A DNA stretch of 60,472 nucleotides, the filler included. It is 5 parts of 5 records of this genome, joined end to end, with 100 filler letters (N's around TTAATTAATTAA, not from the genome) between each part and the next. Parts side by side here need not be neighbours in the genome. Positions count along the whole stretch, not along the records: positions 28,113 to 41,796 come from DRR378314_1048; 4 more parts are not named here. One strand, 5' to 3'. Each line of letters starts with the position of its first letter. The stretch's first letter is position 1. Of the stretch, positions 1-60,472 are shown piece by piece. The translations under genes were made by a program, and so were the position numbers. The notes below the pieces were generated by a model. It was not told the origin of the DNA. It did no database searches and was given only the letters and a program-made list of their open reading frames with translations.

Positions 1-291
1 TGCACCTCGCTTGCAAATACTTACATCGTATATCTTCGTTGGGAATGTACGCACGAACGGAGTGATAGTTTGCTATGTGAGCGGCAGCGGGTGAAGGTCG
101 GTGCATGCGTGGTGTGAGGAGTAGAGCGCCACCGCACGGTCAACGACTCGGCCTTGGCGTTGGTTAACCCTAGTGCAGTGCTGACCGAGCACAGCTGCAC
201 GGCGGCGCTGGGCTTGCGGGCTTGCTGTGCGCTCGGAGTGCAAGCAGTTTTTTTTTGCCCGTTCTCTGCCAGGTTCACCGAGCACCTTGGA

Positions 292-2106
292 ATGCCCTCT
301 GTCAAGAAAGCTTCCGCAGAGGCAGCTGCGCGAGTTTTACAAGTTTTAGAATCATGCCGACCTGCTTGTCAGGTTTTTCTAGGAGGGAGCCCTGCCGCTG
401 CTGAGGTGGAAGAGCTGGTAGGCGGCATGAGCAACGTGGTGCGTTTTTTTTTTTCTCTTTTCCCTTGCTGACGGAAGAAAAGTAGGGGCGAACTCGGCTC
501 CGCGCAAGCGCTTCTCTGGCTTGATCCCGTGTTCGAGATTTGCTTTTGGTTCGCTTGTCTTTGTTTCTGTGTGCGGTGGCGCCATTTTCCTCTGGTGGCG
601 CTTTTGATGTAGGAAATGAAACGGCGCGTTGTTCCCCTCGCATGCGGCTCCGTGCTACGCCCCGTTGCTGCTTCTGCTGTACAGCGTGGCGGCTTGCAAG
701 TGTCGATGCAGTGAGGTGTTGAGTACGCGTTCCGCTTTCTTGCGGTTGCGCCACGTACTACGCGATTATGTCGCGGTGTTTTCGATCCCGCAGATTTACC
801 GTGCAAAGATTCCTTCAAGTGGCAAGTCTGGTGTCATTGTGCGCTATTTCGGATCCAATCTAGACGGGATTGTGGACATTGAGGCGGAGCGCAAGTGCTT
901 CCGCGAGCTTGCAGGCGCCGGACTTGCGCCTGCTCTCGTGCACGAGTTTCACGGCGGCCGCGTTGAGGAGTTTCTTCAGGCTCGCCCGCTACGCGCCGAA
1001 GAGCTCCCGGAGCCGAGCATAGAGAAATGCGTGGTCGAACAGCTTGCAAGACTACATCACTGGACGCCATCTGAAATGTCGCATCCCTTGCAGGAAGAAT
1101 TTACTGGAAGGATTCGACAGTGGACGGCAGTAGCTGCCGCGCGAGGAGCCCTCCTGCAGCAGCTGTCGTGGGACAGTGCGTGCGCGCTCGCCCAGCGTAT
1201 CGCGAACAAGCTCCAAGAGCTGTCGTCCCCCGTTGTATTTGCGCACAATGATCTCCAGGTACGGATTTGATGATTGTCTTCATGCCTCCTCCCATTTCCT
1301 TAGGTACCAGCAGTGAAAAATGTACTTAGTGTCATGGCGGTTCTGCGGCAGTTGCGAGAGCAGGGTGTCTTGCTTGTACGCGCTCGTGTGTTTTGCCGGG
1401 AAGGTCTTGGTGAGCAGCCAGCGTGTCGGGCGCTATCGACCTCGTTGTGGACAGTAGGTCGTTGAAGAACGCTGCTCTCCATCCCATGATTGCGAGCAGT
1501 GCGAGGATAGGGAAACACTCAACACTTGCTACATAGAGAAAAAACCGCAGCATTGTGATTTACGAGTAGTGTGCTGAGAATTGAGAGGATGCGATGCCCG
1601 ATTCTGAGCTGCCTCACCGTTTTCTATGATCTTGCACTCTGCTCGTGGTGCGGCGTGCTGGCCACAAACAGGAAGAGAATATTTTGCTCGAAGATGACAG
1701 CAGCTGCTCGAATCCGAAACTGCGCATGATCGACTTTGAATACGCCGCCCCCAATTTCCGCGGGATTGACCTCGGAAATCATATATGTGAGCGCATGTTC
1801 TCCTACGGTGCAACAAACGACACAGGCTTTTCTGTACTCCCCGAGGGCCGACCGACTGCGGCTTCTATATTGAATTTCGCACGCGCGTACTGCTCAGCGG
1901 AGGAATCGCTCTTTGGCAAGTCGTGCGATCCTGTCTCTCTTGCGCGTGAATGTGCATGGGGAGTCGCAGCCGCGCATCTTACGTGGTGTGTATGGGCTGC
2001 AGCAATGGCAGCCGATGCACCAGAGCCTGGCTTCAGCTACGCCGCGTACTCGCAAGTGCGCGAGGAGGAGGCGCTGCGGCAGGTGGCTGCCCTGGAGGAA
2101 GCGTAG
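292..2106 (+). CDS. Choline/ethanolamine kinase (eukaryotic, spliced)
   Basis: Exons ~292-438, 794-1258 and 1672-2106 join in frame at GT-AG introns. Motifs: GGMSN, Brenner motif HNDLQ|EENILL split by an intron, and IDFEYAAPNFRGIDLGNH. The start codon is uncertain because an acceptor at 272 lies upstream. Confidence 0.88.
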
Positions 2107-2796
2107 AGTGGGTTGCTTCCTCAGGGCTATACACACGCAATGTGAGGCCCCCGCGCGAATTTCGCCCGGCTCCGTATGCATTTGTTCAAATATACGACCT
2201 AATTTCGTCGTGGACTTTGCATGACTGGAGGTACTGCATGTGCGACAGCATGGTGGAGAGAGGACGTACGCGCCCCAGTGCCGCCCGCACGCGGGCGCGC
2301 GCTTTGCAATGCGTTGTCGCGGTCCCGCTGGCGCGAGAAGGACTGCAACATTGCAATGTGATTTGTTTAAGATGGAAATGAAACGCACGCGGGAGGCGAT
2401 AAATACGCCATCGTCATCGTACGGATATGTCTACCCGCAGCCATTGCAGTATGCGGCAGAGAGCGCAGAACTCGGCCCGAATTGCTGGAGCGCATTGGCG
2501 CTGTGCTCAGTCTGGGCGAGCGAGCGAGTTGTCGCGGCCCGGACCTGCGATTGCAGCGTAGCATGTTGTAGTCTAGGGTTATCATCGGATGTGTTTGTAC
2601 CGCACACTAGGGTGATGTCAAACCACGATGTTACTAACCGCGGGCAACTGTAAATTAATAAAGATACGTAAGCATTGTTGGTCCAATCAGCAAACACACC
2701 GCTCAAAGGAAGCGGCTCAGCACTACTGCTCAAGATATTCTGATTTTCTCGCGATCGGACTCGCAGCGGACTCTGCGGCCACACGCTTTTTCAACA

Positions 2797-4524
2797 ATGG
2801 CGAACCTCTGGTACACTCACCCGCGCAACTACGGAAAGGGATCGCGCTGCTGGTAAGTCCTCCCGCCGTAGATGAACATTCCAGGTGGTGTGTTGAGGCA
2901 GTGATGTGCCTGTCGGCGGCGGTACATTGTATCGCTTGCGTACAATTTTGCGCGTGCCTACTGCACTCGCGACACGCGAACGAGTGATGCGTCCTTGTGT
3001 GGCACACGGCGTGGGGGGCAGGCGCGGCCTGCCTGCATTCTCCGCAAACGCACTGCGCATATTGCTTGTCCTAGCCGCCCGATTCTCCGCACAGAGAGGT
3101 GGCTTCGCTGCATGCCATTGGTCACTTCTGGATCGATGTGACTTTTTTCCAGTTATCCGGATCTATTTATTTTCTGCATTCAGCTTGGGCGTGTGCTTTC
3201 GGCGCCTCAGCGGCACTGGGTGCTATGGACTGAGCGCTGTTCCTGCTGTGAAGAGCTTCTTCGCGTTCGGCTCTGCCTGTCGTTCTGGCTCTATTCCTGC
3301 CCAATTGTGCCACCGCTCGCGTAGGCTGCACCCACCGGCCTCTGTGCTGCAGCAGCTTGCAGACCGCGTTTTCTAGCTGCATAGTTTATGAGATAGTGGC
3401 ACTGCAGAATGGGACCAAAAATGCCGGGGATCGTACTTTCCGGTGTCCCTCTGTCCGGCACGGCACTGCGTGTTGCGGACCTCGAGCTGTGCCTGTGGCT
3501 CGCGCGTGTTCAAGCGGTAGCTATCACACGCGGGGGCCCTCGCACTGCTGCGGCCCCCTGCTCCGCACAGGGCGAGGGAGGAGTAGCTCCTTCGCGCTAC
3601 CCGTTACGCCTTCCGCGTATTTGGCTGTATCTCTGGATTGTAACTGAACTAGCTCCGCAAGGTAGCAGTGGTATTGGTGCTGTGTGTGATGGCAGTTTGG
3701 TAATGCTCCCGATGGCTGCAGGCTGTGCAAGAAAGAGCGGGTAGAGTTTGAGCAAAGCCAGCTTTGCCTCGTCGCTCGTCGTTTCGCGTTCAGAGTGCTG
3801 CTGAACGACGAGTGCCGCTGCCCCCCTATGTGGTTCGTTCGTACTATGGGCGTAGAATGTGTGCGCACTGCGCAAAGCATGCCCACTTGCCACATGTCAT
3901 AAGATAAAATCGAAGATTATTTTATTGTCGACGAAAAAGGGTGTGCAGAGTCGTGAAAATACTTCTGTAGCGCGCGAAGCTGTGCGACTTGGAGAGCGGT
4001 ACTGTGCGCACCGGTTTGGTCCTGAATCTTGCGCTGTCCCGCTTGACTACCTTCCTGTCTGGAACAACGCACTCGTGACCTCCAGTCCTGCCTCGAGGCG
4101 CGGTGCGCTGCTTGAGTTTATCTGCGCACTAACCACGCATGTTCTCATGCTACTCCTTTTTCTTGCAATTCTTCTGTCGCATTGATCTTTGCTCTGGATA
4201 ATAGCCGCGTCTGCGGAGCGCGCCAGGGCCTCATCCGTAAGTACGACCTGGAAATGTGCCGTCGCTGCTTCCGCGAGTACGCGAAGGACATCGGCTTCAA
4301 GAAGGTACGCGTGTGCTTCGCAGCTGTACGTCCGCCGTGACCGCTGCCTCCGACATCGCTCGCGGTTTTCTTGCTGGACAGCTGCTCCTTTTCGAGGCAC
4401 TCTGTTGCTGCCGATTCTCTGATCGATGTGTCGCTACGTATGGTACGCGAGCATCAATGTGACATTTCTTCTGCTTCTTTTCGATCGATTGTGCTCGGGC
4501 TCCGTGCGTTTGCAGTTCCGTTAA
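2797..4524 (+). CDS. RPS29: 40S ribosomal protein S29 (uS14), 3 exons
   Basis: Exons 2797-2852, 4205-4304 and 4516-4524 give [54 protein letters not shown] (54 aa) with the CxxC...CxxC zinc finger. Donors are GTAAGT and GTACGC. The ORF track misses this gene. Confidence 0.96.
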
Positions 4525-4835
4525 AGCTGGAGGACAAACTGCTAGGGCGTCAGCTCTTGGCGCTCACAGTAGTCTGTGCTTGCCGCGGCCTCTGATGCGG
4601 TCGTGTGCCGGGCCTCTGAGCACCGCGAGAATCGCATGCGAGACTTGATTCTCCCATATGTATTCGTTGCGGCATATGCCCGAGAGTCCATAAGAATGAA
4701 CCGTTCGCTTTATGTGCGGCCCCATCGCGCCCTTGCTGCATTTGCAAGTGTTCAGTGCTTGCAGGCAGTCGCACGCACATGTGCTTTCTGTCGCAAAAGC
4801 AGGGCCATGACCCCTTGAACCTCGCCCACGCTTTA

Positions 4836-7800
4836 TCACGGAGATCGACTGCCGAGAAATAGTCGCAACACGGGAGAAAGCTGCTTTGCGCGATGATCCT
4901 CGCGACGCACTTCTGCAGGCGGCACGGCGCTCTTCCACGCAGAATCTAGGTGCCTGCACACGCCAGGATATCTGCAAGAAGATACAATGAGTTGGCCCAC
5001 CCACGTGCCTCCTTAGTGGCGTTCTGGATCATGCAGACACTCTCTCATCCAATACTTGCCGCAACAGGTTCTCCGCGCGCTCCCCACCCCCACCCCGATC
5101 GTAAAGATGTTGCAAACTTTACTCTTTGCTCCAGCGAAGGCATATTTGCGACGGCGAGGCCGGGCATTGCGGTCCGAGGCGCAACCCCACGCGCACAATC
5201 AAGCCAAGGGCACGTAGCTCCTCACCTTTCCATGGTGCTTGCAAGCGCGTCGCGCATAAAACCGTAATGAGGTCGCGCAAGTTTCCTATTCGAAACACTT
5301 CGCAACCCAGCGACGATTCCATCGCCACACGTCTGCTGTAGTTCAGTTTTGACCCTGCGCCCGGACGAGAAGACGTGTATCACGTATAGAGTGCGCCTCA
5401 TGCAATCAGATGTTTCGTTTCGTTAGTTGACCATGGCCGAGCAAGCGCCCTTAATAGCCCGCAAGCAGTTGCGCACGAGTGACAAGTGCGACTTACCTTG
5501 ATGGCATGTGTTGCAATGCTCCCGAGCACGGTTCCAACACAAGCCGGTCAAAATCTCCAATCGATCGATTCAAAGCTTGTTTGCGTTTTTGTGACTTCCG
5601 GCGAATCCTATTTCTATACTTGGGGCGAAATACTGAGGCGAAGATGGCTACTGTCAAATCTTCCAGATACAAAGCCAGCGCCCGTCGCATACTGTACTCC
5701 AGCAATCAAGGCATGCATTGGGTGTTGCATAATTTTCACGTACGCAAACAGGTACTTTCAGCACAAAAGCGAAATCAAGTGTATTGGTATTCAAAATTAA
5801 AGACTACGTGATAATGGATGAAAAGTAAAAGAACGCGAGCATCGTTGTGCCACGCTTCGCCTCTTTGCGGAACTTGCCCAGGCCACGCGGGCACCGCAAG
5901 CTCTCGAACGCACTTATTCCAGCTCGACACTCACGTGCGTTTTATCACAGAAATAGCTTGATCTTTGAAAAAGTAAGCAGGCTCTATTATAACGCACCTT
6001 TCAATTTCCACCTGAGCGTCTTTCTCTGTGCGAAGGAGCAGCTCGTACAAGACGGCAGTTCCTTGAACCCATGTCTGAGCAGAGTGTGCGGCTTTCATGC
6101 AAGACCGCAGCGCTGCGCGTCGGTGGCGCAAGCGCACCTCGTGCTCGGCGGATACATGCTTCACACACTCTTCTATCTCATCCCATGCATCTGCAATACG
6201 TTGAGAATACATCACATGCCAATGATGTAGGGTAGAGAAATAGATGATATCCGTGACCAACGCTTAACACATTCCATTGTCGACTGCTTCTGTGTCGGGG
6301 TCAACTTCCATATCAGCATCGAAGGCAAAAGTGCCAGTGCAGTCGAAAGCAGCCACTCAACCAAGAGGATTAGTTCCACTCCCCAACAAAAACTCTTTGC
6401 ATGGCGGACACAGTTCAAGTAGAATATTAACCAACAGTTTATACGATACTCTGTCATAGTGTAGATGTGTTGAGTGAAAAAAGCAGCGCACTGAGAGAGT
6501 GATCGGGCAATTTTTCGGCAACGCAGGCTCGCCAATGCATTCGGAGTCTCCCAACAAATCCAGAGCGCGTGAACAGTCTACGCGAGAGACGTCGCCGGCG
6601 CAGCATGCCCACTTCCATGCGCTAAGCAACATTGAGCTCCCATATATTGTACCTTTGGACAGCACAGCACCACACTCGATGCGTGCCAGAAGACGCCGTA
6701 GACGCCTCCACGATAGCTCAGTGGCGTCATTTTCGTACAGAGTACTTGCACGAGACGCGGCCCCAGAACTCTCACATTCAGCTGCTCGACTACCCGTACT
6801 CTGCATGACGCAGAGCCAGCGCAATAAAAGCACAAGAGCGCAATTTGTGGCAGCGCAGAAACGTCTCCTGCTGCAGGGTGGGTCGACGGCCCACCCTAGC
6901 TGTCGTGGGAGACGGCTCCACAAAATCGGCGCGCGCGCACCGGGCGAAGTCCTCGTATTGCGCGAGATTCAGATGTTGCAACAATATACTGGTGGATACA
7001 GTACGCCATGTATTTGCATATCGAGGCGATGCAAGGTGCAACTTAGGTATCCTATACTTGGGGACTTCATGCTTGTGATTGCAACAAAATGGAAGCATCG
7101 CCGCACTTCATACGCGACGCACAAGCCTGAATGTACGAGCCTTCCAGCATGCATTGCTCTGGAAAGCACTCCACGCCACTCCACGGTCTGGGAGCCTACT
7201 GTACACGTTGCAGTGGACGCAGGACATTGGTGCCTGGCGGAAGAAGTACATTTCTCGTGAATGACGTAACATGAGAGTCGAACAGACTCAACGTTGTGCG
7301 GTAGATTGGTTCCAACGCTGCAGGTGCAGCGATAGCCATTCTAATGAACGTTTGTACGACCGATCGAGCGGGCGAGCGCTTCTGCAGGAAGCGCATCAGT
7401 CCACAGAGGCCTCTTCGTGCATCCACTTCAAAACCTTAGTATCGATGAATGGCTCAATCTTCCACAGTGCTTGTAATCGTCTACAAATATAAAGACGCAG
7501 ATGCAAGTCGAACCCGTCAGCGAACAGTACGGAATGCCGCGAAGACTAGGCATCCGCCATTTTCTTCGCAAACTCGCCATCTTGCTTGGGCGGCCTCACC
7601 CATTGCAGCAAAATCGTAACGTCAAATAAGATATGCACGTCTCACAGCTCGCATACAAAATCACTCAATACAAGAGACCAGTCAATATCGAACGATAAAC
7701 ATACTCGCGTCGCCCGTGCTCGAGCACTCCACCATTACAGCACGCCTCGGCCCCCATCGCCTCCTGCACAGGATTCGCGCGCAAGAAATCATGCAGTAGT

Positions 7801-8724
7801 CCGTCAGCACGCGGAGCGTACCCTATCCACGCGTGATCGAAAGGGCGCTCATAATGCCAGATTCCCGCCGCAAATCATTCGAGCTCCTCTTGTGAAGCTA
7901 CATGGTTTTGTCGCATTGTGGAAACCGTTTGCACATCGCATTCAACAACAAGGGCCCGGCATTGGCGTACCTTGACCTGCAGCTCGGACTCCAAACTCTC
8001 CGCGAATGCCACAGCGAGAGAGTGCGCAGCAGCACATGGGTGAACGGCGTCGACAGCCTCCCACGCACGTCTCGACAGTGCGCGCATTGTATCTATCGTC
8101 TGTTTCCATGCAGAGTACGAATTCGCATTCCCAAGTATTCGTCAGAATCCCGTGTTTGGCACATAGCGCATAGGTACGCACCGCCCAACGCAGAAGGGAT
8201 CTTCGTCGTGCGCGCTGCCCACGTGCGGCGTTCGGTGCACCGGATGGAGGAGCTTCGGTCGGCGCGCTACAGGCGAGTCGCACGAACGAAACCTTGAAGC
8301 TCCTTGCGCTACGCTTCGAGCCCATGAACGCATGCCAAACTTGTCCACCAATATGAACGCTTAAACACGGTATTGAAGCGTGTCAATCAAAACCACGTGA
8401 TCGAGCGAGGAAATGAATACGAAACGCATGTTCGGACAAACAACGCCACGTGCGCGCACGGGTCCATCACGTAGTCGCGCTGCAACATCACATCGCCTTG
8501 TGGCAAGCGAGGCGCAGTGTGAACCTCCAACAGAGAAGATTACAGGTCTAATATCAACGCCATACCTTTTGTAATGATTTTTTGTTCTCCTTGATCCAGA
8601 GCTGCTCTTCTTCAGCGTGCAGTGCTCCCGTGAGTAGCGGAGCGGTCCGCAGTACTGCGCCATTGCGTAACCGGCCCGCAGACAGCGGTGTGAGACCTTC
8701 GGTGCAGCAAATCGCGTTCTCCAT
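4836..8724 (-). CDS. Multi-exon eukaryotic protein of unknown function (5' part incompletely resolved)
   Basis: Exons 6190-5998, 5691-5497, 5354-5226 and 4971-4836 splice in compatible phases at GTGCGT/GTAAGT/GTGAGG donors into one open frame ending in TGA. Further phase-compatible exons lie near 8724-8566, ~8359-8293 and ~8099-7971. The exons between 6190 and 7971 were not resolved, and no domain was recognised. Confidence 0.55.
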
Positions 8725-9573
8725 CTGTAGAGGCACCCCCACAGCTCCTCAGAACCATACGATCGGAAATACATACATGTATGGCATAACTATACGCTTG
8801 ACGATTCGGAGCGCCCGACTTTGGGGAATACGTACGTTCTACCGCTCGGGCAAGGTGCTGATTGTCTGCCACGTGCTCAGCGTCTGACGCGGTGTGCGTG
8901 GAGGACTCCGCCCCTGTGCGGCCAAGCAACGCGGCACCATCGTCTCGCACTGCCGTCCATTCGAGCCTACACAAGAACAGTGATCCAAGAAGTACCAATG
9001 AATATATGCGTGTCAATAATGATTATCGGTTGGAAATATCCATAGGGAGGAGAACGCGTCACTAGAAGAAGAACGTGCTTTTGCCGCGCGTTCCGGGAGC
9101 GACAACGCTGCTGCGCAGGACAGCGCAGCCGCGGCAGAACGAGAAAACGACGCACTGCGCAAAGCGTCGACGTGCAGGTACACGGCGCGCACCATATATT
9201 CCGCAGTTCCCCCAATTCACTCATACAAAGGCGTCCGTTTTCTACAGAACGGGCGCCAAGAAGCTTAAAATATGCCGCTATATGCCTGGTAGGTGGACGA
9301 GCGTGACACGCGCGCCAACGCCGCAGAGTTCGTTGTCGAATGTATACTGTTGTACTGCATCACCGTCGTTTGTATAAATATGAACTCTCCGGCAATGAAA
9401 CGTCGAGGCAGGAACGAATCCGTACCCCTAGTAAAGTACAGGCGCATCGCGGGCAGGCCGATCAAGGAAAGCTGAGAATGGAACGCCTGGGAGTAGCAAC
9501 TTTTCCCGTCACACTCGCACGCGGCAGAAGATCGTTTCTTCCGCTGTGAGTTCCTTGAAGCCCTTACGCAGCG

Positions 9574-12500
9574 ATGTACTTTTCACCTGCTCTACGCTCC
9601 GCGACAGTGGTCTTGTGTGTACTTGTTATCGCACAGGCCAATCTCGTGCATATTCCTCTCACAGCGAACCCTGTGGAGGGCGCAGACGCCGATGAGTTTC
9701 TCGCGCTCCTGAACAAGGCGCAGCAGAACGCAACCGACGTGCCGCACACAACGCGCGAACATCTCTCGAACTACAAGAATGTCGAGTATATCGGTGAGAT
9801 CGACATTGGAACACCAGGTATGTCTCTTCAATATATCATTTTTGTGATCTCTCTGAAGATGACATAGGCGCCGCGAAAAGTCCGCATGTATTGCGCATGA
9901 AGAGTTGGTGCGTGCGGCCGAGGTCAGCAGCTTTTGTGTGTAGCCTTCCTCTGTCGCGTTCGATGCCTGATGCGGGCGGTGCCGCTGCTGCAAACGAGGC
10001 GGTGGTGCAAGTCCGCTCGCCGGACACGGAGGCACGTCCTCTCCGTCCCGGCCGTTTCTGCTTTGTCTTGCACGCCATCCTCCTTCTTTGCGCCAGTACA
10101 ACTCGTCAGTATATATTCTCATCTTTTGCGAGCTCCTGAACAAGCTGCTGGCTCGCGAGCAAAGGCGAGCGAAGGGTTCCACACCCGCACGAAAGCGCGT
10201 AAAGCGCGACGTGCACGCAGGAAAGCACCTGGGCCCCTTTCCGCCGCAGCGTGCCTGGCCTTGCCCAGTTCCTCGCGCTGCATCCGCTCATGTTTTGTTA
10301 GCAGTCAGGGATGTCTTTTTTTTAAAAAAAAAAGCTCGCCATTCATATCAATCATCACATAATTTAAGTTATTATTCGGAAAATACTGGAAAGCATGTTG
10401 CCGTAGTGCCCGGAAAGCTGCGCTTTGCTGAGCTTTGCGTTCGTAGAGCTGAGCCGCGCAGACGTTTCGTACAGCAGGACTCCCCACTGCGAAAGCGTAT
10501 TAATTTGCTGTCATCTTGACTAAGATACAGGCGCTCGCCGTTTTCGTCGCGCGTCTCGGCAGGACCGCCGTTCTACTTACGAGTTTTTCTGTGTTTATTC
10601 TGTTGGAATTTGCAGGCCAAAAATTCCGAGTAATCTTCGACACGGGATCTGCAAATCTCTGGGTTCCTTCGGAGAAGTGCCAGACGTTTTCGTGCCGCTT
10701 GCATAATCGTTTCCGCGCGGAGTCGTCGTCTTCGTACAAGTCGCTCCATGAGAACATCCACATCAAGGTGCGACGTAGCTCAGAGCTCTGCGTGGCGGAC
10801 TTTCCACATGGCCGCCCACTTGTGCAGGAACTTGCCACGGCAGCGCCGAAAAGACGCGCCCTTTTCCCCTTGCCAGTGCCTTCATACGATGCTCGCGAAG
10901 ATCTTCAGGAGGATTGGGAGGATGCTGACCGCGGAACGACTGGTTGCTGCCGTGTAGTGCAATGCCTGCGCACTTTCCCTTTTTCGCTGGTTGGTGTGGA
11001 GTGGCAGGCTTTCGTGCTGACTGTCACGATTTCGCCGGCTGCGCGTTGAGCCTCGCTGTGTCTTTTGTGGCAGCGTTTCCCCACCGTGCTTTCTTTTTTC
11101 TTGCCCTTACATGGTTTCTTTTATCTCATTCTCCATTTCTGTGTAGTATGGAACGGGAAGCGTCTCAGGCCGTGTTGCACTTGACTCGGTGAAGATCGGA
11201 GGCTTTACTATCAAAAGCCAGCCGTTTGGCCTGATGACGTACGAAAGCGACTCGCCGTTTTCTTCGATCCCGACGGACGGTATCCTTGGGCTGGCATTCC
11301 CAGAGATCAGCCAAGACGGCCTCTCACCCGTGTTTGACAACATGTACAAGCAGGTACGTATTCTGAGGACATTGCGTAAATTCACCACGGCCGATTTTCC
11401 GCGTTTCCGAGGCTCGAAGAGCACTGCTTTTCTTCGTCTGCGTTTCCGCGACCTCAGTGGACAGGCGCCAAGGCCACTCCGTATGAATCGAGCACGCGGT
11501 TGACGCTCTCGGCCCGGTGCGCGATAATAACTCGGCGGCGATGTTCTTTCGGCGTACTTCGTTTCTGGTACAGGGCCTGATTAAGAAGAAACAGTTCGCG
11601 GTGCATCTCAGCGGAGAAAAGCAAGGCGGAACGATTGTGTTCGGCGGCGACGATGCGCGCCTCCGCGACAGCGACATCCACTACGTCCCGCTCTCCCAGG
11701 TATGGATAGTGCAGCCGGTGTGCATCTTCAGCCGCGAATAGGCTCGCCGAATGGCGACATCTCTCCCGTATCCCAAAAAAGTGCGGATTGGTTGTTTTGA
11801 ACGCGGTTCACAATGCAAGCCCGCTCGAGTTTGTCCCCGTGAGCGCGTTCCCCTGCGCGTCGCCGTTAACGAGCAGGTTCCTTGGAGCGGGAATGTGTTC
11901 TCAGGAAGAGACACTGCGCCTTGTTGGTGCGTAGCGAGCGTCTGCGCCTGCCCTTCGCACTATCGTTCTGACGTATGCATTTCGTAACCGTAATGTCGTT
12001 TACCCTCCGCCTTCATCGTAGCGCACGTACTGGGAGGTGCATGGAAAGGACATTCAGGTCGGCGGAAAATCTTTCGACGCCTGCTCCGAGGGCTGCCGCG
12101 TTGTCGCCGACACAGGGACCTCGCTCCTGACCGGCCCAACCGGTACGTTCCCTCACCCTAACTCTTTGAATTTCTTCTTTTCTTTCGCTCTACTGCCTGC
12201 AACGGTACACTGTGTTTCTGCGCATTTTTATTCCCGCTGACTCGATAGTTGATACTCGTCCTCCGAGCTCCTTTTGCTGCGGGTAGACGCAATCATCACG
12301 CTTGGCGTTCGCCAGCGGCGGGTGTGTGTGGTTGGTCCTGTTTGATTCCTGCTTCCCTTAGTTCTGGTGGCCCTATCGATGTGTCACGCCAGAGGAACTG
12401 CGCATGTGACGAGGCCTATTCGTCTACTCCTTCGCAAAGCTGTCTGCAACGCGCTGTACAGACTTGCGCGAGATGCTCTACGTTTCCTGAGTTGAACTCT

Positions 12501-13951
12501 CTTTTCACATCTGAGCGCTTTCCCATTTCGCCCATGCGCGGATGTTTGTGCAGTCGAGGTGTACAAGCTGCTGCACATGATCGGCCGCGTGGAGCCCGAC
12601 TGCTCCAACGTCAACAGCCTGCCATCACTGCAGTTTGTGCTATCGGGTATCACGCTCGAGCTCGATCCGGACCAATATGTTATCCGCACTCTGGTGAACG
12701 GCAAGACGCGCTGTGCGCCGGGCATTATGCCCCTTGAGTACGTTGGCGAGCGCAGGGAGAACGTTCTCACGCACGATGGTTTTGGTTTTGCTGCGAGCGC
12801 GTGCTATGGCCTGCTCGTATAGGGGGTCTTTCGCACGGCATCGCAGTTGGCTTTGTATTGGCCAGCAATTGTCAAGCTTTTGGCGTTGACGTCACCGTCG
12901 AAGTAGTGTGATGCGAGGGCAACAAAAGTGACAGCCGACGTACAAAAACAGAAGAATTTCGTACTGCTTGCGCATGGGAGTAAACTGTTTGTTTATTTTT
13001 CTTCTCTCGCTGTGATGCCCCGTTCGTGGCGCGTTTCTCGTTCAGCGTTCCTCGCCCGCGCGGGCCGCTCTGGATTCTCGGCGATATCCTGGTACGTCGC
13101 AGGGCGCGCTGGCCGCTCGAACGGCCCCTTTGATCTCACGCAATGACTAGTGATATATGCTATTACAGCCCTCTTTTCGAGTGCGTGCCTTGTGGAATCG
13201 TGGGGATAAATTAGCATCCAGCGTAAGGATTACGGGGCGGAACTGCATTGCGAGGAGCTGGCTGATCTTGTACGCGGCAGCTTTTTTCCGCTCCAACTCC
13301 ACCGCCGCGTCTCCTTGTCGGACGTGATTCGTTCTTTTCACATTTTGGGATGCACTGGATACGTGGTGCAGTTCCGTAAGTACTACACGGTTTTCGATCG
13401 TGACAACGGAAACCTGCGTCTGGGATTCGCGCTCGCGAAGAAGAACGTCGACCTTGCTCTTGTCCGAGAGATCAATGAGGAAACCGAGAAAGAAGCAGCA
13501 GCAGAGGAAGCCAAGGAGGCGAGCAAGCACTCGTGTACGTCACATGGTCAGGGCGCAGGGTGTGCAGTACGCTGATCTTGTGCTGGCGAGGTACCTGGTT
13601 TGCTGTGGTACTTGCGAGAGGAATTGCGTCCAGGCGATGGGACTTGTCGGTTCTGAATGCGCACTGGCCGTTCTGGGCAGTCACCGGTTGTGTACCTCCC
13701 CGCTTGACGCGAACCTCTGTGCCTCGATTTCCCACGGTGCGCCCGTAATATCCACCGTTTGGGCGTACTTGCCAAATTTTGTCCACGTACCTTTCCTCAC
13801 CGTGTTATCGCCTTGTTGACGGCCGCGCATGTACGGCGTTGCAGTGGACGATGTGGAGGACACCTCGTCAGACGTCGTCGATGACGATAGCGACGATGTC
13901 TCTGAAGAGATGGACGAGGATACTCTCTCCGATGACCTCTTCATCGCATAA
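9574..13951 (+). CDS. Secreted pepsin-family (A1, cathepsin D/E-like) aspartic protease, 9 exons
   Basis: Exons 9574-9817, 10616-10767, 11147-11353, 11574-11699, 12022-12142, 12554-12737, 13046-13091, 13372-13534 and 13845-13951. Motifs: signal peptide, [12 protein letters not shown], catalytic FDTGS and ADTGTS, flap [29 protein letters not shown]. The last exon is less certain; without it the stop is at 13575. Confidence 0.92.
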
Positions 13952-14384
13952 GTGAGCGCGTCGGGATGCTTGTTTTGTAGGAATCGTACTGCTGTGGTGT
14001 TTCCCTCAGTGTTTGTGGCGTTGCGTCAGCTGGACGGTGGTTTCGGTTGAGCACAGCCGCGAGTTGTGCGTTTCTGTTGTGAGGACCGTCGCACTTGTGC
14101 CAAGCTGTGCACTTTTCTCCGCACACCGGGCGGGTGCGGCTTGACGTAAAAGAGAACGAAAATTGCGTATCTCTGAGATACACTGTATTTGTTGGTCGGT
14201 TAGCCGTGCGTCTGGTCGAATACAAGCTGTAGGTTTATTTTTGAACCGCTGTGTTTGCTGTCGCCTCCGCTGCGGCAGGCTCGTAGCGCAGGTGCCAGCA
14301 CCCTACAAACCTATGTGCGGTCGTCCCAGCACAGCGTGCACGGAGGAGTAACAGAGGGCTGGGAACTTTTTCACGTTTTGGTTG

Positions 14385-15926
14385 TTAATCTTTCTTGTTA
14401 AAGCGAAGCGACGCCGAGTTCATGCAATACCGCTTGTGCGTCGGAGGAGGTCCGTCGTCAAACACATGGCCGAGATGGGCGCCGCACTGCAAGCGTGGCA
14501 GCCATTTGCCGAAACGGCGACGTTGTCGTGAGCCCCAGAGCATCTGCACTGCGCTCTATTCTCTTCCCGCCTCTGGTTCATCACATATGGGAAGTTAATT
14601 TTATGTAGCAATAGCGCTTCTGTACTGGCGCGGTGCGCTGCGACGCCGGTATCTCTATCCTTCGCGTGCGACGGGGTCGCACAGAACAGCGAACCTCTCG
14701 CTATCACGCAAGAGGTGGTTGGGAGCGGTCTTCCGCTCCGAAGAACCATGCCCTGCGCACCGGACCCAGCTGCGCGGTGCAACGAAGCTGGCTCCAGCTA
14801 GTGAAGCAACCAAGATCGTACCTTGGAGCAAACGACCTCCGTCCTGACCATGCCGTGAGAGGCATCGCGGATTTCCTTCACGTGGCCATCGGCGACCGGT
14901 TTCCAGAACGACGGCCATCCGGTGCCGCTGTCGAACTTGGTATCGGCCACAAACAGGTCCTGCCCGCAGCAGACGCACTTGTACGTACCGGCGTCCTTGT
15001 TGTCCCAGTACTCACCCGTAAAGGCTCTTTCAGTTCCTTTCTGGCGCGCGACATAGTACTGCAGGGTTAGAGTTGCGGCAGCGAAATCGCGAGAACAGCG
15101 GAGAGTAAGCGAACGCAAGCCAAGCGACTTGGCAGAACCACTCTCGCACCGCAGCGGTTGTGGCAGCGGCACGGCACCAGTCCTCGCCGTGAAGCATGCT
15201 TCGGTACACTGCAACAGATCTGGAGCTATACCGTCGCTTTGTGTTGTAACTTTTCCGCTCTCGCAGAGAATCTACCACGAAGACCGAAAAAAAAATTAGA
15301 ATTACAGAGGTAACAGATAGCGAGAGCACGCGGACAGCAGCCGCGACAAGACTAGGCATACGGGAGTATCCGCGAATACGCACGGGTGGCGGTAAACACT
15401 GTGCTGCAAACAAAACCCACGGCGCAAATGCACTATTTCCGGCACCCGCTGTATCATTTACAGCGGCTGAAGAATGGTGATTCTGCTTTCGCATCTGTTG
15501 AGGCGCCATACCTGCGTCTTGGTGAGCTGAGCCTGCCACTCCTCGTCAGATTTTTGCACTTCGTATTCTGTCCGAGCAGGAACACCAAGAACGCGGGAAC
15601 GAAGGGTGATCAAACGGAATAGGCACATGAACCATTTCGGCAAAAAGAAATCAACCGCTGCACGCTCTCATAAACCTGACGCGTATTTGTTTCCGCCACA
15701 GGGCCACAAGGAGGTACGTGTAAGCGCGCGTTTTCAGGAAGCAATGCCAAAGAAGGCAGCGCGGAGGCTTTCGAAGCAACGCGCGAGCGTCGCCGCCGCT
15801 GCGGAGCCATTTCGTTCGGCGCCCTAGAGCAACGCACGCAAACGCAACAAAGCCGCATGCCGTCTCACGCTGGACCTCGTTTGACCTGCTACAATCATCT
15901 GTGTCACGAACTTTCAATCCCATCAT
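14385..15926 (-). CDS. msrB: Peptide methionine-R-sulfoxide reductase MsrB (spliced)
   Basis: Exons 15567-15512, 15058-14822 and 14486-14385 encode [68 protein letters not shown]. The first exon (15926-15869) is tentative. Confidence 0.9.
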
Positions 15927-17179
15927 CGATGAAGCATTATTTTGCATCGTAACAACTCGACTGGCGCGTACTTGGACGGGTGTGGTACGAACGAACTCTG
16001 CGCGCCTTTTGCTGGCAAGGACTTGATACCTTCTCGTACTTGAAACATTCTGTGATCATGGGAGCACCTGTTGCCCGCCACTACCATTGGCAAAAGTCAA
16101 CCGCTACTAGCAAGGGAGATCATTTGCTTCCATTAGTGACCGGAAAAGGAAACCAAAAGCGTCACGCAGAACGCTTACTTCAGTGGAACGCCGGGCTCGC
16201 CCATGCACCTCCCCGTTCGGCCACCGCACGGTGAACACGTGTACAACAGCGGAGTCTCGTTGACCAAACGTGCAAGTGGCAGAGCAGCGCGCGCTCGAAA
16301 AGAGCAAAGGGAGAACAAATAACATCCGCTTGCACGGTGCGATATACAATGTGTGTCGAAATACGGTACATATTGCCCATGGTGACCATCGTATTGGAGC
16401 TCGAGCAGTGGATGTGTTCGTCAACTTTCGCGCGTGGCACGAGTGACGAAAAAAGGTTGTGACGAGCACGCGTACGCTGGCGCACAGCTTCCTCACCTCC
16501 CATCGCGGATTGCGTGTTCCTTGGAGACGGCAGCAGCACAAACTTCGCAGAAAGTGCCAGTAGCAGTACACTGCAGAAGCGAAAGATCCAGACGCGAACA
16601 GCAATTGGTGCGGATCGTCGTGGCCAGAAAAAGGACAGCAGAGCAGCTGTGGACGCACCTGCGCGCCGAGGGGATGAGGCTATCGGACCGAATTTTACCG
16701 AATAAAGTGGTTTGAACAAACGTGATTTGCAACAGGAGATGCACGGGCTACCTTGCGGCTGCAAATGCTTTTGCGAAGGCGTTTTGCGTTCATTTCAGTG
16801 AGGCGCTGCAGGCAGCGCATACGCGCCCGCAACGAGAAAAGGTGCCCGCCATCTATGCCTGCTTCTTGGTCTAATTCAAGAACACAGGAAAGCGATGCGC
16901 AAGCGCTGGTGTACGTCTGCACACCATTAAAGCCCTTGCGACCGTATTCCAGGACAAAGCACAACACGCGTCTAACCCATAGGAGTCCATTACGTATACA
17001 ACCATCTCTTGCCTGAATCCGCGACGCACGCGGTTCCAGCCCAAGTCCGGCCGTTCCCCGAAAAAGTTCGAGCATGGACCACTAACCATAGCCTGTGCGA
17101 AATACACACACCCGTGGGAGCGCCCGGCAGGCTACGTGTGATCCGATACTGTGCATGAAAGTCGTAACTGGTCGAAGAT

Positions 17180-18612
17180 TTACTCGGCCATCTTCTTCAG
17201 CACAAACACTTGGCCGCACAAACCGCACGTGTGCGACTCGCCCGCCTTGAGCGTGAACCAAATCAGCTCACCGCTCTCGTGCGAGGGATCTGCGCCCGCA
17301 AAAGAAAGAGGGAACGTAAAACGTGCGCAGGAAACAGATGTTCGCGAATGAGTACATCCCCACGTTTCGGTACAGGAACAAAGCACACACTTATGTATAT
17401 CTCGAAGGCCAGGCACTGCACCAGAGGGTATAGGGCAAAACAGAAACGAGCAAAAAGTCCGCACTCGAAGCTTCCACTTCACAGGAACGCAAGAGCGACG
17501 CGCCGGTGTTGCGCGAGCTGCAAACACCCGGGGAGGGAAGCGCAAGCACCTCGCGCAGCTTCCAACGCGTGCAAGAGCGTCCACGGCACTGCAACCGTGC
17601 TGATATCTACGAATGAGAAACAAAAGGTCGATCACGTGCTCCCTTTCCCATAGCAAGCGAGAATAAATGAACGCCGGGTCATACTACTGCGCGCTCGATC
17701 CATAGAGCGGCAAACGAGCTCCGGGATGTGAGCACGCCACTCGATCTCTGCGAAGATTCGCCGCTGCACGACGTCCTTGGAGCCTGCAGGCTCTGCAACG
17801 CGCTCGCGCGCCCCATCCCAAACGGCGCCGATGTGATACAGATTGCCGCCAGTGCGAACGTCACATCCGCACTAAATTATCCATACTAATGCGATCCTTG
17901 TCTCGATCTCTTCCTACCGAGCTTACTGCGAATAAAGACTAAAGGGAAGGGTCGCATTTTCATCCGTGCGCTGCGCACAGTGCAGCGAGCTGCTCAGAGG
18001 CGCTCGGGCGCAGACAGTAGGCAACGGTGCCCCCCGTGCCGGACGAGCCACGCGGGCTCATTTGACTGCGGCGACGCTCACGCGTGTCCACGCCCGGCCC
18101 GGCCACTGTCGCCGTCACAGCGGAGAAGCTTTGCTAGCACCGACAAAGCCAGCCAGGCCCGTTGCGCACATGCTAATCAAACATACACCGATTGCACTAC
18201 GAAACAGAGAGAGACGGTCCGTGACTGATACGTGTGCCGCACGTGCTGTGTCGCGCGCACGTGCTTTCGCGTGCAAGGCGTGGGGGCACGCACCATCACA
18301 GTTAGCGGGGCAGCCTACAACGCGCTCGTCAAATACCGACTCGACAACGACCGGGTTCTCCTTTGTCCCTTTGGGGCCAACAATGACATCATCCCAGAGT
18401 TTCTTGTTTTCTTTCAAGTACAGCAGTTCCTGGCGCTCCATTCCCGTTGCCTGGTTCTCATTTTCCGGGATTTCGCCGGCTGCACCGCCCGGCGAAGGAG
18501 GATCAATGGGCGTGACCGGACCGCTCGACGCCAGCGCGCGCACGGCGGCAGGCGCGAAAGCGACGCGCGAGCGCGCGCTGCGAAGAACTGCTCCGGAGAA
18601 AGCTGCAAGCAT
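17180..18612 (-). CDS. COX5B: Cytochrome c oxidase subunit 5b (mitochondrial precursor), 2 coding exons
   Basis: Exons 18612-18294 and 17289-17180 give 142 aa with an Ala/Arg-rich transit peptide, QATGMERQE, GPKGTKENPVVVES..ERVVGC and WFTL..HTCGLCGQVFVL zinc ligands. Confidence 0.92.
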
Positions 18613-20184
18613 CTGCAACAATGAGCGCACACATTCCCAAGCCAGAACATCCATCAATACATAAGAATCTCGAACAAGGCTTCTGCTATACACGACGCAC
18701 AGTCCTCCACTGAGGCAAGCAGAGAACGCGCGGGTGTAAGCGCGAGCAGCTGTGCACGACGCTCAGGCGGTGCAGTTCCTCTGCAAGCAGCCAACCCAGC
18801 ACAACCACGCCGAACCAAGTTGCAAAGGATTCAGCGCACACGAACGACACCGCAGCCCCGCTGAAATGCACGTGCACGCTGCGCGCGCGAGCAGCAACGC
18901 GCCACTGGCTGCCCGGCGAATCCGTGCAACCGGAGACTACATGCGAAGAATTGTGGATAAACGATAAACCGACCACGCCAGACACGGCTCCGCGGGAACG
19001 GACGGTCTTCTACGCTGTTGCGCAAACAGCGCGAGGGCCGCAACGCGGCGCGCAAGCAGAGGACGACGCAGGCGTCGGGGCCCCGTTCGGTGCAGCTGTT
19101 CGCGACGATTCGTCGCGGCGGAAAAGCGCAGCAGCCCGCGAAACAGCGCCACCTTTTGCGCACTAGAGGCAGAAACGCAATTATCACGCGAAAGACAGCA
19201 GGGGTACCGCAAAAGGCATGCTGATAAAATCCGCGGTGCCATATATTTGCTTTCTTTCCCCCAAGTGACGGGAAACACGCGTCGCGCAAAGGGAGCAGCC
19301 GTGCATACCTCGTATCGAAAATTCTGCACGCAAGAAAACTGCAACAAGCACAAAAACGTGCAGACCGCCAGTACCCAAGCTCGGGGAAAGGACCACCGCA
19401 GCGCCGCCTTCACACAGAGCTGTCGCAAATCGCCGAGGACGCGCGTTACGCCATTGTGTTGAACAAGTTTGGCTTTATAGGGCTGAATGTCGTTTCCCGA
19501 CTCGCCCGCGGCTCGCAAGATTGTGGTGCAATCTTCTACCCTAAACGCATGATACTTTTGTTTAATCAAACTAACTACCCTGCGGGAACGCAGGTTTACT
19601 GTGGTATCTACGACAAGCAGGGTGAAGCTGGTCCGCAACTCTTCTGCCACCACAAAAAAACTCTCCCTGCCCTAGCCGCTCTGCATTGCGCAAGCCCCAC
19701 GCGCCCTTGGGAGTCCTCGCACCACACTCCCCATAGCGATAGATTTTGTTCTTGGATTTCGGGCGCAACTGCGGGACCGCGCTTGAGTCGTCGGGCCGCC
19801 TTCGTTTATTAGTATTATTCTTCTTTCTCGCTGCGCTCCTGGGATCTCGCTCCATTCGACAAACGTGACGCTTCCTCATGTCGAGTGGCAAACTGTGGAT
19901 ATGGGCTCGCGTGCGAAGTGTTCACTTCGCTGCTTCTACGGTACGGGGCTCGCGGGCCTGCTCCCCGACACCTTTGCCAGCTGCTGTGCGAAACCTGTTC
20001 CAGGGTGTCTTGTTTCGAGGAACGAGCCTGTGCACGAAGCAGTGCGGCGCCGCTTGCCCACTTCGTTTCCTATGGCCGTCCTTCCGCTGAGTGCGACCGC
20101 CCCTCTCGCTCCGCGCACAAATCATTTTGAAGCACATGTTCTATCAGGACGGATGTGAAACCATCAAAAAAAAAAAAAAAAAAA

Positions 20185-20284
20185 NNNNNNNNNNNNNNNN
20201 NNNNNNNNNNNNNNNNNNNNNNNNNNNNTTAATTAATTAANNNNNNNNNNNNNNNNNNNNNNNNNNNNNNNNNNNNNNNNNNNN
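20185..20284. other. Artificial contig-joining spacer
   Basis: 44 N + TTAATTAATTAA (stop codons in all six frames) + 44 N, preceded by a 19-A homopolymer. Confidence 0.98.
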
Positions 20285-20311
20285 TCCGGTCAGTTCGCAA
20301 CGGCGCGACAT
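20285..20311 (-). CDS. rpmB: 50S ribosomal protein L28, N-terminal fragment cut by the contig end
   Basis: MSRRCELTG with an upstream AAGGA RBS matches the alphaproteobacterial L28 start. It lies next to meaB. Confidence 0.8.
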
Positions 20312-20628
20312 GGTGTTATCCTTCGTATCTGCGGCGTCCCAACCTCTGTGTGGCCTGCCCGGCCGTGTGAAGTCAGTCGCCAAATTACAAGGGCGCTGCC
20401 ATTGGCTGCGCCCGAAAACTGGTTGCATGCGTTTAGGAGGAATCACCGGGATGGTCAAGCCATATGCGACGCTTTTGTGGCAGTCCGACCGACATTCCTG
20501 CACCCTTCCCATCAGCGCTGGCGACCTTGTACAATTTTCGCCGGATCAGACAGGCCCCGAGGTCAGGCGATCCGCCTGATCGCGGCAGGTAGCCCCCCGG
20601 TATCCCCGACCTACCCACGCCCGAGTCG

Positions 20629-21612
20629 TCAGCGATTGGCCACACCAAGCCCGGTCAGCAAATCCCGCGCTGCGGCCTGCGGTGTTTGCGCCCCTTCGGC
20701 CACCTCCGCGGAGAGTTCGGTCATCCGCGATTTGGCCCAGGGCGTGTCGAGCCGCGCCAACAGCGCCTGACGCACCTCCTCGGCGAACCAGTATTGCGCC
20801 TGCGCCGCCCGGTTGCGATCCCAGTGACCGCTTTGCCGCCGCCACTCAGCCAGGGCCTGGATCTCTGCCCAAGCGGTATCAAGCCCTGTCGCCTCAACCG
20901 CAGAGACCGTCAACGCCTTGGGAAACCCTTCCGGGTCCTGAGGGCGCTTGCGCAGCAACCGCAATGCCCCGGCATAGTCGGCACAGGTACGGGTGGCGGT
21001 GGATTTCAGATCGCCATCCGCCTTGTTCACGAGAATCATGTCCGCGATCTCCATGATGCCGCGCTTCACCCCCTGCAGTTCGTCCCCGCCGGCAGGGGCA
21101 AGCAACAGCATGAACAGATCCGACAGCTCGGAGACCACGGTTTCAGATTGTCCCACACCCACGGTCTCGATCAGCACCACGTCATAGCCCGCTGCCTCGC
21201 ACAGGGCGACCGCGTCGCGGGTGCGGCGGGCAACGCCGCCCAGATGGGTCTGGCTCGGGCTGGGGCGGATGAAGGCTGCGGGTTCGCGGCTCAACCGCTC
21301 CATCCGGGTCTTGTCGCCAAGGATGGAGCCACCAGAGCGCGCAGAGCTTGGGTCCACCGCCAGCACCGCCACGCGCAGCCCCTTCCCGACCAGCATCATG
21401 CCGAAGGTTTCGATGAAGGTGGATTTGCCCACCCCCGGCGTTCCCGACATCCCTATGCGCAAGGCCTGACGGCCGCTTTTGGTGAGCGATGACAGCAGTT
21501 CGTCGGCGTGAGCGCGATGGTCCGCCCGCGCGCTTTCGACCAGCGTGATCGCCCGGGCCAGCGCCCGCCGGTCCGCGTTCAAGATCCTGTCACTCAGCTG
21601 TGCGATGTCCAT
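20629..21612 (-). CDS. meaB: Methylmalonyl-CoA mutase-associated GTPase MeaB
   Basis: GTPGVGKST P-loop, AVDPSS..GGSILGDKTRM, IETVGVGQSE, GDELQGVKRG and NKAD motifs. Confidence 0.95.
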   Translation of the reverse strand: MDIAQLSDRILNADRRALARAITLVESARADHRAHADELLSSLTKSGRQALRIGMSGTPGVGKSTFIETFGMMLVGKGLRVAVLAVDPSSARSGGSILGDKTRMERLSREPAAFIRPSPSQTHLGGVARRTRDAVALCEAAGYDVVLIETVGVGQSETVVSELSDLFMLLLAPAGGDELQGVKRGIMEIADMILVNKADGDLKSTATRTCADYAGALRLLRKRPQDPEGFPKALTVSAVEATGLDTAWAEIQALAEWRRQSGHWDRNRAAQAQYWFAEEVRQALLARLDTPWAKSRMTELSAEVAEGAQTPQAAARDLLTGLGVANR

Positions 21613-21922
21613 GGCGCGCCTCTTGTCCTCACCGCGCATTGATGACGCAGGCAAGACGCGCTTGTCCAGTGGCGCCCGCCGCAAAACCCATAGAAAACCC
21701 AGCCGACAGTCTGCCATAAATGACGCCGCTGTACCGGCTCCATCGCCTTCCCACGAGGCCCGTGGCTCCGCCTCGGTGCTCTGCCTGGGTGCTCCGCGAC
21801 CACCGAACACGCGGCTTTGGATTGGACAAGGCGCTGATCGGCTCCGTTCATGATGCGATCCCGTTGAGGGGCGGCGTTACACCGTCTGGACCTCGCGCCT
21901 GCGATTGGCGATAAGCGCCGCC

Positions 21923-24427
21923 ATGACACGGCTCCCCATCGATGACGCGCTGCCCGACCTGATCTCTGCCCTGCGCCGGAGCGGCCGCGCCGTGCTGCAG
22001 GCGCCACCGGGTGCGGGCAAGACCACCAAGGTGCCGCTGGCGATGCTGGAGGCGAAGCTGACCGAGGGTCGCATCCTGATGCTGGAGCCGCGCCGCCTCG
22101 CCGCCCGCACCGCCGCCGAGCGCATGGCCGCAACCTTGGGCGAAAGCACCGGCCAGACCGTCGGTTACCGGGTGCGCGGCGAGGCCAAGACCTCCAAGGC
22201 GACCCGCATCGAGGTGGTGACCGAAGGCATCCTGACCCGGATGCTGCAATCGGACCCGGACCTGCCGGGCATCGGCGCGGTGATCTTCGACGAGTTTCAC
22301 GAACGCTCGCTCAACGGCGACCTGGGCCTGGCCTTCTGCCTCGAGGTCGCGGGCGCCCTGCGTGACGATCTGATGCTGCTGGCGATGTCCGCCACACTCG
22401 ACGCCGGTCCGGTGGCCGCGCTGATGGAAGCGCCGGTGGTGACGTCCCAAGGGCGCAGCTACCCGGTGGAGACACGCTGGCTCGACAGTCCGCTGCCCGC
22501 GCGGGCGCGCAAACTGGACGCGCTGGTGGACCTCGTGACCCGCGCCGAGTCCGAGACCCGAAACAGCGGCGGTGGTGGTGGCGGCCTTTTGGTGTTCCTG
22601 CCCGGCGAGGGCGAAATCCGCCGCGCCGCCAGCGCGCTGGAGCGCCGCCTGCCCGGCGATTGCCACATCCGCCCGCTGTTCGGCGCCCTGCCCTTTGCCG
22701 AGCAACGCGCCGCCATCGCCCCCGCATCCGAAGGCCGCAAGGTGGTGCTTGCGACCTCCATTGCCGAGACCTCACTCACCATCGAGGACATCCGCGTGGT
22801 GGTGGACATGGGACAGGCCCGGCGCGCGCGGTTCGATCCCGGCGCAGGCATGTCGCGGCTGGTGACCGAACGTGTGACCCGCGCCGAGGCCACGCAACGG
22901 CAGGGCCGCGCAGGACGGGTCGCCGAGGGCACCTGCTATCGGCTCTGGGCCAAAGGCGAAGAAGGCGCGTTGATGGCCTATCCGCCGGCAGAGATCGAGG
23001 CGGCCGACCTCACCGGACTGGCGCTGGAACTGGCGCTTTGGGGCGCAGAACCCGATGATCTGCCACTGTTGACCCAGCCTCCCACAGGCAGCCTGTCGGA
23101 GGCCCGCGCGTTGCTGCAGATGCTGGGCGCGCTGGATGGGCAGATGCGCATCACCGACCATGGCCGCGCGCTGGCCCGTTTGCCGCTGCATCCGCGTCTG
23201 GCGCATATGCTGGCTGTGGCCGGCCCCGACAGCGCCCTGCTCGCCGCATTGATGGCCGACCGCGACCCGCTGCGCGGCGCGCCGGTGGATCTGGCCCTGC
23301 GCCTGGAGGCCCTGCGCGATCTGCGCCGCTTTCGCGACCGCCGCCCCTATCAGGTCAAGACCCCCGCCCTCCAGGCCATCACCGCCGAGGCCAAGCGCCT
23401 GCGCACGCGGCGCGGCGGGCAGAGCGACAGGGCCGCCGGTGCCAGGGGTGGACCCGCCGCATCCCTCACATCCGAGCCCCTCTCCCCCGCCGCCATGGCC
23501 GCGCTGGCCTACCCCGACCGGGTGGCACAGCGGCGCAAGGGCGATGACGCGCGCTACGTGCTGGCCGGGGGCAAGGGCGCGGTGCTGGAAAACTCCGACC
23601 CGCTGGCCTCCGCCCCCTACCTGGTGGTGACCGACAGCGACGGCAATCCGCGCGAGGCCAGGGTACGGCTGGCGGCCCAGATCACCCTGGCCGAGATCCG
23701 CGGATTGTTTGCCGACCAGATCACCTGGCAGGATGTCTGCAGCTGGTCCAAACGGGATCGTCGCGTGGTGGCGCGCAGGCAGGAACGCTTTGGCGCGCTG
23801 GTGCTGGAGGACCGCATCTGGAAAGATGTGCCGCCCGAGGCCGTCGCCACTGCCATGCTCGACGGGGTGCGCGATCTCGGGTTGCGCCTCTCCCCGGCGG
23901 CCACGCGGCTGGCCACCCGCGTGGAACTGCTGCGCGCCGAAGGACATGACCTGCCGGATTTCTCCGACGCCGGGCTGATGGCGAGCCTCGACGATTGGCT
24001 GCTGCCCATGCTCGGCGCTGTCCGCAACGACAGCGACTGGAAAGGCTTTGACGCGCTGCCCGCCCTGCGCGCGACACTGACCTGGGATCAGACCCAGCTT
24101 CTGGACCGCGAGGTGCCGGGCAGCTTCATCACCCCGCTGGGGCGCAAGATCCCCATCGACTACGCCGGTGAGGTGCCGGGCATCGAGGTGCGACTGCAGG
24201 AAATGTTCGGCGTCACACGACACCCCACCGTGGCGGGCGTGCCGCTCAAGGTCACGCTGCTGTCACCCGCCCGCCGCCCGATCCAGATCACCCGCGACCT
24301 GCCGGGGTTCTGGTCCGGCTCTTATGCCGATGTGCGCAAGGACATGCGCGCGCAGTACCCCAAACACCCCTGGCCCGAAGACCCGACCCAGGCCGAGGCC
24401 ACCCTGCGCGCCCGCCCCCGGCGCTGA
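21923..24427 (+). CDS. hrpB: ATP-dependent helicase HrpB
   Basis: APPGAGKTT, DEFHER, MSAT, ATSIAETSLTI and QRQGRAGR motifs, plus the C-terminal YPKHPWPEDP. Confidence 0.96.
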   Translation: MTRLPIDDALPDLISALRRSGRAVLQAPPGAGKTTKVPLAMLEAKLTEGRILMLEPRRLAARTAAERMAATLGESTGQTVGYRVRGEAKTSKATRIEVVTEGILTRMLQSDPDLPGIGAVIFDEFHERSLNGDLGLAFCLEVAGALRDDLMLLAMSATLDAGPVAALMEAPVVTSQGRSYPVETRWLDSPLPARARKLDALVDLVTRAESETRNSGGGGGGLLVFLPGEGEIRRAASALERRLPGDCHIRPLFGALPFAEQRAAIAPASEGRKVVLATSIAETSLTIEDIRVVVDMGQARRARFDPGAGMSRLVTERVTRAEATQRQGRAGRVAEGTCYRLWAKGEEGALMAYPPAEIEAADLTGLALELALWGAEPDDLPLLTQPPTGSLSEARALLQMLGALDGQMRITDHGRALARLPLHPRLAHMLAVAGPDSALLAALMADRDPLRGAPVDLALRLEALRDLRRFRDRRPYQVKTPALQAITAEAKRLRTRRGGQSDRAAGARGGPAASLTSEPLSPAAMAALAYPDRVAQRRKGDDARYVLAGGKGAVLENSDPLASAPYLVVTDSDGNPREARVRLAAQITLAEIRGLFADQITWQDVCSWSKRDRRVVARRQERFGALVLEDRIWKDVPPEAVATAMLDGVRDLGLRLSPAATRLATRVELLRAEGHDLPDFSDAGLMASLDDWLLPMLGAVRNDSDWKGFDALPALRATLTWDQTQLLDREVPGSFITPLGRKIPIDYAGEVPGIEVRLQEMFGVTRHPTVAGVPLKVTLLSPARRPIQITRDLPGFWSGSYADVRKDMRAQYPKHPWPEDPTQAEATLRARPRR

Positions 24428-24591
24428 GATCGCAAAATTTGCACCAATTCGTATCATGCAGGCGCGGCACCCCCGGCCCGCGGTGTCATAAAACCGTTGC
24501 ACTATCAGCCGAATTTGCATACTCACCATCGGTCAATCACATCCGTTCACCTTCAAGGACACCCGGTCACGCCGGACTGTTTATCACCCCG

Positions 24592-25050
24592 ATGCAACGT
24601 TCCCTGCACAAGCTCTGGTTCCAGACACTGCGCCCCATGCTGTCGCGCCCGCGCCGACTGCAAGTGGCCGCGCTGTGTTATCGCCAGACGGGCGAGGGGC
24701 GCGAAGTGCTGATGATCACCAGCCGCGACACCGGACGCTGGGTGCTGCCCAAGGGCTGGCCAATGGCAGGCAAATCCAGCGCCGAAAGCGCAGCGGAGGA
24801 AGCCTGGGAAGAGGCCGGCGTGCGCAAGGGGCGCTTTGATGACACCCCGCTTGGGCGCTATGAATATGACAAGCGTCTCGACAGCGGCGCGGTCGAACCG
24901 CTGGAAACCCTGGTCTATGCACTGGAGGTTGAAGAGCTGTGCGATGACTTTCCCGAGGCACATGAACGCAGCCGCCGCTGGATGAAACCGTCCGAGGCCG
25001 CGGAACTCGTGAATGAGCCGCAGTTGCGCGATTTATTGAGCGTTTTTTGA
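24592..25050 (+). CDS. NUDIX hydrolase (DIPP/Aps1-like subfamily)
   Basis: QVAALCYR..LMITSRDTGRWVLPKGWP..EEAWEEAGV Nudix box and FPEAHER. Confidence 0.88.
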   Translation: MQRSLHKLWFQTLRPMLSRPRRLQVAALCYRQTGEGREVLMITSRDTGRWVLPKGWPMAGKSSAESAAEEAWEEAGVRKGRFDDTPLGRYEYDKRLDSGAVEPLETLVYALEVEELCDDFPEAHERSRRWMKPSEAAELVNEPQLRDLLSVF

Positions 25051-25165
25051 TCCTCTTGATCCGCGTGCCACATCTCCCCGCCAAAACGACTGCCATCGCA
25101 CTGGGCCTGAACGTCGGCACTCCACCGACCGGCCCGGCTTGCGTGGCGCATCCTGAGGAGGCGAC

Positions 25166-26659
25166 ATGACCACCGGCCCCGACTGGAGATCCCTGGACAA
25201 GGACCTTGCCCGCCTCAATCAGACGGAGCGCACGACAGGCTATGTGGTGCGTCCGCTGCTGGGGCTGGGGCTGGCGCTTGCCTTCATGGCCTTTGCCGGG
25301 CTTGAAGCTGCGCTGGTCATGGGCACCTCGCCCACCACTATCATGGCCATGGTGGCTGCGGTTTTTGGCGCTTATCTGGCGCTCAACATCGGCGCCAACG
25401 ATGTGGCCAACAACATGGGCCCGGCGGTGGGGGCCAAAGCGCTTCCTATGACCGCCGCGCTGATCGCCGCCGCGCTGGCAGAAATCACCGGCGCGCTCCT
25501 TGGCGGCAGCGAGGTGGTCAACACCGTATCCCGCCGCCTGATCGACCCCTCTGCGATGAACAGCTCGCAAGTGATGGTGCAGGCGATGATGTCGGCAATG
25601 ATCGCATCCGCCCTCTGGGTCAATCTCGCAACCTGGCTGGGGGCCCCGGTCTCCACCACCCAGAGCATCATCGGTGCCATTCTGGGGGCCACCTGCGCCG
25701 CCGCAGGCCTTGCTGCGGTGGACTGGCTGACCTTCAGCAGCATTGCCACCAGCTGGATGCTGTCACCGTTGATCGGTGCCGCGCTGGCAATGGCGCTTCT
25801 GGCCTTGATCCAGCACCTGATCAGCCGCCGGGACGACAAGATGGCCGCCGCACGGCGCTGGGTTCCAGTTCTTCTGGCGGGCATGGGCGGGGCCTTTGGC
25901 ACCTTTTTCGCCCTGAAGCTGCCGGACACCATTGCCGCCGTCACACCTGAACAGGCTCTCGGCGTTGGGGCACTTGCGGGTGGGCTCTCCTTCGTGATCG
26001 CCCGTCCGGTCATCCGCTACCGCGCCGCGCAGCTGGAACACCAGAAGGGCGCCATCAAGGCTCTGTTCCGCCTGCCATTGGTCATCGCAGCGGTGCTGAT
26101 GTCCTTTGCCCATGGTGCCAATGACGTCGCCAATGCAATCAGCCCGCTGGCCACCATTGTTCAGGTCATGGGCCAAGAGAGCATTGGCACCCATCCCGCC
26201 GAAATCGATGCCTTCGCTCCGGTCAGCGTTCCGTTCTGGGTGCTGATCATCGGCGCGCTTGGCATGGCCATGGGAGTGCTGCTGTTTGGTCCGCGCCTGA
26301 TCAATATGGTCGGCACGCAGATCACCAAGCTCAATCCCATCCGCGCCTATTGTGTTTCCACCTCCGCGGCCCTGACAGTCATTGTCGCGAGCTGGCTGGG
26401 ACTGCCAGTCTCCTCAACTCATGTGGCGGTTGGCGCGGTCTTTGGGGTCGGCTTCTATCGCGAACATGTGGCCGCCCAGACCCGACGCGCAGGTGGGAAA
26501 TCAAACCGGCCCGGCCTGCCGCGCGAAGACCGCAGTCGCAGACGTCTGGTGCGGCGCAGCCATGTGCTGACCATTCTGGCGGCCTGGCTGATCACCGTGC
26601 CGCTCTCTGCCATGCTCTCGGCCCTTGTGTTTACGGTGCTGCGTTTCTTTGCAGGCTAA
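25166..26659 (+). CDS. Inorganic phosphate transporter, PiT family
   Basis: Two PHO4 signatures (GANDVANNMG, HGANDVANAI), PVSTTQ/PVSSTH motifs and many TM segments. GAGGAGG RBS. Confidence 0.93.
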   Translation: MTTGPDWRSLDKDLARLNQTERTTGYVVRPLLGLGLALAFMAFAGLEAALVMGTSPTTIMAMVAAVFGAYLALNIGANDVANNMGPAVGAKALPMTAALIAAALAEITGALLGGSEVVNTVSRRLIDPSAMNSSQVMVQAMMSAMIASALWVNLATWLGAPVSTTQSIIGAILGATCAAAGLAAVDWLTFSSIATSWMLSPLIGAALAMALLALIQHLISRRDDKMAAARRWVPVLLAGMGGAFGTFFALKLPDTIAAVTPEQALGVGALAGGLSFVIARPVIRYRAAQLEHQKGAIKALFRLPLVIAAVLMSFAHGANDVANAISPLATIVQVMGQESIGTHPAEIDAFAPVSVPFWVLIIGALGMAMGVLLFGPRLINMVGTQITKLNPIRAYCVSTSAALTVIVASWLGLPVSSTHVAVGAVFGVGFYREHVAAQTRRAGGKSNRPGLPREDRSRRRLVRRSHVLTILAAWLITVPLSAMLSALVFTVLRFFAG

Positions 26660-26709
26660 GCTGGCCTGCCCTCCGTCGCCCAGCGCGTGCCGAGGGCACG
26701 TCCCCCTGC

Positions 26710-27663
26710 TTACTGAGGGCCATTCGCGTCCGGTAGGGCCGCCGCCAGAGCGGTGGTGAGGGGCATCGCCACCCCAAGCCGCTGCCCCAGCGTCAAAAGC
26801 GGCTGCAACGACAGACGGCTGTTCCCGAAGGCGCCGCGCCCCACGACTTCGGGCCACCCTAACCGATATGTGAGCGCAGGTGGCAGCGCTCCGACGCGCA
26901 TTATACGAACACGGAGAGCCAACGGCAGTCCCATCGTCGATGTCGGCCGAATGTCAGCCTTGTGCAGAACGTCCAGTGCTTCTTGCAAATGGTCTGCAAC
27001 CCATCCGCGCCGCTTCGGGTCATGCAACACCTCCGCCGATGACAGCTCAGCGGCAACCGCGCAGAGCTGTGCCAGATCCGGCAGGCATCTCCCCCACAAT
27101 ACTCCGGTGACGTCGCGCTGCGCCGTCACCTCCAGACAAGGCACATCAAGATCACGCGCCAGTGTCTCAGTGTCATTTGCGATCACCAGTGGCCCGCTGT
27201 GCGAGCGATGCAGCCACAGCGCCGCATCGTCTGGTGGGGACGTACGCTGCTCGATCTGGCAGGACAGGACAGCGGGCAGTACCTGACGGTTTGGCAAGCG
27301 CACTGCCAGTTGCGTCCCGTCGCTGGGAACAGAGGACATCACCTGCACAACCAGCGCCTCGCGCAGGCCTTTTTCCGACAGGAAATCCGCGATTCCAGCA
27401 ACTTCTGCAACCGTGCGATCAACCACGATAACAACGCCACCCACCGTCAGCCCCGCCGTATCAGTCCGGCATGCCAACGTCTCCGCGCCGATCCGTGCAT
27501 CAAGCCCGCTGCGATCCGTCAGGCGCAGCCCGTCGTGCCGAAAGACATCGCAAATGTCAGTCGGTGTGATCCATGTCACCGCATGCCCCGCCGCCGCCCA
27601 GAGGCCGGCGCAAAAGCCCGCCGCCGCAGGCTCACCCATGACAGTGATATGCCCGTCGCTCAT
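26710..27663 (-). CDS. Ketopantoate reductase (PanE/ApbA)-like protein, divergent
   Basis: Rossmann-like N-terminus (HITVMG..GFCAGLWAAAGHAVTWI..DGLRLTD), DVTGVLWG and a C-terminal GVAMP. The GxGxxG motif is degenerate. Confidence 0.6.
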   Translation of the reverse strand: MSDGHITVMGEPAAAGFCAGLWAAAGHAVTWITPTDICDVFRHDGLRLTDRSGLDARIGAETLACRTDTAGLTVGGVVIVVDRTVAEVAGIADFLSEKGLREALVVQVMSSVPSDGTQLAVRLPNRQVLPAVLSCQIEQRTSPPDDAALWLHRSHSGPLVIANDTETLARDLDVPCLEVTAQRDVTGVLWGRCLPDLAQLCAVAAELSSAEVLHDPKRRGWVADHLQEALDVLHKADIRPTSTMGLPLALRVRIMRVGALPPALTYRLGWPEVVGRGAFGNSRLSLQPLLTLGQRLGVAMPLTTALAAALPDANGPQ

Positions 27664-27752
27664 CTGGGCCTCTCCCCGGCATATTGCAGTGTCCGCACCC
27701 TGCCAGTGTCACCCCGGCCAGACCAGATGTGAACCGCCTGCGCAAATGCACC

Positions 27753-27838
27753 GCGCCGGGCCAATGGCCCGGCGCTACGCCCAACGGGCGGATCTGCATG
27801 TCAATGCAGGTGCAACGGGCGGGAGCCTCCCCGCCGTG
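27753..27838 (-). repeat. Structured intergenic repeat (REP/MITE-like), copy A
   Basis: The reverse complement reads GCTCCCGCCCGT-TGCACCTGCATTGACATGCAGATCC-GCCCGTTGGGC-GTA-GCGCCGGGCCA-T-TGGCCCGGCGC. It shares blocks with the element at 60272-60356. Confidence 0.7.
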
Positions 27839-27858
27839 ACCTCATCGATGCCGGCGGA

Positions 27859-28012
<154 letters not shown>

Positions 28013-28112
28013 NNNNNNNNNNNNNNNNNNNNNNNNNNNNNNNNNNNNNNNNNNNNTTAATTAATTAANNNNNNNNNNNNNNNNNNNNNNNNNNNNNNNN
28101 NNNNNNNNNNNN
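28013..28112. other. Artificial contig-joining spacer
   Basis: N-run + TTAATTAATTAA + N-run. Confidence 0.98.
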
Positions 28113-28113
28113 G

Positions 28114-29688
<1,575 letters not shown>

Positions 29689-29707
29689 ACCTTTGAAAAA
29701 TTGATAA

Positions 29708-29743
29708 CACAGGCCCTTCTGAGCAATCAGGAGGGCCTGTTTC
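29708..29743. terminator. Hairpin terminator between convergent katG and the PNPOx-like gene
   Basis: Inverted repeat ACAGGCCCTTCTGA-GCAA-TCAGGAGGGCCTGT followed by TT. Confidence 0.7.
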
Positions 29744-29752
29744 GTGGTCGGT

Positions 29753-30307
29753 TCATGGGGCCAGCCACCGACCTTGCCAGCCATCCTGCGCTGCAAACAC
29801 CGCGCGGCGGTGACGTACATCCAGATGCACCAAATCCATCTGCGTCAATTGACATTTCAACACCGCAAACCGGCTGCGATCTGCGATTTTTTCATAGGCA
29901 TGGACCTCTGCAATCGGCGTGCCCGGTACAGGCTGCGTGCCATAGGACACGCGCGCGGCGACGGGCACCTGTGCCCAAGCTGCGTCAACCTGCGCTCCGG
30001 TCAAAATCTCGACCCGCGCGGTCAACCTGATCTGCAGGTCTGCGGCAGGCAGCCAGATGTGCAATGCCGCCATCGGGGTGTGACGCAGGGCCGTGACCTT
30101 ATCTGTCTCAATATCTGTATGCACCTCAACCGACGCAGCCGCACGATCCGCACCGCGCAAGACCACTGTCCGCGCTTGTGGCACACTGTCCGGCCCCACC
30201 GTGGCAAAGGTGGGATAGCGCGCTGGCGAAGTGCCATCTGCAACCCCCTGTGCCAGATGCGCCCAGGCATCATTCCAAAATGCATTCAGATCATTTGGAT
30301 CACTCAT
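29753..30307 (-). CDS. Pyridoxamine 5'-phosphate oxidase-like FMN-binding protein
   Basis: FATVG..PQARTVVLR..HTDIETDKV..QIRL and terminal WLAP. Its start overlaps the upstream stop (ATGAGTGA). Confidence 0.85.
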   Translation of the reverse strand: MSDPNDLNAFWNDAWAHLAQGVADGTSPARYPTFATVGPDSVPQARTVVLRGADRAAASVEVHTDIETDKVTALRHTPMAALHIWLPAADLQIRLTARVEILTGAQVDAAWAQVPVAARVSYGTQPVPGTPIAEVHAYEKIADRSRFAVLKCQLTQMDLVHLDVRHRRAVFAAQDGWQGRWLAP

Positions 30308-31340
30308 AACCCGTCATCTCCAAATACCCTGTACCACTGTGACTGCCACGAAATGTGACCGGCCCCTCCCAATAGGGGATCGACAGGCCCATCCAGGCAT
30401 CCCGGTTCAGCGCCGACACCGTCACATCCACCCCGCGTTCGGGCAGTTTCACCTGCCATTCAACCGGCACCTCACGCCCCGCAACCTGATGATTTTCCAA
30501 AGATTTCGCTGTAAATACCCCCGCAGGCATATTGCTTGTTGTGCCGTCCGGCGCAATCCAGGTGGAGGCGCTATATCCCTCACCATCCGACTGGCGCAGC
30601 TGGAATCCCATCAGCTTGGCCCCATCATCAAATGACAGGGAAAACCAATCCCAACCGGTTTGCGTCTCGCCCAAAGGTTGGGAAGACCATTCGCGGTCCA
30701 GCCATGCAGAGCCGGTGACTGCCACCTTGCCCTCGGGCAAGTTCAGGCTGCCCGCGATGTCGAAAAACGGCTGGGAATAATAGTAGCTCGCCTGCCCCTG
30801 CTGTGACTTGACAGAGTAACCGTCTGCCCCGTGAAACACCAATGGCCCTTTGGCGCTCAACATCATGTCATAGGCAAAATCCGGGCCGGAGGCCGTCAGT
30901 GTCATCGCGTCGAAATCCGCCCCCTTCATCGCCCATTCATCAATCCACGCATGAAACGGTGCGGCCTTTACCCCCGCTTGCCCAATCCCGCCACGGGCAA
31001 AACGTTCACTGGCAAAATGCGCATCCGGCGTGGTGACAGCTGCATGGGCAAACCACACCTGAGGAGAGCCCCAGCCCGCTGCCTCTCCCGGTGCAAGTGC
31101 GGTGCGAAACAGGGTCCATTGCAGCCCATAGGGCGTGCCATCCGGCCCTGTCAGATTGGCCGTCAGATACCACCATTCGATACGATACTCGGGATGGGGG
31201 CCGTGATCCCTGGGAAAGCTAAAAACCGGATCCGGCGCTGGTGTCGCAAAACCTTTTACATCCGCGCCAAGGCCAGAAAAACCCTGCGCCCAAAGGGTCA
31301 CCGGAAACAGACAAAGGAAGACAAACAGCCTAACGTTCAT
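30300..31340 (-). CDS. Secreted lipocalin-like/CrtC-AttH family protein
   Basis: Signal peptide, FPRDHGPHPEYRIEWWY, ASYYYSQP, WLDREWSS, GWDWF and YWEG..GYLEMTGY. Confidence 0.88.
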   Translation of the reverse strand: MNVRLFVFLCLFPVTLWAQGFSGLGADVKGFATPAPDPVFSFPRDHGPHPEYRIEWWYLTANLTGPDGTPYGLQWTLFRTALAPGEAAGWGSPQVWFAHAAVTTPDAHFASERFARGGIGQAGVKAAPFHAWIDEWAMKGADFDAMTLTASGPDFAYDMMLSAKGPLVFHGADGYSVKSQQGQASYYYSQPFFDIAGSLNLPEGKVAVTGSAWLDREWSSQPLGETQTGWDWFSLSFDDGAKLMGFQLRQSDGEGYSASTWIAPDGTTSNMPAGVFTAKSLENHQVAGREVPVEWQVKLPERGVDVTVSALNRDAWMGLSIPYWEGPVTFRGSHSGTGYLEMTGYE

Positions 31341-33705
31341 TGGCAAAAACCTTTAGCAAAGCGGAGGGCGGTTTGCGCATCAGACGCATTGCCGGCCATA
31401 GGGCAGCCAATACCGCCGCGATCAGCGCATAGGTGCCCAGCCAGAAATATTCGACCGGGAACAGATACATGGGCAGTTGCCAGCCAAACGCCTCTACATT
31501 GATAATGCTGAGCAGAACCCAAGCGAGGGCCAGCCCCAAGGGCACCGCACAGAGAAACACCAGCGTCGCCAGCGCCACGGCGCGCAGCACCTCAAGCCAG
31601 CCCAACATCCGCCGCGTCAGCCCCAAGGCCCAGACCGGGGCAAGCTGCGGCACACGCAGATCGGCCAAAGTCAGCAGGCTCATCAAAATCGCGAAACCGG
31701 CAACCATCAGGGTCAGCGCGTTCAGCGCGGCGGTGACGGTGAATGTTCGCTCAAACACCTGCATCGACAGCGCCTTGATCGCCACCTGATCGGTGATCGC
31801 ATTGGGCGCAATGCCAAGCGCCTGCGTCAGATCCTCGCGCAAGGCCGCCGGGTCCGCGCTGCGTATGCCAAAGCGCAGCGGCACCAGCGACGGATGCAGC
31901 CTTTCAAACAGCGATTGCGCAATCACAACCTGCCCGTTGGGATTACCGTAATCGCCGACAACCGCTGCAATGGGCAGGGTCAGCTTCGCGTCAATCTCGA
32001 CATCGTCACCCACCCGCAACCCCGCACGGCGGGCCAGTTGTTCATTCACCACCACCGCCTGCCCCGCCGCAACCGCATCCCATGGCTGTGTCGCCGCCGC
32101 CAGAAACACCCAGTTGTCACGATAGGTGGGCCCAACCCGGACACTATATAATTCGGTCGGGCGACCGGTGATGCGTGTTTGCACCGACATCAGTGGCAGC
32201 GCCTCAATGGCCTTTGCATCCAGATAGGACAGCAGCGCGGCACTTTCCTCCGCGGTTTCAACCTGCACAAACAACTCCGGCGCAAGCCGTTGATCAAGAA
32301 AGCCAATAAAGGTCAGCCTGAAACTCGATACCATGGTCGACACACCGATATTGGCCGCGACCGCCAGCAACAGCGCCATCAGGGCAAGGCTCAGCCCCGG
32401 CAATTGCTGCCGCGTATCGGCCCAGAACCATTGCCACAACGGGGCGCGGGCGCGGGTCTCGCATATAGATAGCATCAGGGCGGTGACAACGGGCAGCGCA
32501 AGGGCGGCCCCGATCAACAGACAGCCCAGCAAGGCAAAGCCCGCGATCAACCCTTTGCCGAATATGGCCAGAAGCAGCGCTGCGCCCAGCAGGACCATGG
32601 CCCCCTGTGTCTGAAACCGGAACCGCGCGGCCGAGGCCATGACCCAAGCACGTGGGCGCACACTGGCCAGCAAGGGCATATGGCTGATCTGCCAGATCCG
32701 CCCTGCCAATGCGATGGCGGTGCCAAGCAGCGCTATCAACAGCCCCGACAGCCACCATTCGACGCGGATGTGCAGCTTGCCGGAAATTTCTGCCCCATAA
32801 AGCCCGCGCAGGGTGGCGGCGACATCGGGCAGCAAAAGCGCCGCGATAAGATAGCCCGCAATCACCCCCAGCGCCGCACCAATGGCGGCCAATGTCATCA
32901 TCTCAACCGCAATCATCGTGAGCAACAGGCGCAAGGGCACGCCCAAAGAGCGCAGCGTGCGGATCATCCCCCGACGCTGCTCAAACGCCAGGCCGATGGT
33001 GCTGTGCACAATAAACAGACCCACGGCAAAGCTGAGCAAGCCAAAGGCGGTGAGGTTCAGATGGAAACTATCGGTCAATTGCCCGATGTCCGCCCCTTGC
33101 GCTGCGGCTTGCAGACGCAGCTCCGGGGCGACACTGGACAGATCCGGCCTGCCAAGCGGTTGATCTGGCAGAACGATCAGGCGGGACAGATCATTGCGGT
33201 TCAACAGGGTTTGCACGGTGCCTATCTCGGCGATGCCAATGCCCGGTGCAATGCTGGCATCCACGGTGACCGTCAGACCCGCTTGCAAACGCTCTGCGGT
33301 CTGTGGATTCACAAACACCTGTTCCGCACCAGCTTCACCCACTGTCAAAAGCCGTTCCGGTTGCAGCCCACCAAGCCCGCCGGGGGTGGTGACGGGATCA
33401 ACCCCAATGATGCGCAGCCCCTGAAGCCGCCCCTCGATCACCGGCGAGACCAGCCAGCCTGCCCGCCTGAGCGTGATATACGTCTCTTGCGGAATGCGAC
33501 TGCCTTGCCGTGGCACCAACTGGTCAAACTGCCCCTCGCCCAGAGTTGCTGCGGCGTTGTCATAACTCGCGCGGGCCTCTGCGTTGATCGCCTGCACACC
33601 GGACCATAAGGCAGTGGCCAGCGCCAATCCCGCGAGATAGGCAAACAGCTGGATCGGGTTGCGCCGCCAATGCGACAAAAGCGCCGAAAAACAGGCCCCT
33701 ATCAT
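31330..33705 (-). CDS. ABC transporter permease with duplicated MacB/FtsX domains (AttF/G-like)
   Basis: 791 aa with two FtsX-like TM clusters (LRSLGV; INVEAFGW). Translationally coupled to the ATPase through an ATGA overlap. Confidence 0.88.
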   Translation of the reverse strand: MIGACFSALLSHWRRNPIQLFAYLAGLALATALWSGVQAINAEARASYDNAAATLGEGQFDQLVPRQGSRIPQETYITLRRAGWLVSPVIEGRLQGLRIIGVDPVTTPGGLGGLQPERLLTVGEAGAEQVFVNPQTAERLQAGLTVTVDASIAPGIGIAEIGTVQTLLNRNDLSRLIVLPDQPLGRPDLSSVAPELRLQAAAQGADIGQLTDSFHLNLTAFGLLSFAVGLFIVHSTIGLAFEQRRGMIRTLRSLGVPLRLLLTMIAVEMMTLAAIGAALGVIAGYLIAALLLPDVAATLRGLYGAEISGKLHIRVEWWLSGLLIALLGTAIALAGRIWQISHMPLLASVRPRAWVMASAARFRFQTQGAMVLLGAALLLAIFGKGLIAGFALLGCLLIGAALALPVVTALMLSICETRARAPLWQWFWADTRQQLPGLSLALMALLLAVAANIGVSTMVSSFRLTFIGFLDQRLAPELFVQVETAEESAALLSYLDAKAIEALPLMSVQTRITGRPTELYSVRVGPTYRDNWVFLAAATQPWDAVAAGQAVVVNEQLARRAGLRVGDDVEIDAKLTLPIAAVVGDYGNPNGQVVIAQSLFERLHPSLVPLRFGIRSADPAALREDLTQALGIAPNAITDQVAIKALSMQVFERTFTVTAALNALTLMVAGFAILMSLLTLADLRVPQLAPVWALGLTRRMLGWLEVLRAVALATLVFLCAVPLGLALAWVLLSIINVEAFGWQLPMYLFPVEYFWLGTYALIAAVLAALWPAMRLMRKPPSALLKVFANER

Positions 33706-34358
33706 GCCAGCAGGCCGCTTTTCAGATGCAAGCGGCGCTGCATGCGGGCGGCGATGGCTGGCGAATGGGTCACCAACATCAGCCCGGCCCCGGTCTGCGT
33801 GACAAGATCCAGCATCTGTTCCAGCACCTCTTCTGCTGTGCCCTCATCCAGATTCCCCGTGGGTTCATCCGCCAGCAAGAGTTTCGGTTTGGCGGCAAGC
33901 GCGCGGGCAATCGCCACACGCTGTTGTTGCCCCCCGGACAGGGTTTCGGGGTAGGCGTTCAAATGATCCGCCAACCCCAAGGCTGCGCTGACTTGGGCGA
34001 TGTGGCTGGCATCCCCCCGCCCGGCAAGGCGCGCCTGAAACGCAATATTGGCGGTAACTGTCAGCGAGGGGATGAGGTTAAATTGTTGAAAAACCAATGC
34101 GATATCGGTACGGCGCAGCTGCGCAAGGGCACCGTCTTCCATCGGGCCAAGGTTTTGACCTGCAACCTTGACAGTGCCGCTGTCGAACGCCTCCAGCCCG
34201 GCGGCCACATGCAAAAGCGTGCTTTTGCCACTGCCGGATTCCCCGGTCAGCGCCAATGTCTGCCCCGCCGCCAGATCAAAGCTGACCCCGCGCAGCACTG
34301 GCACTGGCCCGTCATTGCTTGGAAATGATTTCTCGACCTTGTCGAATTCTAACAGCAT
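33702..34358 (-). CDS. ABC transporter ATP-binding protein (LolD/MacB-like)
   Basis: GESGSGKST, LSGGQQQRV, LLADEPTGNLD and VTHS motifs. Confidence 0.95.
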   Translation of the reverse strand: MLLEFDKVEKSFPSNDGPVPVLRGVSFDLAAGQTLALTGESGSGKSTLLHVAAGLEAFDSGTVKVAGQNLGPMEDGALAQLRRTDIALVFQQFNLIPSLTVTANIAFQARLAGRGDASHIAQVSAALGLADHLNAYPETLSGGQQQRVAIARALAAKPKLLLADEPTGNLDEGTAEEVLEQMLDLVTQTGAGLMLVTHSPAIAARMQRRLHLKSGLLA

Positions 34359-34469
34359 GGCCATCTCCCGTGACCCTCAGATTTAGCGGATCGTGGCAGG
34401 ATTGACAGCAGCTTGCCCGAAATTGACCAATGTGACGCGGGCATGGCAAGCTGCCGCGTGGGACGCGAC

Positions 34470-35024
34470 CTAAAAACTTGGCGGCGTGCAGGCGCTGATG
34501 ATCTTGCAAGGGGCGTCACTGATATTGCGGAACCTGTGTGGCAAGCGGCTGTCAAACAGGTACCCCTCACCAGCCCGCAGCACCCTGACCTGATCCGCGA
34601 CAGTGATTTCGATTTCGCCCGCCGTTACAATCCCAGCTTCTTCACCCGCATGGGTCAGTAATTCTGGCCCGGTATCTGCCTGCGGCGGATAGGTTTCATC
34701 CAAAACCTGCAACGAATGTGTGCTGGCGTCGCCAAGCTGGCGCAAAGACACCCCCTGCACCCCCGATTGCGGGGCGATTTCGACAAATTCTTCCGCTTTG
34801 TAGAAATAGGTGGGCTGGGTTTCTTCTTCGATATTGGCGAAAAATTCGGCGATGCTCATGGGAATCGCGTCCAGCAGGCTTTTGAGGGAGGCAACCGAGG
34901 GGCTGGTCTTGTTCTGTTCAATGAGCGAAATCGTGCCATTGGTCAAACCTGCCCGCGCAGCCAGCTCGCGTTGCGACAACCCCTGCGCCTTGCGCAATTC
35001 CTGTAGTCTTTTCCCAATGTTCAC
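34470..35024 (-). CDS. XRE-HTH + cupin transcriptional regulator (PuuR-like)
   Basis: LSQRELAARAGLTNGTISLIEQNKTSPSVASL and a cupin HAGEEAG..FDSRLPHRFRN. Divergent from gabT. The start is GTG 35024 or ATG 35039. Confidence 0.85.
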   Translation of the reverse strand: MNIGKRLQELRKAQGLSQRELAARAGLTNGTISLIEQNKTSPSVASLKSLLDAIPMSIAEFFANIEEETQPTYFYKAEEFVEIAPQSGVQGVSLRQLGDASTHSLQVLDETYPPQADTGPELLTHAGEEAGIVTAGEIEITVADQVRVLRAGEGYLFDSRLPHRFRNISDAPCKIISACTPPSF

Positions 35025-35115
35025 AAGGCTTTCCCTCATTGGTTCGTTTTTTTTGGTTTCGCCGCTTCTCTAACGCATCTTGAACTTGGTCAAAAGCCAA
35101 ATGGGCGCTTTCGGG

Positions 35116-35196
35116 AAATTGTAACAATTGACAGCTGCAGCAGGCCACTGTTGTGTATTGACAGCTATAATAAACGCACTATGAGAATTTTAAACA
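35116..35196 (+). promoter_or_regulatory. Putative gabT promoter/operator region
   Basis: TTGACA at 35158 with TATGAG 16 nt downstream, a near-palindrome AATTGTAACAATT, and AT-rich boxes CTATAATAAACG and GAATTTTAAACA. Confidence 0.4.
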
Positions 35197-35256
35197 CCCC
35201 CACCAATAGAATCATCCTTGGGGGCTTTCATGTTCTGATGCCGTAGGAGCCTCGCC

Positions 35257-36657
35257 ATGTCGAACACTGTAAAGAAGAAGTCCCGCAAGGCCACAACCAA
35301 AGCCAAAACAAAGCCAGTGATGTCAGTTGTACCGGACGTTGCCGTTACCACGACAACCGGCAAAAGCAACGCAGAGCTGATTGCCCGCCGTGAAGCTGCG
35401 GTTGCGCGTGGTGTTGCATCTGCTGCGCCGGTCTTTGCGGATCACGCAGAGAATGCGGAGCTTTGGGACGTCGAAGGCAACCGTTATGTAGATTTCGCCG
35501 GTGGTATCGCGGTTCTGAACACCGGGCACCGTCACCCCAAGGTGATTGCCGCCGCCAAGGCGCAGGAAGATCATTATACACACACCAGCTTTCAGGTTGT
35601 GCCCTATGAACCCTATGTCGCGCTGGCGGAAAAGCTGAACGCGCTGGCACCGGGTGATCACGCCAAGAAATCCCTGTTGGTCACCACTGGTGCGGAAGCG
35701 GTCGAGAATGCGGTAAAGATCGCGCGCGCGGCCACGGGCCGTCCCGGTGTTATCGCCTTTACCGGTGGTTATCACGGCCGCACTCTACTGACGCTGGGCA
35801 TGACCGGCAAAGTATCGCCTTACAAAAAAGACGTGGGGCCCTTCCCGTCAGACATCTTCCGTGCGCCCTTCCCTTCCCAGCGTGACGGTATCACCGTTCA
35901 GGACGCCCTGACCGGCCTGCAAAATCTGTTCCTGACAGATGCGCAGCCGGAGCGTATCGCCTGTATCATCATCGAACCCGTTTTGGGCGAAGGCGGCTAT
36001 ACACCAGTGCCTTTCGAGATGCTGACCGCCCTGCGCGAGATCTGTGACCAGCATGGTATCATGTTGATTGCAGACGAAATTCAGGCGGGCTTTGGCCGGA
36101 CTGGCACATGGTTTGCAATTGAACATTCCGGCGTGGTGCCGGATTTGATCACTGTGGCAAAATCTATGGCTGGCGGTTACCCGATTGCGGGCGTGATTGG
36201 CCGTGCCGAGGTGATGGATGCGGTTATTCCGGGCGGTTTGGGCGGCACCTATGGCGGCAACCCTGTGGCATGTGCTGCGGCTCTGGCGGCCATCGAAGCA
36301 ATCGAAGAAGAGGACCTGCTGGCCCGCTCCACTGCTTTGGGTCAGACCTTCCGCGACCGGTTTGCCGAAATCGGTGCCCGTGTGTCCCCTTTCCGCATGT
36401 GGGACATTCGCGGGTTGGGTGCGATGCTGGCGGTCGAATTTGTGACCGACTTTGAAACAGCAACACCGGATGCGGCCCTGACCAAAGCGGTTGTGGCACA
36501 TGCTTTGCAGCGTGGTTTGATCCTCTTGGCCTGTGGCATGCATGGCAACGCCCTGCGGATCATGGTGCCGCTGACCGCATCGGATGCCATCATCGACGAA
36601 GGCATCGCAATCTTTGAGGCGGCATTGGCCGCCGCGATTGCCGAACAGCAGATCTGA
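35257..36657 (+). CDS. gabT: 4-aminobutyrate aminotransferase (class III, GabT/PuuE)
   Basis: [38 protein letters not shown] lysine in VAKSMAGG and [16 protein letters not shown]. Confidence 0.92.
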
Positions 36658-36681
36658 GCCACGTCATTGACGTAATATCCG

Positions 36682-36709
36682 GGGCGGTCCGAATTGGACC
36701 GCCCTTTCT
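36682..36709 (+). terminator. Rho-independent terminator after gabT
   Basis: GGGCGGTCC-GAATT-GGACCGCCC followed by TTTCT. Confidence 0.7.
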
Positions 36710-37280
36710 CGTTCCAGCCCCTGCCACAACATGACCTAGCGTCAATCACCCGATAACATTGGCAATTCTCGATTTTCTCCCCCTATATTGGATGGGTGCA
36801 GCAATGCGCGAAGGCAGCGCAACAGCAGCGCAGCCGCCGAATTCATCCCAAAAATTAAGCGCCTTGATAATAATATTAAACATATTTGCTTGAAATTGAC
36901 ATTTTCAGTTGCAAGCATCGCAGTGAGTCGTCAGGCTTCCTAATACCGCTGCTTTCTGGTGTTGGCAGCTTGACCGTCACAAAGAGGGCGGATGCGTTGT
37001 TCACCCAACACGCCCACCAGACAGTCGCGAGCAAAAGTCTGTGTCGCCAAAAAGTGACTCTGCGCAACCGATTGTAAAGGCAGCGAAACGGGGGGGGAAT
37101 GACAGAAGTAGTGCCAAGAACACCATGCCGCGCGCGCTGGTTTCCGCCCGCTTTGCATTATGGGCGCACGGGACCTATTTCACCTGTTTCCGTCCGGGCC
37201 ATAAGGGCATAAAGGATGCGTAACGCAGAGATATTGACGGCCCCCATGGGACGCCTCTGCTTTTACGGAGCTTCCTTGAT

Positions 37281-38255
37281 ATGACCCCTTTTGCAATTGC
37301 CGGCGTCCAGATGTACGTCAACGCCCTTCACCCCAATGTCGAAGGCATGCTGCAGCGCCTTGATGTGCTGATGATGCGCTTTCCCTGGACGCAGATGGTG
37401 TTGTTCAGCGAACTTGCCCCCTTTGGCCCGCTTGAGGAATTCAAGCTGCCGCCGGAAAATGATATCATCGACAAATTCTGCGAGGCCGCCAGACGTCACA
37501 AGATCTGGCTAATCCCCGGATCGATGTTCCTGACAGACCCTGATGACGGGCTGGTGCGCAACACCTCGCTGGTGATCAACCCGGATGGCGATGTGATCCG
37601 CCGCTATGCCAAGATGTTCCCCTTCCTGCCTTATGAGGCAGGCGTTGCGGCAGGCACTGATTTCTGTGTGTTTGACGTGCCGGAGGTGGGGCGCTTTGGC
37701 CTGTCGATCTGTTATGACATGTGGTTCCCCGAAACCACGCGGCAACTGACGTCGCAGGGCGTGGAAGTGTTACTGCACCCGGTGCTGACCGGCACCACAG
37801 ACCGCGACGCAGAGCTGGCGATTGCCCGCGCGACCGCTGCGCAATTCCAGTGCTACGTCATTGATGTCAACGGCCTGGGTGCGGGCGGTGTCGGCCGGTC
37901 CTGCATTGTTGATCCGACCTCGCTGGTGCTGCACCAGTCACAGGGGCAGGAAGACATGTTCCCGATTGAAATTGACCTCTCGATGGTCCGCCGTCAGCGC
38001 GAAACCGGCATGAAAGGTCTGGGTCAGGTTCTGAAGTCCTTCCGCGACCGTCCGGCAGATTTTTCAGTTTATGATCGAAATAGTGGCGTCGACAGCTATC
38101 TGAACACTTTGGGCCCTCTGGCAGTGCCACAACAAGGGTCACGTGCAGGCTTGCATGTGGACCTGCCGGCAACGGCAGAGGCCGAACTAAATGATCGCGA
38201 ACCCAAACTAGGGATCGGGATTTCGCCTGTCATGGGCAAAACAACAGGAAGCTGA
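37281..38255 (+). CDS. Carbon-nitrogen hydrolase (nitrilase/amidase superfamily)
   Basis: Glu-Lys-Cys triad contexts LFSE, RYAK and SICYDMWFPE. Confidence 0.9.
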   Translation: MTPFAIAGVQMYVNALHPNVEGMLQRLDVLMMRFPWTQMVLFSELAPFGPLEEFKLPPENDIIDKFCEAARRHKIWLIPGSMFLTDPDDGLVRNTSLVINPDGDVIRRYAKMFPFLPYEAGVAAGTDFCVFDVPEVGRFGLSICYDMWFPETTRQLTSQGVEVLLHPVLTGTTDRDAELAIARATAAQFQCYVIDVNGLGAGGVGRSCIVDPTSLVLHQSQGQEDMFPIEIDLSMVRRQRETGMKGLGQVLKSFRDRPADFSVYDRNSGVDSYLNTLGPLAVPQQGSRAGLHVDLPATAEAELNDREPKLGIGISPVMGKTTGS

Positions 38256-38317
38256 GCAGAGGATTTGTAGCACAAGCTACGGACCATCTGTATCGGCTCA
38301 TATAGGGAGTACGACCG

Positions 38318-41059
38318 ATGGATTCCGTCAGCGATTACTATTCCGCGACTCAATTGCGCGCCGACCGGTGGAGTGCCTTGCGCGAAAGCGTGATTTCACT
38401 CTGCCGGGAGGGCAACAGCCGGAAGGTGGCGGCACTTAAAAAGAAAATCGAAGAGCTGTTTGACTCGCTGGCGCTGATCGAACCCTATTGGGCCTTTCCC
38501 GGCATGGCCGCTTTTGACCACATGCGCCGGCAGTTTGAATACGGCCATTTCGACGACCTGTCCTTTACCACCAATCGTGTAAAACGGGCGCTGACAACCG
38601 GGGCCTATCGGCGGCGTACCATTCCGCTGGACCGCGACAGTTCCGATGACGAGGAACATAACGACGAGGCCATGCTGTCCCCAGAGGCCCGCGCCATGGC
38701 CCGCCCCTATTTCGAGGTGTTGATCGTTGACAATGTGAACGACCAGCAGGACCGCTGGCTGAAAAGTAATGTCTCGCGTATGCGCCGCCCGGAAGATCCC
38801 TTCCATTACGAGGCTGTGGTGGTGCCCAGCCTTGAAGATGCGCTGATCGCAGTGCTGTTCAACCACAATATTCAGGCGATTGTTGTGCGTCCCGGCCTGG
38901 TGCTGAAATCCAAGAACGACAATGAAATTCTGGCGAAATACATCCACAATGCCAGCCACACAGATTCAATCGACACGATGATGCCCGAAGATTACGGCCC
39001 CGAATTGTGCCGGTTGATCGCGCGCGTACGCCCCGAGCTGGATGCCTATCTGGTCACCGAACGGTCAGTCGAGGACATTGCGGGCCTTGATCTGGGGATT
39101 TGCCGGCGGGTTTTCTATAACCAAGAAGACTTTATGGAGCTGCACCTGAACATCCTGCGCGGGGTGGCAGCGCGGAACAAAACCCCGTTCTTCACCGCAC
39201 TTGTTGAGTATTCCAAACAGCCCACCGGTGTGTTTCACGCAATGCCGATCAGCCGTGGCAAATCCATCACCCGCTCGCATTGGATTCAGGACATGGGCGC
39301 ATTTTACGGGCCGAACATCTTCCTTGCGGAAACCTCTGCCACCTCCGGCGGATTGGATTCATTGCTGGAACCGCATGGTCCGATCAAAGAGGCACAGGAG
39401 CTGGCCAGCCGCGCCTTCGGGTCGAAACAAACCTTCTTTGCCACCAATGGTACCTCGACCTGTAACAAGATCGTTGTGCAGGCGGTGGTGCGCCCCGGTG
39501 ATATCGTGCTGGTCGATCGTGACTGCCATAAATCGCATCACTACGGCATGGTGCTGGCGGGGGCCGAGGTGGTCTATCTCGACAGCTACCCGCTGAATGA
39601 ATATTCGATGTATGGCGCGGTGCCGCTGCGCGAGATCAAACATCAGCTGCTGGCGCTCAAAGCGGCAGGCAAGCTGGATCGTGTGCGGATGCTGCTGCTG
39701 ACCAACTGCACCTTTGACGGGCTGGTCTATAATGTAGAACGGGTGATGGAGGAATGCCTGGCGATCAAGCCGGATCTTGTATTCCTTTGGGATGAAGCAT
39801 GGTTTGCCTTTGCCCGTTTCAGCCCCACCTACCGCCAACGCACCGGCATGCGCACAGCCAATAACCTGCGCAAACGTCTGCGCACAGAGGAACACCAACG
39901 CGACTATGAATTGCAGCAGCTTGAGCTGGAAGGTGCGTCAGACGAGACCATGCTCAACACCCGGCTGATAGCCCCGCCCGATGCACGGATCAGGGTCTAT
40001 GCCACGCAATCGACCCACAAAACCCTGACCTCGCTCAGGCAAGGCTCGATGATCCATGTGAACGATCAGGACTTTAAAGGCGAAGTCGAACAATCGTTTC
40101 ACGAGGCCTATATGACGCACACGTCAACCTCGCCGAACTATCAGATCATTGCGTCGCTGGATGTGGGCCGTCGGCAGGTCGAACTGGAGGGCTTTGAGTT
40201 TGTCCAGCGCCAGATCGAAGCGGCAATGTCGATGCGCAAGGCGATCAGCAGCCACCCGATGCTGCAAAAATACTTCAGGGTGCTGACCGCTGGCGACATG
40301 ATCCCTGAACACCACCGACAAAGCGGCGTGTCCAGCTACTTCGACAACGATCAGGGCTGGACCGACATGTGGGACTGCTGGGAGCAGGACGATTTTGTGC
40401 TGGACGCCACAAGGGTCACGCTGGCGGTGGGTGGCACCGGATGGGATGGCGATACCTTCAAGACCCAGATTTTGATGGATAAATACGGCATCCAGATCAA
40501 CAAGACCTCGCGCAATACGGTCCTGTTCATGACCAATATTGGTACGACACGCTCCTCTGTTGCCTATCTGATCGAGGTGCTGGTCGAGATCGCCAATGAG
40601 CTGGACGAACTGCTTGACGATGCCTCCAAGATGGAGCGCCTGTCGTTTGATCGCAGGGTGAAGAACCTCACCGAAAACTATCCGCCCCTGCCCGATTTCA
40701 GCCGCTTTCATGATGCCTTCCGTCCCGACGACGTGACACCGGAAGGGGATATGCGCACCGCGTATTATCTCAGCTACAACGAGGCGAATTGCGACTATCT
40801 GGAACTGGAGGGTTCGCTGCAGGAAGCACTGGATGCCGATCAGGAGGTGGTCTCGGCCGGGTTCATCATCCCCTACCCCCCCGGTTTCCCGATCCTCGTG
40901 CCGGGACAAGTTGTCAGCAAGGAAATCCTCGCCTTCATGCGGGCCTTGGATGTCAGCGAAATTCACGGATACCGCGCCGATCTGGGGCTGCGTGTCTTTA
41001 CGCCGGAAGCTTTGGAAAGCGTCCAAAGCCCGAAAAAACTTAAACCTGCCGCCGAATAA
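38318..41059 (+). CDS. Large PLP-dependent Orn/Lys/Arg-family amino acid decarboxylase
   Basis: GLDSLLEPHGPIKEAQ, FATNGTST, DRDCHKSH, WDEAW, PLP lysine in QSTHKTL, TSTSPNY and IPYPPGFP. 913 aa. Confidence 0.92.
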   Translation: MDSVSDYYSATQLRADRWSALRESVISLCREGNSRKVAALKKKIEELFDSLALIEPYWAFPGMAAFDHMRRQFEYGHFDDLSFTTNRVKRALTTGAYRRRTIPLDRDSSDDEEHNDEAMLSPEARAMARPYFEVLIVDNVNDQQDRWLKSNVSRMRRPEDPFHYEAVVVPSLEDALIAVLFNHNIQAIVVRPGLVLKSKNDNEILAKYIHNASHTDSIDTMMPEDYGPELCRLIARVRPELDAYLVTERSVEDIAGLDLGICRRVFYNQEDFMELHLNILRGVAARNKTPFFTALVEYSKQPTGVFHAMPISRGKSITRSHWIQDMGAFYGPNIFLAETSATSGGLDSLLEPHGPIKEAQELASRAFGSKQTFFATNGTSTCNKIVVQAVVRPGDIVLVDRDCHKSHHYGMVLAGAEVVYLDSYPLNEYSMYGAVPLREIKHQLLALKAAGKLDRVRMLLLTNCTFDGLVYNVERVMEECLAIKPDLVFLWDEAWFAFARFSPTYRQRTGMRTANNLRKRLRTEEHQRDYELQQLELEGASDETMLNTRLIAPPDARIRVYATQSTHKTLTSLRQGSMIHVNDQDFKGEVEQSFHEAYMTHTSTSPNYQIIASLDVGRRQVELEGFEFVQRQIEAAMSMRKAISSHPMLQKYFRVLTAGDMIPEHHRQSGVSSYFDNDQGWTDMWDCWEQDDFVLDATRVTLAVGGTGWDGDTFKTQILMDKYGIQINKTSRNTVLFMTNIGTTRSSVAYLIEVLVEIANELDELLDDASKMERLSFDRRVKNLTENYPPLPDFSRFHDAFRPDDVTPEGDMRTAYYLSYNEANCDYLELEGSLQEALDADQEVVSAGFIIPYPPGFPILVPGQVVSKEILAFMRALDVSEIHGYRADLGLRVFTPEALESVQSPKKLKPAAE

Positions 41060-41073
41060 GAAAAGGAAAAATT

Positions 41074-41796
41074 ATGCCAACAGTTCTCAAAAATATCTCG
41101 GAAATCCGCCGGTTTTTTCACCGCAACGAAGATCCGGTCTACTTCATCTCGGCGACCAACTTTAACCTTTTGGGCCTCGATGAATGGGTAAAGAACTTTA
41201 AATATATCTGTTACATCGACTGTTACGGCGGCAAACATCCAAACGTTTTCTGTCCGTCTGAACAACCCCATGCGGAATTCCAGTCGATTGAAGACATCAA
41301 CAATTACCTGCTTCAGCACAAGGAAGTCATCGACTTTATCAAACGCCGTGGCGGCAAGCCCAAGTTTGTTTTCCTGATGTTCGACGAGGAAACCGAACGT
41401 CTGTCCAAGGAACTTGGCGCGGATGTCTGGTTCCCCAAGGCCAAGCTGCGTTCCAGCATGGACAACAAAATCGAAACCGTGCGCATCGGCAATAAGGCGG
41501 GTGTGCCCTCAGTGCCCAATGTGCTGGCCGAGGTGAAGGATTACGCAGACCTGCAAAAAACCTGCGAGAAAGCCGGCATTGGTCATGATCTGGTGCTGCA
41601 ATCCGCCTTTGGCGATTCAGGGCATACAACCTTCTTTATCAAATCAGAGGCCGACTTCCGCCGTCACGAACACGAGATTGTCGGCGAGGGCGAGATCAAG
41701 ATCATGAAGCGGATCGATTGCCGCGGTTCAGCGATCGAGGCCTGCGCCACCAAGGAAGGCACCATTGTTGGCCCGCTGATGACCGAACTTGTGGGC
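41074..41796 (+). CDS. ATP-grasp ligase-like protein, 3'-truncated
   Basis: DNKIET..AGVPSVP, LVLQSAFGDSGHTTFFI and IKIMKRI resemble ATP-grasp B-domain motifs. It starts 14 nt after the decarboxylase stop. Confidence 0.7.
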
Positions 41797-41896
41797 NNNN
41801 NNNNNNNNNNNNNNNNNNNNNNNNNNNNNNNNNNNNNNNNTTAATTAATTAANNNNNNNNNNNNNNNNNNNNNNNNNNNNNNNNNNNNNNNNNNNN
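41797..41896. other. Artificial contig-joining spacer
   Basis: N-run + TTAATTAATTAA + N-run. Confidence 0.98.
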
Positions 41897-41928
41897 ACAG
41901 TATATAAGGCCAAAAAGAGGGGCAAGAG

Positions 41929-42894
41929 ATGCGTATTGAAGTGACGTCGGATGTGTTCAAGCTGGCGGAAGTATTCACCATCAGTCGCGGATCACGGACC
42001 GAGGCCAAAGTGCTGACCGTGCGGATAACTGAGGGCGGTGTGACGGGCTGGGGCGAATGCGTGCCCTATGCCCGTTATGGTGAGACGCTGGAATCGGTTA
42101 CGGCGCAGATTGAAGGGTTGCAGGGGAATGTGACCCGTGAGGCGCTTTATGACCTGCTGCCAGCGGGCGCGGCGCGTAATGCGGTGGACTGTGCCCTATG
42201 GGATTTGCAGGCCAAACAGGCAGGCAAACGGGTTTGGCAACTGGCCGGGCTGGCCGCGCCGGGGCCGGAGATCACCGCCTTTACCCTGTCACTGGCAGAG
42301 CCTGCGCAGATGCAGGCGCAGGCGGCGAAACATGCGCATCGACCATTGCTGAAGATCAAGCTGGGCACGCCCGATGACATGCCACGGCTTGAAGCGGTGC
42401 GGGCAGGGGCCCCGAAGTCGACAATTATCATCGACGCCAATGAGGGTTGGTCGGCAGATGTCTATGCTGATCTGGCACCGCATCTGCTGCGCCTTGGGGT
42501 GGCTTTGGTTGAGCAGCCTTTGCCCGCCGGTGAGGATGATGCATTGATCGGGATGGCGCGGCCCGTGCCGGTTTGCGCAGATGAATCTGCGCATGATTGC
42601 AGCACCTTGTCCAAATTGCGCGGCAAATATGATGTGGTGAACATCAAGCTGGACAAGACTGGCGGATTGACCGAGGCGTTGAAGTTGCGGGCGGCAGCGC
42701 TGGCTGACGGTTATGAGGTGATGGTCGGCTGCATGGTGGGTTCGTCGCTGGCGATGGCACCGGCGACCTTGGTGGCGCAGGGCGCAAAGGTGGTTGATCT
42801 GGATGGTCCGCTTTTGCTAGGCGAAGATCGCGAAGATGCATTGAAATTCGACGCGGAGGGGGTACATCCGCCTGCCGCTGCGCTTTGGGGATAA
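41929..42894 (+). CDS. dgcA: Enolase-superfamily racemase/epimerase (N-acetyl-D-Glu racemase DgcA / L-Ala-D/L-Glu epimerase)
   Basis: FTISRG, KIK, DANEGW, EQP, ADES, NIKLDK, GCMVG and DLDG motifs. Confidence 0.8.
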   Translation: MRIEVTSDVFKLAEVFTISRGSRTEAKVLTVRITEGGVTGWGECVPYARYGETLESVTAQIEGLQGNVTREALYDLLPAGAARNAVDCALWDLQAKQAGKRVWQLAGLAAPGPEITAFTLSLAEPAQMQAQAAKHAHRPLLKIKLGTPDDMPRLEAVRAGAPKSTIIIDANEGWSADVYADLAPHLLRLGVALVEQPLPAGEDDALIGMARPVPVCADESAHDCSTLSKLRGKYDVVNIKLDKTGGLTEALKLRAAALADGYEVMVGCMVGSSLAMAPATLVAQGAKVVDLDGPLLLGEDREDALKFDAEGVHPPAAALWG

Positions 42895-42897
42895 AAG

Positions 42898-43758
42898 ATG
42901 AGAACAGTCTATGTGAACGGCGCTTACCTGCCAGAGAATGAAGCGCAGATTTCGATCTTTGACCGTGGGTTTCTGATGGCGGACGGGGTTTACGAGGTAA
43001 CCTCCGTGCTGGATGGCAAGTTGATTGATTTTGACGGCCATGCGGTGCGGCTGGCGCGGTCCTTGTCAGAGTTGGAGATGCGCAACCCGATCAGCAAGGA
43101 AGACCTGTTGGAGGTGCATCGCGAACTGGTGCGGGTGAACGAGATCGACGAGGGGTTGATCTATCTTCAGATCACACGCGGTTCTGATGGCGACCGCGAT
43201 TTTTCCTTTCCTGATCCTGAGACGACGGAACCGACAGTTGTGCTGTTCACCCAGAACAAGCCCGGCCTGGCGGATAGCCCGGCGGCCAAGAAGGGTGCCA
43301 AGATCATCAGCATTGAGGATATTCGCTGGGGGCGGCGTGACATCAAGACGGTGCAATTGCTGTACCCCTCGATGGGCAAGATGATGGCCAAGAAAGCCGG
43401 GTGCGACGATGCATGGATGGTCGAGGACGGTTTTGTCACCGAAGGCACGTCAAACAATGCTTACATCGTGAAAGGCAACAAGATCATCACGCGGGCGCTG
43501 TCTAATGAGATTCTGCACGGGATCACCCGGGCCGCGGTATTGCGGTTTGCCCGCGAGGCGCAGATGGAAGTGGAAGAGCGCAACTTTACCATTGATGAGG
43601 CGAAGGAGGCGGATGAGGCCTTTACCACCTCGGCCAGTGCTTTTGTGATGCCGGTTGTAGAGATCGACGGCGTTGCGTTGGGTGATGGCACGCCGGGACG
43701 TGTGGCCCCGCGTCTGCGCGAAATTTATCTTGATGAGATGCGCAAGGTTGCAGTCTGA
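42898..43758 (+). CDS. dat: D-amino acid aminotransferase (class IV PLP)
   Basis: DRGFLMADGVYEV, YLQITRG, RRDIKT, EGTSNN and LHGITR motifs. Confidence 0.88.
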   Translation: MRTVYVNGAYLPENEAQISIFDRGFLMADGVYEVTSVLDGKLIDFDGHAVRLARSLSELEMRNPISKEDLLEVHRELVRVNEIDEGLIYLQITRGSDGDRDFSFPDPETTEPTVVLFTQNKPGLADSPAAKKGAKIISIEDIRWGRRDIKTVQLLYPSMGKMMAKKAGCDDAWMVEDGFVTEGTSNNAYIVKGNKIITRALSNEILHGITRAAVLRFAREAQMEVEERNFTIDEAKEADEAFTTSASAFVMPVVEIDGVALGDGTPGRVAPRLREIYLDEMRKVAV

Positions 43759-43822
43759 GGCTCTGGTTCCGGGGTCAGCAGGCTGGCTCACTGCCTGAGA
43801 AAAGGATGAATGCGTCCCGACC

Positions 43823-44707
43823 TTAGGCGGACAGGAGTTCCGGCAGGGTGGTCACATAGGTCTGGATGAACGGTATGTCGATTGGGGTAAGCCCGTATAG
43901 GGTGGCCACCTCTTGCTCTTCGACGAAGGCGTGCATCAGTTTGGTTTCTGCGTCAAATTCGAACCGTACAGTGGGATCGGCGGGGGAACCGTCGAGAAAC
44001 ACAAGGCTGAACAGATCATCGCGGAAATCGAAATCCGTGATAACCGCCGGGGCACCGGGGGCGGTTGATGCGGTTGCCACGACAAAATTATCATCGCCCT
44101 CGCCGCCGGTCATGACGTCGCCGTCATCCCCTACCAGTGTGTCATTGCCATAACCTGCGTGGATTGTATCAGCTGTGCCGGTATCGGTGTCGCTGACGCT
44201 GCCATCCGGGTTCAGGCCGTCGATTGCGATGATCGTGTCATGGCCCAGATCGCCGTGGATCAGGTTATGTCCCTGTGCATCGACCAGCATGTCATGCCCG
44301 TCGCCACCGCGGATGAAATCATCACCTGCGTCTTGAGCGACGCCAGCAGAGTCCAAAGTGGTGTCATCGCCATCGCCGAGGAAAATCTTGTCGTTGCCTT
44401 CACCGCCCAGACCCACATCATCGCCGGCGCTGGTGAAGAGACGGTCGTCGCCGGTGCCCCCTTGCAGGGTGTCATCCCCGTCGTGGCCACCCAGAAGGTC
44501 ATCACCCGCGCCGCCGGACATAAGATTGTCCAGCGCGTTGCCTTGCACATGTTCCTTGGCGTCTGTGCCCTCAAAATCGGCAATATCCTCCGCCAGTGTG
44601 ATGTCGATCGGCAAATCGTCGTCCTCGGAAGACTCCTTGGCCGGGCTAAGCAATTCGATCGCGAGGCCAAGGCCCAGCAGGGAGGGGAGAAGGATAAGCT
44701 CTAACAC
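43823..44707 (-). CDS. RTX-type calcium-binding repeat protein
   Basis: Multiple GGxGxD nonapeptides, an acidic composition, ITDFD and a hydrophobic N-terminus. GTG start. Confidence 0.82.
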   Translation of the reverse strand: MLELILLPSLLGLGLAIELLSPAKESSEDDDLPIDITLAEDIADFEGTDAKEHVQGNALDNLMSGGAGDDLLGGHDGDDTLQGGTGDDRLFTSAGDDVGLGGEGNDKIFLGDGDDTTLDSAGVAQDAGDDFIRGGDGHDMLVDAQGHNLIHGDLGHDTIIAIDGLNPDGSVSDTDTGTADTIHAGYGNDTLVGDDGDVMTGGEGDDNFVVATASTAPGAPAVITDFDFRDDLFSLVFLDGSPADPTVRFEFDAETKLMHAFVEEQEVATLYGLTPIDIPFIQTYVTTLPELLSA

Positions 44708-44808
44708 GGGTACGCCACCTTAAGAAATGGTTAACGTTCCTTTATGTGCTGAGGATTGTGGCAGAAGCGTTGACAGAATTGGGCGATTGTGGGGTTGGCC
44801 GCCGGGGT

Positions 44809-45135
44809 TTACCCCTTTTTGACGTTTTGGGCAAAGGCCACTTTGAAGGCTTCCTGTTGTTCTGGTTTAGCTTCTGTCTGGTAGTTGGCTTTCCATTCGT
44901 CCATCGTCATCCCGTAGAACAATTCACGGGCTTCTGTCTTGCCGATGTCGATGCCCCGTTCGGCGGCGGCTTCCTGATACCAGCGCGACAGGCAATTGCG
45001 GCAAAACCCGGCGAGGTTCATCATATCGATGTTCTGCACATCCGTGCGGTCTTGCATCAGGTGTTGCTGGAGGCGGCGAAAAGCGGCGGCTTGAAGTTCG
45101 ATTTCCTGTTGGGTCGGTGCCTGAGTGCTGGACAT
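44809..45135 (-). CDS. DUF1244 family protein
   Basis: AAAFRRL..RTDVQNIDMMNLAGFCRNCLSRW..YGM..EWK. Confidence 0.85.
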   Translation of the reverse strand: MSSTQAPTQQEIELQAAAFRRLQQHLMQDRTDVQNIDMMNLAGFCRNCLSRWYQEAAAERGIDIGKTEARELFYGMTMDEWKANYQTEAKPEQQEAFKVAFAQNVKKG

Positions 45136-45332
45136 TGTGGTCTCCTGTTTTGAGTATTGCTGGGCCGCGGGGGCCTTGGTGTCAAGTTTCTGTGGCACAA
45201 TCATCTGTGGAAGAGCCGTCATAATTGTGAAATCTTTGACAGACATGCCGTTGACGTGTACTCGAAACCCGAATGGTGCGTTATCGCTAACGGTACGCCT
45301 AAATAGTGACTTCAGACCAAAGGACACAGCCC

Positions 45333-46778
45333 ATGAGACGCCTGCGCAATGTAAAGATCGTCGCGACCCTTGGTCCGGCATCTGACAATTACGAGATGAT
45401 TGAGGCGCTGCATAAAGCGGGCGCAGATGTGTTCCGGTTGAATATGAGTCATGGCAGCCACGCGGAAATTCGTGAAAAACACCGGATCATCCGCGAGGTA
45501 GAGAGCAACCTGAACAGTACCATTGGCATTCTGGCGGATCTGCAGGGACCGAAGCTGCGGGTTGGTGTGTTCTCTGGTGATAGTGAACAATTGGTTGTGG
45601 GCGCTGCCTTCCGTCTGGATCTGGATCCTGAAGAAGGGGATGCCTCCCGTGTCTGCCTGCCCCACCCGGAGATTTTTGCCGCGCTGAAGCCGGGGGCCAG
45701 CCTGTTGGTCAATGATGGCAAGATCCGCCTCAAGGTCATTGAGTGTGGTGCGGATTTTGCGAATTGCGAAGTGGTCATCGGCGGGGTGATTTCGAATCGC
45801 AAGGGTGTGAACGTGCCGGATGTGGTGCTGCCATTGGCGGCCCTGTCCGAGAAAGATCGCGCGGATCTGGAGTTTGTTTGCGAATTGGGTGTCGATTGGC
45901 TGGCGCTGTCCTTTGTGCAGCGGCCTGAAGATGTGACAGAGGCGCGCGAACTGGCCAAGGGCCGCGCGGCCTTGCTGTCGAAAATCGAAAAACCATCTGC
46001 GGTTGATCGCTTTGAGGATATCCTTGAAGTGAGCGATGGCATCATGGTGGCGCGTGGTGATCTGGGTGTGGAGCTGCCGGTGCAGAACGTGCCGCCGATC
46101 CAGAAGCGTCTGGTGCGCAAGTGCCGCGCGGCTGCCAAGCCAGTTATTGTCGCGACGCAGATGCTGGAATCAATGATTGAAAGCCCGATGCCGACCCGCG
46201 CCGAAGTGTCTGATGTGGCTACGGCGATTTATGAAGGTGCGGACGCGGTGATGTTGAGTGCGGAATCTGCTGCTGGTGATTTTCCGATCGAGGCTGTCAC
46301 CACAATGGACAACGTCGCCCGCGAGGTTGAGGTTGATCCGACCTATACGGAGATTATCGAATCCTCACGTAAGGCAGACCGGATGACCGTAGCGGATGGC
46401 ATCGTTGCCGCTGCTCGTGAAATTGCGGAAACCACGGATATCAAGGCAATCTGCTGTTTTACGCAGAGCGGCACAACCGCATTGCTGACCGCGCGGGAAC
46501 GCCCACGGGTGCCGGTGATTGCGCTGACGCCTTTGGTGAACACAGCGCGGCGGCTCGCGCTGAGCTGGGGCACGAATTGTGTGATCACCGGGGATGTGGA
46601 CCGCTTTAAAAAGGCGGTTGTCAGTGCCGTGCGCGCCGCTCGCGAAGAAGGGTTCGCCGAGGAAGAGGATCACGTGGTGATTACCGCCGGTGTGCCGTTC
46701 AACGTTCCAGGCAGCACAAACATCCTGCGTGTCGCCCCTTGTGACGAACGTTTGATTTTTCCCGCCGATCCAGAGTAA
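45333..46778 (+). CDS. pyk: Pyruvate kinase
   Basis: KIVATLGPAS, RLNMSHG, DLQGPKLR, MVARGDLG, ATQMLESM and AVMLSAE motifs. Confidence 0.97.
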   Translation: MRRLRNVKIVATLGPASDNYEMIEALHKAGADVFRLNMSHGSHAEIREKHRIIREVESNLNSTIGILADLQGPKLRVGVFSGDSEQLVVGAAFRLDLDPEEGDASRVCLPHPEIFAALKPGASLLVNDGKIRLKVIECGADFANCEVVIGGVISNRKGVNVPDVVLPLAALSEKDRADLEFVCELGVDWLALSFVQRPEDVTEARELAKGRAALLSKIEKPSAVDRFEDILEVSDGIMVARGDLGVELPVQNVPPIQKRLVRKCRAAAKPVIVATQMLESMIESPMPTRAEVSDVATAIYEGADAVMLSAESAAGDFPIEAVTTMDNVAREVEVDPTYTEIIESSRKADRMTVADGIVAAAREIAETTDIKAICCFTQSGTTALLTARERPRVPVIALTPLVNTARRLALSWGTNCVITGDVDRFKKAVVSAVRAAREEGFAEEEDHVVITAGVPFNVPGSTNILRVAPCDERLIFPADPE

Positions 46779-46808
46779 TATCCCACAGGTTGTAGTGGGA
46801 GAGCAAAA

Positions 46809-47033
46809 ATGGACCCTGATTTGGCATTGTCCCTTGGTATGGTGATTGCCGCCTTTTCCGTGCCGTCCATTTTATCAGCTTTGACCGACCGGCGTGCGCC
46901 ACGGGCATCAGCGTTGACCATACTTATGGGCGGCGCGCTGATCCTTTATGCGATGCAGAACAAGCCGGGCGGCTATACTTTTGAGCAGGTGCCGGATGTT
47001 TTTGTCAGCGTGCTGGCGCGTTATATGCCCTGA
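46809..47033 (+). CDS. Small membrane protein, hypothetical
   Basis: 74 aa with two hydrophobic segments and a GGGAG RBS, directly after pyk. Confidence 0.7.
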   Translation: MDPDLALSLGMVIAAFSVPSILSALTDRRAPRASALTILMGGALILYAMQNKPGGYTFEQVPDVFVSVLARYMP

Positions 47034-47422
47034 TCCGCCTTGGGCGGTGCTGCGGGGGTGTCCTGACTAAAGATATTGATCCAGCCATCTGCCGCCCTTT
47101 GCCAAACGGAGCTGACGTACATGGTTTCGTGCTTTGATGCGGCTTCCCTTTGGAAATTGGCGCGATAGCTGAGCAGAGCGTGCTCTGCGCCTAGCGAAAG
47201 CAGCTGTATCTCCTGCATCTCATAGCTGTGGATGGTCGGCCCGTGATCCAATTGCCCGCAGTGATCATGTTTGCTGGCGAATCCGTCCGGATATACCCCA
47301 AGAAACCGGTCGCTGAGCAGCGCATCATCTGCGGCGCGGTCCCCGGAAACCAACGCCTCCCAGACTTTTTTCTCATGAACAGTGATGATGCCCATCAGGG
47401 CGTTGGGGTCGTGATCTGACAT
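47021..47422 (-). CDS. NTF2-like/DUF4440 family protein
   Basis: WEALVSGD..LLSDRF..SSVWQR..W..FSQDT pattern, with a GAGG RBS. Confidence 0.75.
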   Translation of the reverse strand: MSDHDPNALMGIITVHEKKVWEALVSGDRAADDALLSDRFLGVYPDGFASKHDHCGQLDHGPTIHSYEMQEIQLLSLGAEHALLSYRANFQREAASKHETMYVSSVWQRAADGWINIFSQDTPAAPPKADQGI

Positions 47423-47526
47423 TGTTTCCTCGGGGTTAAATCGCTATCTGGGGCGTAGCAGGCTGGGCCAGATTGGGGCAGGGGCCCGCACAAGGCAAGG
47501 ATGGGTCGGCATTTCGCCCATAGCCC

Positions 47527-47555
47527 TTGCCAAGGAAGATTTTCCCCCCTATAGG
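47527..47555 (+). promoter_or_regulatory. Sigma70-type promoter of rpmI-rplT
   Basis: TTGCCA-N17-TATAGG, 80 nt upstream of rpmI. Confidence 0.55.
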
Positions 47556-47634
47556 CACAGCTTCAACCCGCACGTCCGGCCCATGTGGCATGCCGAGTCG
47601 TGCGTAAACCGAACCTAAATATACGGAGACGGAA

Positions 47635-47835
47635 ATGCCTAAGATGAAGACGAAATCGAGCGCCAAAAAGCGCTTTAAGATCTCGGCGACCGGCAAGGTC
47701 ATCGCGGGTCAGGCTGGTAAACAGCATGGCATGATCAAACGGACCAAAAAGTTCATCCGTAACGCACGCGGCACGACAGCATTGTCTGCGCCTGATGCAA
47801 AGATCATCAAGGGCTTCATGCCCTACGACCGCTAA
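47635..47835 (+). CDS. rpmI: 50S ribosomal protein L35
   Basis: [14 protein letters not shown]. Confidence 0.97.
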
Positions 47836-47850
47836 GATAGGAGACCTAGC

Positions 47851-48216
47851 ATGGCACGAGTAAAAGGTGGGACAGTTACCCACGCCCGTCACAAGAAGAT
47901 CGTCAAAGCCGCCAAGGGGTATTACGGTCGTCGCAAAAACGTCTTTAAGGTCGCCACACAGGCGGTCGATAAGGCCAACCAATATGCAACCCGTGACCGC
48001 AAGAATCGCAAGCGCAACTTCCGCGCATTGTGGATCCAGCGGATCAACGCGGCCGTTCGTTCGCATGACGAAGCGCTGACATACAGCCGTTTCATCAATG
48101 GTCTTAACCTCGCAGGCATCGAAGTGGACCGTAAGGTTCTGGCCGATCTGGCAGTGAACGAACCCGATGCCTTTGGTGCGATTGTGAAAACAGCGCAGGA
48201 TGCGCTGGCAGCCTAA
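47851..48216 (+). CDS. rplT: 50S ribosomal protein L20
   Basis: [37 protein letters not shown]. Confidence 0.98.
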
Positions 48217-48240
48217 GCGCTGACAGACAGAGATTTTGGG

Positions 48241-48271
48241 AAAGCCCTGCGCAGATCGCGCGGGGCTTTTT
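48241..48271 (+). terminator. Rho-independent terminator after rplT
   Basis: AAAGCCCTGCGC-AGATC-GCGCGGGGCTTTTT. Confidence 0.75.
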
Positions 48272-48465
48272 CCGTTTCTGGCCGCGGGGCCGGAGAGGTA
48301 TTTCCGCGCTGATTGTAAGCGGCCATTGGGGCTGAATTGGGTACAGTTCACAGGTGGATTACCACGAACAAGCAGGTTTCTTTTCGATATTGAAATTAAA
48401 CTGATGTCAGGGTGGTTTTTCTCCTTGTGGTCCCAATCTCTTGCTCGTATACGGTCCGAACTTGG

Positions 48466-48495
48466 CGCGGGATGGAGCAGCCCGGTAGCTCGTCA
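48466..48495 (+). tRNA. tRNA-fMet (initiator), 5' fragment cut by the contig end
   Basis: CGCGGGATGGAGCAGCCCGGTAGCTCGTCA matches the initiator tRNA acceptor and D-arm. The anticodon is not in the contig. Confidence 0.8.
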
Positions 48496-48595
48496 NNNNN
48501 NNNNNNNNNNNNNNNNNNNNNNNNNNNNNNNNNNNNNNNTTAATTAATTAANNNNNNNNNNNNNNNNNNNNNNNNNNNNNNNNNNNNNNNNNNNN
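48496..48595. other. Artificial contig-joining spacer
   Basis: N-run + TTAATTAATTAA + N-run. Confidence 0.98.
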
Positions 48596-49795
48596 ATTGG
48601 CCAGATGCTTGTTCTCGCTCATCAGCGCAGCTGTGGTCACCTCGGCGATCATGAAACCGGAGTTCAGTCCCGGGTTCGGCGTCAGGAAGGGCGGCAGGTC
48701 GTGGCTGAGGGTCGGGTCGACCATAAGCGCCACCCGGCGCTGCGCGATCGCGCCGATTTCGGCCACGGCGAGGGCCATCTGATCGGCAGCAAAGCCCACG
48801 TATTCGGCGTGGAAGTTGCCGCCTGAAACGATCAGTCCCTGTTCGACAAGCACCAACGGATTGTCGGTCACCGCGTTGGCCTCGACCTCCAGCGTGCGGG
48901 CGGCCATGCGCAGGACATCCAGCGCCGCGCCCACAACCTGCGGCTGGCAGCGGATGCAATAGGGGTCTTGGACGCGGGTGTCGCCCTCGCGGTGGCTTTC
49001 GCGAATCTCCGACCCCTGCATGATGTCGCGCATCTGGGTCGCCACGTCGATCTGACCAGCATGACCGCGCAGGGTGTGGATGTCCGCCACCAGCGGCGCG
49101 GTGGAGCCCATGATCGCATCCGTGGTGAGCGAGGCAATCGCCATCGAAGCGCGTGCCAGCTCTAGCGCCTGGAACAGCCCCGCCAAGGCACAGGCCGTGG
49201 AAAACTGCGTGCCGTTGATCAGGCCGAGGCCTTCCTTCGGGCCCAGCACGATCGGTTCCAGCCCGGCGCGTTTCAGCGCCTCGGCTCCGGTCAGACGCGC
49301 GCCTTCATAGATCGCCTCGCCCTCACCAATCATGGCCGCGGTCATATGTGCCAGCGGGGCCAGATCGCCCGACGCCCCGACAGAGCCCTGCGAGGGCACC
49401 ACAGGGGTGACGCCGCGCGCCAGCATCTCCTCGATCTGTTCGATCACCAGCCAGCGCACACCGGAGGCACCTCGACCCAGCGACAGCAGTTTCAGCGCCA
49501 TCATCAGCCGAACCTTGTCTTCCGCAAGCGGTTCACCCACCCCGCAGGAATGGCTGAGGATCAGGTTGCGTTGCAGCGTCTCGGTGTCTCCGGCGGCGAT
49601 CTTGGTCGAGGCCAGTTTGCCAAATCCGGTGTTGATACCATAGACCGGCGCCTCGCCCGCGGCGGCCTCGGCCACCATGGCGGCAGCCGCCTCGACGCCC
49701 TCGCGGGCGGAGCGGTCCAGACGGGCGGGGGTGCCCTTGCGCCAGATTTCTTCCAGAGTAGCGAGGGTGACTGTGCCGGGGATCATCTCGATCAT
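48596..49795 (-). CDS. hutH: Histidine ammonia-lyase, 3'-truncated
   Basis: [11 protein letters not shown]-forming [20 protein letters not shown] and SGGNFH motifs. Confidence 0.96.
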
Positions 49796-51009
49796 GTGCG
49801 GGTCTCCAGTTTGCCGCCCGTTACGCGGGCGTGAAGCGGGTTGAAGCCAATGCGGTAAGCCAGCTCTGCCGGGCGGGTTACATCCCAGATCGCCAGATCG
49901 GCGCGCAGGCCAGAGGCGATGCGGCCCCGGTCCGACAGGCCCAGCGCGCGGGCTGCGTTGCAGGTCACACCCGCCAGCGCCTCTTCGGGCGTCAGACGAA
50001 ACAGGGTGCAGCCCATGTTGAGCGTCAGCAGAAGCGAGCTCAGCGGTGAGGAGCCGGGGTTGCAATCCGTCGCCAGCGCCATCGGCACGCCATGGGCACG
50101 GAAATGCTCCATCGGCGGCAGTTGCGTCTCTCGGATGGTGTAGAAAGCGCCGGGCAGCAGCACCGCAACGGAGCCCGCCGCCGCCATGGCGCGGGCGTCG
50201 TCTTCGGTAGCGTATTCCACGTGATCCACCGACAGCGCGCCGCGTTCGGCGGCCAATTTGGTGCCGCCCTGATGCGACAGCTGTTCGGCGTGCAGCTTCA
50301 CCGGCAGGCCCAGTTCTGCCGCCAGATCGAACACGCGCGCGATTTGTTCGGCGGAAAAGGCGATCCCCTCGCAAAATCCATCTACCGCATCAACCAGCCC
50401 TTCGGCATGGGCGGCGCGTAGGGTCGGCAGGCAGACCTCGTCGAGATAGGTATCGGCGCGATTCGCATAGTCCGCTGGCACGGCATGGGCGCCGAGGAAA
50501 GTGGTCTTCACCGTCACATCCCGCAGCTCGCCCAACCGACGCGCCGCACGCAGCATGGTCAGTTCGGTTTCACGGTCGAGCCCGTAGCCGGATTTCACTT
50601 CGACCGAGGTCACCCCTTCGGCGATCAGTGTATCCAGGCGCGGCAGTGCACCCGCCACCAATGCATCCAGATCCGCCGCCCGCGTTGCCGTCACGGTAGA
50701 GACAATGCCGCCCCCAGCGCGGGCGACTTCCTCGTAAGAAGCGCCGTTCAACCGCATTTCGAACTCGCCCGCGCGGTCGCCGCCAAAGACGATATGGGTG
50801 TGGCAATCAATCAGCCCCGGCGTCACCAGCCGACCGCCAAGATCCTCAGCGGCCCATTCGGAATAGGAGTCCGGCAGCGCATCCGCCGGCCCACACCATG
50901 CGATCCTGTCGCCCTGAACGGCCATCGCCCCGTCCTCGATCAACCCATAAGGCGCCCCTGGCTCCATCGTGGCCAGCTTCGCCCCGGTCAGCACGTATCT
51001 GTCGCGCAT
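49792..51009 (-). CDS. hutI: Imidazolonepropionase
   Basis: [29 protein letters not shown] and [10 protein letters not shown] motifs. Confidence 0.96.
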
Positions 51010-51061
51010 ATCGCCCCCCTTAGAATTCACTTGCTCCTTAGACGGTATGCGCATATTCTCA

Positions 51062-51077
51062 TTATGTCTATACATAA
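51062..51077. promoter_or_regulatory. Putative HutC operator
   Basis: Near-perfect palindrome TTATGTCTATACATAA between divergent hutI and hutF. It resembles the TGTA-N2-TACA HutC box. Confidence 0.8.
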
Positions 51078-51086
51078 GAGGGTCAG

Positions 51087-52451
51087 ATGCAGACAATTTT
51101 TGCCGCCACCGCCTGTTTGCCCGAGGGTTGGGCTAGTGATGTTCGTCTGACCATCGACGGCGGCCGCCTTCAGCGGATCGACGTCGGAGCCGCGCCACAA
51201 CCCGGCGATACCCATGTGGACGTCATAATGCCGGCGTTGGCAAATCTGCACTCACATAGCTTTCAGCGCGCCATGGCCGGGCGGACAGAATATCGCGCAG
51301 GCGGTCAGGATAGCTTCTGGACTTGGCGCGAGCTGATGTACCGCTTCCTCGACCACCTGACGCCAGAGCACTACGAGGCCATTGCTGCGCTCACCTTCAT
51401 GGAGATGCTTGAGGCAGGCTATGCCTCAGTGGGAGAATTCCACTACGTCCACCACCAACCCGGAGGCGGCGCCTATGACACACTCGCCGAACTCAGCCAG
51501 CGGGTGATGGCGGGCGCCTCACAGACCGGTATCGGTCTGACCCATCTGCCGGTGCTCTATACCTATGGCGGTGCCGAGCGGCAGACGCTGGCTGGCGGTC
51601 AGCAGCGGTTTGGCAATGACGTTGAGCAGTTCGCGCGGCTTGTCGCCGAGGCCCGCGGCGCGGCGCAAGAGCTACCGTCCGACACCCGGGTCGGTATCGC
51701 GCCGCATTCCCTGCGCGCCACCTGCCCCGAAGACCTCGCCTCCGTTCTGGCGGTGGCCGAGGGCAACCCGATCCACATCCACATCGCCGAGCAACCGCGC
51801 GAAGTGGCCGAGATCAAGACCTGGCTTGGCGCACGACCTGTCGAATGGCTCCTGGACAACGCCCCGGTCAACGATCAGTGGTGCCTGATCCATGCCACCC
51901 ATATGACCAAGGACGAGACACGCGACATGGCCCGCAGCGGCGCCGTGGCCGGCTTGTGTCCGGTGACCGAAGCAAACCTTGGCGACGGCCCCTTCAATGG
52001 GCCGCAGTATCTGGGAGAAGGCGGGCGATTTGGGGTCGGATCAGACTCTAACGTGCGGATTTCACTAGTCGAGGAGCTGCGCACGCTAGAGTATTCCCAG
52101 CGACTGCGGGATCTCGCCCGCAATGTACTGGTGCCCGGCGAAGGGTCTGTCGGCGACACGCTTTACCGCGGCGCGGCCATGGGCGGTGCGCAGGCGCTCG
52201 GACGGGATGCTGGGCGGCTGGAGGTCGGCGCTCTGGCGGATCTGGTGGCCATTGATCGCAATCATCCGGCACTGTTCGGCCTGCCAGATGGGCAAATTCT
52301 TGACGGTCTGTGTTTTGCCGCCGACGACCGGAGCGTCACCGATGTCTGGGCCGCCGGGCGCCATATGGTACAGGGTGGGCGCCACATCGCCCGCGACGCC
52401 ATTGTGGCGCATTACCGCACCGCGATCAGCGATCTTCTGGCAGCGATGTAA
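51087..52451 (+). CDS. hutF: Formimidoylglutamate deiminase
   Basis: [48 protein letters not shown] and GSDSN motifs. Confidence 0.95.
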
Positions 52452-52959
52452 ACCTCAGCCGCACCGCTGAACCCACGGTCGCCGCTTCGGTGGCGACCGG
52501 ACAGCGCATGCCCTGCCCCTCGGTCAGGATCGTACCGTCGGACAGCGTCAAATCGGAAGTGATCGCATAGAGGATATCCCCGGCCGCAGGTCTGATGCTC
52601 TCTGCAAACACCACCATATCAGCCTGAACTTGCGCAGGATCGTAGATCACATTGAAGGCCCGGCAGGTGCCGCCAATGAGCGTCGCGTCCAATGGCATTC
52701 CACCGTCAAAACGCAGCGGCTTCAGCGGTCTGGCCTGCAACACCTCGTCCGCACCGCGAAGGTCGAGTCCGCGCCCCTCCACGATGGTGTGGATTCTCTG
52801 CACCCCCGGAAAGGCTGAAAACGGCCCGTTCCGCGTGATGTCCGCAAGGCTCAACCGCCACAGCAGCTTGCCCGCCCGTTCTTGCAGCGCAAGCTCCCGC
52901 GTTGTACCGCCACCGTTCTTCCACGGCACTGGCTCCGCTGTTGTTGCATCAAAGCGCAT
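52426..52959 (-). CDS. hutD: HutD/Ves family protein
   Basis: PWKNGGGTTRE..WRLSLA..GPFSAFPG. Confidence 0.9.
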   Translation of the reverse strand: MRFDATTAEPVPWKNGGGTTRELALQERAGKLLWRLSLADITRNGPFSAFPGVQRIHTIVEGRGLDLRGADEVLQARPLKPLRFDGGMPLDATLIGGTCRAFNVIYDPAQVQADMVVFAESIRPAAGDILYAITSDLTLSDGTILTEGQGMRCPVATEAATVGSAVRLRFTSLPEDR

Positions 52960-53037
52960 GAGCTCTCCTTTACAATCGCAGTTTAATGCAGACATATTGA
53001 ACATAAGCCAGAGTTATTATTCAAGCGGAGCCCTGAG

Positions 53038-53739
53038 GTGCCACAGCAGAAGAAAATCAGCTTTCAGGACGTGCGTGACGAGGTCATGCGGCGGATCGAG
53101 GCGCGCGTCTGGCCGCAAGGCGCCCTGCTGCCGACGGAAGCGGAACTGGCAGAAGAATTCGGCTGCGCCCGCGCCACCGTGAATCGCGCCCTGCGCGAAC
53201 TGGCTGATCGTGGCGTGATCGATCGCAAACGCAAGAGCGGCACTCGGGTTGCAACATTGCCAGTGAAGCAGGCCAAGCTGGAGATCGCAACCTCTCGCAG
53301 GCTGGTAGAGGAACGCAACGCCACCTACCGCTTTGCCTTGGTATCACGCGAGATGCGCATCGCACCCGGCTGGGTCATTTCGCAGATGCAGCTGGCGGCT
53401 GGAACCGAGGTGCTACACCTCGAAGGCATGCACTACGCCGATGGTCAGCCCTTCCATTTCGAGGATCGCTGGATCAACATTGCGGCCGTCCCGGACAGCG
53501 CCGAGGCCGATTACGCCGAAACACCCCCTGGGGAATGGCTTCTGGCAGCGGTGCCGTTTTCCAATGCCGAGGTGAGTTTTAGTGCGACATCCGCGGATGC
53601 GGCGTTGGCAGAGTATCTGGCCTGCGCACCCGGTGCGGCACTGTTTCAGATGGAACGATCAACGTGGTTTCAGGAGGAGCCGGTGACCTTTGCCCGGATG
53701 ACCTTCCACCCGGGTTATCGCATGCGCAGTCGCTATTGA
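53038..53739 (+). CDS. hutC: Histidine utilization repressor (GntR-UTRA)
   Basis: LPTEAELAEEFGCARATVNRAL wHTH plus a UTRA domain, inside the hut cluster. Confidence 0.85.
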   Translation: MPQQKKISFQDVRDEVMRRIEARVWPQGALLPTEAELAEEFGCARATVNRALRELADRGVIDRKRKSGTRVATLPVKQAKLEIATSRRLVEERNATYRFALVSREMRIAPGWVISQMQLAAGTEVLHLEGMHYADGQPFHFEDRWINIAAVPDSAEADYAETPPGEWLLAAVPFSNAEVSFSATSADAALAEYLACAPGAALFQMERSTWFQEEPVTFARMTFHPGYRMRSRY

Positions 53740-55313
53740 GCCTTGCCAATCAGCGCCTTGGTTTCAAAAGACCTAAGCGTTGGGCGCGACATGCTTTTGT
53801 AGCTCCGCCAGCTGTCACCCATCAGAGCAAAGAACTCGGCGCGGGTTTCGGCATCCAGCCCATCAAGGCTGGCCGCACCGGGATGATAGCTCTCGCTTTC
53901 CAAACCATTGCCACGAATGACTTCGTGACGATCAAACAGAACGTGGAAATACGTGACCGGTTGTCCGTCCAAACGGCGGCGAATGGAGGTGTCGTTCACC
54001 AGGTGATGCGCGGGGACCAGAACTTCGTCCTGCCCAAACAAGACCTCGGCGGTGGCCGACTGCACCAGCACACGATGGCTGGGCGAAAGTTCTATTTCGT
54101 CATGCTCTCCAAGCGCATTGGCCGCAAAGCGCACCGGCGCCTGCACGCCTTCTGCAACACGGGTGCTACGCCCGATCCAGCGAATGGACTGTCCGCCATG
54201 ATCGCGGGTGAGAACCCTCATCCCCACCGTCAGATCTTCGACAGGGACCGGGCCTTGGTCTGTTTCGATCAGAGTGCCCGCCACGAAACAGGGGGTTGTG
54301 GTGACATTGACGAACCCGACGTCGGAATTCCCTTCGTCATCCTCGATCGTATAAGTGAAGGTGGTCGTTTCATCATCATCCACATCATCCTGGCCGGAGA
54401 TGTCGAATGTCCCGTCCGCGTTGAGCGTGACAATCTCGCCATTGGCCAAGGTGACGGAACTGCCAGCCGTAACGGGCTGGTTGTTGATGTGGGTGATGGT
54501 CAATTGCGCGCCATTGCTCTGATCGTCATTGGCCAGAACATCTACGTTGACCGTATCCCCTTCCTGCACCTCGACCTCGTCATCGCCTGCCACCAGTGCT
54601 GTCTGGACCGAGTCCCCAGCGATCAGGAGGTTCGAATCGTAGCTTGAGTCACCGCCATCCGCGATCGCAATCTTGATGTCGTTGGTCTCGCCAGGGTTTA
54701 CCGGCGCGGTCAGCTTCAGCGTGATGGTAAAGCCATCCATCTCGGTGTTGAAGGGATCCGTCCCTGCAGGGTTGTCAACGTACAGATCCTGATTGGAAGA
54801 ATCGTTGATGTTGTTGATGGTGATATTTCCATCCCCCACCACCAACTGCGCTTCGACCCCGTTGACCCAGACCGACACCGCATCGTTAAAACCGGAGTTC
54901 ACGTATTCGAGGTACTCCTCGGACGAAAACACGAACTGCATCGTCAGAGTGGACCCTTCCGGCACAAATTCTGCCTCGAACACCGCCGCGTCATAGGTCG
55001 TGGCCCCGGCGATCTCGTCCAAGTCGGAATCACCGGCTGTACCGTGGCTCGTCGACGTACTGGCGCTGGTATTGGTGTTTGTGGAGCCGGAACTGTTGGT
55101 AACGTCGCGAGCGTTGCCGGTGGACAGGATCACACCACTGTCGGAGGGCGTCACATTGGGCGCAACCGCGTCACCATCGCTGTAGATACCCGACGCCCCA
55201 TTGGCGCCCGTATAGCTGGCCGATTCAACAACGATGCCATTGCCGAACATGGCTTGGGCCATCTCGTCAGCCGTTGCACCCGTGTCGATTGGCAGTTCCT
55301 GAGCAGTCGCCAT
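53733..55313 (-). CDS. Hint-domain (BIL type B/Hint_2) protein with an N-terminal choice-of-anchor-L-like region and an Ig-like repeat
   Basis: SGVILSTG, FVFSSEEY and IAIADGGD..YDS motifs, DVLAND..FTYTI repeat, and PCFVAGTLIET...HEVIRGNGLESES Hint domain. Confidence 0.88.
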   Translation of the reverse strand: MATAQELPIDTGATADEMAQAMFGNGIVVESASYTGANGASGIYSDGDAVAPNVTPSDSGVILSTGNARDVTNSSGSTNTNTSASTSTSHGTAGDSDLDEIAGATTYDAAVFEAEFVPEGSTLTMQFVFSSEEYLEYVNSGFNDAVSVWVNGVEAQLVVGDGNITINNINDSSNQDLYVDNPAGTDPFNTEMDGFTITLKLTAPVNPGETNDIKIAIADGGDSSYDSNLLIAGDSVQTALVAGDDEVEVQEGDTVNVDVLANDDQSNGAQLTITHINNQPVTAGSSVTLANGEIVTLNADGTFDISGQDDVDDDETTTFTYTIEDDEGNSDVGFVNVTTTPCFVAGTLIETDQGPVPVEDLTVGMRVLTRDHGGQSIRWIGRSTRVAEGVQAPVRFAANALGEHDEIELSPSHRVLVQSATAEVLFGQDEVLVPAHHLVNDTSIRRRLDGQPVTYFHVLFDRHEVIRGNGLESESYHPGAASLDGLDAETRAEFFALMGDSWRSYKSMSRPTLRSFETKALIGKAQ

Positions 55314-55475
55314 AGCATTGTCACCCACAGTATTGCGAATACATCCCCATGATGCGCAGTAATCTCGCGTCGCGATCCTCTGCCCGAGGAAGTTGGCAAA
55401 ACTGTGGCGACCTTTGGATCAACCGGCAAGCAAATTGGTTTGACCTTCCCTGCCGCACCCGTCTAATGCAGGCCC

Positions 55476-55841
55476 ATGACACAAAAGAAGCCCTCTCGTC
55501 AGCAGGTCTATACCTTGCTTGTTCAAATCGGTCGCAAGGATGGCGACGGCCTGCCTGCGGGTGCAACCGGCGCTGCGCTCATGATTTATGCGTCCGGCGT
55601 CGACGAAGCCGAAGCGGTGCGCGAGACGGTCGCAATTCTCAAACAGGCCGACACTGCACCGCTCGACGTCACAGGCTACGGCACCATTGCCGAGCGTGAG
55701 GCAGAAGGCCATGAAATTCCAGACGAAGAGCGCGAATTGATGCAGCGTGCGCTGGATGAGAACGCAGTGATCGTTGCTCAGGTGACGCCATTTTTCGGTG
55801 ACGAACTGAACAGCTCAGAAGACGGCAGCGCGCTGCACTGA
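55476..55841 (+). CDS. Conserved hypothetical acidic protein
   Basis: 121-aa ORF with typical codon usage, filling the gap between two opposite-strand genes. Confidence 0.7.
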   Translation: MTQKKPSRQQVYTLLVQIGRKDGDGLPAGATGAALMIYASGVDEAEAVRETVAILKQADTAPLDVTGYGTIAEREAEGHEIPDEERELMQRALDENAVIVAQVTPFFGDELNSSEDGSALH

Positions 55842-55860
55842 TCGCTCTTGTTGGCGCAGA

Positions 55861-56928
55861 TCAGGACCTGCGCCCAAACCATTTTCGATAGATGGTTTCA
55901 TAGGTTCCGTCTTCCTGCATCTGCAGCAGCACTTGGTTGGTCGGCTCCACCTTCTCCGAGCCCTGTGGAAAGATGATGCCGTAATATTCCGTCAGGAACG
56001 TGCGGCCCATCACGTGCCCGATCCCGGCCCCCTCGGTACGCACATAGTGGTTGAGCACCGGTGCGTCGAAGACCACGATTCGCGTGTCGCCGTCCTCGAA
56101 ATCCTTCAGCATCTTGTCGAGCCCCGGAAAGGCGACATAGTCGATCTCGCGCCGATCCAGAAAGCCAGCGGCGGTGGACCCCTGAATCGTGCCCACCCGT
56201 TTGCCATAGAGGTCATTGACGGAATTGACCGATCCGTTGATCGCATCCACCGTCATGGCAGCGGTGATCTTCGCCACGAAGACCGACACGACAAAGAGCG
56301 AGGACAACACCAGGAGGACGCCGAAAATTCGCCCCAGGAAACTGCGTGGCACACGTTCCTCAAATCCGCCGTTCACCACCAGGTTCAAAGCCCACCAAAA
56401 AGAGGGGAACCAGGCGTCCTTCAGTGGGCGGTCGAAATAGGGTTGTGCGCGGCGCTCGAACAGCCACATCAGCATGCCACCGACCAAAAGCAGCACAAAG
56501 GCAATGCCGATTGCTGCGAAAAGGTCCCAGGACAACAGCGCCGCCATCAGGCTCGGCTCCGAGACATCGTCCTCATGCAGCATGATCTGCAGCCCGCTCT
56601 CAAAGATCGGCTGGCTGAAATCCATCACCGCTTCGCGCCCTGCCGTTATGGAGACGTTGGCCGCCGCCATATCCGCCTCGCCGCGCTCCACTTCCTCCAG
56701 CATCTGCTCAAAGCTCTCGACGCGTTTGACGCGCATGTCCCAATTCAGACGGCGCGACACCTCGCGCATCAGATCCATGGTGAACCCAACCTCCTGACCG
56801 CCCAGCGGCATCGAAAAGGGCGGGCGGGTCACCGTATTGACCACCACCTGCTCCTGCGCGCGTAGCGGCATGGCGGGCAGGCTCATCAGGAATATAAACA
56901 GGCAGAACCAAAGGGAACGCAGGGTCAT
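55861..56928 (-). CDS. Amino-acid-binding domain fused to a 2TM ion-channel pore (prokaryotic iGluR/GluR0-like)
   Basis: Signal peptide, S1 ([18 protein letters not shown]), M1, pore helix FWWAL, M2 ([15 protein letters not shown]), then S2 (GSTA..FDAPVL..YGI). Confidence 0.85.
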
Positions 56929-56998
56929 GGCGTCAGTCTCGCATGCAGCATCGGATCTGCCTTAGAGGGGAGGAATAGTATTTTTCAAGCCCTTCCGC

Positions 56999-58096
56999 TC
57001 AGGCTGTACGATGTTCCGCGAGAATTGCTGCATCAAAGGCGCGCACGACCGGATATCGGGGCTGAGCATGTTCTGGCAGGCTGTTGCGATCCACATCGGA
57101 AAAGAGGCTCGCTGCCAGGGCCTGACGGTCCCGCCTGAGCCGCCCCAGAAACAGGCTCTCGACACCCAGTCCTGCGGCCACGGGCACCTCATGTCCCGGA
57201 AGGATCACCTGGGTGTAGGTCGTCAGTGGTTTCTGGCGCAGCTCGCGATGAGCGGTGCGCGTGCCAGCCAACATCTCTGCGGGGGCCAGTACCGCCTCGC
57301 ATCCAAAGAGATACTCGACCTCCGATCCCGTCAGAACCATGCGCTGATAGGGGGCAACCACGATATCCTGTGTCAGACCAAAATAGGGCGCACGCAGACG
57401 CACCGGGTGAAAGGCCCCCAGTGCCGGCACCTGCCGTGTTGCCACATGCAACACGGGCACCAGCTCACCACTGGCACAGCGCAGCAAATCTCCGCGCCGC
57501 AGATCTCCGATCCTTCGCAGCCCCGCTTCCGTATCAACAGGCGTATCCGGCGCCAGTCCGGGCATCGGGCCGACCGGCTCCAGATTGCTGGATAGCGCGA
57601 TATAATCGACCCCAGGCGCAACATAGCACTGTGGCACACCGCTTAGCAGCGCCTGCAAATCTTCCAATCGCCAGGGCCGTGGTCCTTCGATCTGTGCGAT
57701 TTCGGCCCGTCCGCCCTCCGGCCATTCCAGTGCCAACTGCCCGCGAAAGGCTGGTGCATCCCAGCTGTAGGTCAGGCGCACACGATCCGCACGGCCCTTC
57801 GTGGTTGGATTCACCGTCTTGTGCAGGACCGTGCCATATTGCTCCAGAACGAGGTTGATCCCGCCACCGGGCACCGCCGACAGTGCAAAGCGCAGCGGCC
57901 AGTCACCGCCGCGCTCAAAAAGGATCAATGGCTCTGGCTTGTGCAGCACAGGCATGGCGACTTCCAACACCAACGCGCCGCGCGCCAGCAACGCATTGGC
58001 TTCCCGCAGCAAAAGGCAGCTGTTTTCTCCCTCCGGCGTCAGCCCGGCCGGGTCGAAATACTGCGCATCACGGTGCCAGAGCCCCAGCCACGTCAT
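56999..58096 (-). CDS. Hint-domain-containing protein (degenerate Hint)
   Basis: C-terminal TPVDTEAG..DLRRGD..PVRLRAPYFGL..GHEV..GLGVESL. The N-terminal Cys position reads PGL. Confidence 0.75.
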   Translation of the reverse strand: MTWLGLWHRDAQYFDPAGLTPEGENSCLLLREANALLARGALVLEVAMPVLHKPEPLILFERGGDWPLRFALSAVPGGGINLVLEQYGTVLHKTVNPTTKGRADRVRLTYSWDAPAFRGQLALEWPEGGRAEIAQIEGPRPWRLEDLQALLSGVPQCYVAPGVDYIALSSNLEPVGPMPGLAPDTPVDTEAGLRRIGDLRRGDLLRCASGELVPVLHVATRQVPALGAFHPVRLRAPYFGLTQDIVVAPYQRMVLTGSEVEYLFGCEAVLAPAEMLAGTRTAHRELRQKPLTTYTQVILPGHEVPVAAGLGVESLFLGRLRRDRQALAASLFSDVDRNSLPEHAQPRYPVVRAFDAAILAEHRTA

Positions 58097-58559
58097 GATC
58101 CAGCCTCCACAACGCCGGAGCACTCTGTCCTGTACCTGTTGCCCGTCATCCTGCACCTCGCCGCGCGTATATGTCGTGCCCCGGGCGGCACGTTGATCGG
58201 CCTTTTGATGCCCGGGGCGTCCCTCAGTTTCAGTCCCGACGTTCCCGGTCAGGGGCCATGCACGGCGCAGAAAAAGGCACATGTGTGACGCATGCCCGAA
58301 GAACCGTAGTCTCCGGCAGGGCGTCTATTCAGTGATATGCTTGACCTGCTCGTCGCGCATGCGGGCGATCTTGTCGCCGCCCCATTCCATGCTTCGGTCT
58401 GTTATTCTCTCCATCCTAGCACGTGCCTTATCACCTGTCAGGGCCATGATTGTCGCGACCCCGCCAGCACGAGCATTTGCGCCACAGACGATGCTGCCGA
58501 TTGCACGAGACCGCCAATTCGCGCTAGGTCGGTGCCCGGACAACTCAGGAGACCTCCGC

Positions 58560-59705
58560 ATGACCGCCACAGACCCCGTTCAGCTGACAGCCGATCTGAT
58601 CCGGTGCCCTTCGGTCACACCCCAAGAGGGCGGCGCGCTGACGCTGCTGGAGCGTATTCTTACCGAAGCGGGCTTCTCCTGCACGCGCGTTGATCGCGGA
58701 GAGGTCTCCAATCTGTTTGCCCGCTGGGGGGACAAGGCGCATGCCAGAACCTTTGGGTTCAATGGGCATACGGATGTTGTACCTATCGGCGACGAGGCCG
58801 CCTGGACCCATGACCCCTTCGCTGCGGAAATCATTGACGGCGTGATGTACGGGCGCGGGGCCACCGACATGAAATCGGGCGTTGCAGCCTTTGCTGCAGC
58901 CGCCATCGACTTCGTCCGCGACACCCCGCCTGACGGGTCCATTGTGCTGACGATCACCGGCGACGAGGAAGGTGATGCCGTGGACGGCACCACCGCGCTT
59001 CTGGACTACATGGAGCAGGCAGGAGAGCAGATGTCCGTCTGCCTTGTGGGCGAACCCACCTGCCCCAACCACATGGGCGAGATGATCAAGATCGGCCGCC
59101 GTGGCTCGATGACCGCCTGGTTCACCGTGACCGGCGTGCAGGGGCATTCAGCCTATCCGCACCGCGCAAACAATCCGCTGAACGGCATGGCACGGTTGAT
59201 GGATCACCTTGGCAGTCACACGCTGGATGAAGGCTCCGAGCATTTCGATGCCTCCAGGCTGGCGATTGTGACCATAGACACTGGCAACCCGGCCACCAAT
59301 GTGATCCCGGCGCAAGCCCGCGCCGCCGTCAACATCCGCTTCAACGAGCTGCACTCCGGCGCATCGCTGACCAAGTGGTTGCAGACCGAGGCGGACAGGG
59401 TGGCGGAGGACTTTGGCCTGAACATCGACATGAAAGTACAGATTTCCGGCGAGAGCTTTATCACGCCTCCCGGTGACCTGTCGGCTTTGGTCTCAAAGGC
59501 AGTTCAAACCGAGACCAATCAAGTGCCAGAGCTGTCCACAACAGGCGGCACGTCCGATGCCCGGTTTGTCAAATCGCATTGCCCGGTGGTGGAATTCGGC
59601 CTTGTGGGCAAGACCATGCATCAAGTTGATGAATGCGTCGACATTGCGCAAATCCACCAACTGAAGTCCATCTACACCCGTATTCTATCGGATTATTTCG
59701 CATGA
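58560..59705 (+). CDS. dapE: Succinyl-diaminopimelate desuccinylase
   Basis: [45 protein letters not shown] and MHQVDE motifs. Confidence 0.95.
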
Positions 59706-60124
59706 GCCTGCTCATCTCCGTGACCGACGACCTCGACGCCTGCCTGACGCTGCGCTTCGAGGTCTTTGTGGATGAACAAGGCGTGCCAGTGGAAGAAGAG
59801 CGCGATGCGCTAGACGATACCGCGACCCACATTTTGGCAACACTGGATGGTACGCCAGTTGGCACGGCCCGGGTTGTTTTTCAGGATGATGTCGCCAAAA
59901 TCGGTCGCGTTTGCGTGGTGAAATCGGGGCGCGGAACAGGTCTCGGGGCAAAGCTGATCGAAGCCTGCGTGGCCGAGGTTTGCAAGCACGACGGTGTCAC
60001 CAAAGCCAAGCTGGGCGCGCAGATCCACGCGCTGGGGTTTTATGAAAAACTCGGGTTCGAGGCTTTTGGCCCGATCTACCTCGACGCTGGTATCGACCAC
60101 CGCGACATGATGAAACCTCTGTAG
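59702..60124 (+). CDS. GNAT family N-acetyltransferase (ElaA/YjcF-like)
   Basis: [30 protein letters not shown] and DAGIDH motifs. ATGA overlap with dapE. Confidence 0.9.
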
Positions 60125-60271
60125 GTCAACCGCTTGCGGCGGTGAGCAGCAGGGGCCGAGCTGGCCGCGCGCCCGTCTGACAACGCCCACAATACCTGGC
60201 GGCGTTCCTAATTATTGGTTTCGCTTGCGGAAAAACGTGGACGTGACTGCTGATCGACTACTCCAGACCAC

Positions 60272-60356
60272 CACGGGAGCGCTCCCGCCCGTCCGATTTG
60301 CTTTGAAAATGCAAACCTGCCCGTTGGGCCCGGCAGCGCGCCTGCGGCGCGCTGCC
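60272..60356 (+). repeat. Structured intergenic repeat, copy B
   Basis: GGGAGCGCTCCCGCCCGT..TTTGC..GCAAA..GCCCGTTGGGCCC-GGCAGCGCGCC-TGC-GGCGCGCTGCC. Confidence 0.7.
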
Positions 60357-60426
60357 CCCGAAAACCGCGGCCACTGCGTCTTCGTCGGTCCGGTCTTTTT
60401 TGCAAGACCTCAATGGCGCGCCCCTT

Positions 60427-60472
60427 ACGCCGCACCAAGGGTGCGGCGCCCGGCCCAACGGGAGGGTCTGCA
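60427..60472 (-). repeat. Structured intergenic repeat, copy C (inverted, cut by the window end)
   Basis: The reverse complement reads TGCAGACCCT-CCCGTTGGGCC-GGG-CGCCGCACC-CTT-GGTGCGGCG. Confidence 0.65.

Follow-up and report, generated by a model that had tools for sequence, protein, structure and literature searches.

We describe a conserved operon that couples a recently recognized giant decarboxylase, probably acting on L-glutamate, to a putative ATP-dependent ligase and two putative amide-cleaving enzymes. Direct observation covers which genes are present and how they are linked, their catalytic residues and folds, and a DNA box shared between two promoter regions. We give about even odds to reading this locus as a GABA regulon that carries an uncharacterized amide branch. 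The window (the whole stretch analyzed, 60,472 nt) is made up of five contigs linked by N/TTAATTAATTAA linkers, and the contig studied here spans 28113–41796. Because this contig stops at 41796, only the first 241 codons of the ATP-grasp gene are present, and the genes from 41929 on sit in a different contig and are not neighbors of the locus. An earlier sequence-only reading had described a regulator, gabT, a CN-hydrolase gene, a 913-aa decarboxylase gene, and a partial ATP-grasp gene in this order; ORF calls placed all five at the positions given there, reproduced the operon gaps of 62 nt (38256–38317) and 14 nt (41060–41073), and, with the contig boundaries, confirmed that the contig ends within the ligase gene. 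The features are as follows.

34470..35039, minus strand: XRE-cupin transcription regulator, PuuR-like, 189 aa (HTH_3, 51.7 bits; Cupin_2, 61.8 bits)
35166..35196, plus strand: AT-rich box WWTWWTAAACR, two copies, candidate operator in the regulator–gabT intergenic region
35257..36657, plus strand: GabT, 4-aminobutyrate–2-oxoglutarate transaminase, 466 aa (Aminotran_3, 423 bits; TIGR00700, 555 bits)
36681..36705, plus strand: intrinsic-terminator-like hairpin 3' of gabT (11-bp stem, 8 G-C pairs, T-rich tail)
36872..36882, plus strand: AT-rich box, third copy, candidate operator/promoter region of the operon, with the CN-hydrolase gene starting some 400 nt downstream
37181..37212, plus strand: relic of a universal-stress-protein (Usp) gene, 3'-terminal part, aligning with the last Usp codons and stop
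37225..37264, plus strand: conserved stem-loop and U-run, directly before the Shine-Dalgarno sequence (GGAG) of the CN-hydrolase gene
37281..38255, plus strand: carbon-nitrogen hydrolase, nitrilase superfamily, unnamed branch, 324 aa (PF00795, 95.8 bits)
38318..41059, plus strand: Rv2531c-type PLP decarboxylase, long form with four domains, probably for L-glutamate, 913 aa (OKR_DC_1, 264 bits; PDB 9n0n/9n0o)
41074..41796, plus strand: ATP-grasp protein, N-terminal 241 of 485 codons (NF005096/PRK06524, profile positions 15–252 of 493, 381.6 bits)

The DNA missing past the contig end is covered by a near-identical genome, G001 (99.2% identical over 9718 nt), which encodes a complete 485-aa ATP-grasp protein, identical to the window fragment in 241/241 residues, and a fourth operon gene, for a C45 Cys-Ntn hydrolase; the suggestion that more genes may follow was thus correct. 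Among 80 related loci selected by their decarboxylase, and counting assessable loci only, the CN-hydrolase gene was present in 75/77, the ATP-grasp gene in 71/73, and the C45 gene in 68/71. Of 401 evenly sampled Pseudomonadota genomes, 15 encoded the long decarboxylase and 11 had a strong NF005096 match (at least 510 bits), and all 11 were among the 15. In every one of these 11 genomes decarboxylase and C45 genes lay within 9 kb, a CN-hydrolase gene was present in 9, and the loci, which include other Pseudomonadota families, show three different gene orders. The CN-hydrolase, decarboxylase, ATP-grasp, and C45 genes are therefore a fixed operon, and the gene-neighborhood analysis proposed earlier found wide co-occurrence across genomes. 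The earlier description of the pathway as undescribed also held: a literature search returned no paper on the four-gene module and no characterized pathway covering the ligase and hydrolases.

The 913-aa protein is probably an L-glutamate decarboxylase, as judged from homology. It aligned with M. tuberculosis Rv2531c (PDB 9N0N; E 1e-244; residues 42–905 onto 55–907) over a span that takes in the extra N-terminal domain, and the second-best match after 9n0n/9n0o was an arginine decarboxylase (E 6e-63). The available text of a 2026 study identifies Rv2531c as an L-glutamate decarboxylase that does not decarboxylate Lys, Orn, or Arg, reports that its deletion abolishes labeled GABA, and gives a K0.5 for glutamate of 509 mM (PMC13506015). 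At such a K0.5, even Rv2531c may have a better substrate than free glutamate. His404, Lys405, Lys568, Arg574, and Thr604 were invariant in 96/96 decarboxylases, and Asn728 in the 94 that could be scored. Five of the six residues assigned to PLP or glutamate binding in Rv2531c are identical in the window enzyme, the sixth (R718) being Lys. Scores far under every Lys/Orn/Arg equivalog cut-off (221 versus 968 bits for LdcC), together with the substrate profile of Rv2531c, make a Lys/Orn/Arg decarboxylase highly improbable. Given the close relationship to Rv2531c, the amine product is most likely GABA, the substrate of GabT. The proposal that a ligase and a hydrolase act on an amine made by the decarboxylase survives in that the ligase and hydrolase genes are tied to the decarboxylase, but the amine is most likely GABA and not a diamine. 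Elsewhere in G001 there were two SSADH matches over cut-off, and a search of that genome for canonical GAD (TIGR01788) found none.

A Pfam search with the ATP-grasp fragment returned no family. The full-length proteins of G001 and of a related locus (L005) scored 753.9 and 760.5 bits against NF005096/PRK06524 (cut-off 684) and so belong by score to a family named "biotin carboxylase", but the constant neighbors of the gene are those for the decarboxylase and amide hydrolases, and the name looks wrong; Pfam detected no biotin-carboxylase domain in the full protein, and the gene neighborhood held no biotin carrier or carboxyltransferase gene. When the predicted model (pLDDT 91.6) was used in a structure search, PurK, PylC, BesA, PurT, PGM1, and biotin carboxylases tied at Z 20–22.7, and Foldseek placed biotin carboxylase and PurK on top; at the level of this model, then, amide ligase and carboxylase are not separable by structure search. 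The C45 protein and the CN-hydrolase both look like active enzymes from their conserved residues. Cys88 of the former is kept in 80/81 homologs, preceded by a small residue, and Glu44, Lys111, Cys144, and Glu151 of the latter are kept in 85/85 homologs from the loci. The C45 model is nearest to isopenicillin-N acyltransferase (2x1c, TM 0.70), and the CN-hydrolase scored far below the cut-off of every named NCBIfam branch (best, formamidase, 60 versus 406). Precedents for C45 enzymes that act on small-molecule amides are described in the accessible portions of two reports: Drosophila Tan hydrolyzes beta-alanyl-amines (PMC1285064), and AzsT takes off an N-succinyl group (PMC10445470).

The regulator gene diverges from gabT, whose product exceeds the TIGR00700 equivalog cut-off (506.65 bits). 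The regulator matched PuuR (NF007408) over its full length at 158.4 bits without reaching the cut-off of 211. Terminator-like sites across the whole scan (4, versus a shuffle mean of 4.6) showed no excess, but the hairpin that had been claimed as a terminator after gabT was found and is kept in three related loci (L001, L005, and L006). WWTWWTAAACR has three matches in the 60-kb window where 0.26 are expected, all within the two promoter regions, a statistic that is circular because the box was defined from these three sites. The block around the third box is conserved within an otherwise diverged spacer. Across 98 loci, many of them close kin, 37/40 matches lay upstream of gabT, a transporter gene, or the CN-hydrolase gene; in relatives the box lies 43–113 nt upstream of gabT (20 matches) and 211–302 nt before the transporter gene with which the operon unit begins. 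In three loci (L027, L044, and L046) a regulator homolog is directly divergent from this transporter-operon unit. The sharing of the box between the gabT promoter and the operon promoter region suggests a single regulon. The earlier view that the two halves could be independent can be kept insofar as the terminator separates two transcription units, but these are probably co-regulated.

A TAXI-type TRAP importer gene heads the operon unit in 42/69 loci, and a Usp gene is present there in 28/69. Both are missing from the locus studied here, and the importer is also missing from L001, L005, and L006, where the four genes were retained. The Usp relic was recognized by alignment with loci in which the CN-hydrolase gene is still preceded by TAXI-SBP, TAXI-QM, and Usp, and it is evidently the trace of a deletion that took out the transporter and Usp genes. 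In the adjacent stem-loop, the outer stem is 70% paired, versus 63.6% in shuffles (0/500 as high), and the pair 55–92 is G-C in nine sequences and A-U in eight; its energy z-score is only −1.0, and it matched no Rfam family.

We infer all substrates, the target of the regulator, and the direction of flux. By homology, the decarboxylase would convert L-glutamate to GABA, GabT would convert GABA to succinic semialdehyde, and the two SSADH genes elsewhere in G001 would complete the shunt. The probable regulator of both units is the XRE-cupin protein, acting at the common AT-rich box; unit one is gabT and unit two the four-gene operon, which in many relatives begins with the TRAP importer and Usp genes deleted in this lineage. 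The ATP-grasp, C45, and CN-hydrolase proteins would be makers and cleavers of an amide with a four- or five-carbon chain. The ATP-grasp protein could ligate GABA to a partner X or, alternatively, ligate glutamate through its gamma-carboxyl group, with the decarboxylase then turning the product into GABA-X; the C45 enzyme could split the 4-aminobutanoyl amide, and the CN-hydrolase could take off a second amide. Encoding a ligase and a hydrolase for the same amide in a single operon would set up a futile cycle if the two were not separated in time or directed at different bonds. The reactions of the ligase and two amide-cleaving enzymes would make up a so far undescribed branch off GABA metabolism.

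In butirosin biosynthesis, according to the available part of one report, BtrJ ligates Glu by its side-chain carboxyl group and decarboxylation by BtrK then leaves a GABA unit (PMC11350588). A similar protective-group route, in which the ATP-grasp protein first joins the gamma-carboxyl group of glutamate to a carrier X, be it an amine, an amino acid, or a thiol, the C45 enzyme transfers or releases 4-aminobutanoyl, and the CN-hydrolase deprotects, is unlikely, but several observations are in its favor. In ligase-bearing bacteria the true substrate of the decarboxylase would be gamma-Glu-X and free glutamate a poor surrogate, as the K0.5 of Rv2531c might suggest, and C45 relatives, in the sources as far as available, act on gamma/delta-linked amino-acyl amides as acyltransferases or hydrolases. 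Moreover, residue 402, three before the His-Lys pair, is Asp in 91/91 decarboxylases of clade-typical loci (89 with a ligase nearby or not assessable, and two, L019 and L077, without) but Asn in five from genomes without a close ATP-grasp homolog, and in Rv2531c. Four of these five belong to one clade, however, and the split may reflect phylogeny alone. The Arg proposed as the contact for the gamma-carboxylate of glutamate is invariant (96/96), which argues against a gamma-substituted substrate; the tightly spaced operon has no carrier-protein gene; and ligase-free decarboxylases exist, Rv2531c making GABA in vivo without a ligase.

Less likely again is catabolism of a TRAP-imported amide, ureide, or lactam containing glutamate or GABA, in which the CN-hydrolase and C45 enzyme would free glutamate upstream of the decarboxylase and the ATP-grasp protein, like PurK or biotin carboxylase, would carboxylate or phosphorylate a stable N-C bond at the expense of ATP and so activate it. 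The importer and Usp at the head of the unit, PurK and biotin carboxylase among the closest folds, and a catabolic gabT within the regulon fit this scheme. So does one Actinomycetota MAG in which an amidase-signature gene takes the place of the CN-hydrolase gene beside those for C45 and ATP-grasp; a search of this MAG with the decarboxylase query found no long decarboxylase, so the C45/ATP-grasp pair may not need one. The amidase-signature family is that of allophanate hydrolase. Against the scheme, the importer is dispensable, Pfam detected no biotin-carboxylase domain in the full protein, and neither a biotin carrier gene nor a carboxyltransferase gene lies nearby.

That gabT and the regulator adjoin a non-GABA operon by chance is very unlikely. 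They are loose partners, lying within 8 kb in only 32/69 loci and, in the arrangement seen here, directly upstream in five, and a terminator follows gabT. However, the box precedes both units in many genomes, class-III aminotransferase and aldehyde dehydrogenase genes again flank the module in a distant family (L082), and the decarboxylase product is, by homology, the GabT substrate.

A Puu-like polyamine pathway, with the decarboxylase producing putrescine, cadaverine, or agmatine, the ATP-grasp protein acylating this diamine, and the nitrilase-type enzyme hydrolyzing an oxidized conjugate to GABA for GabT, would suit the adjoining PuuR-like regulator and GabT and the OKR_DC_1 domain, but it is highly improbable. 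The sequence-only reading had drawn this analogy, which fails on the equivalog scores of the decarboxylase and on the preference of the Rv2531c group for L-glutamate; the conserved gene set also lacks an oxidase and an aldehyde dehydrogenase. In addition, the decarboxylase occurs without the ligase in four genomes of the 401-genome sample, and in both such loci whose neighbors were scanned it is followed by an AspT/YidE-type exchanger (Asp-Al_Ex/TrkA_C), which points away from diamines. Pairing of a decarboxylase with an exchanger is the arrangement classically seen in decarboxylase-antiporter systems for acidic amino acids.

Carbamoyl-phosphate synthetase combines ATP-grasp and glutaminase activities. 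Least probable of all is a comparable amidotransferase, in which the C45 enzyme (an N-terminal-Cys hydrolase) or the CN-hydrolase, working as a glutaminase, supplies ammonia for the ATP-grasp synthetase to amidate a carboxylate (for example, GABA to 4-aminobutanamide): the conserved ATP-grasp C-terminal tail (...FKIL/M) could dock a partner, and nitrilase-type glutaminase domains serve NAD synthetase (PMC3376133, available text), but the complex is so far hypothetical, two different hydrolases are retained, and C45 relatives of known function, in the source material at hand, cleave secondary amides and not glutamine.

For the GABA regulon that we favor, the closest known system is Rv2531c, a long-form "KOR-fold" decarboxylase of the GABA shunt (PDB 9N0N/9N0O/9N0P; PMC13506015, PMC12329521), which has the same four-domain architecture, identical equivalents of the PLP lysine, His-Lys pair, Arg576, Thr606, and Asn731, and, likewise, a GABA transaminase downstream. 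The window enzyme differs at residue 402 and at the R718 equivalent and lies in a fixed operon with the ATP-grasp, C45, and CN-hydrolase genes; the strings "neighbo", "ATP-grasp", and "nitrilase" have no occurrences in the available text of the Rv2531c paper (PMC13506015). The E. coli Puu pathway (PuuR, PuuA, PuuB, PuuC, PuuD, PuuE) resembles the locus in its PuuR-type XRE-cupin regulator, in ending its handling of the amine with a GABA transaminase, and in the concept of a chemistry framed by an ATP-dependent ligase and an amide hydrolase. It draws its amine from imported putrescine, whereas the source here would be a glutamate decarboxylase, and the window locus has no GS-type ligase, class-I amidotransferase-type hydrolase, oxidase, or aldehyde dehydrogenase. 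The butirosin enzymes (BtrJ, ATP-grasp; BtrI, carrier; BtrK, PLP decarboxylase; BtrH, acyltransferase; BtrG, deprotection), as far as the available source describes them, likewise combine an ATP-dependent ligase and a PLP glutamate decarboxylase that yields a GABA unit with acyl transfer and amide deprotection, and BtrJ-like enzymes form an ATP-grasp clade. The window operon has no carrier-protein gene, BtrK probably has a different PLP fold, and an antibiotic cluster contrasts with what would be a catabolic regulon of many free-living bacteria.

Ebony/Tan and carnosine synthase exemplify pairs that make and split omega-aminoacyl amides, although the genes for these animal enzymes lie at separate loci. 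Carnosine synthase belongs to the ATP-grasp enzymes and also produces homocarnosine, a dipeptide of GABA, whereas Ebony is NRPS-like and not ATP-grasp. Tan, of the IAT/C45 family, hydrolyzes beta-alanyl-dopamine and beta-alanyl-histamine and has a conserved Gly-Cys processing site (PMC1285064, accessible portion). Finally, the GadB/GadC and aspartate decarboxylase/AspT pairs resemble the ligase-free homologs with their AspT/YidE-family exchanger. The window operon, with its ligase and hydrolases, its link to GabT, and no exchanger, implies instead that GABA would be kept and used within the cell.

Runs of N around a TTAATTAATTAA linker separate the five contigs of the window; genes that face each other across a linker are not neighbors, and everything past 41897 lies on another contig. 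On the contig that carries the locus (28113-41796), ORF and profile results returned the gene order drawn in the sequence-only reading (regulator, gabT, CN-hydrolase, decarboxylase, and partial ATP-grasp gene), with gaps of 62 and 14 nt between the last three genes.

Features of the locus and linkers of the window
20185-20284, 28013-28112, 41797-41896, and 48496-48595: linkers, N runs around TTAATTAATTAA
34470-35039, minus strand: XRE-cupin regulator, HTH plus cupin architecture
35257-36657, divergent from the regulator: gabT, TIGR00700 555 bits (cut-off 506.65)
36681-36705: strong hairpin with a T-rich tail, 3' of gabT
Between gabT and the CN-hydrolase gene: spacer of 623 nt
37281-38255: CN-hydrolase gene, PF00795 95.8 bits
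38318-41059: decarboxylase gene, 913 aa
41074-41796: first 241 codons of the ATP-grasp gene, ending with the contig

The regulator matches the PuuR model NF007408 over its full length at 158.4 bits, below the 211-bit equivalog cut-off; this score and the matching HTH plus cupin architecture class it as PuuR-like, not PuuR. GabT passes the TIGR00700 cut-off, and its scores against NF005692 and further GabT models are below their own, higher cut-offs. The ABC/FtsX exporter pair and CrtC-like lipocalin gene found upstream of the regulator look unrelated to the locus. A search of the locus contig against Rfam at gathering scores gave no match. Elsewhere in the window, ORFs at 41929-43758 (on a different contig from the operon) are enolase-superfamily-like and aminotransferase-like by translation alone, and positions 22001-24000, on a separate contig, have a G+C content of 71.5% compared with 52-65% in the rest of the window.

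The missing end of the operon was read from G001, a near-identical genome (99.2% identity to window 32079-41796 across 9718 nt) whose ATP-grasp protein is identical to the window fragment at 241/241 residues. In G001 the ATP-grasp gene is complete and encodes 485 aa (NF005096, 753.9 bits; cut-off 684); the window fragment covers positions 15-252 of the 493-position profile, with 381.6 bits. A C45-family gene of 323 aa begins ten bases 3' of it. The guess that further genes lie past the contig end was thus borne out, and the operon has four genes. Beyond the C45 gene, relaxase, TraA-like helicase, and transposase fragments and a SUKH-family gene occupy positions 1-7900 of the G001 locus (L090), where the operon borders mobile-element debris.

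A decarboxylase scan of the genomes of 185,579 species found at least 593 relatives among 600 pattern matches, and the best 80 of these relatives, mostly from Rhodobacterales and at 73-94% identity, were kept. Among those of the best 80 loci with enough flanking DNA to be assessed, the ATP-grasp gene lies directly 3' of the decarboxylase gene at 71 of 73, the C45 gene is present at 68 of 71, and the CN-hydrolase gene lies 5' of the decarboxylase gene at 75 of 77. The exceptions are three loci: all three partners are missing at L019 and L077, and C45 is missing at L059.

We also analyzed 401 Pseudomonadota genomes that were drawn evenly and independently of similarity, including one (G384) that gave a weak match only and on which no claim rests. 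A long decarboxylase (E <= 1e-120) is encoded by 15 of the 401 genomes, and a protein strongly matching NF005096 by 11 of the 401 (8 above the cut-off and 3 at 510-655 bits), all of which are among the 15. Within 9 kb of the ATP-grasp gene, decarboxylase and C45 genes were found in 11/11 genomes and a CN-hydrolase gene in 9/11. The genes are arranged as CN-hydrolase, decarboxylase, ATP-grasp, C45, or as CN-hydrolase, ATP-grasp, C45, decarboxylase, or in a divergent layout. Because the linkage is kept despite this rearrangement, there is good evidence that the four-gene set works jointly.

An Actinomycetota MAG (G402) departs from this pattern. Its C45 and ATP-grasp proteins are 47% and 45% identical, and a divergent amidase-signature gene adjoins them (L097 4209-8431); a long decarboxylase was not found in G402 with our query at E <= 1e-20, the completeness of the MAG not being given. 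The ligase/Ntn pair together with some amidase may therefore be a self-standing unit, and the amidase-signature gene may have taken the place of the amidase as a non-homologous substitute.

Other genes were seen beside the module at individual loci. In L082, from a distant family, positions 1044-7283 hold cyanophycin-synthetase-like, amidohydrolase, M24/creatinase-type peptidase, and AstE/AspA-type deacylase genes, and the other flank of the module (15966-18967) holds aldehyde dehydrogenase and class-III aminotransferase genes; we take the M24, AstE, aldehyde dehydrogenase, and transaminase set to resemble ectoine-degradation genes. In L005 (S. mediterraneus), and at this one locus only among the 80, a gene for a 1003-aa fusion of phosphotransferase (APH), M23, and class-III aminotransferase domains (13199-16210, minus strand; NF004799/PRK06148, 1460 bits) converges on the operon.

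Residues 42-905 of the decarboxylase aligned (HMMER) to residues 55-907 of the 947-aa chain 9n0n_A, which is M. tuberculosis Rv2531c (also PDB 9n0o), with a score of 817 bits (E 1e-244); the second-best PDB match was an arginine decarboxylase (E 6e-63). By this alignment and its length of 913 aa, the enzyme has the Rv2531c-type four-domain form, with an extra N-terminal domain and about 900-950 aa. Of the residues named for cofactor and glutamate binding, the equivalents of H405, K406, R576, T606, and N731 are identical in the window enzyme, as is the PLP lysine, and R718 is replaced by Lys. Across the loci, the His, both Lys, the Arg, and the Thr are invariant in 96 homologues and the Asn in the 94 scored; at the R718 equivalent, 92 have Lys and 2 have Arg, a conservative change at one of six named residues. 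We rejected a canonical Lys/Orn/Arg decarboxylase (LdcC, CadA, AdiA, SpeC/SpeF), as the scores fall far under each NCBIfam cut-off (LdcC, 221 against 968; CadA-type, 211 against 1056; AdiA, 179 against 1167; ODC, 168 against 794).

The available text on Rv2531c, the long four-domain form of the family, reports that the enzyme decarboxylates L-glutamate and is inactive on Lys, Orn, and Arg, that it needs Mg2+, and that it has a K0.5 of 509 mM and a Hill number of 4; deletion of the gene removed 84% of the GABA pool and all labeled GABA (PMC13506015). Gene neighborhoods and an ATP-grasp partner go unmentioned in that text. By homology with Rv2531c, and in the context of an adjacent GabT and no canonical GAD in G001 (no match to model TIGR01788 in that genome), we infer that the window decarboxylase acts on L-glutamate. 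The G001 genome, which is 100% complete, has 2 SSADH genes above the TIGR01780 cut-off. On the simplest reading, the long decarboxylase would convert glutamate to GABA, GabT would convert GABA to succinic semialdehyde, and an SSADH encoded elsewhere in the genome would yield succinate.

Four complete genomes (G044, G057, G173, and G257) encode a long decarboxylase and have no strong ATP-grasp match. At both of the ligase-free loci with scanned neighbors (2/2; L093 9722-11437 and L094 3479-6367), a transporter with Asp-Al_Ex and TrkA_C domains (AspT/YidE family) is encoded 3' of the decarboxylase; the third ligase-free locus has a same-sized ORF in the same place, judged by size only, and at the fourth, shadow ORFs hide the neighbors. 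A decarboxylase followed by an exchanger is a classic layout, which fits an acidic amino-acid substrate with export of the product, and it suggests that the L093 and L094 pairs are a glutamate/GABA exchange system of new composition. Ligase-bearing loci have no exchanger, and their neighbors are GabT-like transaminases, an aldehyde dehydrogenase, or an importer.

A difference within the decarboxylase was also found. Residue 402 of the window enzyme lies three residues before the His-Lys pair and is Asp in 91/91 decarboxylases from clade-typical loci, among them those of L019 and L077, which have no ligase nearby. Asn is present in Rv2531c and in five other enzymes: those of the four ligase-free genomes and that of a Leucobacter MAG, in which the sole ATP-grasp relative is distant (32% identical) and lies on a different contig. 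Positions 299, 312, 569, 734, and 871 show the same split in a 20-sequence alignment. Because four of the five Asn enzymes belong to one clade, we treat the apparent division between Asp and Asn according to the presence of the ligase as a lead and not as a result.

The residues E44, K111, C144, and E151 of the CN-hydrolase, which include the Glu-Lys-Cys triad, are kept in 85/85 homologues. Assignment to any named branch was rejected, as every NCBIfam cut-off was missed (formamidase, 60 against 406; deaminated-glutathione amidase, 57 against 355; AguB, 51 against 410).

The C45 protein, whose gene is seen in G001 and relatives only, scores 104.9 bits against PF03417 and 183.5 against NF040521 (cut-off 85). 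Its nucleophile, Cys88, is present in 80/81 sequences, and Gly, Ala, or Ser precedes it in 80/81. The best match of its structural model (pLDDT 84) is 2x1c, a precursor isopenicillin-N acyltransferase (TM 0.70), with NAAA, acid ceramidase, and bile-salt hydrolases next in rank. The profile scores, the nucleophile, and the predicted Cys-Ntn fold place the protein in the C45/isopenicillin-N acyltransferase family. A PDB sequence search with the C45 query at E <= 0.01 gave no match, and a word-indexed search gave 6067 relatives among 8000 scored candidates, under generic names only. C45 enzymes with an assigned function act on small-molecule amides: Drosophila Tan splits beta-alanyl-dopamine and beta-alanyl-histamine (PMC1285064), and AzsT takes off an N-succinyl group (PMC10445470).

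The full ATP-grasp protein has no Pfam domain at E <= 0.001, and its best PDB sequence match has an E value of 9e-7. Its family comprises 351 clusters at E <= 1e-30 among 1.84 billion representatives, and an ESM Atlas query returned clusters named "biotin carboxylase" or "ATP-grasp" only. In Rhodobacterales the conserved C-terminal tail of the protein reads (D/E)PAFKI(L/M), and in families further away it reads FKIL (L090 8956-8985 and homologues); it may be a docking motif.

At 42 of the 69 loci with 7 kb of upstream DNA, genes for an NMT1_3 binding protein and a fused DctM-DUF3394 membrane protein, presumably a TAXI-type TRAP importer, lie 5' of the CN-hydrolase gene, and at 28/69 there is a Usp gene too. 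The window has neither the transporter genes nor the Usp gene; it keeps the 3' end of Usp (37181-37212) and the spacer between Usp and the CN-hydrolase gene. This relic and the kept spacer show that the transporter genes, which relatives carry with Usp between gabT and the CN-hydrolase gene, were deleted in the window lineage, as they were in L001, L005, and L006. The window lineage lost about 4.5 kb and kept the promoter-side box and the downstream spacer.

The box is an AT-rich candidate operator, WWTWWTAAACR, that occurs 3 times in the 60-kb window (two sites between the regulator and gabT and one 400 nt 5' of the CN-hydrolase gene) with 0.26 expected, a circular figure in that the pattern was defined from those three sites. 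The remaining loci contain 40 matches in 1.64 Mb, with about 7 expected at the window chance rate, in a count that includes L090, which duplicates the window, and several loci that are close kin. Half of these matches (20 of 40) lie 43-113 nt upstream of gabT, and 10 lie 211-302 nt ahead of the transporter gene with which the unit starts; 3 are between a divergent regulator homologue and the transporter gene, 4 are upstream of the CN-hydrolase gene in transporter-less loci, 1 is on the opposite strand 100 nt before a CN-hydrolase gene, and 2 are elsewhere. The presence of the box in front of both units across loci favors the co-regulation of gabT and the operon, on which the sequence-only reading depended, and the two probably form one regulon under the XRE-cupin protein.

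Directly 5' of the GGAG of the CN-hydrolase gene, at 37225-37264, a conserved stem-loop is followed by UUUU. Its folding energy is unremarkable (z -1.0), and it shows some compensatory change among relatives, counted for a pre-named stem only; RNAalifold gave no consensus structure for 27 upstream regions, and a search of the spacer between gabT and the CN-hydrolase gene against Rfam at E <= 10 gave no match. The stem-loop may serve as an attenuator, processing site, or stabilizer. A 12-codon ORF (37235-37283; ATG at 37246), read by eye, has a TGA that overlaps the CN-hydrolase ATG (ATATGA).

To the observed genes, linkage, intact catalytic residues, folds, and common box we add, by analogy, a branch in which the ATP-grasp, C45, and CN-hydrolase proteins would build and cleave an amide of GABA or of the glutamate gamma-carboxyl group. 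In version A, free GABA would be joined to a partner and later released, as with carnosine synthase or Ebony/Tan. In version B, glutamate would be gamma-linked first, next decarboxylated, and finally released. Version B follows the logic of butirosin biosynthesis, in which, according to the available text, BtrJ tethers glutamate by its side-chain carboxyl and BtrK alpha-decarboxylates it to a GABA unit (PMC11350588); BtrJ-like enzymes are described as a clade of the ATP-grasp enzymes. Version B has the half-molar K0.5 for free glutamate and the Asp402 signature on its side; version A has the invariant gamma-carboxylate Arg, the absence of a carrier gene, and the fact that some of the decarboxylases are ligase-free.

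Taken to its end, version B would mean that in bacteria with the ligase set the long decarboxylase does not act on free glutamate, and instead converts a gamma-glutamyl conjugate, made beforehand by the ligase, to a 4-aminobutanoyl conjugate from which the Ntn enzyme transfers or releases GABA. We offer this proposal as a speculation that is rather unlikely to be correct. If true, it would be a new ATP-gated, protective-group path from glutamate to GABA or would yield a new GABA amide, which would be a solute or signal, and it would explain the half-molar K0.5 for free glutamate in the sole characterized homologue.

A catabolic reading would place the hydrolases upstream of the decarboxylase and make the ATP-grasp enzyme carboxylase-type. 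The ATP-grasp model (pLDDT 91.6) ties at Z 20-22.7 with PurK, PylC, BesA, PurT, the peptide ligase 3wvq, and biotin carboxylases, so that structure searches leave ligase and carboxylase undivided; the fold points only as far as ATP-dependent acyl-phosphate or carboxyphosphate chemistry with a small-molecule substrate. No biotin carrier or carboxyltransferase partner genes were found in the ATP-grasp loci, and the genome annotation of this partner as "biotin carboxylase" is probably a mislabel. We judge the catabolic reading unlikely, and an amidotransferase reading of the same genes still less likely.

For the amide branch, solving the reaction of the three enzymes would define a new step or metabolite where glutamate and GABA metabolism meet in abundant marine bacteria, might account for the odd kinetics of the characterized enzyme, and would allow hundreds of annotations ("lysine decarboxylase," "biotin carboxylase," "choloylglycine hydrolase") to be corrected. 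With four proteins, a candidate operator, and a culturable, non-pathogenic host group, the question is directly testable.

No description of the four-gene operon was found in the open-access literature searched; the decarboxylase and GabT both belong to known families. The E. coli Puu pathway cited in the sequence-only reading resembles the operon in outline only; it uses PuuA (GS-type), PuuD (class-I amidotransferase-type), an oxidase, and an aldehyde dehydrogenase, none of which is among the genes of the contig or the G001 continuation. S. meliloti SMa0680/SMa0682, a candidate for the same module, was dropped on the basis of published descriptions: papers describe these genes as putrescine-synthesis candidates beside an arginine/agmatine antiporter. 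The resemblance to butirosin biosynthesis is one of logic only; there a carrier protein tethers glutamate, whereas here the gaps of 62 and 14 nt leave no room for such a gene, and the conserved neighbors include no carrier gene. The long-form glutamate decarboxylase gained recognition as late as 2026, and then solely as a stand-alone enzyme. In Rhodobacterales and several other Pseudomonadota families it is almost never alone and travels with three enzymes.
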